Part shown: piece after piece, positions 1-64,000 of the stretch
Layout of the letters: each line of letters begins with the position of its first letter
How positions within the stretch are numbered: the first letter of the stretch is position 1
DNA from: Amphiscolops sp. MND2022
Lineage: Eukaryota
NCBI GenBank assembly: GCA_964187785.1
Contig: OZ076411.1
Location: 68,572,001 to 68,636,000, forward strand
Reading direction: 5' to 3'
Length of the DNA: 64,000 bases
Notes under the pieces: model-generated
Database searches by the model: none
The model's input: the letters and a program-made list of their open reading frames with translations, nothing else
Told to the model about the DNA's origin: nothing
Program-made: the position numbers and the translations under genes

Positions 1-155
1 TGCTATTTGGGAAGCGGCAATTGCATCAGAGGGGTAGTTGAGAAGTGTAAAACAAAATGATAGTGTCACTAGTGGCACAGGAAGTTTTTGCAATAGTTTT
101 TCTATTCCAAGTAATTCACTTGCTTTAGTGGAAGCTACAGGGTAATCCTGCAAAA

Positions 156-270
156 TTTTTCAACCCTGATTTTTCAAGTTTTCGCCTAGGAAAAATACCT
201 GTTTTGAGACAATTGTCTCGAAAAAGACTTTTTCATAAGCGAAAACCTGAAAAAAATGAGGGTTGAAAAA
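156..270. repeat. Imperfect hairpin (about 40-bp arms, palindromic loop); probable MITE-derived sequence
   Basis: TTTTTCAACCCTGATTTTTCAAGTTTTCGCCTAGGAAAA (156-195) is the near reverse complement of TTTTCATAAGCGAAAACCTGAAAAAAATGAGGGTTGAAAAA (about 230-270); the loop contains GAGACAATTGTCTC. Confidence 0.6.
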
Positions 271-2100
271 TAAGATACTTGCAAGATCCTTGCAGATAAT
301 GCTTGATATGTTTCACTTCAAGATTCTTGCAAGAAATGTATGGGAGTTCGACTGGGGAAGTCAAAATCTTATCAAATTTATCAATATTGGGCGAATTTCC
401 AGAAGGTTGAAAATGCAATGGGTTGATATCGTAGGCGGTTAAATAACAACGATTGAACTTGCATTGGTCAAAATTGCACAGGATGAAATGTCCTGTAAAC
501 AGAAGTGCGTAGACTAATTTACAGAAAAATTTATAAACTCTGTAAACCTGAGGTATTCGCGGAAAACACATAGGCAAAGATGCGAAATATAATTTTGAAG
601 TCGTATAGAATTATCAAAAACCATCAATTTTTCAACAGGAAAATTTTTCGGGAAAAACTAGTAAAAAGATAGTCGGCATGGTATATTCGGTACCTGTGGA
701 ACGTTGACGTCCCACACACGAGTATACATGCTTTGTGACAGTGTTCCATTGAAGTTATATTGCTAAGTGACAACGGGCCACGTGTTGAAACGTTGGAAAT
801 CAAAAGCAAACGTCAATTCCAAAATTTCAACGTCTGAAAAAATTTTTAGCTGGAAAAGTGATTAATTCAATACGGTAATATTGGTGCATACAGATACAAG
901 TTCGACCGAACGCTGCATATAACTAAATATGGAACATTATGTCAGCTTTCAGATGTTACAAGAAAATGTTTCATTTCATTTGTGTTATAACTAGGTTTCA
1001 TCTCGACCAAACACTTTTTTGGTCAACCATATTTTAATTAAATCGTGTCACAGTAAAGCCTAATTGTTAAGCCTGTCATCAATGCCTAATTTTGCATTTT
1101 TCCAAAAAAAACTGCATTCTACAGAAAACCATGTTTTTGTCTCTTTTCAAAGGAAACTGCCCAATGTTAAAGTTAAAAGTGAGCATAAATCGATAACTTA
1201 AGAAAACTCACAATTTAACCGCGAAAATGAAAATTTTTCAGCTTACAAAAGTGACAACATCAAAGCCTCTCTTACTCTGGAGTGGTTGAAATCAATGGTT
1301 TTAAGTAGCTTATGAGTTGTGGGCCTTTTGAGTTGTTCTTTTTTCAGAGAGACCCGACAGTCAAATGATCAAAGCTTTGTAGTTGCTGAGATGTAAAATT
1401 TTGTGGTGTCATCGCGAAATGAGAATCGCCTCAAAAGCGGAAAGTTCATTCGAAATACTTGTAATTTTCAATAGAGTTATGTTATCATAATATATTATAC
1501 AATATCAAAGATACAATATGGAAGACCCATCTAGAAGAAAAAAATGACTATGGCTATTGCAAAAGTTAATTCTTGACACACGAAAGAAGCAAAGTTAAAA
1601 TTAAACTAGAAAAGACAGTAAAAATATTCCGGCCCAGCAGCTGAAGCGAACAAACGTCGATAATAATCTCAAGGAATCCATTCGAAATAACATTTTAAAG
1701 TTAAGATTCTAATTTACTCGAGTAAAGTTGGAAACAATTACAGTTGCACAGAATTTTTATGGAAACAAAATCCGTGAAGATTTCATGATTTTAGCCTACA
1801 GTTGTATGTTGACAATTCTTCTTCTCTCTCCGTTATTATTTTTGAGGGTTGTATTTTCATTCATCGTGGCGATCCGCGTTTTCTAACGTGAGTTTTGTAT
1901 TGTTTTGCATATTCTGGTAAGTGGTCCGTTTTTATACGAGCAAAATCTTCTGCCGTTATACAGTGATACTTCAGAATGTTTTTCGCAAACTGACCAGGTC
2001 TAAAATTTGAAAAAAAAAATTATGCTTGCTGTCCAGCTTACATGGTCAAAGATGAAATATGAAAAGAAAAGAAACAGTTGAACAGATTTTGATTTATACA

Positions 2101-2405
2101 AACAAAATATATACAATACTGGGAAAATGTTTTTTTTTTAATATTGACCTCTGAACACTCCCAAGGTTCTACTTCTTTGAAATGGTTCGTTGTTTCACCC
2201 GCTTTACATTTTCCCCAGAATGTGACGAGATTGCTTGCTGTTGTTATCAATATTGATAACAACAGCAAGCAATCTCGTCACATTCTGGGGAAAATGTAAA
2301 GCGGGTGAAACAACGAACGAACCATTTCAAAGAAGTAGAACCTTGGGAGTGTTCAGAGGTCAATATTAAAAAAAAACATTTTCCCAGTGTTGTATAAATT
2401 TTGTT
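2101..2405. repeat. Long near-perfect loop-less palindrome (about 150-bp arms)
   Basis: Symmetry centre between 2251 and 2252 (ATCAAT|ATTGAT). Arms match apart from a 4-nt ACGA duplication in the right arm and a few substitutions at the distal ends. Confidence 0.95.
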
Positions 2406-2419
2406 AAAATAAATTTTGT

Positions 2420-2585
2420 AAAATAAAGGACGATTTCTTGAAGCAGGTTTTTGGTCATTTCTGCGTAAGCTGGAGTAAACTTGATCTAAAATATATCATC
2501 TGCAGATGATATATTTTAGATCAAGTTTACTCCAGCTTACGCAGAAATGACCAAAAACCTGCTTCAAGAAATCGTCCTTTATTTT
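2420..2585. repeat. Second perfect loop-less palindrome (83-bp arms)
   Basis: Centre between 2502 and 2503 (CATCTG|CAGATG); AAAATAAAGGACG...CGTCCTTTATTTT; no mismatch seen. Confidence 0.95.
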
Positions 2586-3329
2586 GTAACTCGTTTCCTT
2601 GTGACTGACAGTCCTTAAGCATGGAAAAGGTGGAAACAAAAATTGCCTTAAAACTGAAAGAAGACGTGGAAAAACTGTTGACTTTTAACAGCAATGAAAA
2701 AAGGAAAGGATATTCATTAACAAAATCACGAAAGCCTTCATTTGAAACAAAACTAATGTTACTCAATCAGGACAGAAAATGAAATTGAGCAGCTTTTCTG
2801 GTTTCTACCCGAAACCAATGAAAATTGAAAACGTGAAAGAAAAGTCAGCGAAGAATCTTTTTAGACGAAGTAAGAAATTCTTTTGAAATGTGAAGCGCTG
2901 TCCTTGCTGTTACATGAAATGCGGAATAATTTCGTCCAATAATTATCTGTGAATTTCTGAAACCTTAAACATTTTCTGATACCAAAATCATATCTTTGAG
3001 CCAGTTGTTTGTTAGTTTTTTCTTCAATTTTTTTCCAACAGACTTCTATCAGGCGGTAGTACAGCTGTAGGCAGCAGCCCGTTTTGACTTCCTTTTGTTG
3101 CATACAAACAATTATCGCCTTCAGCGTTGTCGAGATTCTATTTTCATTTGAAAATTTAAATTTTACGAAGGATGAGAATTTAAAACATAAAATTCATCGA
3201 ATGTCTTTCTGTTTTCGTTTAAATCGGTTCCAGCTGCAAGTGGTATATGCTAGGACTCAAGAGCATATGATTAATTTCGAAAAGAAGTTGAACAAGATCA
3301 CGATGCATTTAATGCGATCAATATCAAGC

Positions 3330-4960
3330 AGTTAAAATAGGAAGTCACAGAACCTATTCAACTTTTGACCGATCTTTTCAAAATACTCCATGAAGGTTAA
3401 ACTCATAAAAGCCAACAACGACTGCCGAGCAAACTTCCTTGGATAGAAACCCTGAATACATACTTTGTTAATGTTGGAAAATCTCTATCGTTAAAATTAA
3501 CAAAAAATTTTATAGAGTTCCAGTTTTTTCTATAGAAGAAACCATGTCAATTCAACCCACCGATGATTTGAATTTGGGTCTTTAATTGCAAATGGAAAAA
3601 GGAGAAAAGTTGCAGCTTCGATGGAATTAGCATTGAAGCTTTAAAGTGCTGATCAGCAGTGATAGAAGGGCATCTATCGTTAGCTTTCAACGAACGCAAA
3701 AATGAACTTTTTTACCGAAATCCTTCGAGGTAGCAAAAGTAGCTAAAGTTATTCCCCTTTTCAAAGAAGGAAACAAGCATGACCTGGGAAAGTTACGGCC
3801 AATTAGCTTCTTGAGTTCCTCAGGTTCAGTTGTTGAAAAGATTATACAAAAACGAATGATTGAGTTTAGTACAAACTTCAATTTGTTATGCCCAGCATAA
3901 TATGGTTTCAGGGATAAATTATCTTTTGTTGACGCGATAGCAGCAGTGAAAGAGTGTACGCGATTTAAGATTGACAAAAAAGATCAAGGACAAAGATGCT
4001 TCATCGACTTACAAAAAACTTGTGATACCCTTACACATAACCTGAGGGATGTCCTATCTTGACAGTGACGGCTTTAGGAAAAGGTCCACAATATTTATGG
4101 GTAGTTATCTCTCAGATAGAAAACCAAAATGCTTCTTACAATGGTACAAGTACGCCGTGCCTGAACGTTGAAATAGGTGTACGTTGAAATCAGTCTTTGG
4201 AGCTTTTCTGTTTTTGTTTTATACGAATGACATCAACTTAGGAGAGAGTGATTGCAAATTATCGATTTTTGCTGATGATACTATTCACATTAAAGCCAAT
4301 CGTGAAGGTTGGTGCTCAATTCAACAGGAAATCGATTGAATGTTAGAATGGTTCTGTGGAAATAAGCTGAGTATTAATAAAGACAAATGTGAATCAATAT
4401 CCTTTGGAACAGGACACCATAGTAATCTCCGTAAATTGGACAAAAATTTGACCTTCAAAAGTGCATGCAAATATTATATCGGAACTTAGTGAAAAACTCA
4501 ATAAATTTTGTGGTCTTTTATATAGAAAACGACAAATGAACATGCAGAAGTGTCCATTGATGTTTTATAACTCATTTGCAGAGTCTGGAATTTGTTATGG
4601 TCTTATGATATATGGATCCGGAACTAATTTACAAACATTGAATCTGCTCAATGGAGAATCATTCGAGCAAACTTTTTCAACAAAAAAAACTTGACTCTCT
4701 GCAAGAGATTTTATATTGTAAGAAATTTATAACAGTCTTCGAACGCTTCATTGTAGAGAACTTAGAAGAACTTTTACGATACGACAACGATGGCAAATGG
4801 CCAAAAGGAAAAATTGATTTTGATATGCCTTCTCAAACCGCTTACTCTACCAAAGTGCACGAAAAAGGTTTATTCGCAACTACCTATAGTAAAACATCTA
4901 TCCAGCGTTTGTTTTGGGTAATTTTCTGAGGAAAACTTTCAACTGACTGACAGTAGCCAG
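3330..4960 (+). mobile_element. Degenerate non-LTR retrotransposon (LINE, CR1/L2/Jockey-type) RT region
   Basis: Broken + strand frames read LNTYFVNVGKSL, SCSFDGISIEALK, KVAKVIPLFKEG...RPISFL, YGFR, CFIDLQKTCDT and FADDT (4268-4282); multiple stops and frameshifts. Confidence 0.85.
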
Positions 4961-6199
4961 TTTGCTGCTCTGCAACTCGAAGAAACTCAAAACTCCGATT
5001 CTAAATTAAGGGTTTGATATCAAAAATACCTAACGTTTTCATTGCTGCTAATAAGTATCTCTTTTTGCTTTATCTGGAAAAGTTTGATTCCTAGTTTCGT
5101 AATAAGTACCATATGCTTCACCAATATAGTTAGGAATATTGGCACACTAGCAAGTCCTTGATATACAGTAAGACCAGAAGTAGACATGAGATCGGTCCAT
5201 GTTGGACAACCTTCTTGTCTGTGTTTCTCGTCACACAGAACTCTACTCTCTTTTGAAACTTTTTCTGAGGTAGTCACTCGAAATCTCTAAGAATGGTCCT
5301 CTAAGGTAAGAATTTACCTTTTTGAGTTTTTTTGAAAGATCAATCATCAATCGAGAGCGTCGACTGCTTTCCTGAGAAGAACGAAACACGCTAGTCAAAT
5401 TAATTGTTTGTTATCTGAGTTGTTATCTCAGTATCTAGTCAGTTGCACTGATCGCATGAGTGTTTTTTGTAATCCAAAATGCTTGCATGCGAAGTTTTTT
5501 GTGAAAGCGATTATTGGATTTCACATTGATTTTGCTGATTGCGCATAAACTTTTTAGTTCGTGTATTGAGAACGTTTTCTTTCACCTTGCTTGAAAATTG
5601 TAACAAACTTTGCCAATTTCAAGAATTCAGTAACTTCCTGTTTATCGTGCAGTTTTTGAATGCTTTACCATTTTCAATTATTGTTGAAGATTGTTTTATC
5701 TTTTCGTTGCTTAATTCATCTTAACTAACGCAAATTTTGTGTTTCATCTTTTTCGAATGTTTCCGATAATTCGTTTTAATAAAAAAACACAATTTCTCCA
5801 AGATTCAATACATTTATCGGTGTTTCCCGACTCGGGTTTTTTCAATATACAACTGTCACTTGGCCCACTAATACGAAACGTTTGTGGTCGAAACTCAAAC
5901 GTGACTAAAAATATTAATTGATACTTTGACATCCGTTTGCATGTTTTTAATGCCAACACTTTTGAGAATGAAATGTTTTGGAATTGCTTAATCAAATTTT
6001 TAATCGTCTGATAATATCGTATATGCATGACAAATATTGCGCCGAATTGAACCATTCAATTCTCCATCCACGCTTTAATATACCTTTACATCAAAATGCG
6101 ACAACGCCCAGTATTCACAGAACGTGGATATTTATTTTTAATGAAACTTGTCTATTTTATTATTTATAGCTCTTTCGCTAATATATGCTCAAAAAATTG

Positions 6200-8000
6200 T
6201 TTCCGAATTTCGAATTTCTGATCGATTGACAGATAAATTGCTGACATTTGCTCTAAATTGGGATATTGCAAAACGATTTACGAGGCTTCTCTTGAAATGA
6301 ATCACATATGCTTCATTTTTGTCATACATTTCCTCAATTTCACAACTAATGTAGTTTGTTTCTGATTACTGATCACAAAAGGTTATTTGACAAATAGTTT
6401 TCACTACCAAAAATGTGACGCATGTAGGGGAGGGAGAGATAATGTGGATACGCCTCCCATTTGTGTTTTTTTGTGGGTGGTTTGGTAATTTGAGTTACAA
6501 AATCCTTGAAAGGTGCGTACAAAATACTTTCATTCCTTTTTTTCTGATGAAAATATTTCTGTTATGAAACTACTATTATGGAATACTCCTTAATGAGATT
6601 ATGAGAACCTATGATTTTCTAATTTTTGGAAACATTCTACGTATTTAAAGTTATCAACTACATTTGAATCTCAATAAATATCAATTTTCAGTTGAGGAGA
6701 CATTTTGCAATGCAGCGTGTAAAGGACACATAGAAAGTGCCAGTTGAACTTGACAGAGGTTGTTTTTGAATAATAAATTTGCGGTTATTTGAGATGGCGT
6801 GACAGTTAGAATTAGATGTTGGTGCAATTGTTGTGACGAGGGATGTCATTTTGGGGTTATACCTGTACTACTACTACTACCACCACCGCCGCCCGTCCAT
6901 TGGCCCGGTGTTTGCGCTGGAACAAATGCCCCTTTGATAGGACACAGGTGTGGTGATTGTGTTGCCTTTGTATTTTCCGTTGGCGGCGGGATCTGCCTTT
7001 TTCATAATGGACACTTGCATAATGATGAAAAATTCAGCGTTGTATGCACTTTGGCTTGTCATATCTCTTGATTGACGTTCCGATGAGCTTGTGATCGCTC
7101 ATTGGTCAAATATGCATGAATGATTAAGCAATTTGATAAAAGAGGAGGGGCCCATGTCAGTTATGGACGGGGGACGTGCTTCTGACAGTGGTTGCGGCCG
7201 TCAGCGAGAAGAGAAAGTTCTTCAGCACGTATTCAGTCATGCAAAGACATTGTGAGACGGCGGTTTAGAGGCACAACGATACCAGTATTACGACGCAGCT
7301 GACAGACTTAGAGAAGAGGAGAAACGGCGCGAATGAGCAGCAGTTAGAATTCTAAAACCAACCAAAGACACCTCCGCCGAACTCGCTAACCAAACACGTT
7401 TCAGTGTTGACGTCGAAAACAGTGGCGAATGTTCGAGAAGAGCTGAGAATTTAGAAACCACGACAACGGAGCGAAGGAGCGGAATTGAGAATTGTGAATT
7501 CTTTAAAGAATTGAAGAAGATATTTATGAGATACAAGATATTGTATAGATACAGGAGAAAGGATCCTAGCTTGACAGCGTTCCTTGGTCGTTCACTCGAA
7601 CACTGAATTGTCAATCGAGCGGCTAGTTTTGACGCACCGGCCGAGGCTTCGTTCCATTAGAGCAGTTCAGAGCAGCGTTGGCTTGGTTTTTGGTTTCTGT
7701 TTTCATTTTCGGCACTACTGTAGATTGTGGTGGCGTCGGCGGCTGCTATTGGCTGTGAGGCTGAAGCAATTGGCTTTGGTGTTTCGGCCGAGGCGGCTCA
7801 GATCTGCAAGGAAGCGAGCATGGAAAGCAGAGCCGCAGCTGTCAATCCATCTAGCTGGAACTCCAAATAGACATTTTTAAAACAACTTGTGCTAACTCGC
7901 CAATTTTTATAATTCACTCAACCATTAAACAGAAGACCTTTAGAAAATTGAGCCAATAAAAATTGAGCTGCCGTGCACGCTTCCCTGATGCTATATCCAT
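6200..8000. promoter_or_regulatory. Putative upstream regulatory/promoter region of the KLF gene with clustered TGACAG (TALE/Meis-type) sites
   Basis: TGACAG or CTGTCA at 6227, 6751, 6800, 7183, 7300, 7572, 7839; locally higher GC; CAGCTG E-boxes overlap two sites. Function is inferred. Confidence 0.4.
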
Positions 8001-8240
8001 GTCAGTGGGATTCAAATGTTCATTTAATCACTTCCAACAACTGTGGAATGTTTGCTCACTTCACAGCCCATAAATTGTTATTGATTCGACAGTCTCAATA
8101 AATAATTCAATTTGGAAATTAGCAGTTGAAAAATCAATCGGAAAGCCAAGACGTGAAATATTAGTTTCCTGTGTGACCAGTCACGTTTTTGCAAGGCCCT
8201 TCCGGAAATAGAAGCAACGTTTTCACGTGCAATTTACCCC

Positions 8241-8267
8241 TACTACTACTACTACTACTACTACTAC
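8241..8267 (+). repeat. (TAC)9 microsatellite
   Basis: Direct reading of the sequence. Confidence 0.95.
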
Positions 8268-9261
8268 TGATACTACTGAACAACCGCCTTTGAAAGTTGC
8301 CACAAAAGACTTCGTAACCTAATTGGCTGCATTTTGCTTCAATCAGACAGCAGAAATAGGAATTAACTAACTGTTGCCATTCTTTTTTGTCCAAAGGGAA
8401 CGTCGACCTTTTATTTTCTATTTGTCACTCTCTCGTTGTGTGACATCCCTACAAGAGTGGTTAATCCATTCCCACTCTTTTTGTTATCATGTTTCCCTCT
8501 TCTTTCGCTATGTTAGCTCCGTCGCCATCAGCCACTCATATCTTTCCTAATAATTCTATCATGGTACGTATTCAAAGCTTTCATATCTTTTCATAATCAA
8601 CATTTCCCCTCTCCTTTCATTTCATTCCTAGACTCAAACCGAAACCAGTTTACCCAAAAGGTGAGAAATTTGCCTCAAATTTAAAATTTGAATTTTTTCC
8701 AATTTTTCATTTTTTGAGATTCTTGAGAAACAAAACTTCTCGTTGCCTTTCCTTAACTCCTCAATCAGCGAAAATTTTGTAATCAGACCATTTTTCGAAA
8801 ATTTTTCCAAACTACAAAGTCCAAGCTTCTCCTTTTAAAAAGGTATCTGATATTCACTGAGCAAAAAAAATAAGCTAGCAACAAAACTAATAAGGAATAT
8901 CTTATGTTCATTATTTCCATATCGAAAAGATTTTCTTTTATTGATATTCATTTATTGACTCGAAAAACGTAGATCATATTTTTTTCAATTTCCCAAGAAT
9001 TCAATAATGAGTAAAAGAAGAATTTATTTATTCAGGTTAGATTACACATCATTATTGTGCATTTCACATTGTGACCATTCCCATTATGAAAAAATTAACT
9101 GAAACTACTTTTTCTCAAAACGGTAATCATAATTGTTCGTTTCTGTGCCATACATATTTTTCAACTTTTTCACACTGATAGATGAAAAAAATTATTGCCA
9201 TTAACTCAAAACAATTAGATGATTCGCACTTCATTCAATTTGTACATGTTTCTCTGTTTAG

Positions 9262-19902
<10,641 letters not shown>

Positions 19903-20047
19903 TGACGTCACTATGATGCAATTATTACGTCAGTCCAACGGCACACTTCAACGCAATCGATAAACTGAAACTGACAAAACTAGCAAACTTTCCACTGGTA
20001 GTTGTTTTAATTAAGGTGCCGGGTATCGTTTTCATGATGACAATTTT

Positions 20048-20053
20048 AATAAA
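20048..20053 (+). other. Candidate polyadenylation signal of the KLF gene
   Basis: First AATAAA, 145 nt after the stop codon, followed by T-rich sequence. Confidence 0.4.
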
Positions 20054-21039
20054 GTTCATTTTAGCATTGTAACTGGTCAAGATTCTAGAAATTGTCTTTC
20101 TATTCAAATGTCTATTTTAGATTTCAAAGCCTTAACTGTTTATTCTATTTCTTTCCATTCAAATTTAAGCTTTCATTGCATTCATATTTTTCACAGCACT
20201 TCATTTGAAAGAAGTTTTTTTTAGTTTTGGTCAAAAAAGCTGAGGTTATCAAATTTTACCCAACAAGCTTTTCTTTGCGTTCGTGAATAAATCACCGATA
20301 TGACTCATCCAATCATTTTGCAAAGGTAAATTGAGAAGACGACTTTGAGCAACAACAAGCGATGGATTTTTATTTTTTACTGGAATCTCATGATTGACTT
20401 TCCGTGAAACGTTAATCTAGAAGATTAACCTATAGCATTGCTTGACGGACATGGATTGAATTGACAGACAATTATGCAAACCAAACCGCAATTTATTCAA
20501 TTGCTTTGAAATGAACTGATGATTCGAAAACCAGCCACTGTTCAATGAATGCGCTTTTGAGGAAAACAGGAATAGCTCTGATTATAACACAAAAAGTGCG
20601 AAGTTTCAATCATTATAAGACAATTTAATCTTTTTCATTTAGGAGTTTCACGCTTAGTCAAAGCGAGTAGTGTCTAGATTTGAACAGAAAGTACGGGCTG
20701 GGAGATATCAAAATATTGATGCGACAACATGAAAATGTGTTTAGCGCAGCTGAGCAAAAATATCTCCGATTGAACTACCAATTATTGTTTTCTTTAAAAA
20801 AAACTCCGGCAACAAAATGCATCAATTATACGAACTTTCGAATTCGAAAAAGCGAGAAAAACGCTAACAAAGCACGACAACTCGAAAGCTGCAGTGTGTG
20901 ACTAGAGAGAAAAAAAATTTCCTTTTTGTAAGTTTTTGCAATATTTTGGTATTTTTCCCGAGCGTTCTTGTTTTTTTTTCAAAAAACTTGAATTCTGTGG
21001 AGAATTCATATCATATCACAATTGTGATGTGATCCCGAG

Positions 21040-21510
21040 GGGCTGTGATGCCATTGACATTTAAAGTGGGATTTATTTCCGATTTTACCATACCGAACTG
21101 ATGGCAAACGCCCAGACGGTGTTACCATGATTCCTTGGGAAATAGGTAAACAGCTGGTGTGCGGTGTCACAGTTGTGGATGCTTTTGTACCCAGTCGCCT
21201 GAATCAAGAATCCTTATGCAAACCTGGAACCACCGCCACCGAGGCTGAAGCACGTAAAACTGAGAAGTATCGCGAATTGATAGACAGTGGATACTTTTTC
21301 AACCAATGGCCATGGAAGTACATGGTTTTTTGGCGAGAGCAGTGAAATTTTCATTACGCATCTCTGTAAAATGCTTTGTCGTTCACACGACAATCAGTGA
21401 GCTGGCAGTTTTTAGAAACAATGGATCTCAATGGCTCTTCAGATCGACAATGCGGCCTGTGTTCTAGGAACTGTGAGCGACAGAGATGCGTTTGAAGAAA
21501 TTTATTACAA
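21040..21510 (+). mobile_element. 3' fragment of a CRE-like non-LTR retrotransposon (restriction-like endonuclease domain), degenerate
   Basis: DGKRPDGVTMIPWEIGKQLVCGVTVVDAFVPS...AEARKTEKYREL, then in another frame ISMALQIDNAACVLGT. Matches the RPDG/PW/DVT/K..KY and QRxNAxxxLGT motifs of RLE-type elements. Confidence 0.8.
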
Positions 21511-22495
21511 ATAGTACTGTTTGTTGGGAATGACTTTCTTCTTTGCAACTCGACGATCAGCGTGGGTTGTGTTGTTTTTTTTCCGTTGTTCTGTTTCTTT
21601 CGGTCGACTGTGATAGTGAGTGATATGAGTAGGTTGTAGGCCGTTTTTTTGTGTCTAGCGGTCTACTGAGATAGTGACTGGCATGAGGTTTCCTCCTTTC
21701 GTTGCAGACCACAGGTGTGTGTCTTCTCCTCCAACATGATGTCACACATGACACTTGATTGTGGTATCTTATAGAGGAAAAGTGCAAAAATGACCCAAAA
21801 TGTATCAAAAATGCAAAATTACAAAAGTGTTAGACAAGTTTCTGCATACTAGGAACTTTTCCTTCGGTGTTTTCGTAAAAAACGTCGATTATAGTAGCGG
21901 TTTTTTAGGAGTTGGAAAAAATTTTCGACTACTTATGCAATCGTGCTGTTTTTTTTGTTTTTTTTTTCCTCCCGAGTTTTTCATGAAACTTTCAAATTTC
22001 TCAAAAACTGTCCATACGATTTTCACGAAATTTTGGACAGTCATTCTACACCCAAAGGGGCCCTTGGGTGTGCAAAGGCATCAAAATCGTATGGCTGGGA
22101 TGTGAGAAACATAGCCAAAATTAGCCCAAAATTGGCCAAAAAACAGCCACTGTATTACTGTATTTTAGAATTTATTTTGAAGTCTCCGGTAAGTGGCATA
22201 GTGCCGAAAAATGTAAAAAGGGGGACCCTTTGATATTTTTTGAAAATCCATTGTGTTGCAAACTAGAAATAACTGAAGAGGGACCCTTTGGAGACATTAA
22301 GAAAGTTTGCCAAAAAAGTCTCACAAAGCCAAAATAACATGCGCAAAAAATTTTGGTCAAGGGCGAGACTCGAACCCACGTCCCTCAAAAGATCCTAATT
22401 AACTTTTTTCAAAGTGCCAGTAGAAGTAGCCGTTCAGTGTGGCGGTTAGTGTTAGTGGAAGCCAGCTTGTAAAGCTTATGAAATCTGTCACTTAG

Positions 22496-23704
22496 TGTCA
22501 TGTCCCAATAGCATGAGGAAGATACAGAAACTCTAGAAACTATTTATTTTATACAAACTCTTGAAAGTACAAATCGCCATATAACAGTACTAAAGTGAAA
22601 AGAGTGCTAAACAGTGAACCTAAACAAATGACTACCGGCCTATCCAGTAGTCGAACGCAGTTTATACATTCAACCATTAACATTTCAATGCTGCACCTAA
22701 ATAGCAACACAATAACGACTGGAACTAACAGTCGTCAACGAGTACATATACTGATACCAATAATTATTTTTCTGTATTGTTTGATTATACATGCAATTAT
22801 GACTGGAATCATCAGTCGTCAATGTCATATTTCATCAGTTTGTCAGTTTAAACGCAGTATTTAAACATATATTCCCACATGTAAGACTGGAGTACTCAGT
22901 CATCGTTCTCATCTATTCAACACAGCTGTGAAGTTTATCAAGTTTCAATAAGTACACGTTCGCGCAGTTACCAACATATTTGATCTTATTTTATGACATC
23001 GAGTGCAGTATCGGAATAGTTACCATGACTACCGAAACATACGATCATTACTTTAATCCGACAGTAGAAAGTGTAAAAGCAGGTGCTAAAGCCATTAAAG
23101 CGTAAAATAGTATTGAAATGGTTAGTGCAATAATTGGTTGCTATAACAACCGGTACTCGCGGTCGTCTCTTCAGTTGAAGTTGAAAGTAGTGCTCAATTA
23201 ACACCTGCAAAGTGCGAAGACGCTAGAAGGTGAAAGGCGTCTAATCAGAAAGCAGCCATTACGACCTTTTCTACCTTGCTACACGGTTGCTGAAATATTA
23301 ACAAAATATCAACATTTTAGCATACGATTTTACTTGTATTCCAACTTTAGTACTCCAACAAAGTCTTAAAACTTCTCATACTTCTATCTTCCATGGTAAA
23401 TACAAGATCTCAAACTCGTGACAACAATACGTTAGAGCGCACAAGAATGAGCGATAATGAAAGCGAAGCCTGTTTCCCTGAAGTCCTTACTAAGGAACAA
23501 ATTATAGAGTTTGACAGTCATGATATCTTGAATCGACAAAACAACACTGAAAGGAACGTGATCGACCGACAGTTTAACGAAATGAATAGACAAATCGGAG
23601 AACTTACTGACTTAGTATTAGCCCTTACTCAGCAAATATCCTCAAATCTAGCGAAGGGAATGGACTGAATACGGTGACAACTAGTACCAACAGTCGTTCC
23701 GACA
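22496..23704 (+). mobile_element. Solo LTR (1209 bp) with 5-bp target-site duplication
   Basis: CTTAG|TGTCA...CCGACA|CTTAG: TG..CA termini and identical CTTAG flanks (22491-22495, 23705-23709). Confidence 0.9.
23393..23668 (+). pseudogene. gag-like N-terminal ORF (91 aa, MVNTRSQ...) lying inside the solo LTR
   Basis: MxxTRS start and coiled-coil segment (DRQFNEMNRQIGELTDLVLALTQQ) are typical of retroelement Gag N-termini. An alternative frame (EGNGLNTVTTSTNSRSD) stays open to the LTR end. Confidence 0.6.
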
Positions 23705-24959
23705 CTTAGTTGTCTTAAAAAAAAGAAAAGTCATTGTTATAGTCTGAGTTTTTCTACGAAACGCGCGGACCATAAAAGTCACTGTTATAATCTGCGTTTT
23801 TCTACGAAAAGCGCCGACTAAAAAGCGTTTATCGCTAGGCCAAGCAATATTGTAAAGTTTGTTGAAAATTATGAAAGGGGAGGTTTTGGAGACAGTGACG
23901 AAAAAAACGCCAATGTACGTCTAGGACTATGAGCAGGATTGCGGTTGAAGGTCATTGGAGAAGTCAATATTTTATTGATAATTATTTGATCTGATTTGAT
24001 GCATAATACGTTTAGCACCCCGTGTATAAAGGCTATAAACAAGCTAATGAACATGATTTTAGTATCTTTCAGTGAAATTGACAACAGTTCTGCGAAATGA
24101 CCGAAAAGGCGCAATCCATTTTAAGTTCACGTCAATCAATTGTCGTTGTCCATTTTCACTCTCGTTGTGATATCATTTACACTGTTACGCGGCTTGAGTC
24201 AGGTCGGTTCATTTTTCATGGTGTGCTTTTTCTTTCAAACACTTGAAAGAACCTAGCTCGACATTTTTAACAGTAAGTTTTGCAATTCATACTTGTGAAA
24301 AACGTCGACTGAAAAAAAACTTGCCTCTCTAATAGTCTAGACCGAGATAAATTTTGCATTTCCAAACAAAATAGTGAAAATACCTGTCCATTTTGAATTG
24401 AAAGGACCTCACAGCTACGAGAGAGAAGCCCCAGTTTTTATTAAAACGATCAATTGGTAATCACCAGAATATTTTTAACATTTATACTTGTATTCATTAA
24501 ATTGATTTTCATCGCGGCAAAAATCTAAATTTTATTATTAATTTATTTGTATTTTATCACTCAAGGCGAATTTACCATTCACCAATTTTGTAATAAAAAT
24601 GGATTTTTGGTTGGTTGCATAATAATCAGTATACTCGATGCAGTGTCATCACTTCAAAAGACTACCGAAAGATGTGACACTGTTGTAAGTCTTCGAGTCC
24701 CGACAAAAGTCGCGTCTTTGTTGAATCTCAGGATCCTCTGCGTCACTAAAACCGGACTGATCAAACGAATTTTTCATCGAGTGTTGATTTTGGCAGCTAA
24801 TTTTTATGTAGTTTTCAAAGTATTGTTTGAGTAGTCCTTTGACAAAAACTGTAATTCCTAAACTTTACTATGTTTGAGAAAAACTGATGCTCACGCCTGT
24901 AAATCAAAGTCATGATAAAGGATGAAAAACAAGATAAAGACGTCTCATGTCGGCGCATT

Positions 24960-26860
24960 ACTTAAGACTAAAAAGGTGCATAGTCTTTTAAATATGCTCA
25001 GAGCGGTGTTCAAAACATTATGAATCTCACAGTGCCGAAAACAACTAAAGGACGGCTCTTTGGGCTCGCAAAATGAATTTTCCTTTTCAACAATTTTGGG
25101 AAAAGTATCATTACCTACTCTCATTACGTTTTTAACCTAAAAAAAACAACTGGAAACAAGACTTTGGCGAAAAGAAAAAATAGAAAAAGTCGCACAGTTT
25201 CAAAAATTTCAAAAGGGGACTGAAAATCTTTGTTTTATTAGAATTTGCGAAAAGAAGAAATGCTTATGTTCTATTGGAAGATGCTAGCATAGTTTAGTTT
25301 GAAACCAGAACAAGCCGGGAACGGCCAAAGTCGGCGCTATATCTAAAGCTCAAATTGCGCGAAGTTTTTAAAATTGTAAAATGGGGACCCTTTGTAGACT
25401 TTAAAAAAATTTCAAAAAAGTGAAAAAGTGAGATTTTTGAACTGTGACACAGTGCCGAAAAATGTAAAAGCCCTTTGGGACCTTTGGGATTTTTAACAGC
25501 CATTCCGTTGCAAAATATCAAAACAAATCAAGGGGACAAAAAGTCTCACAGTACCGAATAAAATCTCTGTGAAAAACACCAAGATTCAAGATGGCCAAAG
25601 AGGGGATCCTTGATATGTTTTCGAGGTTCTGGACGTCTGCTTTGTTTATTTTCGGTTTGGACGAGGTTTCGAGGTTTCGAGTGTTTTGAACCTCCGTAGT
25701 TCAAGTTGTTGAACAAATGAAAAAAAGTGGACCTTACGCGTAAAAAAACTCCCACAGTAAGAGTCTCAATTTTCTTACTTTTCTGAAGCGCCGACTAAAA
25801 TGGCAATAGTGAGTTACGAAAGACCACCTTGTTTGGGCAGCCGTGAAACATGTTTTCCAAATAAGTTCAAAAACTATTATTGTGAAATCGCATCAATTTC
25901 ACTGTGCCGGAAACACTCGAAGAGATAATGTTCAAACTAACACTCTAAAAACACGTTTCCTCAAGAATCGAATGTTTCAGGGAATCTTTTCGAAATCTTT
26001 TTCCTCGGGACTGTAGTCACACAGCCAAACCATGGTGAAAAATTCCGAAAGCGATCGTTTAGACTCGCAAAGGAGTTTTCTTGGTTAGAAACATCAAAAA
26101 CTTTGTCCGATGCGTTCTTCGTCGAAAAAAATGCACTTGCTCGAAACTCGAACTCTAAGCGTCGTGTTTGCCGAGCGGCAAGACACAGGCGTCTTGAAAG
26201 AGAAATCATAGAACAATTGTGAAAAACACAAAACCCATATTCAAAAATTTTTTCTTTAGAAAAACAAGGTTCACAGCACTGAAAAAACAAGACGGGAACG
26301 TCTAAAATCGGCGCTATATCTAAGGCTCAAAAAGCGCAAAAGACTTTTTTTTGAAAAAAAACTTGAAATTTTTGAATTTTTTTCTTTCAGAAAATGTCGC
26401 ATAGTGCCGGAAAATGTAAAAGGCGGACCCTTTGGGCTTTATTAACATATATTCTGTTGAAAAATATCAAAAAACTCGAAAGGGTGACTCTTTTGAGACA
26501 TTAAAAAATTTTCGAAAAAAGTCGCACAATGCCGAAAAAAATCGAAAGGGGGGACTCTTTAGTCTCGTCCGGTTTTGTAGGTTACGTTAAAAAAGTAAAA
26601 AAAAATGAAAGGGGGGACCTTTTTGCACTAATTTCCGCAGACTGGACTTGGCCTTATGGTAGTAGTTTTAGTAGTTTCGATTGTAAGAAAAGTGGCCCAA
26701 TCAGAGTGAGATTGCAGTCTGACGAAAAAAAAAGAAAAAAAACTAGCCACTGTAAGAGTCGGGCACATTTCACTAGAAAAGCGCCGACTGAAAAAACTAG
26801 CCACTGTAATAGTCGGGCACTTTTCACTAGAAAAGCGCCGACTAAAAACTCTCGTTAACG
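24960..26860. repeat. Cluster of nested or tandem copies of the same interspersed repeat family, including 54-bp tandem units
   Basis: CACAGTGCCGAAAA and GGGGACCCTTT blocks at about 25030, 25380-25490, 26400-26430 and 26525-26620. CGGCGCTATATCTAA at 25333 and 26309. Two 54-bp units CTAGCCACTGTAA..GCGCCGACT start at 26743 and 26797. Confidence 0.75.
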
Positions 26861-28031
26861 TATGCCAAATCAGACCCAAATGTCCATCCTGGGATTCGAA
26901 TGTACCTTTGTATGCAGTTACGCAATCACCCACTACACCAAGTGGTCGCGCGTTTTTAATGTAACGGCACTCCCTGGAAAACCATAGTAGTCGATATTGG
27001 AATTTAGAAAAATTCTAATTCGATTTGTGACGTGGCACTACGCGTATTATTGTTCTTTTCGCTGTTTCCGCCATTTTCAATGCAAAGCGAAGACGAGAGC
27101 AGAGTGAGGAAGAACACCGCGATCAAAATAGCGTTAAAACTCATAGAGACTGTGGAAACTTCTTGGTACACTGTTTTCGAGGCACTAACAATAGGTTTTA
27201 TTAATTTTCAGCATTATGCTATATTAAGTGGCAAAAACTGGAAACTTTTTGCAATGGCTGGAGGCTATTGAAGAGTTCTGGAGTGTAGCATATAATAATG
27301 AGAAGGTCCAGCAGACTTTCTAAACGAAACTTCTTTCGGCCCCGTTGGTTAATAGCGTAGTGGTAACGCAGATTGCTAAGTAATTGAAATGCACATCCGG
27401 TTTTTTAGGTCTAATTTGAGTGGATTAGTCATGAAAGTCACAAAGACAAAAATAGACCTCTAGAACACAAACTTCAAGCCATAGAGTACCTTTCCAAGCC
27501 AAAAACGAAAAAAGACCCCAGTTCTTATTGCCAGCTTTGGTAATGCCAAGACTTGTGGCTGCAACCGCCACAGTCACCCAACTTTTTCAAGCCGACATTT
27601 TTCAAGTGTCGACGACTGAACACGCCCATACCGGCGAAAACATGAAACTGTGTGTAAGAACAGCTCCAATTTCATAAATATACTGAGAACGGATGTCAGT
27701 GCAAAACTACTGGTGGCAACGTTTCGGCAAAAACAACTGAATAGTCTTTGTCAGTTGATTTCCACCAAAAAGAAAACACGTTGCTTGCAATGAAATGTGA
27801 CGTTTCGTGGAATCTCGGTGCCACTAATTCAACAATACCGTTCAAACAAAAAATTCAGTGGGCGACTCACGCAATAATTTGACCAATCATTACTTTTTGT
27901 CAATCATAGTCAATCATATTGCTACCTAAAATTTTGCGTATCTCACTTCAATTGCAATTGCACCGACGCAATGCCACGAAGCGTATCAGGGCGAAATCGC
28001 CATTAATGGCATCGTAGCGCAATACAAATGT

Positions 28032-28394
28032 GGAATCTCTTTCACTATATCCCCCCCTTCAGCAAAAAGGGGACATAGTGAAACGCTATTAAATACATGT
28101 ATTGCACTTTCTAATAGCGCAGATCTGCTCTTATCTAACAACGCTTCTGATTGGCTGAGTGGGGATTTTGATAATAAGAACCATTAAAAAGTGTCGTTAG
28201 TTATGACGACATCAATTCATTGACAGAATAGCATGAGAGATTAGCCAATATAAATTAGAGAGATTAATGCCAATCAGGAGAGAGAGAGCCAATAAATGAG
28301 AGATTAATATAAATGAGCCACAAACATTCTATTTGTCTAGGGGGGACATAGTGTAACGAGTGATATAGGGGGGGGACATAGTGAAAGAGATCCC
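28032..28394. mobile_element. MITE (363 bp) with about 25-bp TIRs and AAATGT target duplication
   Basis: GGAATCTCTTTCACTATATCCCCCC versus the reverse complement GGGATCTCTTTCACTATGTCCCCCC; AAATGT at 28026-28031 and 28395-28400; internal GGGGACATAGTG copies. Confidence 0.8.
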
Positions 28395-29646
28395 AAATGT
28401 GTGTATTAACACAATTCCTTTAGCAGCAGTTTAAGCCGATATCGAAGAAGTGAAGAGTGAAGAGCTTATATTGTTTAAAGGTGGAAGATGCTGCACCATT
28501 CAGACTTGGAAATTGATGTGCGGGAGACCAAAAAAATTGTTTACTGATATCCCAAATTTGATGTCAGAGGCGACGAAAGATCAAAATTACTAGAAATAAT
28601 GGTGTTTTTTAAAAAAACCTAGCAACATGGCTCAATTCTAAAAGAGTGCCTGCTAAACAAAAAGAAGCTGTCAACCAAATACAGGCTAGTTTTAACAGCC
28701 CAAACATGAAAATTAACGAAACTTTGTTAGGCTAGCATGATTTTGCTATTGAACATCTGGTGATTTTATTTGAACAACTGGACCTCAATCAAATATTTTT
28801 TTTTTCATTTCAAAACTTGAGTCGAAGTAGTTCTCAATTGTTCTACTGGTAAGTAGACTGGTAAGTCTACAACTTTTTGTAGGATGACGTTTCTTTCGAA
28901 TGGCGATGCATCTTAAACTCATAAGTTAAATTTTTGTTTTTGGATTTGCTAAACTTAGCAATTAGTCGGCAAGTTTTGTTATTAACCAAAATGAAAACAC
29001 GTGATCGAGAATCCGAAAACTAGTGAGTCGTATGATTATATGCAACATGAAAGAAAAACTGGATCATATGCTGCTTCGATTAATGACCATTCAAAATAAA
29101 CGAGATGAGTTCTCGAATCATAAAACAATCTTGAAAACCTAATCGTTTTGAAAATAAAGAGAGTAGTCGTTAATGTAATCATCTTGAATGGCCTAATCGG
29201 CTAAAAAAAGTAGTCAAGTCTCGGACATGTCAAATGATTCTGTTGCAATAATCACAAGACCAGTTTTCGGTTCAAAAAATTTGACGTCGCATTTTTGCAC
29301 AAAAATGAATCGAATAATCTTTTTGTGCCAGACTTAAACTAGCAGACCAAACTGAGGAGATTGGTCTGAAAAGCAATCTTTAGATCAGATTTTTTGAAGC
29401 TTGCGAAGAGACTTGAATGCTTAGCAGTATTGATTGGTTTCAATTAGATAGAAGACTGATACTGTAATTCTCAGCCACCTTTCTCTTTTCTTCCTTTTTG
29501 TTATCACGTTTCCTTATTACACAATTAACCAATCCTACGTTTCGCAATACAACTATTTTTTTCATGTTTTATATTCAAGAACAAATGAACGCGTAGAGTA
29601 CAGTCGGTTGTTTTTGAACGTTCGCTTTTGAAACAGGTATTACGTA

Positions 29647-30700
29647 ATGGCATGTTTAAACATTGAAATTGCATTGTCTGAAATTGAAGATGGCGCTACA
29701 AAAAAACTTATTGAGTTCTTGTTACAACAAAATGCAGCAAAAACCAAAGAAATTATTGAACTGAGGAACGAAGTGTGCTCACTAGAACAACGAATTACTC
29801 TACAAGAACGGTATTCTTCCAAAAATTCAATAATTTTTGAGAATTTACCATGGGACGGTAAGCAGTTTTTACCTGATTTTATTACCAGCTTCCTCGGTGA
29901 GTACCTAAATTTTCAATCAAAAACCCGGGCAATTTCAAAGCCTGCCATGTTCTTGGGCGAGGACAATTGAACTACCCTCCTGCAGTCATTGTCGAATTCA
30001 TCTATTTTCATGAAAAGAATGAAATTCATGGCAGAAAAGAAATGTTGATTGGTGTGAAAAACTGGATGAATGGAAAACATATTTTTATAAAGGAGAGACT
30101 TCCACCAAAGGACAAAGAATTACAAGTATATGCAAATGAGCAAAATCTGGTGACCCGAACACAAAACTGCCAGGTTCAGTTATTGGTCGAAAAAGATGGA
30201 ATTCGCAAGAACATTGATGTAAATAGCAGAAAGACAATTGATGACAGTCTACCAATTGCGGTGAAAAAGAAACTGAAGGTATTCCCAGTAGCAAGGAACC
30301 ATGGTGAAGAAAGAACCCCACAGATCAATGGGGTTAAAAAGTTGGCTATGTGTAACACGACAGAAGAAAAACTAATGGTCGCTGACAAAATAACTGAAAC
30401 TTGTAGTCCAGATGCCAAACTACCCGACCTACGATCATCTCCGTCATCCTTGACGTAAAAAGGATGCCAGTCAAATTTGAGTTTAAAACATTTGTAAAGT
30501 GAACGCTCAATTTAAACAACCTTTTTACACTGGCATTGACTTATACGATGAACAACAATCAAAAACTCAATTGTGTGGTAGGGAAGTTAACAATTTTGTA
30601 TTATAACATAAGATCAGTATCAGCAAAAAACAGGCTCCACATTGAGAAATTTAGACGTTTAATATTGTTAGTATAACCTTTCGTGAACAATCAAATATTG
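29647..30700 (+). mobile_element. 5' portion of a LINE: frameshifted ORF1 (coiled coil plus RRM-like, L1/L2/Crack-type) and start of the APE endonuclease
   Basis: LEQRITLQERYSSKNSIIFENLP, an off-frame ACHVLG near 29940, and PPAVIVEF...IFIKERLP. LTILYYNIRSVSAK at about 30590 resembles the APE start. Confidence 0.75.
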
Positions 30701-31115
30701 GAAATTCCGGCTAGATAGAACTGATCAATTCATTACAAGTGTATAAAATTTGAGTACCAGATGTGAAATCTCTACCACACACACACAAAAAAAATTTTTG
30801 TTCCAATAATAAGGATCCTTTTTGAAAAGCCTAGTGTTTTTAGGGGTCCTTTTCAGGGGCTTCTATGCTAATTCTTTTTGTTTAATTTATTTTATTGCCT
30901 GTTGTTTATGCCCTTTGATGAAATAAATTAATTTTATTACTATTAAAAAATTAATTTCAAAAATCTCAGCTTCATTCAGAAATAAAAAAACTTGCAGAAC
31001 TTCACGGCTTAAAACTTTCGCCTAATTTTTGATGAATTTTTCACGCAGTTTAGTATATCTATAGAAGTCAAATACAACTGGAAAATGTTTTCACCTAAAA
31101 GTCTCCGTTTGAGTT

Positions 31116-31949
31116 CCCGTACTGAGATCCCATCGCAGTTCATCGATGGCCATCGAAGTCCCATGGGGCATCGATGGGAATCGAAATTTTCGATCACAAA
31201 AATTTGTTCGACTTGGCCATGTTCAAAATTTCAACAAAACTCGTCAGTCTCTGTTTTTTTCAGTCTATTTAAGCTTTGTTTGGGACTTCGAGGATGCCCA
31301 AATATTTTAGTCGGAAATGAAGTTATACAGAGTTATCCATATTATTTATCTTTGTGAAAAACCGGATTCTGCTGATTTTCCAAGGAAAAAGCACCTTCTC
31401 TTTTGATACAAAAACATATCTTAAGAGGCAAATTTCTGCATATGTCAGATATTTTTTCTTCCCACAAGCAGATGGTTTTCTCAGCAATGGGAGCTTGATT
31501 CCGTCGCGTTTTCATACGTATAATTGCAATTTTGCCAGGTTTTTCTGATTTTCCAGAGAAAACTTCCAAATTTGTTTTATATAAATACGTATATTTAGAG
31601 TCAAGTTTCTGCATATTTCAGATATTTTTTCGTCTTACAAGCAGATGGTTTTCTTCACCAATGGAAGCTTGATTCCGTCGCATTTCCATGCGAATAATTG
31701 CAATTTCGCCAGGTTTTTAATTTTTTTTTCAAACAATTCAAGGGCAAGGCTCCGAAATAAGTAATTTTCAGGCTCGCGAATGCTTACTCAGGCTCAAAAG
31801 GAAATGAGAGTCGTTTAAAAATAGATATATTTAACTCTAAAATGCTCCACAAGTGCCCCCATGCGCTGGGCGATAATTCAAATCCCATCGATGGCCATCG
31901 ATGGTCCATCGATGTACATCGATGGGATTGAATGGAGTCTCAGTACGGG
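31116..31949. mobile_element. Non-autonomous DNA transposon (834 bp), CMC/EnSpm-like, with CCATCGATGG subterminal arrays
   Basis: TT|CCCGTACTGAGA...TCTCAGTACGGG|TT (TIR, 2-bp TT flanks). Repeated ATCGAT palindromes inside both ends; internal duplication of about 110 bp at 31435 and 31607. Confidence 0.85.
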
Positions 31950-32099
31950 TTATAGAAAATAATAAAAAAGTTCACGCAGTTCGAACAAGGGAAGAGATCT
32001 TATTATAATAAAAAAACTATATCAGCTTTCGGCGAAGCGTTCTCAATGAATACATTAATCTGGCATTAACTTTTTGATCCTTAAAGAATTGAACGACAA

Positions 32100-32827
32100 A
32101 TGCCATCAACTTCTTCCGAAGACAAAGAAAAAAGTGGTTACATGCCTTGGGAGTTCAAGCGACAAAGACCAGACAAACTCCCAGGTTTGCAAGATGTCTG
32201 GAGACTACCGGAACTGCCGGAAGGTCAAACATGTTGCGGAGAAGGTCAAAAATGTTTCTACTTTTCCTGCTCGAAATGTGCCTCAAAATTGGCACATGAT
32301 GTTTTGAATCCCGGATATGAAACTAGCATGCAATATATTCCAAGAATATCCTGCATTCCGCGGCCTGAACCTTTCAAAGAAGACAATAAGTATCACGGGG
32401 AAATTTATGAGATGTATTTGAACTATTTTGCCCAAATGAACCCACCTTTGAAAGGTGTGGCGATCAACGGTTGGGGAAATACCAATGCTGCTAATCTCTT
32501 CCACAATATTGCAAACACGTTCAAGGGAACGGGGAAGTTTGAAAAGAGCAAAGACTTTGAAATTGATTGGATTATACTCAACGGCTCAAGCATCACCGTG
32601 ATTGAAGTGAAAGAAAAATCTGAAACTTCGAAAGGCAAAAAGAAAAACTTCGAAACCAAAGTAGATCAAATCAAGAAAGACAGAGTCATTATGCAACGCC
32701 TGATGGAGGTTACAGGCACCGAAAAGACACGTGTGAATTACGTAATTGCCTGTCCCAATGTATCAATCACGGAGGTGACAGATGGCAACTTCTTGGGAAG
32801 TCACTGTCAGTTCCTGAAAGACATTGT
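32100..32827 (+). CDS. NERD-like PD-(D/E)xK nuclease-domain protein, first coding exon (ORF open to 32846 if unspliced)
   Basis: 248-codon stop-free ORF with HGEIYEMYL...DFEIDWIILNGSSITVIEVK...DQIKK...VNYVIACPN, the E/D-x11-EVK/Q pattern of NERD (Pfam PF08378). Cys cluster CCGEGQKCFYFSCSKC. GTTAGT donor at 32828. Confidence 0.75.
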
Positions 32828-32946
32828 GTTAGTTGTTCAAAACTAGTCATTTGGGTTTGTTTCAAATATTCACTCATTAGCTTTCTAAACAAAGGCAAAG
32901 GTTAGCAGAATATCTAATCTCAAATACTTGAAATGTACTGTTTTCC

Positions 32947-33190
32947 CCAGCACGTTATACCCGAATTTTGGACCTTAAATCCGAAGTAAGTTGCGTTTCA
33001 CTAAGGAGGAGGCAGAGGTTCGGAAAAAGCGCTCCCATTTGTCCCAGAACGCTATGTTCGAATTTTTGACAATTGTTCCGAACTGAATTGTTTTTACTAA
33101 GGAGCAAACGCGGAGGTTCGAAAAAAGCGTTCACATTCAGCCCAGCACGCTATATCCAAATTTTTAGCACTGAAGAGTAGACGAAGGTTC
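32947..33190 (+). repeat. Degenerate tandem repeat, period about 97 bp, about 2.5 copies (in the predicted intron)
   Basis: Units start CCAG(C/A)ACG(T/C)TAT at about 32947, 33043 and 33142 and share ACTAAGGAG..GAGGTTCG. Confidence 0.6.
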
Positions 33191-33722
33191 GAAAGTATTC
33201 TTTTATATATCTTGTACAACAATAAAAATGCAGTATATCCGGATTACTGATTTTTTTCCTAACTGCGCCTTGCCAAGCAGGGGGTGAAAATTTTCGTGTC
33301 AACTAGCCGTTTTGGACCCCTAGATGCAAGAACTGAGTTTTATTTTTCAGGTGAATTTTTACTTGGGTTGCTCGATACTTCTTTGAAACAATTTAACTTG
33401 AATGTATCATCTCGTTCCCCAAAAGTGTTTTCTAAAAATTATACAAAAAAAATCTAAGAGTCACGGCGCTTCTTATATGAATGTCTTTCCAGTATAATCT
33501 TGTTGTTTTTTGCATTGCAGTTTTATGAATTACTCCCAGCAATTTCAAAAAACTGTAATAGATAATGAAAGAGTATAAGGAAATAGATTAGGATAAATGA
33601 AAGAAAAAATCATTCTCCTCAACCATTTTACAGCGACGATAATCTGTTAAGGTTGTTTAAGTGACAATGTTTGCCTAAAATTTGTTAAATCAAGTTGGAG
33701 TTAGTTATATGTTTGTTTTCAG

Positions 33723-33985
33723 GGGTGCTGGCGATACTATCAGTTTCATCTCAGAAGAATGTTTTACGCATAGACAGGTTTACAAGTATAATCAAAACTC
33801 GAACGAACTCGAAAGCATGGATTTCAGATTTTTAATCAAAGAACCGACTGACAAGAACAACACGGCAGACCCCGTAAACAATCTTGCATGGGACGAGAGA
33901 TACAAGCACTTGTCAGCGACACTGATTTTGTCTATACTGATCATCGGCAACGTAATCGATGACAAACCCCAACACTTATACCCAC
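33723..33985 (+). CDS. Probable second exon of the NERD-domain gene
   Basis: Acceptor TTTGTTTTCAG at 33722 in phase 2 matches the exon-1 donor (..FLKDIV|GAGDTISFISEECF..). Open frame ends at a GTTAGT donor (33986). Confidence 0.5.
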
Positions 33986-34057
33986 GTTAGTAATACTTCT
34001 ATCTCGTTTTTCCTAAATTAGAAAACTCTCAAAGTTATTTTTCTATAGTCTCTGCAG

Positions 34058-34417
34058 AGACTTGTTTCTAATTCGAATACCTCCTAAAAATCTTGTAATA
34101 GATTTTATTCAATCTTTACCCACTTGACATTGACTCTTCTTTTCTTATCCTTGTCATTCAGATACTCCAAATTGAACATTGAGTCGACGGGTGCTAAATG
34201 ACAGAGAGTTAGGTAAACGTGATCTTGTATTTCTCAACTTTTTACACTTAGAAAAAGGCTCCCAAAACCATGGAACAAGAAAACAAAATTAGACGTTAAA
34301 TCATTTCTACATACTATGATATCATGAAAAGAAAAGAAGATTGAATGTCAAGTGGGTGAAGATTGAATAAAATCTATGACAAGATTTTCAGGAGGTGTTC
34401 GAAATAGAAACAAGTCT
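34058..34417. mobile_element. Foldback MITE (about 360 bp) with about 90-bp inverted arms
   Basis: 34058-34146 (AGACTTGTTTCTAATTCGAATACCTCC...) is the near reverse complement of 34327-34417 (...GGAGGTGTTCGAAATAGAAACAAGTCT). No clear TSD. Confidence 0.85.
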
Positions 34418-34868
34418 GAGTACGAACCTTATGTGCATATCACTGTATCATTATCTGTCATGCCCACTGGGAGCAAAAACTGAAAATTCTTTCAAAAAAG
34501 CTCTGGAATCCACCTTGCAGTTAATAACATCTCGAACTTATTGTTTTGAGTCATAGAACCATTATTCAAATGTTTCGTTAGGAGGGTTATCAAAAAAGGA
34601 AAAGAAGAAAATTCTTTATTTAGAAGCATCGGAATCAGAAAATTTGGTTGCAATGATTTATAAACTTTGCCATTATCAGAAGGCCGAGACCATAGGAGTA
34701 GTAGGTCAATCTAAAGATACTTTTAGACAACTTTTGTCTTCGTGGCCAATATAATGAAATTACTGCTTGTTTGAGTGTGCGCAATCAGTCACAAGCGAAA
34801 ACTTGTTACGTATTCAAGCAAACACCTTTCAATCACAGGAAAATGAGCATTCAAGTATTTCGTTGGAT

Positions 34869-35879
34869 GCGGGACAAAAGGGGGAAGTAAATAACTTCTA
34901 AATAAATAACTTCTAATTAATATAGTAAACAACTTCTAAATAAATAAGTTCTAAAATTATTTTAGTAAATAACTTCTAAATTGCAATGGCATCTAGTAAA
35001 TAACTTCCAAACAGCTATTTTGACGTAATTATTTCTATAACGTCGTTAGCTATGTTCACATACCCCTAGTGCCCTAAATGCAGGCCATATGGCCATGCCT
35101 CAATGTTGCTACTTGGCGAAGGGAGCGAAGCGACGGGACGAGCCATACAACAAATATGCTAATCTTTTCAAATAACAGTTTTCGGAATAATAGAACGGTA
35201 AGTTTATTTTCGGAATAATGGAACGGTTAATTTATTTTCGGAAGAATGAATAGCAATCTTTACTAGAATGATTTCAGAAGTTACCAGACGCAAATGCATT
35301 TTAGAAGTTATTTACTAATATAATTTTACAACTTATTTATTTAGAAGTTATTTACTAATATAATTTTAGAACTTATTTATTTAGAAGTTATTTACTAATA
35401 TAATTTTAGAACTTATTTATTTAGAAGTTATTTACGTGATCCGGACAAAACAGCCGATTTTCAAAACGGGACAAAACAGCCGATTTTCAAAACGGGAGAA
35501 AACAGCCGATTTTCAAAACGGAACAAAATGAGTGCTGTTACAGCCGATATGCATGGAACTTGGTTTATTTGAAGAGGTTCATATTTGTTGTATGGCTCGG
35601 TCGCTTCGCTCCCTTCGCCAAGTAACAACATTGAGGCATGGCCATATGGCACGTCGCTCCGCTTCGCTTCGCTCCTGCATTTAGGGCACTAGGAGTATGT
35701 GAACATAGCTGACTACGTTATAATAATTATTTTATTGACTGCTAATCTTAAGCATTGACAAAATCGGCGATTTTTATATTTACCAATCGGCGATTTTGTA
35801 CTGTTTTAAAATCTGCTCTTTTGTCCTATTTTGAAAATCGGCTGTTTTGTCCCGTTTAAAATCGGCTGTTTTGTCCCGC
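34869..35879. repeat. Composite element of three interleaved inverted-repeat pairs (A B A' C B' C')
   Basis: A 34886-35000 and A' 35295-35435 (AGTAAATAACTTCTAA arrays); B 35041-35175 and B' 35560-35717; C 35441-35530 and C' 35830-35879; outer GCGGGACAAAA...TTTTGTCCCGC. Confidence 0.85.
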
Positions 35880-38439
35880 TCCCATTTCGTTGTATATCTG
35901 TGACCCACTTCTTGCTACTAACTGGAAAACTTCAAATATTCCAAAGTTCATGCCCGAATTCAAAACTTATCTTATGCTCGAACTCTCATCAAAGAAGCAA
36001 CGAGGAGGTAGATTGTTGACGACAAACGAACTTGAGCGATAATTGAGAACAGAGAAATTTGTAGGAATTCTAGTTTAAGGCAGTTTGTCAAGTTTTGCCA
36101 GTTCAGTCCATTAGACAGGTTGTTTCTTATTACGTAATTGTATCTTTTTGCACCAACAACTTTCTCACAGTACTTGAAAGCTTCATCACACTTCCCTCAC
36201 TCAAAAACATTCCCTCACCGATGAACGACGATTTACAACATAAATGACACCAAATATAAATAGCTACATATACATGTATAGTATTCAAATTAACATCATC
36301 GGGTCAGTATTGACCATATGGGTATATATACTGCTGCTTGTAAGTTCGTTAATTTAGTGTTTTTCAGGTTTGGGTATTTCATACACGCTTGGCAGACTAC
36401 CTTCATCAAGGCTTGAAGTTGGCTCATTTTTTGAAATCATAACGTTATGTCCCAACCAATTTGGCTTCTTGGTCACTACGGCGGAATTTCGTGTTTGATT
36501 CTTTTCCCATTTAACGGTTCCTTTGATGGGTGCTCCTTCACTAAGCCCCGTTCACTTCTCTCCTTCTTTTGTATTTGATTAAGTCTGTGGGTCCATCTCA
36601 TCTCTAGCTGGTTCTTCTGGGTGTTCTCTCATCTGAATTTCCTTAGGTTATTGACCAATGTCATCGCTGCTGTCCTTTCAGATTTATTGTTCTTCAACTT
36701 TTGCCATTTTTTGTACTTGCCACTTTTTCGCAATTTGGCACTTTCGTTTTTTTTATCCTTGTTTTCTGTAATTGGCAGTATGCTGCATTGCAGTTTGTCT
36801 TCGCTTTCGCTAGGTTTTGTGACGGTTTGACCTTTGTGTCCAAGTCATTTCGAAAACACAGCTTCAAACGGACCTTTGCCTGACCACTTGGTTGCAAATA
36901 TTGTACCATAGCTTGCTATAAAGAGATGGTATCTGAAAAGGTGCCGACCTAAAAGAAAAAAAAGCTTATTCGACGTCCATTTTGAGGAATTAGGGCAATG
37001 CACTTTCTTCATCATCATTCCGCACAATTTGATTAAAGGATGGAAATGGGAGCAGTTTTTAAGAGTACTCATTGTCGAAACTCCGAGAGCACCTTTTAAA
37101 ATCACAAATCAATAATAAAGGCTTTCTGGAACACAAATTTGTAGAATTGCTTACAAAAATCAGAGTCTCTATTACACATAACAATAAAATCAGAGGAACG
37201 AAGAAGTTATTTTCACCTTCTAGTAAAAAAAACGACAGGAGAAATCAGAACTCAAAATTCATGACCAAGCCATCAATCTTTTAAAAACTTGGCATTTCAT
37301 TGCAATCACCACCAGTGACGTTGGATGTGAAAATGCAATTTTTCAAAAACGAGTACATACGGAATAATTGAAAGAAGTTGCTGGCTACAAATTGAATGAA
37401 TTCAACTAAAGCCGAGGATTTATATCCATCGAGACAAGGGTTACGATCATTTACTGTCATAGCCGTACAAAGGCACCAAACACCAGGGCGTTGTCAATTT
37501 TCTTAACAGAGTTATACACCGAAGAAATTACACTACAGCAAAAACACATTGTCGCAGGGCTGCCGCCTGTGACGGCAACAAGTATCAAGTAGCCCCTAAA
37601 GACAGCCATCTGTCTCATATACCGGAGTTCTACCACTGTGATCAATTGGACAATTGGTCCTTTTGCCATAAACTTTTAGATTTGAATTAGTATGTTTAAA
37701 ATATAAATTAGTTTAGATTACTGTTATTAGACATGTAACATACACTAGTAAAGATGTTTACCATAAATTGATGATTAATGCTTTTTAGATTGATAATTGA
37801 AACAGGTACTGTAAAATAACTGTATGCAATATAGAAAACGCGTTCAAAGCGAATTTCACTTTGGTCAACTCGACGCGCAGTCTCCTTTGATTAATAACCA
37901 ATCACGTGCTAGAATACTCTAGCCGTGCGTGCCACAGGTCCAATGTGCTGTATTTACTAACGTAATGTAGTCTAGCGGACGGCTAATCCACCGCGCTGTA
38001 TTATTCTCATATAGAATAATAAGTAAACAAGTGCTTGTCATTCAAACCATTCGCTACATAACTTGAAAGGCTGACAGCCTTCCAGTCCCCCCATTCTATT
38101 TATAGCATCAGAGCCAAATCGATGCTATTTTAGGGTATGACCTAACAGTGATGTAATACTGACGTCAGACCAAAGGGCTATCTTAACCCACATTAGTTAC
38201 TATTTTTAGAAACAAGATCATCTTAATTTTGCTAGTCATGCTCTAAATACTATAAAAAGCTGACCCCCGTAGTCCTTGGGACAGAACGTTGAATACGACG
38301 CTACAAACCAGTATACACAAATTGTTGCTCATTGACGAATCTTTGCTATAATCTTGTTCTGTTTTGCATACTCTCAGTTCAATTTTAGTTAACAGATAAA
38401 AGCTCAAATATAATCATTCGCAAGCAATGAATTCTTCGA

Positions 38440-39045
38440 ATGCCCTCAACAAGGAAGCAAATGGCTAAAGAGAAATGGTCCAGACAATCGGACGTTATGT
38501 CCGGCTTAGAGAATGTGGATATAATGTTAGGAAATTACTCTGGAAATGACCTAGACAGTCAGTTAGGAGAGAGAGAAACTGGAGGGGACCTTGAGTCCAC
38601 TGGACTTCAGACAACTAATCCCATCTGTGAGAATTTCAGATCCCTAATTAATATAAATAGCCGAGAAAATAGTGAGATTACCATTGAGACCGCGAGGTTG
38701 ATAAACAATGAGATCACCACCCAAGTTACCAGAAAACTAGACGAGCTTAAGGAAGACTTAAATACACAAATTTTGGAAGTTATCAACCCAGCAATTGCTG
38801 AAAAGGTGCTCCCTAGCATTCAAAATGTACTAGGAGTGGCAAATTCGGTATTAAATGCAACTAGGGGCCACCAGTCCGGTAGACTAGATAGGATCCCCGA
38901 AGATAACTTAGGCCATATGGACCACCGGACCCGGGGTCTTGATAAGGGTCACAGGGACCATTCTAGTATTGCGGACCACTGGTCCAAAGGACTAAATAAG
39001 GGGCCCAGAGACCATTCTAGTCATATGGGCCACCAGTCCGGTTGA
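38440..39045 (+). pseudogene. gag-like N-terminal ORF (201 aa, MPSTRKQ...) ending in an 18-aa tandem repeat
   Basis: MPSTR start and coiled coil (VTRKLDELKEDLNTQILEVIN); repeats continue in frame past the TGA at 39043. Confidence 0.6.
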
Positions 39046-39190
39046 CAATATGAGAACCCAGGAGACCTATATAGTCAAGTAGACGACAAGTCTACGAGAC
39101 CAGTCAAAAGTTCTAAAAGTTATCTTGGCATATCGGCCCACAGGTCCACTAGACTAGACAATAGATCAGGAGAACTTTTTGGTCTTCAGG
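38866..39190 (+). repeat. 54-bp (18-codon) degenerate coding tandem repeat, 6 copies
   Basis: Unit starts at 38866, 38920, 38974, 39028, 39082 and 39136 read GHQSGRLD, DHRTRGLD, DHWSKGLN, GHQSG*, DDKSTR and AHRSTRLD. Confidence 0.85.
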
Positions 39191-39572
39191 ACCAACATGA
39201 CCACAGCAAACTAGTTTCCAAATTCAGCAGTCATGGAGGTTTGAACAGAGAAATCCCCGGCTTGAGACCAAGACTTCGACACACATGAACTCCAAAAGAG
39301 AGATGTTCCAATCTAGTTAGAATTACGCCACAAAGACGACATAATTGAGATCAACGAAACCCACTAACAAAACCAGTCCAAATTATCACCCCCAAAACCT
39401 GATAAACATATTCAAAATGCGCCAGGCAACCGAATGAACTGCGAAATACGTCCTTCAAATTGGAGAAAAATCGATTCAGCACCTATTCGCTCTTGGTTTT
39501 AAAAAGTGTTTGGGAAGTCAACCTTCACTCTCAAGAAATTCCACAGTATTCAACAAGCATGGGAAATGGACG

Positions 39573-39735
39573 ATTGAGTCCCAAATGCAAAAAGCGACAA
39601 TTGAGTGCCAAAATAAATTAAATTTAGGGGGTCGACAATTGAGTCCCGCCACAATTTCTTTGGGACTCAATTGTCGCGGGCCTCAATTGACGCTTTTTTG
39701 CATTTGGGACTCAATTTGTAATGGGACTCAATTTT
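39573..39735. repeat. Small palindromic element built from AATTGAGTCCC / GGGACTCAATT motifs
   Basis: 39573-39605 is the inverse of 39682-39715, with a nested hairpin at 39636-39675; about 7 motif copies. Confidence 0.8.
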
Positions 39736-41429
39736 TTTTTGGAAAGTGTAAACCATCGGAACTAATACACAAAACGGTTAACTAAAAAACCTTCACAATC
39801 CACAAAATGTGACTAAAATGCAAAGGAGGTAGTAATTAAAACAGTGTAAATTTAGCAGTCAAACATGGATTATGGAAAAAAGCATACATATTATTCAAGA
39901 TCATTATTGTCATTGTAGAGTATATCTTACAATTTGAGCTTACCGAGTTTCGATGCATATAGATAAATAACATTTTATACACATAACATTATAATGCTGT
40001 TGAAAATAGATCCATTTTGATTAACTGCTTTATTTCTCTGTACACAGTTTAAAATACAGCCGATTTTGGTCTCGACTAATTCGATAAACCCAAGTAAACA
40101 AAGTAACCGAACCAACAAATATGACAGAAAAACTTATCGTACCATATCTAGAAGCCTCAGCACACGACGGAAAACCGGATTCACACACAGACAATGACTA
40201 GAGAGACTCCGACAACTTACCAGAAGAGAACACAGCATGGACATCATGCAAAGGAGAAGAAAATACAGAAAACCGATGAATGGGAAAAAACACAAGCGTA
40301 GAGGAAGACTTGAATTGGGACATCGGACTTTAAGTACGGCGAAACAGAAGCGCCAAATCAAATGAAATCATAAAAACGAAATTACCCGAGATACAAAAAT
40401 TAACAAATCGTACTAAGACGAAAACAAGAATGAAGTAATAATCAGGGAAGGCTACAAACATGCATCAAAAACGAAAGGTTTCAAACATCGAGAAGGAAAA
40501 ACGGAATTTATAATTTAGGAGAAAACTGGTTTATCGCCAATACTCGGAATTTATTAGGTTAGAAATTTCAAGCTAATTTTCGAAGAAGACAGTTCGCTGA
40601 CAACAACCAGTGAAAGAAGGAGAAAACACTGAAAATATTTCATGTCTGAGAAAAAAACAGATCAACCAACCACGCCAAAACGAACATACAATTCTGACCA
40701 GGACATAATTCGGTAAATTAAAATGAGTGACCATTACTAGTGCCTTGCCTTGATAAGACGGGAGGAAACGATCTGAAAAAAAAATAGTACAAACACCCAG
40801 CAAGAACTATTCATGTAAATGAGGATTCTTTTCTATCTCTGGTACTAATTACCCGAAGAGCATTAAAAAGCTAGAAATAAAATTCAACTCACGGAAACCA
40901 GAAAACACTGTGTAAAAACGGCACCACACATTTCGACGCACGGTTGAGCGATTGAATCAAATTTCGGTAGAACTTACAATAGACCGAACAGTGCAACTTC
41001 TCAAACCAAAAATTCCGGTTTGGATTACCTATAGAGGCAATTGAACTTATCCGAAGAAACAAACCGACAATGCGTGTTCCATTCAATCAACCGGGGAAAA
41101 ACTTAGTTGATAATAAAGATTCAAAACAGGATTCACGGAGTTCCTAATCTACCCAATCTTTCGCAAAACGAAAACGGCCGAACAGTTGAAAAGTGTACAC
41201 CTGCATTTTTGGACGATTTAATAACAGTAACACGCAATAGTAAACAGGACTATGGAAACAAGCTGCTCAAGATACTAAGCAAACTAGAAAAAGCAGGATA
41301 CCGTGAGAACAAAAGGAAATCAGCCTTTTTCATGACCCGAAGATATTGGTTGGGACAAAACAACCGAGTGAAACTGAACGAAGAAAGAAAAACAAGGGAG
41401 TACCCTTTAATAAAATTCAAAAATTTTTG

Positions 41430-41700
41430 GAACAATGTCGCATAGTGCCGAAAAAAACAGCAAATGGGGGACCCTTTGGTCTCCCCTCTACTTTTGGAAG
41501 CATTAAAAAATTGTGGTTTAGTGCGAAACGCGAACCCACACTCTCCTGCTTCTCAGACCCCATAAAATCCGTGTTAACCTCTCGGCCAAGAAGTTGAACA
41601 AATGAACAAAAAAAGTGGACCGATCGCGTTGAACTGACGAAACAAAACTAGCCACTGTAAGAGTCGTGCCTTTTCATCGAAAACGCCGACTAAAAACGGA
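41430..41700. repeat. Further copy of the GTGCCGAAAA/GGGGACCCTTT interspersed repeat inserted in the Gypsy remnant
   Basis: CATAGTGCCGAAAAAA..GGGGGACCCTTTGG at 41440-41480 and AAAACTAGCCACTGTAAGAGTCG..ACGCCGACTAAAAA at 41644-41697. Confidence 0.7.
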
Positions 41701-42856
41701 TAAACATACAAAACTACTGAAAAAAGACAAATGAATGCTGTGTCTAAATGACCACAAAATGATTTCACCAGAATTGAACAGATGATAACCAAAAAACATT
41801 GCTAGCATATACGCAGAAAACAAGCATAACATGGTTATTGCAGAAACTAGCAAATATCGGTTTGACACTGTGGTTGCAACAAGATGACCGAAACAAAACG
41901 CTTACCGAGCAAATAGCTAAATGATACTGAAACGAAAAAATCTATCGGAAACAAATAGAAATATTTAAATACTTATACTCTATATGCTATATCTAAACAA
42001 AAGAAATGTAGCATCTATATAGTTGAAGTGACATTTTTTGCACTCTCCCGATCGGACAAAGAAGAACTTGCGGAGAATGACGCTGAGTAGCTACTGCTGG
42101 AGAATAGACTGGGGGTTGCTACAGGCCCAAGGAAGCAGACACCGACAATCCGGAAGAAAGCCGTCATATAGAAAAGAGGACAATGTGATCATTAGGGGTG
42201 ACACTTTGCCAATCAGAGACTTGAGGCAATAAAACTTGGAGGTGAATTGAGCCTTTTATAAACAGATAAAGTTTCAGTGAGAAAACTATCGAACAATTTG
42301 AAAGTCACCGGGGAGACTATAAAACGTTCCGAAATCGAATTCAAGATTGACATGAAGAGCCTGATATCCAAAAGAGCAACGGTCGCAGCAGAGACAAGGT
42401 GAGAACCATGAGATGCACAGACAAAAACAGAGCAAACGGTGGGTATGAACCGGTTATTGATGAATTGTTAGTACAGCGAGACCCGCTCTTTGACGACGAT
42501 CTAATTGTTGTCTCGTTCGACTTCAGGAGACAGCTATTGAACATACAGCATGTGAAAGAATGCATTCACAAGAACTTTATCGAAAAAAAGTAGAGATGTT
42601 CAAATACTAACAGCAATGAATCGTTTTTGTGAATGGTTGACAGTAGAAGTATGCAAAACTTCAGAAACCAAAAAAGTAGAAAATTCTTCAGCATTATTTC
42701 CATTGCAGGAAACGGGCTGAAAAAGACCCGTCTTCACCTAGAAAGACTTGATACTAGCTAAGCTTGAAGACGGGGAACGAAAGTACCAAAAGAGTAAAAC
42801 TGGCATTACGAGTGATTGACGGAAAATTGTAAAACCGACTCGAGTGAAATATTACA

Positions 42857-43056
42857 NNNNNNNNNNNNNNNNNNNNNNNNNNNNNNNNNNNNNNNNNNNN
42901 NNNNNNNNNNNNNNNNNNNNNNNNNNNNNNNNNNNNNNNNNNNNNNNNNNNNNNNNNNNNNNNNNNNNNNNNNNNNNNNNNNNNNNNNNNNNNNNNNNNN
43001 NNNNNNNNNNNNNNNNNNNNNNNNNNNNNNNNNNNNNNNNNNNNNNNNNNNNNNNN
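42857..43056. other. Assembly gap (200 N)
   Basis: Run of exactly 200 N, typical of a fixed-length scaffolding spacer. Confidence 1.
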
Positions 43057-43159
43057 TATATAATTGTATTTACACTGGCCCACAGGGGTATGGGAGGTGT
43101 GGTTGTGTAGGACGTGTATATAAATATTAGTTCTAATAAGCCCCGATTTGCGGGCTGGC

Positions 43160-46100
43160 TTTTATCGATAAACATATAGCATTTAATTACTTTACAAACT
43201 TGGAATACTTTAAAACTTGGATTTTATGTCCATACAGTTTCAGTCCGTCCAGGCTGTTGTGTTATAAATGAATGACTTCAGGTCTTTAACATCGTCCTCA
43301 TTGTTGACGTCTTTCATTTCAACACAGTCTGGTCTTTTATGCAGGATACACTGGAAGAAGAAGTGATAGGGAGTTTCTTCTGATCTTTTACATTTGCAGA
43401 GGGGAGACACACATCTGCTGAGATTCCATTTGTAATCTGCAAGTTTCATGGTGTTTCCGATGAAGAATTCGCATAGCTTGTTTGCAACATAACTGTCACC
43501 GTAAGCCAAGGGTGATAATTTTCCGTTTGATGGTTGGCTCGATTGGAAATTTTTTAGGAAGCAGTTGTTGAAGGAGCTGTTTCATCTATTTCGCCACTGA
43601 CTTGTTATAAATGAATTGATTTCTGGAGGCGAATATTTCAGTCTTGTGTTACTTGGGTAAAGTCGGGAAAATCTTTTCAGGCTAGCTTCTAGGAAATTTG
43701 CTTTGCCCGAGGGTCTACAGAGAGCGGATTGATGACTGTAGAGATCTTGATCGTTATTTTCCTTTAATTTAATTGCAAATTTGATGGCAATACTTAGCTT
43801 GCTTGAATGGATGGAGATGGGCCGTGTTTGAAAACTGACCTAATGACGGAATTTTGAAAAGTCTGTAGTTTCTCCACATTTTTGTGATACCAAATTGGCG
43901 CTCCGTAGAGTAGTTGTGGTAAAATAATGGTTTTGTATAGGAATACTTGTGTAGTAATTGACAGTGAGTACTTCCTGGTGCATTTTCAGGCGATAAGATT
44001 CCAATTTCTTTTGGCTTTGGCAATGCTCTGCTCTGTTTGTTCACGGAAGTTTAATTTGTCGTCAGTTTGGATGCCTAGGGATCTAGTAGACGACTTTATT
44101 TTACAGAGATGCCCGTTCATTACAATAGCTGGTTTTAAAAAATTTCCTGCATTAAAAACTATTATCTCTGTTTTGGAACCATTGACCACCATCCGCCATT
44201 TCCGGCACCAATTTTGAACTTCGTTTGCAACTTCTTGTAATGTTGATTCGAGCGTACTTTGACGAGTACGGCTGTGTCGTCTGCGAATTTGAAGCGGGGA
44301 GAAAGCGTGCCGATGAAGTCATTTATGAACGAAATAAATAAGGTTGGTGAGAGAACGCTACCCTGGGGGAGACCACTTTCAATCTTAAAAGGCGGTGCGT
44401 TGATTTTTCTTACTTTGCTGAAGGATTCGCGAGAGAGCAAAAATGATTTAATAATGTTAAACATCCGACCCGTGATTCCCACTTGGTTGAATTTCAAGAG
44501 GAGGCCATCGACCCATACGCTGTCGGAGGCTTTCTCTAGGTCTATATTAAGTAACGCACCACAAGTTTTTGTTCTCAGGACTTCTTCAATTTCAAGTTGC
44601 ATTCGATAGAGAGATCGTACTGAGCTACGTTTCTCTCTAAACCCTTCTTGTTCCTCATCTATGAGTAGGTTATTCTCGAGAAATATTTTCAGTCAGTTAT
44701 TCAAAATTCTTTCGAGCAACTTACCGACATGGCTGGATATCGTAAGTGGTCTGTAGCTCGAGCTCGATGTATAGTTTGCCTTGCCAGCTTTTTTAATGAA
44801 GATTACCATCGATGTTTTCCAGGGCCAGTTTGCACTCCGGTAGCACTCATTGAAAAAATTTAACAGACTTTGCTTCATTTTGGGTCCAAAATGTTTCAAC
44901 ATAGACACATAAATGTTATCTGTGTCAAAAGCGGTCGACCGTGGAAGATTCTTGATTTCTTTTTCTGAATCAGGCATCGTTATTTTATCGTTGAGATGAA
45001 CATTTTCTACATCAGTGCCGAGGTTTTCGGCTGTAACGGTGACCGTTGCAAAGTGTTCCTGGTCAAAAACTTGTTCCTGAAGATGACGTCCTTCGAAGAA
45101 TGTTTGTTGCAGCTCTTCCGCTATTTCGGTATCAGTGATGGCCAGTGCTCCATTTGCCTTCTTCAGTGGGCCAATCGGACTCTCTTCTGGTTTAAAAATC
45201 GTTCTATAGTTTTGCCAAAAGGATTTTCCTCTGTTGTGATTTAGGAACGTAAGTTTTTCTTGCACCCATTCAGAGGCCTTTTCTGCTAGAAGTTTCTTGA
45301 AATCCATCTTGGCAGCTTCTAATTCATAACCGTTGCTATAATTCGAGTGAAACTTGAATTTCTTGCGCAGTTTCCTTAAATTTGAGCTTTTTTCAGTGAG
45401 CTCTTGACATCAGAACGGTTTGCTATGTCTGGAGGTGACTTTCAAGGGAATGCATCTGCTAGTTACTTCATGTATTGCAGTCCTTATTGTGTCCCATCTT
45501 GTGTCGAGATTATCAGCATCCAAGGTTTTGGCAAAAGATTCATCGCACTCCTCTTGTAGGGCACAGGACCACTTATTCCAGTCCGCTTTTTCGAGCCAAG
45601 GTTTAGTCGAACTTCTTATTTGTTGATCAGGGACTTGACTGGAAACAAAAACGGGATATAAAATACAATAAAAACGTTCCATTAGACCTGTTATGTCGGG
45701 AACAGAAAATTTTGTTGGGCTAAATTGTTGATACATCGGAAAATTTAACGATTTTGTTAAAAAAACGTCGTATTTGGCCTAAAAGACCAAATTTGGTGAG
45801 GGCGAAGCCTCGGAAAATTGTTACCAAGCTTTTAGATCAGCTTAAAACGTTGTTCCTGACATTAGTAGTATAAAATACTACTGCCAAGACGTTTTTTACC
45901 ATCCCCCAATACAAATTGAGACTTTAGCAGTTTGTTCTTTTGGATATACATAGACCTTAGTAGACGACCCCACAGATCTGAGAGTTATAACATCAAAACT
46001 AATAATTGAAACAACCCCACTCTCCTGAATAAAGCCATTACATCTTTTAAGGTTACTATTAGAACAATCCCGAACATCTGGGAGCCAAGAAATAAAAAGT

Positions 46101-47950
46101 TCTTATGGAAAATACGTATTTGTCGCGTTGTTCCCAGAGTGTAAAAGGTGTAAATTTTTTGAGAGACCTTATTTGGAATCTTGCCAGGTTTCGCTTGCTT
46201 TTTTTGTTAGTATAGAATATAGCGTTGCAGAAAACCGCGAGTGATTCTAACCAGTAGTTGCCAAGAAATAGTCAAAAACGTGTTATTCCAGTGACAATTT
46301 CGGAACACTGTAGTAAGGTTCCTAAGACAGGTCGAAATCTCTCCCACTAAAAGCAGCCCAGGAGGGACTGCACCATCGTGTAGACCTCAAAACGTTACGT
46401 TAGTGGTGTAAAGTTCGTAGCGCTACCATTACTAGTGATTGAGAAATCTTAGCCGCAGTTCTGCCCAAAAATTTCACGAAATTGTTGGAAAAATCGAATT
46501 ATAGTTGAGCAAAGTGCAATACCTTACAGGTATCCCAGCACTAAAAATCTGTCAATTTCATGCAAATGGTACCAGATGCTGACGATTCGTGCATTTTGAG
46601 CAGCCTGCTACTGTCCAACTTGGAGAATTGACAATTTTGTGATTTTTGAACCGAAAAAGTGGTACCTAGGGTACATCATAGTTTTGTCGTTTCGGATCGT
46701 CATATAATGCTCCAAGCATCCCGTCTCCGTATTTTCTGTTACGTGGGCATGAGTTACTCTCGCATGAAATTTTTCAAGTAGCTAGGACACCTGGAAGGCG
46801 AGTTTGACAAACTTTTGCGAATTTCACGACATAGTCAATTTTTCAGTGAACACTATTGAACAGCTGTAACACTAGTAGTGTTAATTTTGACGCAATCGGA
46901 GGTTAATTCCCCATGATTTGGCTACTGTAGTATACGGTGTGAAAGTTTCAGGTTGCTAGCAGCGCTAGAAGTGTATTTCATTTTCCACGGAGGTGCTTAT
47001 TGGCGAAAACATTGCTGATCTTGTTAATTTTTGTGAGAAACTGCACACTTTTGGTCAATGTACGTGCCGGTGAGGACCCCAACGACCTCACCAATATACT
47101 CGGCACCCTCAGCCCGTCCTGCTGCATCAATTTGATTAGTTCTAAACCGACCCTAAGATCTCGGGTTTCTGAGAAAACGGTTTACGAGACAGAGACGTCA
47201 AAAACCAAAAATCGAAATTCACATCCTAACTGCTATCAAAGTCACCTAAATGCAAGTTATTCGTTCTGAACACGCATGCTTGGTGCCTTGTGAACCCTGT
47301 GGATGCTGGAGCTTGTTTATAGGCACTTTTAGAGGTTCAGAATTTGAACGCAGTGCATCTCGAAACAGAACATCAAGTACAGCAATATCCAAGTGTGAAG
47401 AACCGTGTTTCCCTCGATCGTGTTGCGATCTGTAAGCAAAATTCTCTTGTTCGCCAGTGTCCTAATACCTACTATTTCCCAAGGTCTATTCCCAGTGCCC
47501 CCTTTTAGTGGCAACCCTGCTTGTGCTCTCTAACTATAGAGCAGTGCGAGTGACCTAGCCTTCGCTTGAGGAGCAAAGCGTGATTTCTTTAACAAATCAC
47601 CGTAAAACTCACTTAGCGTACCGAGACTTTTCTCTTCGTTCCAACCGCATAGACTCTGGCTGGACAAATTGTAGATTTGTGCGAGTCAACTTTAATAAGC
47701 CTTATGTAGTAGTACTTCGAAAAAACTACTTTTCGTTTTTGTAGAATAGCTATCTCCAGCTAGTGGGGAGGTAAGTCTTTCTATTTTCATTAGCGGTGAT
47801 TAGCGCCAGTGCACGTAATCTAGAGTCTGTAGTTTGTGGATTAGCAATTTTCGACTTAGAACCTAGAAAGTAACCGTGAACTGCAAGCTCCAGAACGTAG
47901 TGGTACAATAGTTTAGTTTGAGCATTAGAGGGAGTAATGCCAAGACTCCC
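43160..47950 (-). mobile_element. Near full-length degenerate LINE (I/Jockey-group-like: ORF1 remnant, APE, RT, C-terminal CCHC), interrupted by an unclassified insertion of about 1.4 kb (about 45670-47050)
   Basis: Minus-strand frames give WEIVGIRTL (APE), KADWNKW, KPF, SYRPLTISSHVGKLLERI, NIDLEKASDSVW, GLPQGSVLSPTLF, FADDT and CKC-x7-H-x4-C near the 3' end; several frameshifts. Confidence 0.88.
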
Positions 47951-48229
47951 ATTTAGCTGTCTTCAACTTCATTTTTCTGGAGGGAAGGAGTGAGTGAGCT
48001 ACGAGAAAAGCTAGAGAAAAGTTTCATCTTTCTGAAAAGAAGAAGTTAGAAAAGAGTGACAATCAATGAGATTGAGTGAGTGCGAGTACTTGATACCTTT
48101 GAATGAAGGGTCTTGGCACTCCAATGGCTTTCATGCCACCAATCTATTTGCGAACGAAGTAGAGGAATTGTAGATTTAGTACACGTGCTGAAACAGCAAT
48201 AGATGACGTAGTCACAAACAAGTTTTTAG

Positions 48230-51025
48230 CCAAAGCCACATCGGATAACATCTAACGCCGAACAAAACTTGCGAATCGCGCACGCCAGCCAACCAAATAC
48301 CTCTAAGGCAACTTCGGATAGTGCCGGCCTTGCCAATGCCACTCTCGGGAACCGTGACAGCGTGTGGCCTCCTCTGAATACCTCCGTGATTGCTTTGGGG
48401 GACTGGCCAAACTCAAATAGTGAACGAGCTACCAGCGCGAACACCACCGAATTGGTAGCAAACATGAATGTAGTCATGACTCTAAGAGAGATTACGCCAC
48501 AAGTGAGCGTAGGAGCGTACCCGCTGGGTTCCGGAGTTCCTGTGTTTAGTGCTAGTAGAAAAGTGTTCGCTGACACCACAAGAACTCCTTCAGGAAACCA
48601 ATTGGGAAAGCGGAAGACGAGAAAATAAGTGAATCTCCAGAACTATACCTTCACGACACCACCATTGCTAGGTCCCAGCACGATACGACTACAACGCACA
48701 GCAACGTTCCCAACATTCGGGCACAGATGGCGCAGCGTCTCCAGATTCGACCATTACAAGAAGCATTAAAGAGACTGAAGCCATAAAGGAAGACTTTGGA
48801 CGGAACATGGCACAGTTGAAACAAGTCCAGGCGAAGCTAACTCAAGAGAATTGCGACCATTCTCAGCGAGCTGAAGCCCTAACGAAGAAACTGGAGGAAC
48901 TGAAGAAAGGATTGATTATTATAAAAATGGAGGTACGCGTCAGCCAGGACAAGCTAGAATCGTCAAACGCGTCAATCAATGACCTAATTAGACAAAGATA
49001 AGGTCTGACCGAAAAGCGCATGTCAGAAATGACAACGATAATGGCGCAGAGGGATTGAGAAGCCGATGAACGTCTGAAGCTCATATCCGAAACGATGCAT
49101 CGCAGAGACTTAGATCTCGACAAAAGCATGGTGGACCTCATGTCTACAGTTCAAGATTTAAGCCTAGGAGTAAAAGCTGTAGTGGCGACAGTACCAAGTC
49201 GTCCTTCACCAGTGCCGATGGCACTAAACCCTGCGAACGTATCATTTACAAGCATATCTCCGCCTCAGCAACCTACCTATAAAACAATAATTCAACATCA
49301 AAACGGGACAAAACTCGACCAAACGAAACAGCCAAAGTTGCAACCACCTGCAACGTAGAAGACGATATCTGTAAAAGCTCAAGTCGCTACAGCTAGTCAC
49401 GCTAAGTTGCAACGATGTGAAATATCCGGCCCCCCTGCATTCAATCCCTAAGCTAGAGGTGCCTCAACAACTGGAGATTACTTCTCGGCGGCCAGTGGCC
49501 TAATGACAAGGGAAACGAGGACTTCAAAGGGAGACAGTGAGTACCAAACTGCTGTTTCGTCGAAACCCAGCTCGATGCACCCAACGTTTTTCACCAGCCA
49601 TGAGCAACTGATACCACTGGCCCCCAGTACGCAAAGAAAAACCACCTCGAAGAGGAATCTAAATCTAGAGACAGTAGAATGAAGTGCAAAAGACAACGTT
49701 ATGCACGCGATACACAGTGAAGCAATAGCTGAAGCAATAACCACCGCGATGTCCAAAGGTCTGGAACCGCTACTAGCGGCAAAAAAGCCAAAAACAAACC
49801 AACCAAAAACCACGGTACGCGTGATGGGATAGTAGATGGTTGGTTAGTGCTCTTGAAACGCTATCTGGAGAAAGCACACGTGAAGGATACTCTATTAGAC
49901 AGAGCATGGACCATCGTTGAATTCCTGGAAACGAGGCAAGAGACTACATTACGAACAAATCTGAGGCTGCAGGCGACAGGGACGAAAAAGTCTTTGCGGT
50001 GCTAGCGCGGCGATTTGGCACAGGATCCAACAAGGTCCAAATACAACAGCAGTTTCGTACGCGCAATCAGTCAAACGATGAAGACTACATGCGAGATCTC
50101 GACGCACTTGAAGGCTTGCGCAGCCAAGGTTTCACTATCGAGGAGGTGACAGTGAGGCGCTACGAGATCATGCAGAGATTCATCGAAGAGATTCGCAGCT
50201 TTTCGTTGAAGCAAAACCTCGCACTCATGTATGCACAAGAGCAATACGTGGATGCACCTCCAATAGTAGAAGCACTATGGTTCACGGTTCGGCAGTACTT
50301 GCGTATGCGTGACCCTACCCGCGCCGAGAATTTTCCAGCACCCCAGCAGCAGCAACAACCTTGTGGTACGAAAATAGCTGGTGAATGGGTTTGCCCTTCA
50401 AACCCTCGTGGCATGAACGATTTTGTACACGCAGTCTTAACAGAACAAGGAACAACGGCATTCCGCATTTTTGGTCGCATGGGCCACTTGGCATCTGAAT
50501 ACATGGTGCCTGAGAATGCAGCAACAGAAGAACAATTGAAAGCGGCGTGGTACGCAACATTGACGAATTCCGCGGACTTTGCTGATGCTGATGATCAGAT
50601 AGGGGTAATCTCAACTTTAGAAGAAGGAGGTCCCTCACGCCCGGTGGTCGTGACTTGTGGCGAAAAACAACTCCTGACAACGCTTGAAGCCCCAGCTCCC
50701 GACTGTACTGAAAATTTAATTTCTATTCACTTACTCTAGTCAGCAGAACAAAAAGCGCTTCCAAACCTCACATTGGCACAACTGAAGGAGGAGTTTTGTC
50801 GTAACACCAAACTTACGATAGCCTCGAGACCACTATCCCATTTCACTAGAAAAGAAGAGACCAAGCTAGCCCAGATACAAAAGGTCAAAACAATTGCGCC
50901 AGTCCCCATTGCAATCACGGTTGACGCTGTCGACATGAGGTTCGACCTGATTGTTGTCCTGGAAGGACACTTCCCGCAAGGAATATATTTGGGCAAGCAA
51001 GAACTGCGCTGCTACAACATCGGAG
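48230..51025 (+). mobile_element. Degenerate Ty3/Gypsy gag and aspartic protease region, truncated at about 51025
   Basis: Coiled-coil segments (48807-49100), capsid-like ORF 49999-50739 (QQQFRTRNQ..YEIMQRFIE), and protease C-terminal-like PIAITVDAVDMRFDLIVVLEGHFPQGIYLGKQELRCYNIG, after which similarity stops. Confidence 0.7.
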
Positions 51026-53859
51026 AAACCACCACCACCCGCACCTGCATCAGCTCCGCAAACTGAGGGTGCTGACCAGCTCTTTCCTGAGCCTGCTCGG
51101 TTAGCGGCTTCAACACAGGTACACACTGACAAGCCTTCAGAAACTACAGAAAATGAATACTTATCAGAGGGTAAGGCTAGTTTTGTGAGCAGTGCAAACA
51201 TGAATCACTACGAAATGTGTGGTAGCTCTAGCAGAATACCCACTTCACAACAACGACAAACGACTTCGAGGAAAATTAGCTTTGATCAATATGATTATTC
51301 GCGAGGAATACCGAATAGACATGAATTAACGAAAAGTGGTTATTACTCTTACCTTGATAAACATGCCACCAATTCGTCAACAGACACAAAACGTGATTTT
51401 CTCCTGAAATTGCTTCGAACACACGTGAAAATTTTGTAACCTCAAAAATTTCAGTTCCGCATAAAGAAATGCACCAGAAAAGCCTATACTAAAAACTAGA
51501 CACCCTGTTCGTTCAAGTAGAGGTAAACCAGATCCCTCGTGTGAAATTCACTCACCACATTTTCAGCTTAATTCAATCAACAGTCATAACGAAAGTATAA
51601 TAATGCCACAAAATGTAATAATTATAAAACTAAAATTTTTTGATAACATTTTTCCGAATTTTGGTTTTCGTTTCTCCGCCGGTTCAAAATTTGAGACGAG
51701 CATACAAAATGGAAAAGCTGTAACATTTGATGAAATGCCACAAATATTCTCGAACAGTTGCTACCAGGCTCGATTTTAGCCCATTTATCGCAAACAAGAA
51801 GAAACTGGATTTACTTGTTGATGTTGCAAGACAAAAATGACGTTCATTTGAACTATACCCATTTGAACAAATGCTTATGTAGAATGAAAAGTCAAATGAT
51901 AGCAAATTCCATCAATCATATTAAATTACAACAACTTGGTTATGAACACAATCTTGAATGGCGCCGTGTGCTTCTTAATATAGTTCGAGCTGACACTGAC
52001 ATTCAAGTTCAAATAGTAGTCAACTTTGTAATCATTAACCAGATAAAAGCCAACTACATAGTCCGTTCGAATCCACCATATGATGACGAACTTCGAAAAT
52101 GAGAGTTTCAAATGTGCACTGCACGCAAATTAGCATTCCAAGGAATGATGCAAAACTCAGAAATAACAGAAGCAAATAAAAACAGAAAATAAATGACATC
52201 CCGAGCCGAGACTTCTCACAAGAAATTGATGAATCTAGTTGACCACTTCATCAGCCTAATTAATACATAAACAAATACTGCGTTCGCTTATCGAACTGTC
52301 AATTAAAATTAAGAGCAATTCTAATTACGATTCCACATTGCTTGAAACTTGATAAATCTTGCTCAAAGAGTAGTATTTTTCACATGGATAGACTTTTTTG
52401 GGCTCTAGATATTCCCGAATTTGAGTGCCAAGTTCATGGCGACATCATTATTACACGAACTGACAACCCTTACGTGAAACCTCCACTTACTGTCCCAGTA
52501 CGTTACTGGCAGTCTTGACGACTCATCCACGCTGGCTTGTTTGTTTACCCGCACACTGACTGGTGGAATGCCGTTATACGGGTGGCAGAGTCCCACATAT
52601 CTTACGATGGCAGAGCACGTGATCTGCTAATTGGATGAGCATGCTCTGCCCTCGTCGCAGCGAATAGCAAACATATAATGAACAACTACCAAGACACATG
52701 TGTAACCATGACTCCAAATTTAGCTTCTTATACTCATGAAACATCGTTTTCAAATGACTCATCAGTTCAGAATGTAATGGTTGAAAACTTTTCTATTCTT
52801 GTTCTTTTTCTAATCTTGAAATTAAATAAGAAAAAAGCGATTATAATTATCAGTTCTCACAATTGATATACAATGCCATGATTATACGAGTAGTGAAAAC
52901 AGATGTGCCATTGAATAAGTGCATCTTTACCGTCTCTCAAACACACCTGGAAAGCTGCAAAATAGAGAAAAATTGCGGAACAAAAAATTTTTTTTCAAAA
53001 AAGACAATCAATCGAAAAAGTACCACGATGGGATGTTAGGGCTATATCTGTACTTTCAAATGGTGAAGGTTTGATGACATGCCATTGTTCACTAATAAAC
53101 GCTCTCACTTTGATTACCTGGTACTTGCTGTATTTCAGAGATTTTTTCTCAGAAAAGTTTCATCATTTTCGAAGAAATAATTTTACTGAAGATGAATCTC
53201 GAAATCGTGCCACAATATGATGATGAGGCAACCTTCTTTTTTTCGTTTAGTGAAGGTTCTGGGTTTCTAACACCGTCAGTAACGAAACGCCCTCACTTTG
53301 AAAAACACAACAACTTCCTTTGTCTGATGACACGATATTTTGAGTAAAAATTGTCTTTTTTGCTGCACTTTTGCTCCATTTTGGCAATGCAAACTTGGTG
53401 GCTATATCACCAGAGGCTGCCAGTTTGTTGAATTGCTAAAATGAACAACATATCCACTAGGGTTTATCACACGCAATAAAAAAAACAAAACAGCAAAGAG
53501 GTACCAGCGACAAAGTAGAACATGATTTGTATTGAATGCATATAGTTGTGCTGCTTACCTCCCTTATCATTTGAAATCTCTGAGCAAGGCTTTCCTCCAT
53601 GCTTCCAATCGAGCTATACAAAAAAAATCCAAAGACAAAGAAAAAGAGAAAAAACACCACGAACTAGACAAAAATAGAAAACCTTTTTTGGAAACTTCAA
53701 CTCTTTCAATCTTCCGCCTGACTCGTCCAAGGAAGGGCATTTTTCGTTTCCGCATCGGAACCTTCGGTACTTTTTGTACTTTTCGAAGCATTGGTAATTC
53801 GCCTTGATGAAACACTCCATGTGTTTCATCAAGGCAGTTTTCGACTTTCCCAATTTGTT

Positions 53860-55250
53860 TTTAGTTTTTGACAAGTTTGTTGTCTGTGCACATATTCAAT
53901 AAGGTAGTTTTTCTTTCGCTACCCAGACCAGTAGCGTAATATTGGATTACTTGCTCCCGTCTTAGCAAGGCACATTCCATTTTTCCCTCACAACCAGCCA
54001 CCATAGAAAGCCCTGAACTCGAGGTCACCACAGCATGGGCACATAAAACTGGCTGCACCATTAAGGGAAGAGGATCTGTAAAGTAGAACCAGACACGGTG
54101 TTTCACAGATTTTGGAGGGGGCTTCGACAAAAAACTTACTAGAAACAGAAGTATTTAATGACTCTATATACCTAAATACATTCCCCCGTTTTGCAATGAG
54201 CATCAACTTTCTTCCAACAGGTGTATGTGTGATACTATCATCTCCTCCGGTCTCAATATGTCGGGCAGTGAATCAGTTTCCGAATGCTATAATTCCATCC
54301 AATTTTGTAATAATCAAGGACTCAGGACTTGAATATTTTGCCAACCCTTGCACATTGAAGGACCAATCATTTGAATCTTTCGTGAATTCGGTTTCATGAT
54401 TCTTTATGGAATCATAGAACCTTTCTCGTTTACGTATTTTCCACTTTTGCAGCATCATATAGACTATACCATTAGCCGAACGGCAGTCGGGAATCGCCTT
54501 GACAAAGTTTTCGTTCATTTTAAATAACTGCTGATTTTTGATAAAGATAGGTTCGTTGACCCAAGTTTTGTCCACACAATACCCCAAACCATTTTGCTTC
54601 ATCTCGGACATCACATCTGTCCAAGACTCACATACACACAGTAGGGACAGGTTCCCAGCCCAAAGCAAGTAGAGATTTTTTTGTTGAGGATGTTCTCCAC
54701 ACCTAGATTTTGTGAACTTTTTGACAGCCTTGTTCCAATTAGTTCATGTCTCCAACCTTTTTTAGCATGTCTCACTTGCAGAGACACTTGCAATTGTTAC
54801 TTCATTCCTGAAACCTGCAATAAAGAAGTAGCACATTATTTTCTCTCGGAAAATGAAAACTATATGACAAACTATCGTTCACAATACTTGAGCTTCATCA
54901 AAATAATACCACTACAACGAATTCAAGACAAAAAAACACACTATGTGTTGAAGCTTCTGAGATGCGTTTGTCCATAAATTTAAGTAGGCGTTAACACTAA
55001 ATAAACATCATTCTTCTCTTCTAGGCACTTACCGCAGTCTTTTCACCAGCCATAAAAGCAGGGCGGGTGAGATCAGTACACACAACATGATCCAGAACCG
55101 ATGTTGATTTTCATCATTCGAGATGTCCTCCACAAATTTTGCAGGCCTAAATCACGGTCTGAATGCATACCTTCCCGAGAAACTTTCTGTCAGGACAACA
55201 TTGAATGGCAATGCCCCTGATTAGTTTTTGAACACACATTGTTTTCCGTT
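53860..55250 (-). pseudogene. Decayed JmjC (cupin 2-oxoglutarate/Fe dioxygenase) domain gene with a spliceosomal intron and a possible upstream Cys-rich finger
   Basis: Frame 54668-54130 reads GIIAFGN*FTARHIETGGDDSITHTPVGRKLMLIA (HxE, then G.K); after one frameshift LMVQPVLCAHAVVT..SMVAGCEG (distal His). This parallels JmjC T.FH.D.GG...G.K and IP.GW.HAV.T. Intron GTAAGT (55032)..TTGCAG (54815). Confidence 0.65.
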
Positions 55251-55489
55251 CTGAATATCTCAATACACGATACAGATTTAGCACAACAAAAAAACGAACG
55301 ACTAAATAAACAACCACCTTGTTGATTACAATTTTGTTCAGGGATCTTACCCTCACTTGCACTAACGGCTACCCAAACGAAATGGGCATCATACATTGAT
55401 GCTGAACCAGATTCCGGTGCAGTACTAGAAAATGGGATAATTTTCAACCATGTTACGAAGATTTTATTAGCCAAAAATTCAAAAACGTT

Positions 55490-57617
55490 GATTTCCTGGT
55501 CCTTTTTCCAAAGTTCGAAATGGACTTACGAGCCGAGTTACGCACCTATATCGACAAACTGGGCCAACTTTGGACCTCGCCAAGTTGGCGGTGCCATTTA
55601 GATTATTCTTCCGGTTTCAAGAAAAAAGACTTTGATTGATTGGCTCTTACACCAAGTTGACAACGAAGTAACCCTTGCAGAGTAAGAGCGTGTCGCTCTT
55701 CGCAATTACATTTCGGCCTTTTTGAACTCTGAATCTTCCGATACGGCCCAACTTTTTCGTCCACCAAGTGCAGCGCCGCTTGCAATGATGACGCTTGCAT
55801 CAGTAGGTTTATTTGGCTCTGGTATTGCTCTAGGGAGTGGATCATGCGAAATTACCGGAATTTTTGGATCCTGTCATGATCATGCTATGACGAATGCTGC
55901 AAATATTGAAAAACTCGCGGACTTTACAGAAGTCTTCACCGAAGACGTTTTCAAGCTAAGAACAAAATGTAATGAAAAGTTTTTCATGGTAACTTTGGAA
56001 CTGGCAGCAATAAAATCTGTTCAAAAAGAGATGATAGAAGTTCAAAACAGAAATTGGCAAATAATTGAAGATCATTTCGAAATATTTCGAGAACACATCC
56101 AAGTATTACGGGATTGCAATCAGTTACTTTTCTCAACACAGCAAGTCAACTTCAATTATGACACGATATCGTCCTTAATTGCTATCACATTTTCGAAGAG
56201 TAAAAGTTACCGTGGCGCACTTTATACTTATCGATTCAACATAATGAATTCGATTCAATTAATTTCGAACAATTTTTTACCAATGTCATTAGTTCCTAGA
56301 CAATCACTTTTAGCTATCCTCGAAAGCGTAGCGTCGGAGCAAGGTCAATCAAAAGACCGCCTATCGCTAGCTATTCTGATGTATGAAATAATGTCTCATT
56401 ATGAATCCCGACTGTTGAGGGACGTAATACCGACTGATCAAGGTTTAATTATGAGGATTGCGATTCCGTTAGCGTCTAAACAAACAAACAAACAGCATTT
56501 ACTGTTTTTTCCCGCACTTGCGGTCCCAATGCCTCAATCGGAACCTTACTTAGCAATTAAATGGAAATTGGAAGCGCCTTATTTAGCTATCTCAGAAGAT
56601 ATTATGGAAACTGCCTAGTTGACTGATTATGATCTTTCGCAATTTATAGGTTCCTCACGTTATCAAATTTGCCTAGACATGATTGCTACCGACAAAGGAC
56701 ATGGATATTGCTTTGCAACACTCTTTTTCAAAGGCAGCGATGAAGCCTTGCAAATTTGTGAAACGTAACAGATTCTTTTACCTGCAGCGGAAAAAGCCAA
56801 AAGTTTAGGGTACGGAGTTTGGCTTACAACTTCCGCAACGACAGCTTATACACTTATAGAAATTGACATACCTTCTACTACTTTCTTCGGAATAATCAAA
56901 TATCCAGAATGACGGATTTGTATTGTTACACTGGAATGTGGAAAACAACTGGTAACTCCTCACATCAAAATTTGCTCGGACCTTGGTACTTGTGAACAAC
57001 TTACAGTTAAACTTCCAGGTCCGTTGGCTCAGTTATGGAGCGAAATACCGGTGGTACAGGACATGCCTTATTTCTCTTCGAAGTCAGCCGCTGGTATCGC
57101 AAGGCTCAATCAAGTACTATAAAGCCTCTTCGGAGCCCCCATGCTCCGTGATCCCGAAAAATTTTTAGGAATAGCCCGCCCGATAACTTAAAAAAGACCC
57201 GATTGCGACCGTCTCTAACTAAAGAATTTGAATCACACTTGTCTATCAAACACTCTTTGTTCATTTATCATCGTTATAAGCATAAACACCACCTCGCTCC
57301 GTTGTGGTGTGGCCTTTTTTGCCCGAAAAACACCCTTGCTCCCGGTCCTCAGCAGCGCATACAGCGTTCGGCATCGACTACAACACTTTCCGGCGAAACT
57401 ACATTCAGGGGCGATATCGTTAAAAATGGATCTCGACAAGCTATTAATCGCGCTGATTCTCATCTTGCGATGTCACTACGAGATGGTGAAGAGACCAACC
57501 ACCATCCCACGTTACCATTGCCGTCTTACGCTGTTTCTCCAAACGCGACTGCCGAGAATAATCGTGCAACGTGTCCGCATGCACCGAGGCAGCCCTAGCA
57601 AGCGACTATTCTCCTAA
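55490..57617 (+). mobile_element. env: Degenerate envelope gene (class I fusion glycoprotein, baculovirus-F/errantivirus-env-like) of an LTR retroelement, 5'-truncated
   Basis: Fusion-peptide-like AAPLAMMTLASVGLFGSGIALG, heptad region, IAIPLAS..AVPMP motif, Cys-rich segment 56640-57000, hydrophobic TM-like stretch LSNTLCSFIIVISIN (about 57240-57290), AATAAA at about 57754. The longest open part is 298 aa. Confidence 0.82.
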
Positions 57618-58409
57618 ATACGTTACCTTCCTAACGATGGAAAAGGAACCAGATCATTTTTTTCTCGCTCGCTTATCATTTTTTAATTGTGTAACTGGAT
57701 TCATTCATCACTCATTACATCTGTAAGTGCATATTTAAATTTATAAAATACAAATAAAGCCTTTCGGGACTGGATAGCTGTGTGCTGGCAATCGAAAGAA
57801 TCCTTCTATTTAATCTCGACTCTTCTGGATCTCTTAACCGTTTGAATAAGAACCTTTTTTTTGGGTTGACATATGAATTCCTTTATCCACTACTCCCTGT
57901 TTTTCTCCACATATGGAATACGATTCTTCTTATCTGGGCGCTCCTTCCTTTTTTCTTCGCCTTCAATCAGTGGAACTACATCTGGCGGCAAAGCCACAGC
58001 AAGGAGGGTAGTGTAACATTCCAGAATGTGATTGATGAGGAAATATCAAACTGAAATAGGAAACTCAAGATAGCAACTTTCGCAATTAATCTTAATCAGA
58101 CAACAAACTGATGGTTATTAGTGAGATCCATAATCTTGACATTTATAGATAAAAACTGAACTTGAACCATTTATTATGATCGCCAGACCTAACTTCATTA
58201 GAGAGTTCTTTAAGAATTGGAGACTCAGAATAAAGTTGACTTCTAACTAACCTGCTAGTTTTTGAAACTCATCACAAGAACATAGTAGAAAACTTTTTCG
58301 ACTGACCGTATCTGTTATATCTGAAATTGTACAAGTTGAAACCCACTCTGGCAAAAGTGGGAGTCCTGTAAACAATCATATCATACAACACATCGGCCAC
58401 GTTTCAGCG

Positions 58410-60990
58410 ATCGATTACTAGAGCTCTTCAGAAGTTTCAACAACGAAATGGAAGTGTTATCATGGCGAACATTGACGACATAGTCATTGCAACAGAAACC
58501 ATCGAAGACCACTTGGTGAAAATCAGGGAAATGTTCGAGTGTCTCAAAGAGGCAGGCTTCAAAATGCGAGCTGAGAAATGTGACTTCATGCGCACCGAAA
58601 TCAAGTACCTCGGAGGAGCAGTTTCTGCTGGAGGCATAAAGCTAGACCCGGCAGCTGTTGGCAAGATCCAGGAATGGATGCCCCTAGGTATAAAGAGGAG
58701 CTGCAGAGGTTCCTCGGGTTCGCTAACTACTACCGAGAATTTATTTCCTTTCACGCTGCTAAAGAACAACCTATGCAGGAACTGTTGAGGAAAAACCAAC
58801 ACTTCTACTGGATGGAGAAACGTCAGGAATCGTTCGATTCAGTGAAACATGCCTTAGCCGAGGCCACAGCTTTGGCAACGCCAGATGCAGAAGGACGTTT
58901 TGTTTTGGATACGGATACCAGTGCAGTTACTATAGCCGGTATCCTACACCAGGAACAGGAATATAATGGAAAAACCATACTTCGTCGTGTTGTTTATGGT
59001 AGCAAATCACTGACTCGAACACAACTGAATTATGGCGCTAGAAATTGGAGATGTATGCAGTGTTTTATTTTATAGAAGAATTCCATTCGTACCTTGCAAG
59101 TCGAGAATTCACGCTGTACGTAGATAACCAGGCTCTCTCGTGCCTGAAGACGTACTCGTTGGATCAGGCCATGGTTGGACGCTGGATTGCACGCCTCGAC
59201 CAATATCACTTCAAGACTGTCCACCGACCAAGCACGCAACACAGAAATGCAGACGGTCTCAGCAAAAAGACAAATGATTACGTGTAAGGGAAAAAACTGT
59301 GGAGACCTTTCCGGAAGTGAGCAAAGGATTCAGTTCCTTGTCCCAGAACGACTACAAGAACCTACCCGCCGTACCATACATTGACAAAGATAGAAAGTTC
59401 ATTTCGAATCACCCGGAGCTTCCGGCGGAAGCTCGAGCACGACTTCCTCTGCTCTATATCTTAAGAAAGCGACCAAAGGGAGAATCGACCTCAGATCAGT
59501 CTTTGAATTCGATACCATTGTACCCAGAGGTGCAATGAATAACAACTCACAACTCCAACATCAACCGAAAACGACAGACCAAATTGTATCCTGAGTGTAA
59601 AAACCAAGGTGCCGCCGGCACGGCTTCTCGACACCACTAAACGCGAACCAGCGTTGCGTTGATTGCCTACGCAGTTTCAAGAGCAAGCTGACGTCCTCAG
59701 ACTAATTGGAACTGAACTGCATGAGCATCAATTGACAATGCATGGCCTGAAGGATCTACACCTAGCTCAAAATAGAGATCTACACCTTATAGCGTTGAAA
59801 AAGCTTATGAAGAACGAACCATTGGATGACTTCGTGTTCCCAGAGGACGTGAAGGACTTTGCCAAACGGTACTATCAGCAGAAGAAAGACTTACCGTTCC
59901 TGAACCACAATGACATTTTATGTATCAATTAATTCCCGCAGCAACGCTCAATGCACGTACGACCGTGTATGATCGTCATGCCCCAGCTGTACTAACACGA
60001 AATTTTGTACAGAGCGCATGATCAGTCAAGACACCAAGGCGTTGGCAAAGTTTTGGCAAGAATACAAGAGCGCCACTCCTGGCCAGGCATCAAGCGTGAT
60101 GTAGTAACCATATTAGACACTGCTTAAGGTGTCAACAGACAAAACATCCCGCTGGGAATCCTTGCTACCCTCTCCTAAGCATCAACAGTAGCAAGTTCAA
60201 TGACCTTGTGCATTTTGACAACGTCGGGAAATAATGGACACTGCTAGTCATCATCTACCTTTTCACCAAGTTTGCAGAGGCCATCCCATGTCCAAATGAT
60301 GAGTACGATGCCCAGACGACTGCAAAGCTCATCTTGAACAAGTGGTTCGCAAGACATGGCACTCCTGTCAGAATGCAGTCCACTAATGCCACAAATTTCA
60401 CTGCAGCAATTGCACAAGCCTCGCAGGTAACCAAGGTAACATCTACTCCAGCTCATTCGTGAGGCAATGATTTGATAGAACGCCAGAATTGAACATTACT
60501 AACATTGCGCCGAGTTTACACATCTCGCAGGATGCTGGATTGGGATGAGCAGATGGACGGAGTCGTGGGTGCCTTCAATTCAACAAGACATGCAACAACC
60601 GGATTTTCTCCATACATGCTCCAACATGGCGCAGAAAAATCCATTCCGCTCTCGTTCATATACCCAGAATTCGCAGCACGAGAGTTTGAGTCTAATGAAA
60701 AATTTGTAGAGCACCTTTTTGCTAGACAGCAAGAAGTCCAAGAGCTTGTTCGCATGAATACACATCCGGCGCAAGTACGACAAAAGCAGAAATTTGACAG
60801 ACATTTGAAAACAAATGCTCACGCCGTGGGTGACGCCGTTTGGGTTTTCTGTCACATGATTCCCAAGTGTGGTACCCGTAAACTTCTTCGTGACTGGCGT
60901 GGACCTCACAAGGTAACTGATGTATTACAAGATGGAAGACTATACTATATATTTTGGATACTGGCCAAAAAGTTCATTTCGAGAGCCTGA
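58410..60990 (+). mobile_element. pol: Ty3/Gypsy pol (C-terminal RT, RNase H, integrase), frameshifted, 5'-truncated
   Basis: MANIDDIVIAT..KCDF..IKYLG (RT). FVLDTD..YGSKSLTRTQLNY..EMYAV..VDNQAL..RWIARL..HRNADGLS (RNase H). AHDQ..HQG..WPG..C..C, FTKFAEAIP, FNSTRHATTGFSPY and WRGPHKV (integrase with GPY/F module). Confidence 0.95.
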
Positions 60991-61929
60991 AGAAACACGT
61001 GTCTGCACCGTGGGATTGGGCAACACATCAACCCTTCAGGTTGGACAAGATTGTAGCCATCATCGTAGATCCATACGGGGAAGACAAAATGAGGAGATAA
61101 CATCAGACATATCGCGCGACTCATTCCTTCCAGAACAACTGCCGGAGGCATCTTTCGAATTGGAACTAACCGCACCTGTCCCACACCGCACAATTCAAAC
61201 GCGTACCCAGACGGCTTTAGGACAAGGAATCCCACGTAGGCGGTCCAGTCACTTTGGATAGCCATCTGAGTCTGAATCTAACCACGAACCAATTGAACAA
61301 CCTGGGGAAGAAACACAGCAACCAGTTGTTTTTCCCGAACTAGATGATTTAGAACCATTGTTTTCGGACCAGGTGGAAATCTTGCCCGAACCAGTGAACA
61401 GTTTTTTACCTTCTCTAACAGGGACGTCAACACCATTGCTGTCAAATCCAATCCTGATCGACACACTGAGCAACTTCCCACTATTCAGTTCCCGAGCTGA
61501 TAGCTCAAAAGAACCAGAACCGCTGAAGAAGATAAGCCCCAGGAAAGAACTGAGGGGGTAGATCAACCACCTGGGCTAAGTCAAGAGACATCGCTCACGT
61601 CGGATAGAACTGTCCTTGGGAGAGGCAGCAGACCAAGAGGCAGACCTCCAGGTTGTAGAAGAGGAAGTACAACTTCATCGAGCAGGATAACTTCAAGAGC
61701 GAATAGACCATACACTCGATCAAGAGGTAGAATGAGAACCAGAGCTTGGTCTAGAACTCTAGAGCGTGGAATGACATTACCGAATTTACCAGAGAGTATG
61801 TCACCAGATCAGCAGGGTGCAGAGCAAACATCTCTTTCACAAGCACCGCCTTATCAGCTACGACGTAATAGAGCACCACGATAAAGGTGTGGAACCTGTG
61901 GTTCCCGTAAGTGTAGTTGCGTCAATCTA

Positions 61930-63313
61930 GTTGAAGTGAGAACACCGGACAAGCGATTGGCCCGGAGAGCGTATGCTCCTGCCCGGATGTTGGTTGATCC
62001 TGAAAAATCAGACGACTATGCACAACATAAAGTTCTAGCTGTTCAAGCCAAACACCAGGAGAACCCGTTAATACATCATGTAGTGATAACGACAGAAAAA
62101 ACGTACTCGAGTATAGAACCAGGAATTGTTCCGCCAATAGAGACCACGTTGAAGGCAATGCACGAAACATCCCCCACAGACTGTTCTGCCTACTGTTCGG
62201 GTGGACGTGGCACGACAAGAGCGGATTAGAGTTCACGTTACCCGCCATTATTCCCCCACTTCCACCGTCGTTGGTGTTTGGAAAAGTAGAGGCAGAAGAC
62301 ATGAAGCTGACTATGATAGCTGCATTACCGCGCACCAGCCATGGCAACAATATGGTGTGACTTCCACTCCTGGAGATGTATATCACCCAACCGCTGGTTG
62401 GTGGCAACTAATCAGCTCCCTAGACGAAACATCACCAGTAAATCCGGAGCTCTATTGATTTGTCTGGAGAATTTACGCACACTCGTAGAGTTCGATGACA
62501 CACTTTGTTTCCACTTAGCAGATATATACCGATACCGCGGAAAAATTTTCAGTCAACCTTGGTTACAACTACCAGCTATCATTTTCTGTCGTCAAGCCAA
62601 AATACGCTTTTTGGACCAACACTCATATACGTTTGAGAACCCCGTGACAGTGCTTGCAGCACTCTCCGTAGTTAAGGATTGGTCATGCACGAACATGGGA
62701 ATTAGACCACTACTCCGAACAGTGTGGAAGGATCGCAAGGCCATACTGGAACATCTTCCACCAAGTCAAGAGAATCAAAACACCTTCACTGGAAAATTGT
62801 AAACAACGCATCCAAAGTTCAAGCCGAACTACCTACCATAGATAACCTACGATGAAACTGATATCTTGCAAGCGCATGGTATCGTGGTAGTGTGCTATCC
62901 AGCGGGCCCTATCTCATACTCAGTGATGACGAGTTACGACACTCGGGAATACGGACTAGAAGAGATCTTTAGATTACGACCAGTCGTTGGAAAGGCGATG
63001 CACCTAGTCAAGTCACCAAATGCCCCATGGAACAATGACACCTTTCTGTTATTTACCAGAGCAACCAGCAAACATCCCATGCTGCATGACGTGATACATT
63101 GGTGTCATGTCAGATCTAATACAAAAGCTCACACAAGCTCATTCCACACAAGTTCGCTTTCTTATTTATGACCCCGAAAGATCAATCAACATACTACCAG
63201 CTTGGTATTCAATGTTGAGAGATCACTTCATCGAATCAAACATTGACATAATTCTCCACGATAGAGGCTATGTGTCAATCGCATCAGTACACGCATATGA
63301 CAGCGACCCGTAG
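61930..63313 (+). pseudogene. Post-integrase accessory ORF of the Gypsy element, frameshifted; contains one and possibly two OARD1/Poa1p-like macrodomain folds
   Basis: Overlapping ORFs 61936-62229, 62201-62458, 62341-62802, 62866-63171 and 63107-63313 join into one coding unit of about 450 aa. ITYDETDIL..CYPA..REYGLEEIF..VGKA..FLLFTRA..HP..W..MLRDHF..NIDIILHD parallels the OARD1 pattern. Confidence 0.55.
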
Positions 63314-63629
63314 CACAAATTGGATTGGGCACCAATAGTCCCCATAAATAGCCCTTCTAGGGGCAAATCGCCTTATTTTATGCGTGTGTCCTTTTACCTA
63401 ATAGTTGGACTGGTTCTTAAAGCGGATTTTTGCGTTTGTTTCACTGAAACTTTTTTAAAATGGACTGTACCAAACCTGAATTCATCTAAAGAATGTTTTA
63501 ACCCAAAATTGATGCTTGTTTATTTTCAGTTCAGTCCTGTCCTCTCGTTGCTACGCGACACTCCCAGTCACATATCATCTTTGCTGTCATTCAATAACAG
63601 TTGCAGTTTGAAGGTGCTACCATTGTTAC

Positions 63630-64000
63630 ATATGGACCAACCCACCCGCATTAAAATGCCACCACCAATTGCATCCAATTCACCGGCTAGCACCAACCAA
63701 GATAACCAGACTAGGGCTCCAGCAACGGCTGCGCCAGAACCTCCAGTGTCCTCGCTGCCTGTCGAGAATCCACACGACAGAGTAAGACAACTTGGTCATG
63801 TCCAATCCCAACTTCAATCCGGCGCTTCACTGACCCTCGTCACCGGAATGGCAAAACTCACTACCCAGATGTAATCGTTGGAAACGCACTCAGACTTCGT
63901 TCATTACTTTTCCTCGGGAATCGGATCCTTCCGCCGAACCGCGGAACTTAGCAATGGAGCTTGGCATGGACATGACCTCACTCACCATTTTGATGATCAT
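63630..64000 (+). pseudogene. Start of a further Pro/Thr/Ala-rich ORF of the Gypsy 3' region, running off the window
   Basis: MDQPTRIKMPPPIASNSPAST..QSQLQSG..M*SLETHSDFVHYFSSG: the frame continues after one stop. Product unknown. Confidence 0.4.

What the first reader, a model, noticed from the sequence alone, without database searches (positions are those of the whole stretch)
32100..33985. Intron-containing animal gene with an intact NERD/PD-(D/E)xK nuclease domain
A 248-codon stop-free ORF in a region where nearly everything else is decayed carries the full catalytic pattern (GE..., EIDWIIL, IEVK, Q) plus an N-terminal Cys cluster, and splices in phase to a second exon. NERD domains were described mainly from prokaryotes, often fused to helicases. 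Nuclease-helicase fusions are a recurrent anti-virus/anti-transposon design, as in animal Schlafens with a different nuclease. Inference: an uncharacterised invertebrate innate-defence nuclease, a horizontal acquisition, or cargo of a large mobile element.
Basis: partly seen in the sequence, partly recalled or inferred. Interest (0 to 1): 0.7.

Follow-up and report, generated by a model that had tools for sequence, protein, structure and literature searches.

The report
First exons of NERD-helicase gene
The stretch holds the first two coding exons of one copy of an animal gene family that joins a restriction-enzyme-like (NERD) nuclease to a Schlafen-like helicase; in this copy the helicase exons lie beyond an assembly gap, on the opposite strand, and carry a frameshift.

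Summary
A 248-codon ORF (32100-32846, +) and an in-phase second exon (33723-33985) are present. Both end at invariant GTTAGT donors, and conservation among four sister copies stops exactly at the splice sites.

Exon 1 passes the Pfam NERD threshold narrowly. It keeps E101, D156, E169-x-K171 and Q190. It folds (pLDDT 78) into the alpha-beta-beta-beta-alpha-beta nuclease core, and its structural neighbours are almost all PD-(D/E)xK nucleases (Z 5-7). Its dN/dS against the sister copies is 0.09-0.22.

These are only the 5' third of a gene. In 26 of 31 family loci a P-loop/SF1-helicase exon follows on the same strand; the best fold match is human SLFN11.

This copy has no such exon in the window. 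Its likely partner lies 190 kb away on the minus strand, 1.2 kb inside a second 200-N gap. A mis-oriented scaffold piece or a real inversion would explain this. The partner exon also has a private 5-nt insertion that breaks the frame.

No RNA data were available. A defence role is inference only.

The scan has already flagged this family on other DNA of this genome (s1-183088 and others). It is a new variant of a known kind, and this copy is possibly defective.

The parts
31969..32099 (+). Conserved upstream stretch (5' UTR or core promoter) of the gene.
   Evidence: Homology to the four sister copies starts 70-130 bp before the ATG, at 31969-32064, and not earlier.
32100..32827 (+). Coding exon 1: 242 codons plus 2 nt. 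It encodes an N-terminal Cys4 cluster and the NERD-type PD-(D/E)xK nuclease domain.
   Evidence: ORF. The GTTAGT donor at 32828 is invariant in 5 copies and conservation drops after it. Pfam NERD scores 23.1 bits against a gathering score of 22.1. dN/dS is 0.09-0.22.
32235..32279 (+). Cys cluster C46-x5-C52-x4-C57-x2-C60 (plus C45), a putative zinc knuckle.
   Evidence: Among aligned family members that cover the region, C46 is kept in 19/24, C52 in 21/23, C57 in 22/26 and C60 in 22/27. pLDDT there is about 85, with no regular secondary structure. Metal binding is inferred.
32391..32765 (+). PD-(D/E)xK (NERD) catalytic core, residues 98-222. Helix 1 carries E101, strand 2 carries D156, strand 3 carries E169-V-K171, helix 2 carries Q190, followed by strand 4 and the PN220 motif.
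   Evidence: Conservation is E101 30/32, D156 32/32, E169 31/32, Q190 30/32 and K171 13/32, with K/R173 in 25/32. AlphaFold2 element order is H101-107, E120-126, E154-160, E164-170, H183-205, E211-217. Structural neighbours are PD-(D/E)xK nucleases.
32828..33722 (+). Intron 1 (895 nt, GT..AG). It contains a high-copy repeat at about 32900-33099.
   Evidence: Splice sites are conserved in 5 copies. The intron interior cannot be aligned between copies.
33723..33985 (+). Coding exon 2 (263 nt; enters in phase 2, leaves in phase 1). It encodes an 87-residue linker with the conserved motif W-D/E-E-x-YKHLSATL.
   Evidence: Exon 2 is found downstream of exon 1, on the same strand, in the four sister copies (73-85% aa) and in at least 8 more distant copies. 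The acceptor TTTGTTTTCAG and donor GTTAGT are invariant. dN/dS is 0.14-0.42. It has no Pfam match.
33986..42856 (+). Start of intron 2, running into the assembly gap. It is filled with repeats: a MITE-like element at 34900-35899, a retroelement ORF at 38431-39042 and RT debris at 41107-41594.
   Evidence: No helicase-type exon occurs anywhere in the window. Repeat depth is and the ORFs.
42857..43056 (.). 200-N assembly gap. The likely continuation of the gene lies outside the window: exon 3 from C3:68797379 and exon 4 to C3:68794986, both on the minus strand, 1.2 kb inside a second 200-N gap at C3:68798587-68798786.
   Evidence: Gap positions are. The distal ORFs of 310 and 459 aa are. It is the only helicase exon of this five-member subfamily that has no exon 1-2 of its own.

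Best explanation
Window 32100-33985 holds coding exons 1 and 2 of one member of a lineage-restricted, multi-copy (30 or more loci) intron-bearing gene family. The full product is about 1,000-1,100 residues: an N-terminal Cys4 knuckle, a NERD-type PD-(D/E)xK nuclease, an 87-residue linker, an SF1 (Schlafen/Upf1-like) helicase core and a helical tail.

Shown: the exons, their splice sites, the nuclease fold and catalytic residues, purifying selection on exons 1-2, and the family architecture.

Inferred (about 75%): this copy's helicase exons are the pair at C3:68797379-68794986 (minus strand), separated from exon 2 by a scaffold piece that is mis-oriented in the assembly or truly inverted. That exon 3 carries a private 5-nt insertion. 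Normal splicing would therefore end the protein about 40 codons into exon 3, before the Walker A motif. This copy is thus either a very recently disabled gene, a NERD-only truncated protein, or rescued by a downstream AG acceptor.

Inferred mechanism for the family (about 35%): the ATP-driven helicase loads on or senses foreign or aberrant nucleic acid (virus or transposon) and delivers it to, or licenses, the Mg-dependent NERD nuclease. This is how bacterial single-chain nuclease-helicase defence proteins (Nhi) work, and by analogy Schlafens.

The confidence given (0.7) is for the identity and gene-structure reading, not for the defence mechanism.
For: - ORF and splice signals.
- Splice sites are invariant and conservation edges fall at exon borders in 5 copies.
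- Exon 2 follows exon 1 on the same strand in at least 12 loci.
- 26 of 31 NERD-exon places have a helicase exon downstream on the same strand within 100 kb.
- Pfam NERD scores 23.1 bits against a gathering score of 22.1, and 17 of 32 relatives hit NERD at E<=0.01.
- Catalytic residues are conserved.
- The AlphaFold2 model of exon 1 has pLDDT 77.6, pTM 0.73 and alpha-beta-beta-beta-alpha-beta order.
- The VIA-align top hits are the Upx C-terminal PD-(D/E)xK domain (Z 7.2), XisH (6.7), Can2 (5.6), NucS, Card1, SduA and HamA (about 5.1). Upx is described in PMC13099982.
- The Foldseek list is dominated by PD-(D/E)xK nucleases.
- dN/dS is 0.09-0.22 for exon 1 and 0.14-0.42 for exon 2, at dS 0.13-0.58.
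- The helicase part shows the motifs GxGKS/T, LILIDE, YRxPxNI, FTGxxYxxV and LYxAISRxxxR.
- Foldseek's best match for the helicase part is human SLFN11 (E 1.2e-8), then ToMV helicase, Dna2, SLFN14, IGHMBP2 and Upf1.
- The PADLOC Nhi model hits this copy's exon 3 at E 1.3e-5.
- Partner assignment: the subfamily has five exon-1 copies and five exon-3 copies. The distal exon 3 lies 1.2 kb from a 200-N gap, and the window's exon 2 lies 8.9 kb from another. dS of exon 3 (0.46-0.57) matches dS of exon 1 (0.31-0.51).
- Frameshift.
Against: - There is no RNA evidence for any junction or for expression. All four runs found are DNA contigs.
- The NERD score is only 1 bit above threshold. PDB matches are of middling strength (Z 5-7, Foldseek E>=0.05), so the fold call rests on consistency of the hit list rather than one strong match.
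- The catalytic Lys (K171) is Gly in 15 of 32 relatives. It is present in this copy.
- The helicase model is of low confidence (pLDDT 54.7), and no helicase Pfam family reaches its gathering score.
I also could not verify the 5-nt insertion in reads.
- A MITE sits 150 bp upstream of the ATG and may impair the promoter.
- The defence role has no direct evidence.
Confidence: 0.7

Rival explanations
1. Broken copy. The gene was cut by a real chromosomal inversion and/or killed by the 5-nt frameshift and the upstream MITE. Exons 1-2 look intact only because the damage is recent.
For: The helicase exons are on the opposite strand 190 kb away. The 5-nt insertion is unique to this copy. A MITE sits 150 bp upstream of the ATG and is absent from a sister copy. 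This is one of only 5 of 31 loci without a co-oriented helicase exon.
Against: Exons 1 and 2, and the 310- and 459-codon helicase ORFs, are all free of stops. Pairwise dN/dS of this copy is no higher than that of its sisters. Both 'breakpoints' coincide with 200-N scaffold gaps, which is what a mis-oriented contig looks like. An AG 26 nt downstream of the normal acceptor would restore the frame (read from the sequence).
Confidence: 0.3
2. Stand-alone short NERD protein. Exons 1-2 (read-through of either GTTAGT donor meets a stop within 2-6 codons) give a 248- or 331-residue nuclease that works without a helicase.
For: Stops follow both donors closely. With the frameshift, the predicted product is a NERD protein of about 370 residues. 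Exons 1-2 are under stronger constraint than the helicase exon.
Against: The stops lie inside the conserved donor motif GT-TAG-T and occur in all sister copies that do have helicase exons, so they are not evidence of a terminal exon. Nearly all family members are fusions.
Confidence: 0.12
3. Cargo or protein of a large mobile element.
For: There are many copies in the genome. Retroelement debris surrounds every copy.
Against: k-mer depth over the exons is near single-copy level, while flanking repeats reach 1e4-1e6. Sister copies share only exons plus 70-130 bp upstream, with no terminal repeats or common flanks. Intron lengths range from 0.2 to 37 kb with conserved splice sites. No transposase, integrase or Rep is linked in a fixed order.
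Confidence: 0.04
4. Recent horizontal transfer from a bacterium or virus.
For: NERD and its nearest structural neighbours are mainly prokaryotic defence nucleases. The PADLOC Nhi model hits the helicase exon.
Against: phmmer found no prokaryotic protein at E<=1e-3 among 1.84 billion representatives. All 40 hits are ORF-sized pieces on long eukaryote-like ENA contigs. Spliceosomal introns sit at conserved positions, and paralogues have diverged to below 30% identity. An ancient transfer cannot be excluded.
Confidence: 0.04

Closest known systems
Bacterial NERD-helicase fusions, including Nhi (nuclease-helicase immunity; PADLOC PDLC02372)
   Same: One chain carries an N-terminal NERD-like PD-(D/E)xK nuclease followed by an SF1 helicase. 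The Nhi model hits this copy's helicase exon at E 1.3e-5. Nhi is listed among SF1/SF2 helicase defence proteins in PMC12278908.
   Different: The match covers only model positions 183-273 of 470, the Walker A region. The family here is eukaryotic and intron-split. It has an extra Cys4 knuckle, an 87-residue linker and a helical tail of about 300 residues, and it has expanded to 30 or more loci. No detectable sequence relative exists in bacteria.
Group III Schlafens (SLFN11, SLFN13, SLFN14)
   Same: They are animal proteins that join an N-terminal nuclease to a C-terminal SF1 helicase. The helicase part of the family gives SLFN11 as the best Foldseek match (E 1.2e-8) and SLFN14 close behind. 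Schlafens are likewise a multi-copy, fast-evolving family.
   Different: The nuclease is a NERD/PD-(D/E)xK domain, not the Schlafen AlbA_2 horseshoe RNase. Pfam SLFN-g3_helicase scores 16.1 bits, below its gathering score of 24. The resemblance is convergent or very distant.
Dna2 (eukaryotic nuclease-helicase)
   Same: It has a PD-(D/E)xK nuclease N-terminal to an SF1B helicase in one eukaryotic chain. Dna2 is among the top Foldseek matches of the helicase part (E 1.2e-7).
   Different: By established knowledge, Dna2's nuclease is RecB-like with an iron-sulfur cluster whose cysteines straddle the core, and it is a single-copy essential replication and repair gene. Here the four Cys are contiguous and lie N-terminal to the core, the nuclease scores as NERD, and the gene is multi-copy.
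Upx C-terminal domain, Can2/Card1, Shedu SduA, Hachiman HamA (prokaryotic defence PD-(D/E)xK nucleases)
   Same: These are the nearest solved folds of the exon-1 model: Z 7.2 for Upx, then 5.6-5.1 for the others, over 107-136 aligned residues covering residues 76-242. The Upx C-terminal domain holds the canonical catalytic core (PMC13099982).
   Different: Sequence identity is 8-14%, and the partner domains differ (CARF, second nuclease, separate helicase subunit). They share only a fold and a probable chemistry with this family.

Membership tests
NERD (Pfam PF08378) | Profile score at or above the curated gathering score. | tested here: met
   The score is 23.1 bits against 22.1, E 1.1e-4, residues 142-215 on model positions 32-107 of 111. 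This is marginal, but 17 of 32 aligned relatives also hit NERD at E<=0.01, the best at 25.7 bits.
NERD (Pfam PF08378) | Catalytic pattern: E in helix 1, D in strand 2, (D/E)xK in strand 3. | tested here: met
   E101, D156 and E169-V-K171 are all present in the window copy. Conservation is 30/32, 32/32 and 31/32. K171 is kept in only 13/32, but K/R173 occurs in 25/32.
PD-(D/E)xK (restriction-endonuclease-like) fold | Alpha-beta-beta-beta-alpha-beta core, with solved PD-(D/E)xK nucleases as the nearest structures. | tested here: met
   The AlphaFold2 model has pLDDT 77.6 and the expected element order. The top 24 VIA-align rows are all PD-(D/E)xK nucleases or nuclease-bearing proteins, apart from two Schlafen rows, at Z 7.2-4.2. 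Foldseek gives E>=0.05 but the same kind of hits. Z values are middling, so this is consistent rather than conclusive.
PD-(D/E)xK (restriction-endonuclease-like) fold | Metal-dependent nuclease activity. | not testable with these tools
   This needs a purified protein and D156/E169/K171 mutants.
Nhi-type single-chain nuclease-helicase defence proteins | Nuclease and SF1 helicase in one polypeptide. | tested here: inconclusive
   The feature is met for the family: there are contiguous or colinear exons in 26 of 31 loci. For this copy the helicase exons are across a gap, inverted and frameshifted.
Nhi-type single-chain nuclease-helicase defence proteins | Match to the family profile over most of its length. 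| tested here: not met
   PADLOC Nhi gives E 1.3e-5 but covers only positions 183-273 of 470. The NERD exon does not hit Nhi.
Schlafen group III | N-terminal Schlafen core (AlbA_2) and a SLFN-g3 helicase profile match. | tested here: not met
   The window protein has no AlbA_2 hit, and only 1 of 32 relatives has one, at E 8e-4. SLFN-g3_helicase scores 16.1 bits against a gathering score of 24. Only the helicase fold is similar.
SF1 helicase | Motifs I, II, IV, V and VI, and two RecA-like domains. | tested here: inconclusive
   Motif-like strings are conserved in alignment A3. Foldseek matches to SF1 helicases have probability 1.00 and E 1e-8 to 1e-6 over about 360 columns. However, the model's mean pLDDT is 54.7, and no helicase Pfam family passes its threshold.
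Transposable element | High copy number, terminal repeats, linked transposase or integrase, and shared flanks. | tested here: not met
   only exons are shared between copies, k-mer depth over the exons is low, and no common termini are found.

The most novel reading that the evidence does not exclude
These combine a NERD nuclease, otherwise a prokaryotic defence module, with a Schlafen-like SF1 helicase whose sensor half evolves several times faster than the nuclease. That would be an independent animal counterpart of bacterial Nhi and of vertebrate Schlafens, acting against viruses or the abundant retroelements of this genome.
Probability: 0.3. Interest if true: 0.75.

Novelty: new variant of a known kind. 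Interest (0 to 1): 0.5.

Why it matters
Single-chain nuclease-helicase proteins recur in defence, from bacterial Nhi to animal Schlafens. NERD domains, however, have hardly been described in animals. Searches of 1.84 and 5.8 billion proteins found no named relative of this family. If the family is expressed and active, it would be a lineage-specific expansion of a prokaryote-type nuclease module wired to a Schlafen-like motor. That would make it a useful case for how immune architectures are reinvented.

This particular copy adds two practical points. First, the family's long, transposon-filled introns make its genes easy to split across scaffold gaps, so gene models and copy counts for it depend on contig orientation. 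Second, the contrast between a conserved nuclease exon (omega about 0.15) and a fast helicase exon (omega about 0.5-0.8) points to where any specificity might lie.

Tried and rejected
- RNA evidence: the look-up of sequencing runs (kind rna) returned only four runs of one sample. Read laying showed them to be DNA contigs of even depth across introns. There is therefore no test of the junction or of expression.
- Sequence search of PDB with the ORF and with the family profile returned no hits. The helicase profile gave only PcrA at E 0.057.
- NCBIfam gave nothing useful.
- The ESM Atlas search by features gave only unnamed or weak NERD/Mrr/PDDEXK clusters at 0.82-0.90. These are leads only.
- Search for a third exon in the window: tBLASTn with four helicase-exon peptides gave no hit better than E 0.6. 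The conserved block at 35650-35733 is a repeat end, not an exon. The block at 38431-38860 is a retroelement ORF.
- Looking for one transposon split across the gap to prove the flip: comparison of the four contig ends gave only a short shared repeat, which is uninformative.
- The search for homologous proteins with the 701-aa helicase exon and with the NERD profile returned only unnamed ENA proteins. They come mostly from one assembly (ERZ25074608), which seems to be the same or a very close organism, and one other (ERZ26859043). The taxonomic spread therefore stays unknown.
- Literature searches found no paper on animal NERD-helicase genes.
Full report
**Observation.** The + strand ORF 32100..32846 (248 aa) exists. 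It is the longest ORF on that strand for about 10 kb either way. Exon 1 would end at 32827, before GTTAGT. Exon 2 would run 33723-33985, after TTTGTTTTCAG and before a second GTTAGT, and the phases fit.

**Gene structure.** The genome (1.07 Gb; the window is C3:68572001-68636000) holds 41 tBLASTn matches to exon 1. Four are close (83-89% aa), about eight lie at 50-57%, and most are stop-free.
- In the four close copies, DNA similarity starts 70-130 bp before the ATG and ends just after the GTTAGT at the end of exon 1.
- Exon 2 recurs downstream of exon 1 on the same strand in these four copies (73-85% aa) and in at least eight distant ones.
- In the close copies, exon 2 is again bounded exactly by the invariant acceptor and donor.
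- Intron interiors do not align, and intron 1 ranges from about 0.2 to several kb.

These are real, conserved spliceosomal exons. The short read-through stops after both donors lie inside the donor motif (GT-TAG-T) and are shared by all copies, so they say nothing about a terminal exon.

**The rest of the gene.** Distant paralogues showed further colinear blocks.
- In the compact copy on C253, a single 701-codon exon follows exon 2. It carries GEVGCGKT (Walker A) and LILIDE (Walker B).
- A genome search with this exon found 45 matches.
- 26 of 31 NERD-exon places have such an exon downstream on the same strand within 100 kb.
- Alignment A3 shows SF1-like motifs: GxGKS/T, LILIDE, YRxPxNI, FTGxxYxxV and LYxAISRxxxR.
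- Pfam gives only sub-threshold P-loop hits: AAA_22 at E 2e-5 and SLFN-g3_helicase at 16.1 bits against a gathering score of 24.
- The AlphaFold2 model of the 701-aa exon is poor overall (pLDDT 54.7) but moderately confident (block means mostly 55-90) over residues 40-370.
- Its Foldseek matches are SF1 helicases at E 1e-8 to 1e-6: human SLFN11 first, then ToMV helicase, Dna2, SLFN14, IGHMBP2, Upf1 and nsp13.

**This copy.** No helicase-type exon exists anywhere in the 64-kb window.
- The only unpaired helicase exon of the five-member subfamily lies at C3:68797379-68796434 (310-codon ORF). It is followed by a 459-codon ORF running to C3:68794986. Both are on the minus strand, about 190 kb away.
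- This pair sits 1.2 kb inside a 200-N gap at C3:68798587-68798786. The window's exon 2 sits 8.9 kb before another 200-N gap at 42857-43056.
- Turning the piece between the gaps would place exon 3 about 10 kb after exon 2 on the + strand. That is within the 0.6-34 kb range seen for this intron in the sister copies.
- Synonymous divergence agrees with the pairing: exon 3 against its sisters gives dS 0.46-0.57, and exon 1 against its sisters gives 0.31-0.51. The C3a/C3b pair is the closest in both.
- I rate 'one gene, piece mis-oriented or inverted' at about 75%. I could not tell assembly error from true inversion, nor check for further gaps in between.

The distal exon 3 also has a 5-nt insertion, about 80 nt after the acceptor, that none of the four sisters has. 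The frame coming from exon 2 stops after about 40 codons, before the Walker A motif. Everything behind the insertion is still open, so the change is recent or bypassed. An AG 26 nt downstream of the normal acceptor would restore the frame (read from the sequence, untested).

**The nuclease domain.**
- Pfam NERD scores 23.1 bits against a gathering score of 22.1, and 17 of 32 relatives hit NERD at E<=0.01.
- In alignment A2, conservation is E101 30/32, D156 32/32, E169 31/32 and Q190 30/32. K171 is kept in 13/32 (Gly in 15), but K/R173 occurs in 25/32. The window copy has both. Four Cys (46, 52, 57, 60) are conserved wherever the region is present.
- AlphaFold2 on A2 gave pLDDT 77.6 and pTM 0.73, with the order helix(101-107)-strand-strand(154-160)-strand(164-170)-helix(183-205)-strand. 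D156 lies in strand 2 and E169/K171 at the end of strand 3.
- Foldseek against PDB found nothing below E 0.05, but the list is dominated by Can2, N.BspD6I, arenavirus endonuclease, AddAB, NucS, Hjc and the R2 endonuclease.
- VIA-align gave Z 7.2 for the Upx C-terminal domain, 6.7 for XisH, 5.6 for Can2, and about 5.1-5.4 for Bse634I, AF1548, NucS, Card1, SduA and HamA. The Upx C-terminal domain is the canonical PD-(D/E)xK core of a defence nuclease (PMC13099982).
- ESM Atlas models with NERD, UPF0102 and PDDEXK labels agree.

The support is consistent rather than strong.

**Selection.** Pairwise Nei-Gojobori estimates among the five close copies give:
- exon 1: dN/dS 0.09-0.22;
- exon 2: dN/dS 0.14-0.42, at dS 0.13-0.58;
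- helicase exon 3: dN/dS 0.47-0.83.

Divergence is thus not neutral. The helicase half evolves several times faster than the nuclease half.

**Origin.**
- phmmer against 1.84 billion representatives found only 40 proteins. All are at most 312 aa (ORF-sized exon calls) and lie on long ENA contigs with retroelement neighbours.
- Profile and helicase searches against 5.8 billion proteins again found only unnamed ENA entries, from two assemblies.
- There is no bacterial relative, no named animal protein, low k-mer depth over the exons and no shared flanks.

These results argue against both transposon cargo and recent horizontal transfer.

**Earlier notes of this scan.** The same family was flagged on other pieces of this genome. 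One follow-up (s1-183088) called it a six-exon NERD-helicase gene with at least 30 copies in an 'acoel-type' genome. My counts and architecture agree. I did not test the taxon.

**Mechanism.** By analogy with bacterial NERD-helicase proteins such as Nhi, with Schlafens and with Dna2, the likeliest working model has three steps. An SF1 motor binds or translocates on a nucleic acid, a metal-dependent NERD nuclease cuts it, and the variable helicase half supplies target choice. Only the parts list is shown here. The activities and any defence role are inferred (about 35%).

**Limits.** There are no RNA data. One fold model is weak. Gap orientation is unresolved. The frameshift is unverified in reads.

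Noticed in passing
window 31116-31949: A MITE-like element with 49-nt terminal inverted repeats and very high copy number (k-mer depth about 1e4 against 30-60 baseline). It is inserted about 150 bp upstream of the gene's ATG. In sister copy L002 the flanks 30943-31116 and 31969-32914 are contiguous.
   Followed up: partly
window 34900-35899: An extremely high-copy repeat (depth 1e5-1e6) with inverted ends at 35019-35084 and 35667-35731, inside intron 2. Its ends also occur near sister copies and mimic a small conserved exon in tBLASTx.
   Followed up: partly
window 38431-39042 and 41107-41594: A 204-codon coiled-coil ORF without a Pfam match, followed by reverse-transcriptase debris. A related ORF lies downstream of exon 2 in two sister copies (42-63% aa). 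It is probably a retroelement gag/ORF1 that often lands in this intron.
   Followed up: partly
L030/L029 (C3:68781122-68790441, minus strand): A Ty3/Gypsy element with long open gag-like, protease, RT-RNaseH-integrase (1163-codon ORF) and downstream ORFs. It lies just 3' of the distal helicase exons.
   Followed up: no
L025:3313-5415 versus L030:4986-7363: The helicase part is one 701-codon exon in the C253 copy, but in the window's subfamily it is split by an intron just before the FTGVxY motif. This indicates intron gain or loss within the family.
   Followed up: partly
G000 C1:13351952, 13360010, 13368072: Three tandem NERD exons at 8-kb spacing, each with the same two stops, upstream of a single helicase exon at C1:13380453. 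This is a tandemly triplicated, disabled first exon.
   Followed up: no
alignment A2, column of residue 171: The catalytic Lys of E-x-K is Gly in about half of the family (EVGMR instead of EVKEK), while a basic residue two positions on is kept in 25 of 32. This may be a migrated Lys/Arg or inactive subfamilies.
   Followed up: partly

What the first reader, a model, noticed from the sequence alone, without database searches (positions are those of the whole stretch)
62240..63270. Tandem OARD1/Poa1p-like macrodomains as accessory cargo of the env-bearing Gypsy
Segment 62842-63262, joined over one frameshift near 63107, follows the OARD1/TARG1 pattern: ITY..D.L, C..AD, F/Y-G..E, G.A..L, Y/F-L.T, P, W..M...F, I.I.V. 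The preceding segment (ADYDSCITAHQPWQQYG..PGDV..LENL..FHLADIYRYRGKI..WLQL.AIIFC..KIRFLD) repeats the same spacing more weakly. The Gly-rich ADP-ribose-binding loops (GxGIA, GCG) are replaced, so these may be decoy or repurposed folds. Macrodomains are established viral countermeasures to PARP-mediated ADP-ribosylation and occur in some retroelements. A diverged tandem pair in a separate ORF beside env would be an undescribed counter-defence module.
Basis: partly seen in the sequence, partly recalled or inferred. Interest (0 to 1): 0.72.

Follow-up and report, generated by a model that had tools for sequence, protein, structure and literature searches.

The report
Retrotransposon integrase tail with twin pseudo-macrodomains
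This broken jumping-gene copy belongs to a family whose DNA-inserting enzyme ends in two domains predicted to fold like ADP-ribose-removing enzymes, but their binding pockets are rebuilt, so they likely no longer handle ADP-ribose and probably serve as a grip on some other partner.

Summary
The fold call is right; the gene model and probably the mechanism are not. Window 62262-63280 is a decayed copy of the C-terminal tail of a Ty3/Gypsy Gag-Pol. In natural relatives the tail is in frame with integrase (29 of 35 long tail-bearing proteins; single-frame Gag-Pol of 2974 and 3178 aa), so it is not a separate ORF. The ORF after it is an unrelated one, not env. AlphaFold models of natural relatives give two macro folds. 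M2 matches TARG1/OARD1 (TM 0.84, rmsd 2.2 A, Z 17.2). M1 matches Bt_1257/Poa1p (Z 12.4/10.9), is nested in a further unidentified domain, and is homologous to M2 (hhalign 94%). Lineages only 33-73% alike keep the tail and conserve it more than neighbouring linkers. M2 loses the Lys84/Asp125 dyad and carries Glu at the Gly123 position (11 of 12 lineage representatives), the substitution that abolishes ADP-ribose binding in TARG1. Its rebuilt pocket is nearly invariant. Most likely it is a non-catalytic binding or tethering module at the chromodomain-like position, rather than an ADP-ribose eraser. The ligand is unknown.

The parts
48066..51024 (+). Decayed gag (to just before the protease) of the same Gypsy family
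   Evidence: tblastn of P0206 residues 6-1046 and P0196 residues 1-825, 48-81% identity, several frames
55326..57320 (+). env-like reading frame with stops; not shown to belong to the macro-bearing element
   Evidence: Seen by eye in translation; no Pfam family and no significant PDB sequence match
58387..59290 (+). Decayed RT (C-terminal part) and RNase H
   Evidence: Pfam RT_RNaseH_2 E 2.4e-15; tblastn with P0005; P0005's best PDB match is Ty3 Gag-Pol, E 1.4e-106
59980..61000 (+). Decayed integrase (H2C2, core, GPY/F-like region); boundaries approximate
   Evidence: tblastn with P0005, 62-81%; Pfam Integrase_H2C2 and rve in P0206/P0196
61088..61884 (+). Acidic/Pro-rich then basic linker, with an AT-hook-like GRP motif at about 61636
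   Evidence: GRP motif in 29 of 29 integrase+M2 proteins; Pfam AT_hook only at E 0.33-0.37, below cut-off
61885..61925 (+). Cys4 motif (CxxCxxxxCxC), putative zinc site
   Evidence: exact pattern in 26 of 29 integrase+M2 proteins; 55-58% identical between distant lineages
62068..62261 (+). N-terminal half of an unidentified domain that is predicted to wrap around M1
   Evidence: Model of P0021, residues 17-79, pLDDT 76-95 per block; fold not identified
62262..62616 (+). M1: shortened TARG1/Poa1p-class macro fold lacking loop 1; frame changes near 62319 and 62446
   Evidence: VIA Z 12.4 to 2afc (rmsd 2.5, 114 aligned), 10.9 to Poa1p 6lfq; hhalign to M2; pLDDT 85-98
62617..62751 (+). C-terminal half of the wrap-around domain
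   Evidence: Model of P0021, residues 200-244, pLDDT 71-95 per block; 10 positions of the inter-macro region at 90% or more across 10 representatives
62752..62841 (+). Flexible linker between the M1 module and M2; two stops in this copy (62800, 62839)
   Evidence: pLDDT below 50 for P0021 250-266
62842..63280 (+). M2: TARG1-like macro fold with a rebuilt pocket; frame change near 63106
   Evidence: Foldseek TARG1 4j5s E 6.2e-9, TM 0.84, rmsd 2.2; VIA Z 17.2; profile E 0.0065
63281..63325 (+). End of Pol
   Evidence: tblastn of P0005 residues 1732-1804 reaches 63325
63632..64000 (+). Start of a second, non-env ORF (family of P0244, 968 aa, 210 member sequences)

Best explanation
The segment is the decayed end of a Gypsy Gag-Pol whose integrase carries, in frame, two domains predicted to have TARG1-class macro folds; they likely no longer bind or cleave ADP-ribose and likely act as a non-catalytic grip that tethers the integrase or particle to a host partner. 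Shown: in-frame fusion, homology of M1 and M2, conservation, and the pocket substitutions. Predicted: both folds and the nesting of M1. Inferred, step by step: (1) an ancestral element captured a TARG1/Poa1p-type macrodomain; (2) loop 2 changed to D-x-x-R, which both domains share, and the domain then duplicated; (3) M1 lost loop 1 and became part of a larger scaffold; (4) M2 kept an almost invariant but rebuilt pocket that now binds a different ligand (protein, chromatin mark or nucleic acid); (5) with the AT-hook-like and Cys4 motifs, the tail works as chromodomains do at this position in chromoviruses, guiding or anchoring integration.
For: In frame with integrase in 29 of 35 proteins with more than 560 aa upstream of M2; the other 6 start just past the integrase stretch used. 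This holds in two lineages whose tails are only about 40-45% alike. Between those lineages M1 is 45-47% and M2 38-43% identical, against 22-25%, 14-19% and 8% for the linker, basic region and spacer; integrase core 77%. In 12 M2 representatives (pairwise 33-73%), 32 positions are 90% conserved or more, among them pocket-region PAD 12/12, SA 12/12, the first-loop Asp 10/10, Arg at Lys84 11/12, and loop 2 Asp 12/12, Glu 11/12, Arg 12/12. In the gap-free HMMER alignment to TARG1 this Glu sits on the second Gly of R-I-G-C-G-L-D, and Ser/Pro/Gly sits on the Asp. TARG1 G123E no longer binds ADP-ribose, is inactive and is more stable, yet still binds RNA (PMC5928194, passages). Tandem macrodomains that bind nucleic acid and not ADP-ribose are known from SARS SUD (PMC2674928, abstract). 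Chromodomains at the C-terminus of Gypsy elements target chromatin (10.1101/2021.11.30.470311, passages).
Against: No ligand, binding test or insertion-site data exist here. About 400 aa of poorly conserved linker separate the integrase from the macro module, so the protease may cut the tail off (untested). M2 keeps the Asp that in other macrodomains binds adenine (placement recalled; one search printed only TARG1 chain residues 50-142). SCO6735 is active without the Lys84/Asp125 dyad (PMC9411070, passages), so loss of the dyad alone does not prove inactivity. The G123 equivalence rests on a sequence alignment at E 0.0065 plus overall fold similarity; a residue-level superposition could not be viewed. 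The domains are not basic (K+R roughly equals or is below D+E in most representatives), which weakens direct nucleic-acid binding. The AT-hook match is below Pfam's cut-off.
Confidence: 0.45

Rival explanations
1. Counter-defence decoy. The tail, possibly released by the protease, is an inactive macrodomain pair that binds and blocks a host ADP-ribosyltransferase, a macrodomain-reading sensor or another restriction factor.
For: The fold derives from an ADP-ribose eraser class. Inactive TARG1, DarG and SCO6735 mutants inhibit the transferase DarT by interaction (PMC9411070, passage). Many RNA viruses carry macro folds. The invariant rebuilt pocket suits a protein partner.
Against: A decoy for ADP-ribosylated substrates needs an open pocket, and the G123E-like Glu predicts a blocked one. 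The position and companion motifs fit a DNA/chromatin-facing role. No sign of rapid surface change was tested.
Confidence: 0.25
2. Particle or RNA role. The tail is a structural or RNA-binding module inside the virus-like particle (packaging, primer handling, nuclear import), independent of target choice.
For: TARG1 G123E still binds RNA; SUD macrodomains bind G-quadruplexes; a Cys4 motif and an Arg-rich stretch precede the module.
Against: The macro surfaces are not basic overall. Gag already has zinc knuckles, and a Pol tail is usually made in lower amounts than Gag, although here Gag and Pol share one frame.
Confidence: 0.15
3. Active eraser with an altered mechanism. M2 still binds ADP-ribose and hydrolyses it using the conserved Arg/Asp/Glu residues, as the first reader's counter-PARP idea would need.
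For: M2 keeps the first-loop Asp, and 32 near-invariant positions include the pocket region; the model is very close to TARG1 (TM 0.84); SCO6735 works without the dyad.
Against: Both loop-2 glycines are replaced by acidic residues that would clash with the pyrophosphate, one of them the tested binding-dead substitution. Loop-1 glycines are also replaced (placement recalled). M1 lacks loop 1 altogether.
Confidence: 0.1
4. Neutral passenger. A captured gene fragment decaying at the end of Pol.
For: The window copy itself is broken throughout.
Against: Open frames and invariant motifs persist across lineages down to 33% (M2) and 16% (M1) identity, and the macro domains are about twice as conserved as the linkers. 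The breaks in this copy hit RT and integrase as well.
Confidence: 0.03

Closest known systems
Human TARG1/OARD1/C6orf130 (PDB 4J5S, 2LGR), ALC1-like macrodomain class
   Same: M2 fold: TM 0.84, rmsd 2.2 A, Z 17.2; best sequence-profile match.
   Different: 16% identity; Arg for Lys84, Ser/Pro/Gly for Asp125, Asp and Glu for the loop-2 glycines; tandem, and fused behind an integrase.
Bt_1257 (2AFC), yeast Poa1p (6LFQ), DarG macrodomain (5M3I)
   Same: Best structural matches of M1 (Z 12.4, 10.9) and next-best matches of M2 (Z 15.9-12.3).
   Different: M1 is about 115 aa, lacks the loop-1 segment, and is predicted to be nested inside another domain.
SARS-unique domain (SUD-N/SUD-M; Mac2/Mac3 of nsp3)
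   Same: Tandem macrodomains inside a viral polyprotein that fail to bind ADP-ribose and bind other ligands (PMC2674928, abstract). A functional analogue.
   Different: Only Z 7.2-8.2 to SUD chains, far below TARG1, so a different macro class and an independent origin. SUD works through surface lysines, whereas these domains are not basic.
Chromovirus integrases (Gypsy with a C-terminal chromodomain, e.g. MAGGY)
   Same: A captured reader fold at the C-terminus of Gypsy Pol (10.1101/2021.11.30.470311, passages).
   Different: Macro instead of chromo fold, two copies, a 400-aa linker with AT-hook-like and Cys4 motifs; targeting not shown here.
Macro domains of ray-finned fish epsilon-like endogenous retroviruses
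   Same: A macro domain captured by a reverse-transcribing element (PMC4977317, one passage citing Basta et al. 2009, which was not read).
   Different: There an additional ORF of Retroviridae; here an in-frame Pol tail of a Ty3/Gypsy element, tandem and pocket-substituted.

Membership tests
Macrodomain superfamily, TARG1/ALC1-like class | Alpha/beta/alpha macro fold, closest to TARG1/DarG/Poa1p | tested here: met
   M2; M1; predicted models of natural relatives
Macrodomain superfamily, TARG1/ALC1-like class | Reaches a Pfam Macro (PF01661) threshold | tested here: not met
   No Macro hit for P0001, the 24 members of A1, or 8 divergent tail proteins. The Atlas gave a cluster with 14% PF01661 members at score 0.90, a lead only.
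TARG1-type hydrolase | Lys84/Asp125 catalytic dyad | tested here: not met
   M2: Arg 11/12 (Lys 1/12) at Lys84; Ser/Pro/Gly at Asp125. M1: Ser/Ala and Gly. Dyad definition from PMC9411070.
TARG1-type hydrolase | Gly-rich phosphate-binding loop 2 (G-C-G-L) | tested here: not met
   M2 D-x-E-R, M1 D/E-x-aromatic-R
TARG1-type hydrolase | Gly-rich loop 1 (includes G43, I44) | tested here: not met
   M2 has S-A with no glycine in 12 of 12; M1 lacks the segment. The loop's place in TARG1 is recalled, not printed by a call.
TARG1-type hydrolase | Adenine-binding Asp after the first strand | tested here: inconclusive
   M2 has an invariant Asp there (10/10), M1 does not; equivalence to TARG1 is recalled
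TARG1-type hydrolase | Binds and hydrolyses ADP-ribose conjugates | not testable with these tools
   Needs biochemistry
Ty3/Gypsy LTR retrotransposon | Gag-PR-RT-RNase H-integrase order and Ty3-like RT | tested here: met
   Pfam on P0206/P0196; Ty3 Gag-Pol is the best PDB match
Ty3/Gypsy LTR retrotransposon | Paired LTRs and target-site duplication | tested here: inconclusive
   The element runs off the window end; no repeat of 57600-58400 elsewhere in the window
env-bearing Gypsy (errantivirus-like) | env ORF downstream of pol in the same element | tested here: inconclusive
   The ORF directly after pol is of another family; what follows it lies beyond the window; no DNA context for relatives
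Chromovirus-type targeting integrase | C-terminal chromodomain | tested here: not met
   No chromo family among the Pfam hits of full-length Gag-Pol; the position holds macro folds
Chromovirus-type targeting integrase | Tail directs insertion-site choice | not testable with these tools
   No genome held

The most novel reading that the evidence does not exclude
A Gypsy lineage has turned an ADP-ribose eraser into a new reader. A naturally binding-dead TARG1-like pocket, fixed across deeply diverged families, recognises a non-ADP-ribose chromatin or host-protein ligand and steers integration: 'macroviruses' parallel to chromoviruses, with a second macrodomain nested in an unnamed fold.
Probability: 0.3. 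Interest if true: 0.8.

Novelty: new variant of a known kind. Interest (0 to 1): 0.58.

Why it matters
Integrase tails decide where LTR elements insert, and few reader folds are known there. A conserved pseudo-macrodomain pair would add a new one. It would also be a natural case of a macro pocket rebuilt for another ligand, carrying the substitution that labs use to kill TARG1 binding. It is invisible to Pfam, so similar tails may be missed in other annotated retrotransposons. The domains are small and predicted to fold well, so the first test (ADP-ribose binding or not) is cheap.

Tried and rejected
No whole genome is held, so copy number, dN/dS and insertion sites could not be computed. The search for related loci found no relative in viral, metagenome or prokaryote contigs. 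No sequencing run was listed, which is no evidence either way. Single-sequence searches missed the fold: Pfam, PDB sequences with P0001 or the shallow alignment A1, PHROGs, phage tblastn. Only profiles with divergent lineages reached TARG1 (E 0.32 with A3; 0.0065 with A4). The all-protein HMMER search gave 330 hits at E 0.001 or better; only the best 150 were shown, and the ones fetched (18) were family members, so the remaining 180 were not seen. The wrap-around domain could not be folded alone and was barely tested in the fold lists. An SGNH-like look of the downstream ORF is by eye only: Pfam, PDB sequences and the Atlas gave no support. The env-like frame got no Pfam or PDB support. A six-frame Pfam scan of 51000-54899 found no pol remnant. 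Literature: 0 papers held macrodomain + LTR retrotransposon + Gypsy; 2 held macro domain + retrotransposon + integrase (passages of both read); 42 held macrodomain + retrotransposon (40 listed, titles and abstract starts only, none on this); searches listed nothing relevant beyond PMC4977317. PMC13524379, PMC12440569 and PMC5408684 have no occurrence of 'macro' in the main text. Supplements were not read, most subscription papers and Repbase are outside the library, so absence from print is not established. No complex prediction was run, as no specific binding pair is claimed.

Full report
What is in the window. Read with X at the frame change near 63105, 62842-63309 gives a 155-residue domain. 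It has no Pfam or PDB sequence match on its own but finds 44 natural proteins at 53-76% identity among 128 candidates. Four of the 44 carry integrase families and end in this domain. P0005 (1804 aa) is colinear with the window from 58387 to 63325 through about a dozen frame segments. Cluster members P0196 (2974 aa) and P0206 (3178 aa) are single frames running from Gag through protease, RT, RNase H and integrase to the tail, and Ty3 Gag-Pol is the best solved relative. Of 263 stored proteins, 147 hold M2; 35 of these have more than 560 residues upstream of it, and 29 of those 35 hold integrase sequence in the same frame. The 'separate ORF' is therefore an effect of decay in this copy, whose RT and integrase are equally broken.

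Relation to env. The same family's gag lies at 48066-51024, and about 500 residues of protease and early RT are missing. The env-like frame (55326-57320) sits in that gap, upstream of the macros. Its identity rests on features seen by eye; Pfam and PDB sequence searches gave nothing significant. The ORF that follows Pol (63632 on) belongs to a 968-aa family with 210 member sequences whose only match in the window is at 63632-64000. Whether complete elements carry env further downstream could not be tested.

Fold. The all-protein profile search returned 330 relatives, among them lineages 27-42% identical to the first set. With these, the M2 profile ranks human TARG1 first among 177,635 PDB sequences (E 0.0065; the next, unrelated hit is at 0.1). 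A model of natural P0021 with 74 sequences has mean pLDDT 81.3. M2 matches TARG1 at E 6.2e-9, TM 0.84, rmsd 2.2 A and Z 17.2, ahead of DarG 15.9, Bt_1257 13.7 and Poa1p 12.3. M1 and M2 profiles align over 110 columns at probability 94.3 and score 51.6, against a maximum of 21.0 in 100 shuffles and 14.1 reversed. In the better model, the confident N-terminal module spans residues 13-249: strands and a helix before M1 (17-79), and a strand and two helices after it (200-244). I read this as a discontinuous domain into which M1 is inserted, from the order of elements and the confidence; coordinates could not be inspected and its fold was not identified.

Constraint. Between the window's lineage (P0005) and a distant one (P0254, P0256, P0260), identity is 77% in the integrase core, 63-64% in the integrase C-terminal region, 22-25% in the acidic linker, 14-19% in the basic region, 55-58% at the Cys4 motif, 8% in the spacer, 45-47% in M1, 25-27% between the macros and 38-43% in M2 (proteins that only partly cover a region are left out of these ranges). 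Among 12 hand-picked M2 representatives (pairwise 33-73%), 32 positions are conserved at 90% or more; among 8 M1 representatives (16-71%), 8 are. This is protein-level evidence of purifying selection, not dN/dS.

Pocket. The HMMER alignment to TARG1 has no gap from the strand bearing Lys84 to the end. It puts Arg on Lys84 and D-x-E-R-(S/P/G) on G-C-G-L-D, so Glu sits on Gly123 and the catalytic Asp125 is lost; numbering is from PMC9411070 and PMC5928194 plus my recall of the TARG1 sequence. Counts among the 12 representatives: Arg 11, Asp 12, Glu 11, Arg 12; among the 39-45 rows of A5 covering these sites: 41 of 45, 38 of 41, 37 of 41, 37 of 39. TARG1 G123E is folded and more stable, does not bind ADP-ribose, is inactive, and still binds RNA (PMC5928194, passages). 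M1 shares D-x-x-R in loop 2, has an aromatic residue at the Gly123 position, Ser/Ala at Lys84, and lacks the loop-1 segment. The shared D-x-x-R suggests that the loop changed before a duplication (inference). Against a fully dead site: M2 keeps an invariant Asp after the first strand (10 of 10), and SCO6735 shows that this class can be active without the dyad (PMC9411070, passages). The residues that replace the ancestral ones are themselves nearly invariant, which argues for a pocket rebuilt for a new job rather than left to decay.

How it most likely works. The tail follows the integrase C-terminal region, after a long variable linker that keeps a GRP AT-hook-like motif (29 of 29) and a Cys4 motif (26 of 29). 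This is where chromoviruses carry a chromatin-reading chromodomain (10.1101/2021.11.30.470311, passages). I put 0.45 on a non-catalytic tethering module, 0.25 on a decoy that blocks a host factor, 0.15 on an RNA or particle role, 0.10 on an active eraser and 0.03 on a neutral passenger. The fusion and substitutions are shown, the folds are predicted, and the ligand and role are inferred. Net charge does not favour nucleic-acid binding, and cleavage from integrase is untested.

Comparison and novelty. Macro domains in reverse-transcribing elements are known from fish endogenous retroviruses, as additional ORFs (PMC4977317, passage). Tandem macrodomains that do not bind ADP-ribose are known from SARS SUD (PMC2674928, abstract), but these are structurally distant (Z 7-8). 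Searches found no description of a macro pair at a Gypsy integrase C-terminus; most results were seen as listings only, and the library lacks most subscription papers. I rate it a new variant of a known kind, interest 0.58.

Noticed in passing
window 63632-64000; P0244 (968 aa): A second ORF follows Pol; its family has 210 member sequences. It has a long low-complexity N-terminus, and a region near residues 480-660 looks by eye like an SGNH/GDSL fold. Pfam, PDB sequences and the Atlas gave no support. GDSL ORF3s are known in rotifer LTR elements (PMC5408684, passages).
   Followed up: partly
window 62068-62261 and 62617-62751 (P0021 17-79, 200-244): A confidently predicted discontinuous domain appears to wrap around M1; its fold was not identified.
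   Followed up: partly
window 55326-57320: env-like frame with stops: a basic-site-like stretch, then a Gly-rich hydrophobic segment and a long helical region, by eye; no Pfam or PDB support. It sits between the gag and RT fragments of the macro-bearing family.
   Followed up: partly
window 58000-58385: A purine-rich run followed by TG..., resembling a polypurine tract and LTR start, lies just before the RT fragment; no second copy in the window.
   Followed up: partly
window 51024-58387: About 500 residues of protease and early RT of the family are missing across this 7.3-kb gap; 51000-54899 has no Pfam match in six frames.
   Followed up: partly
P0206/P0196 Gag: Gag and Pol share one frame of about 3000-3200 aa, with no frameshift; the capsid region has a weak PNMA match (E 0.05-0.13).
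   Followed up: no
window 32085-32843: 253-aa frame with a NERD nuclease-related domain (E 1.2e-4, just above cut-off), near inverted repeats at 34058-35878.
   Followed up: no
window 44165-45409, minus strand: Fragment of another reverse transcriptase (RVT_1 E 1.1e-18), non-LTR-like by eye.
   Followed up: no
window 19099-19899: C2H2 zinc-finger exon, Sp/KLF-like by eye, consistent with an animal host.
   Followed up: no
window 31372-31718; 42857-43056: A head-to-tail duplication of about 173 bp at 83% identity, and a 200-base assembly gap.
   Followed up: no
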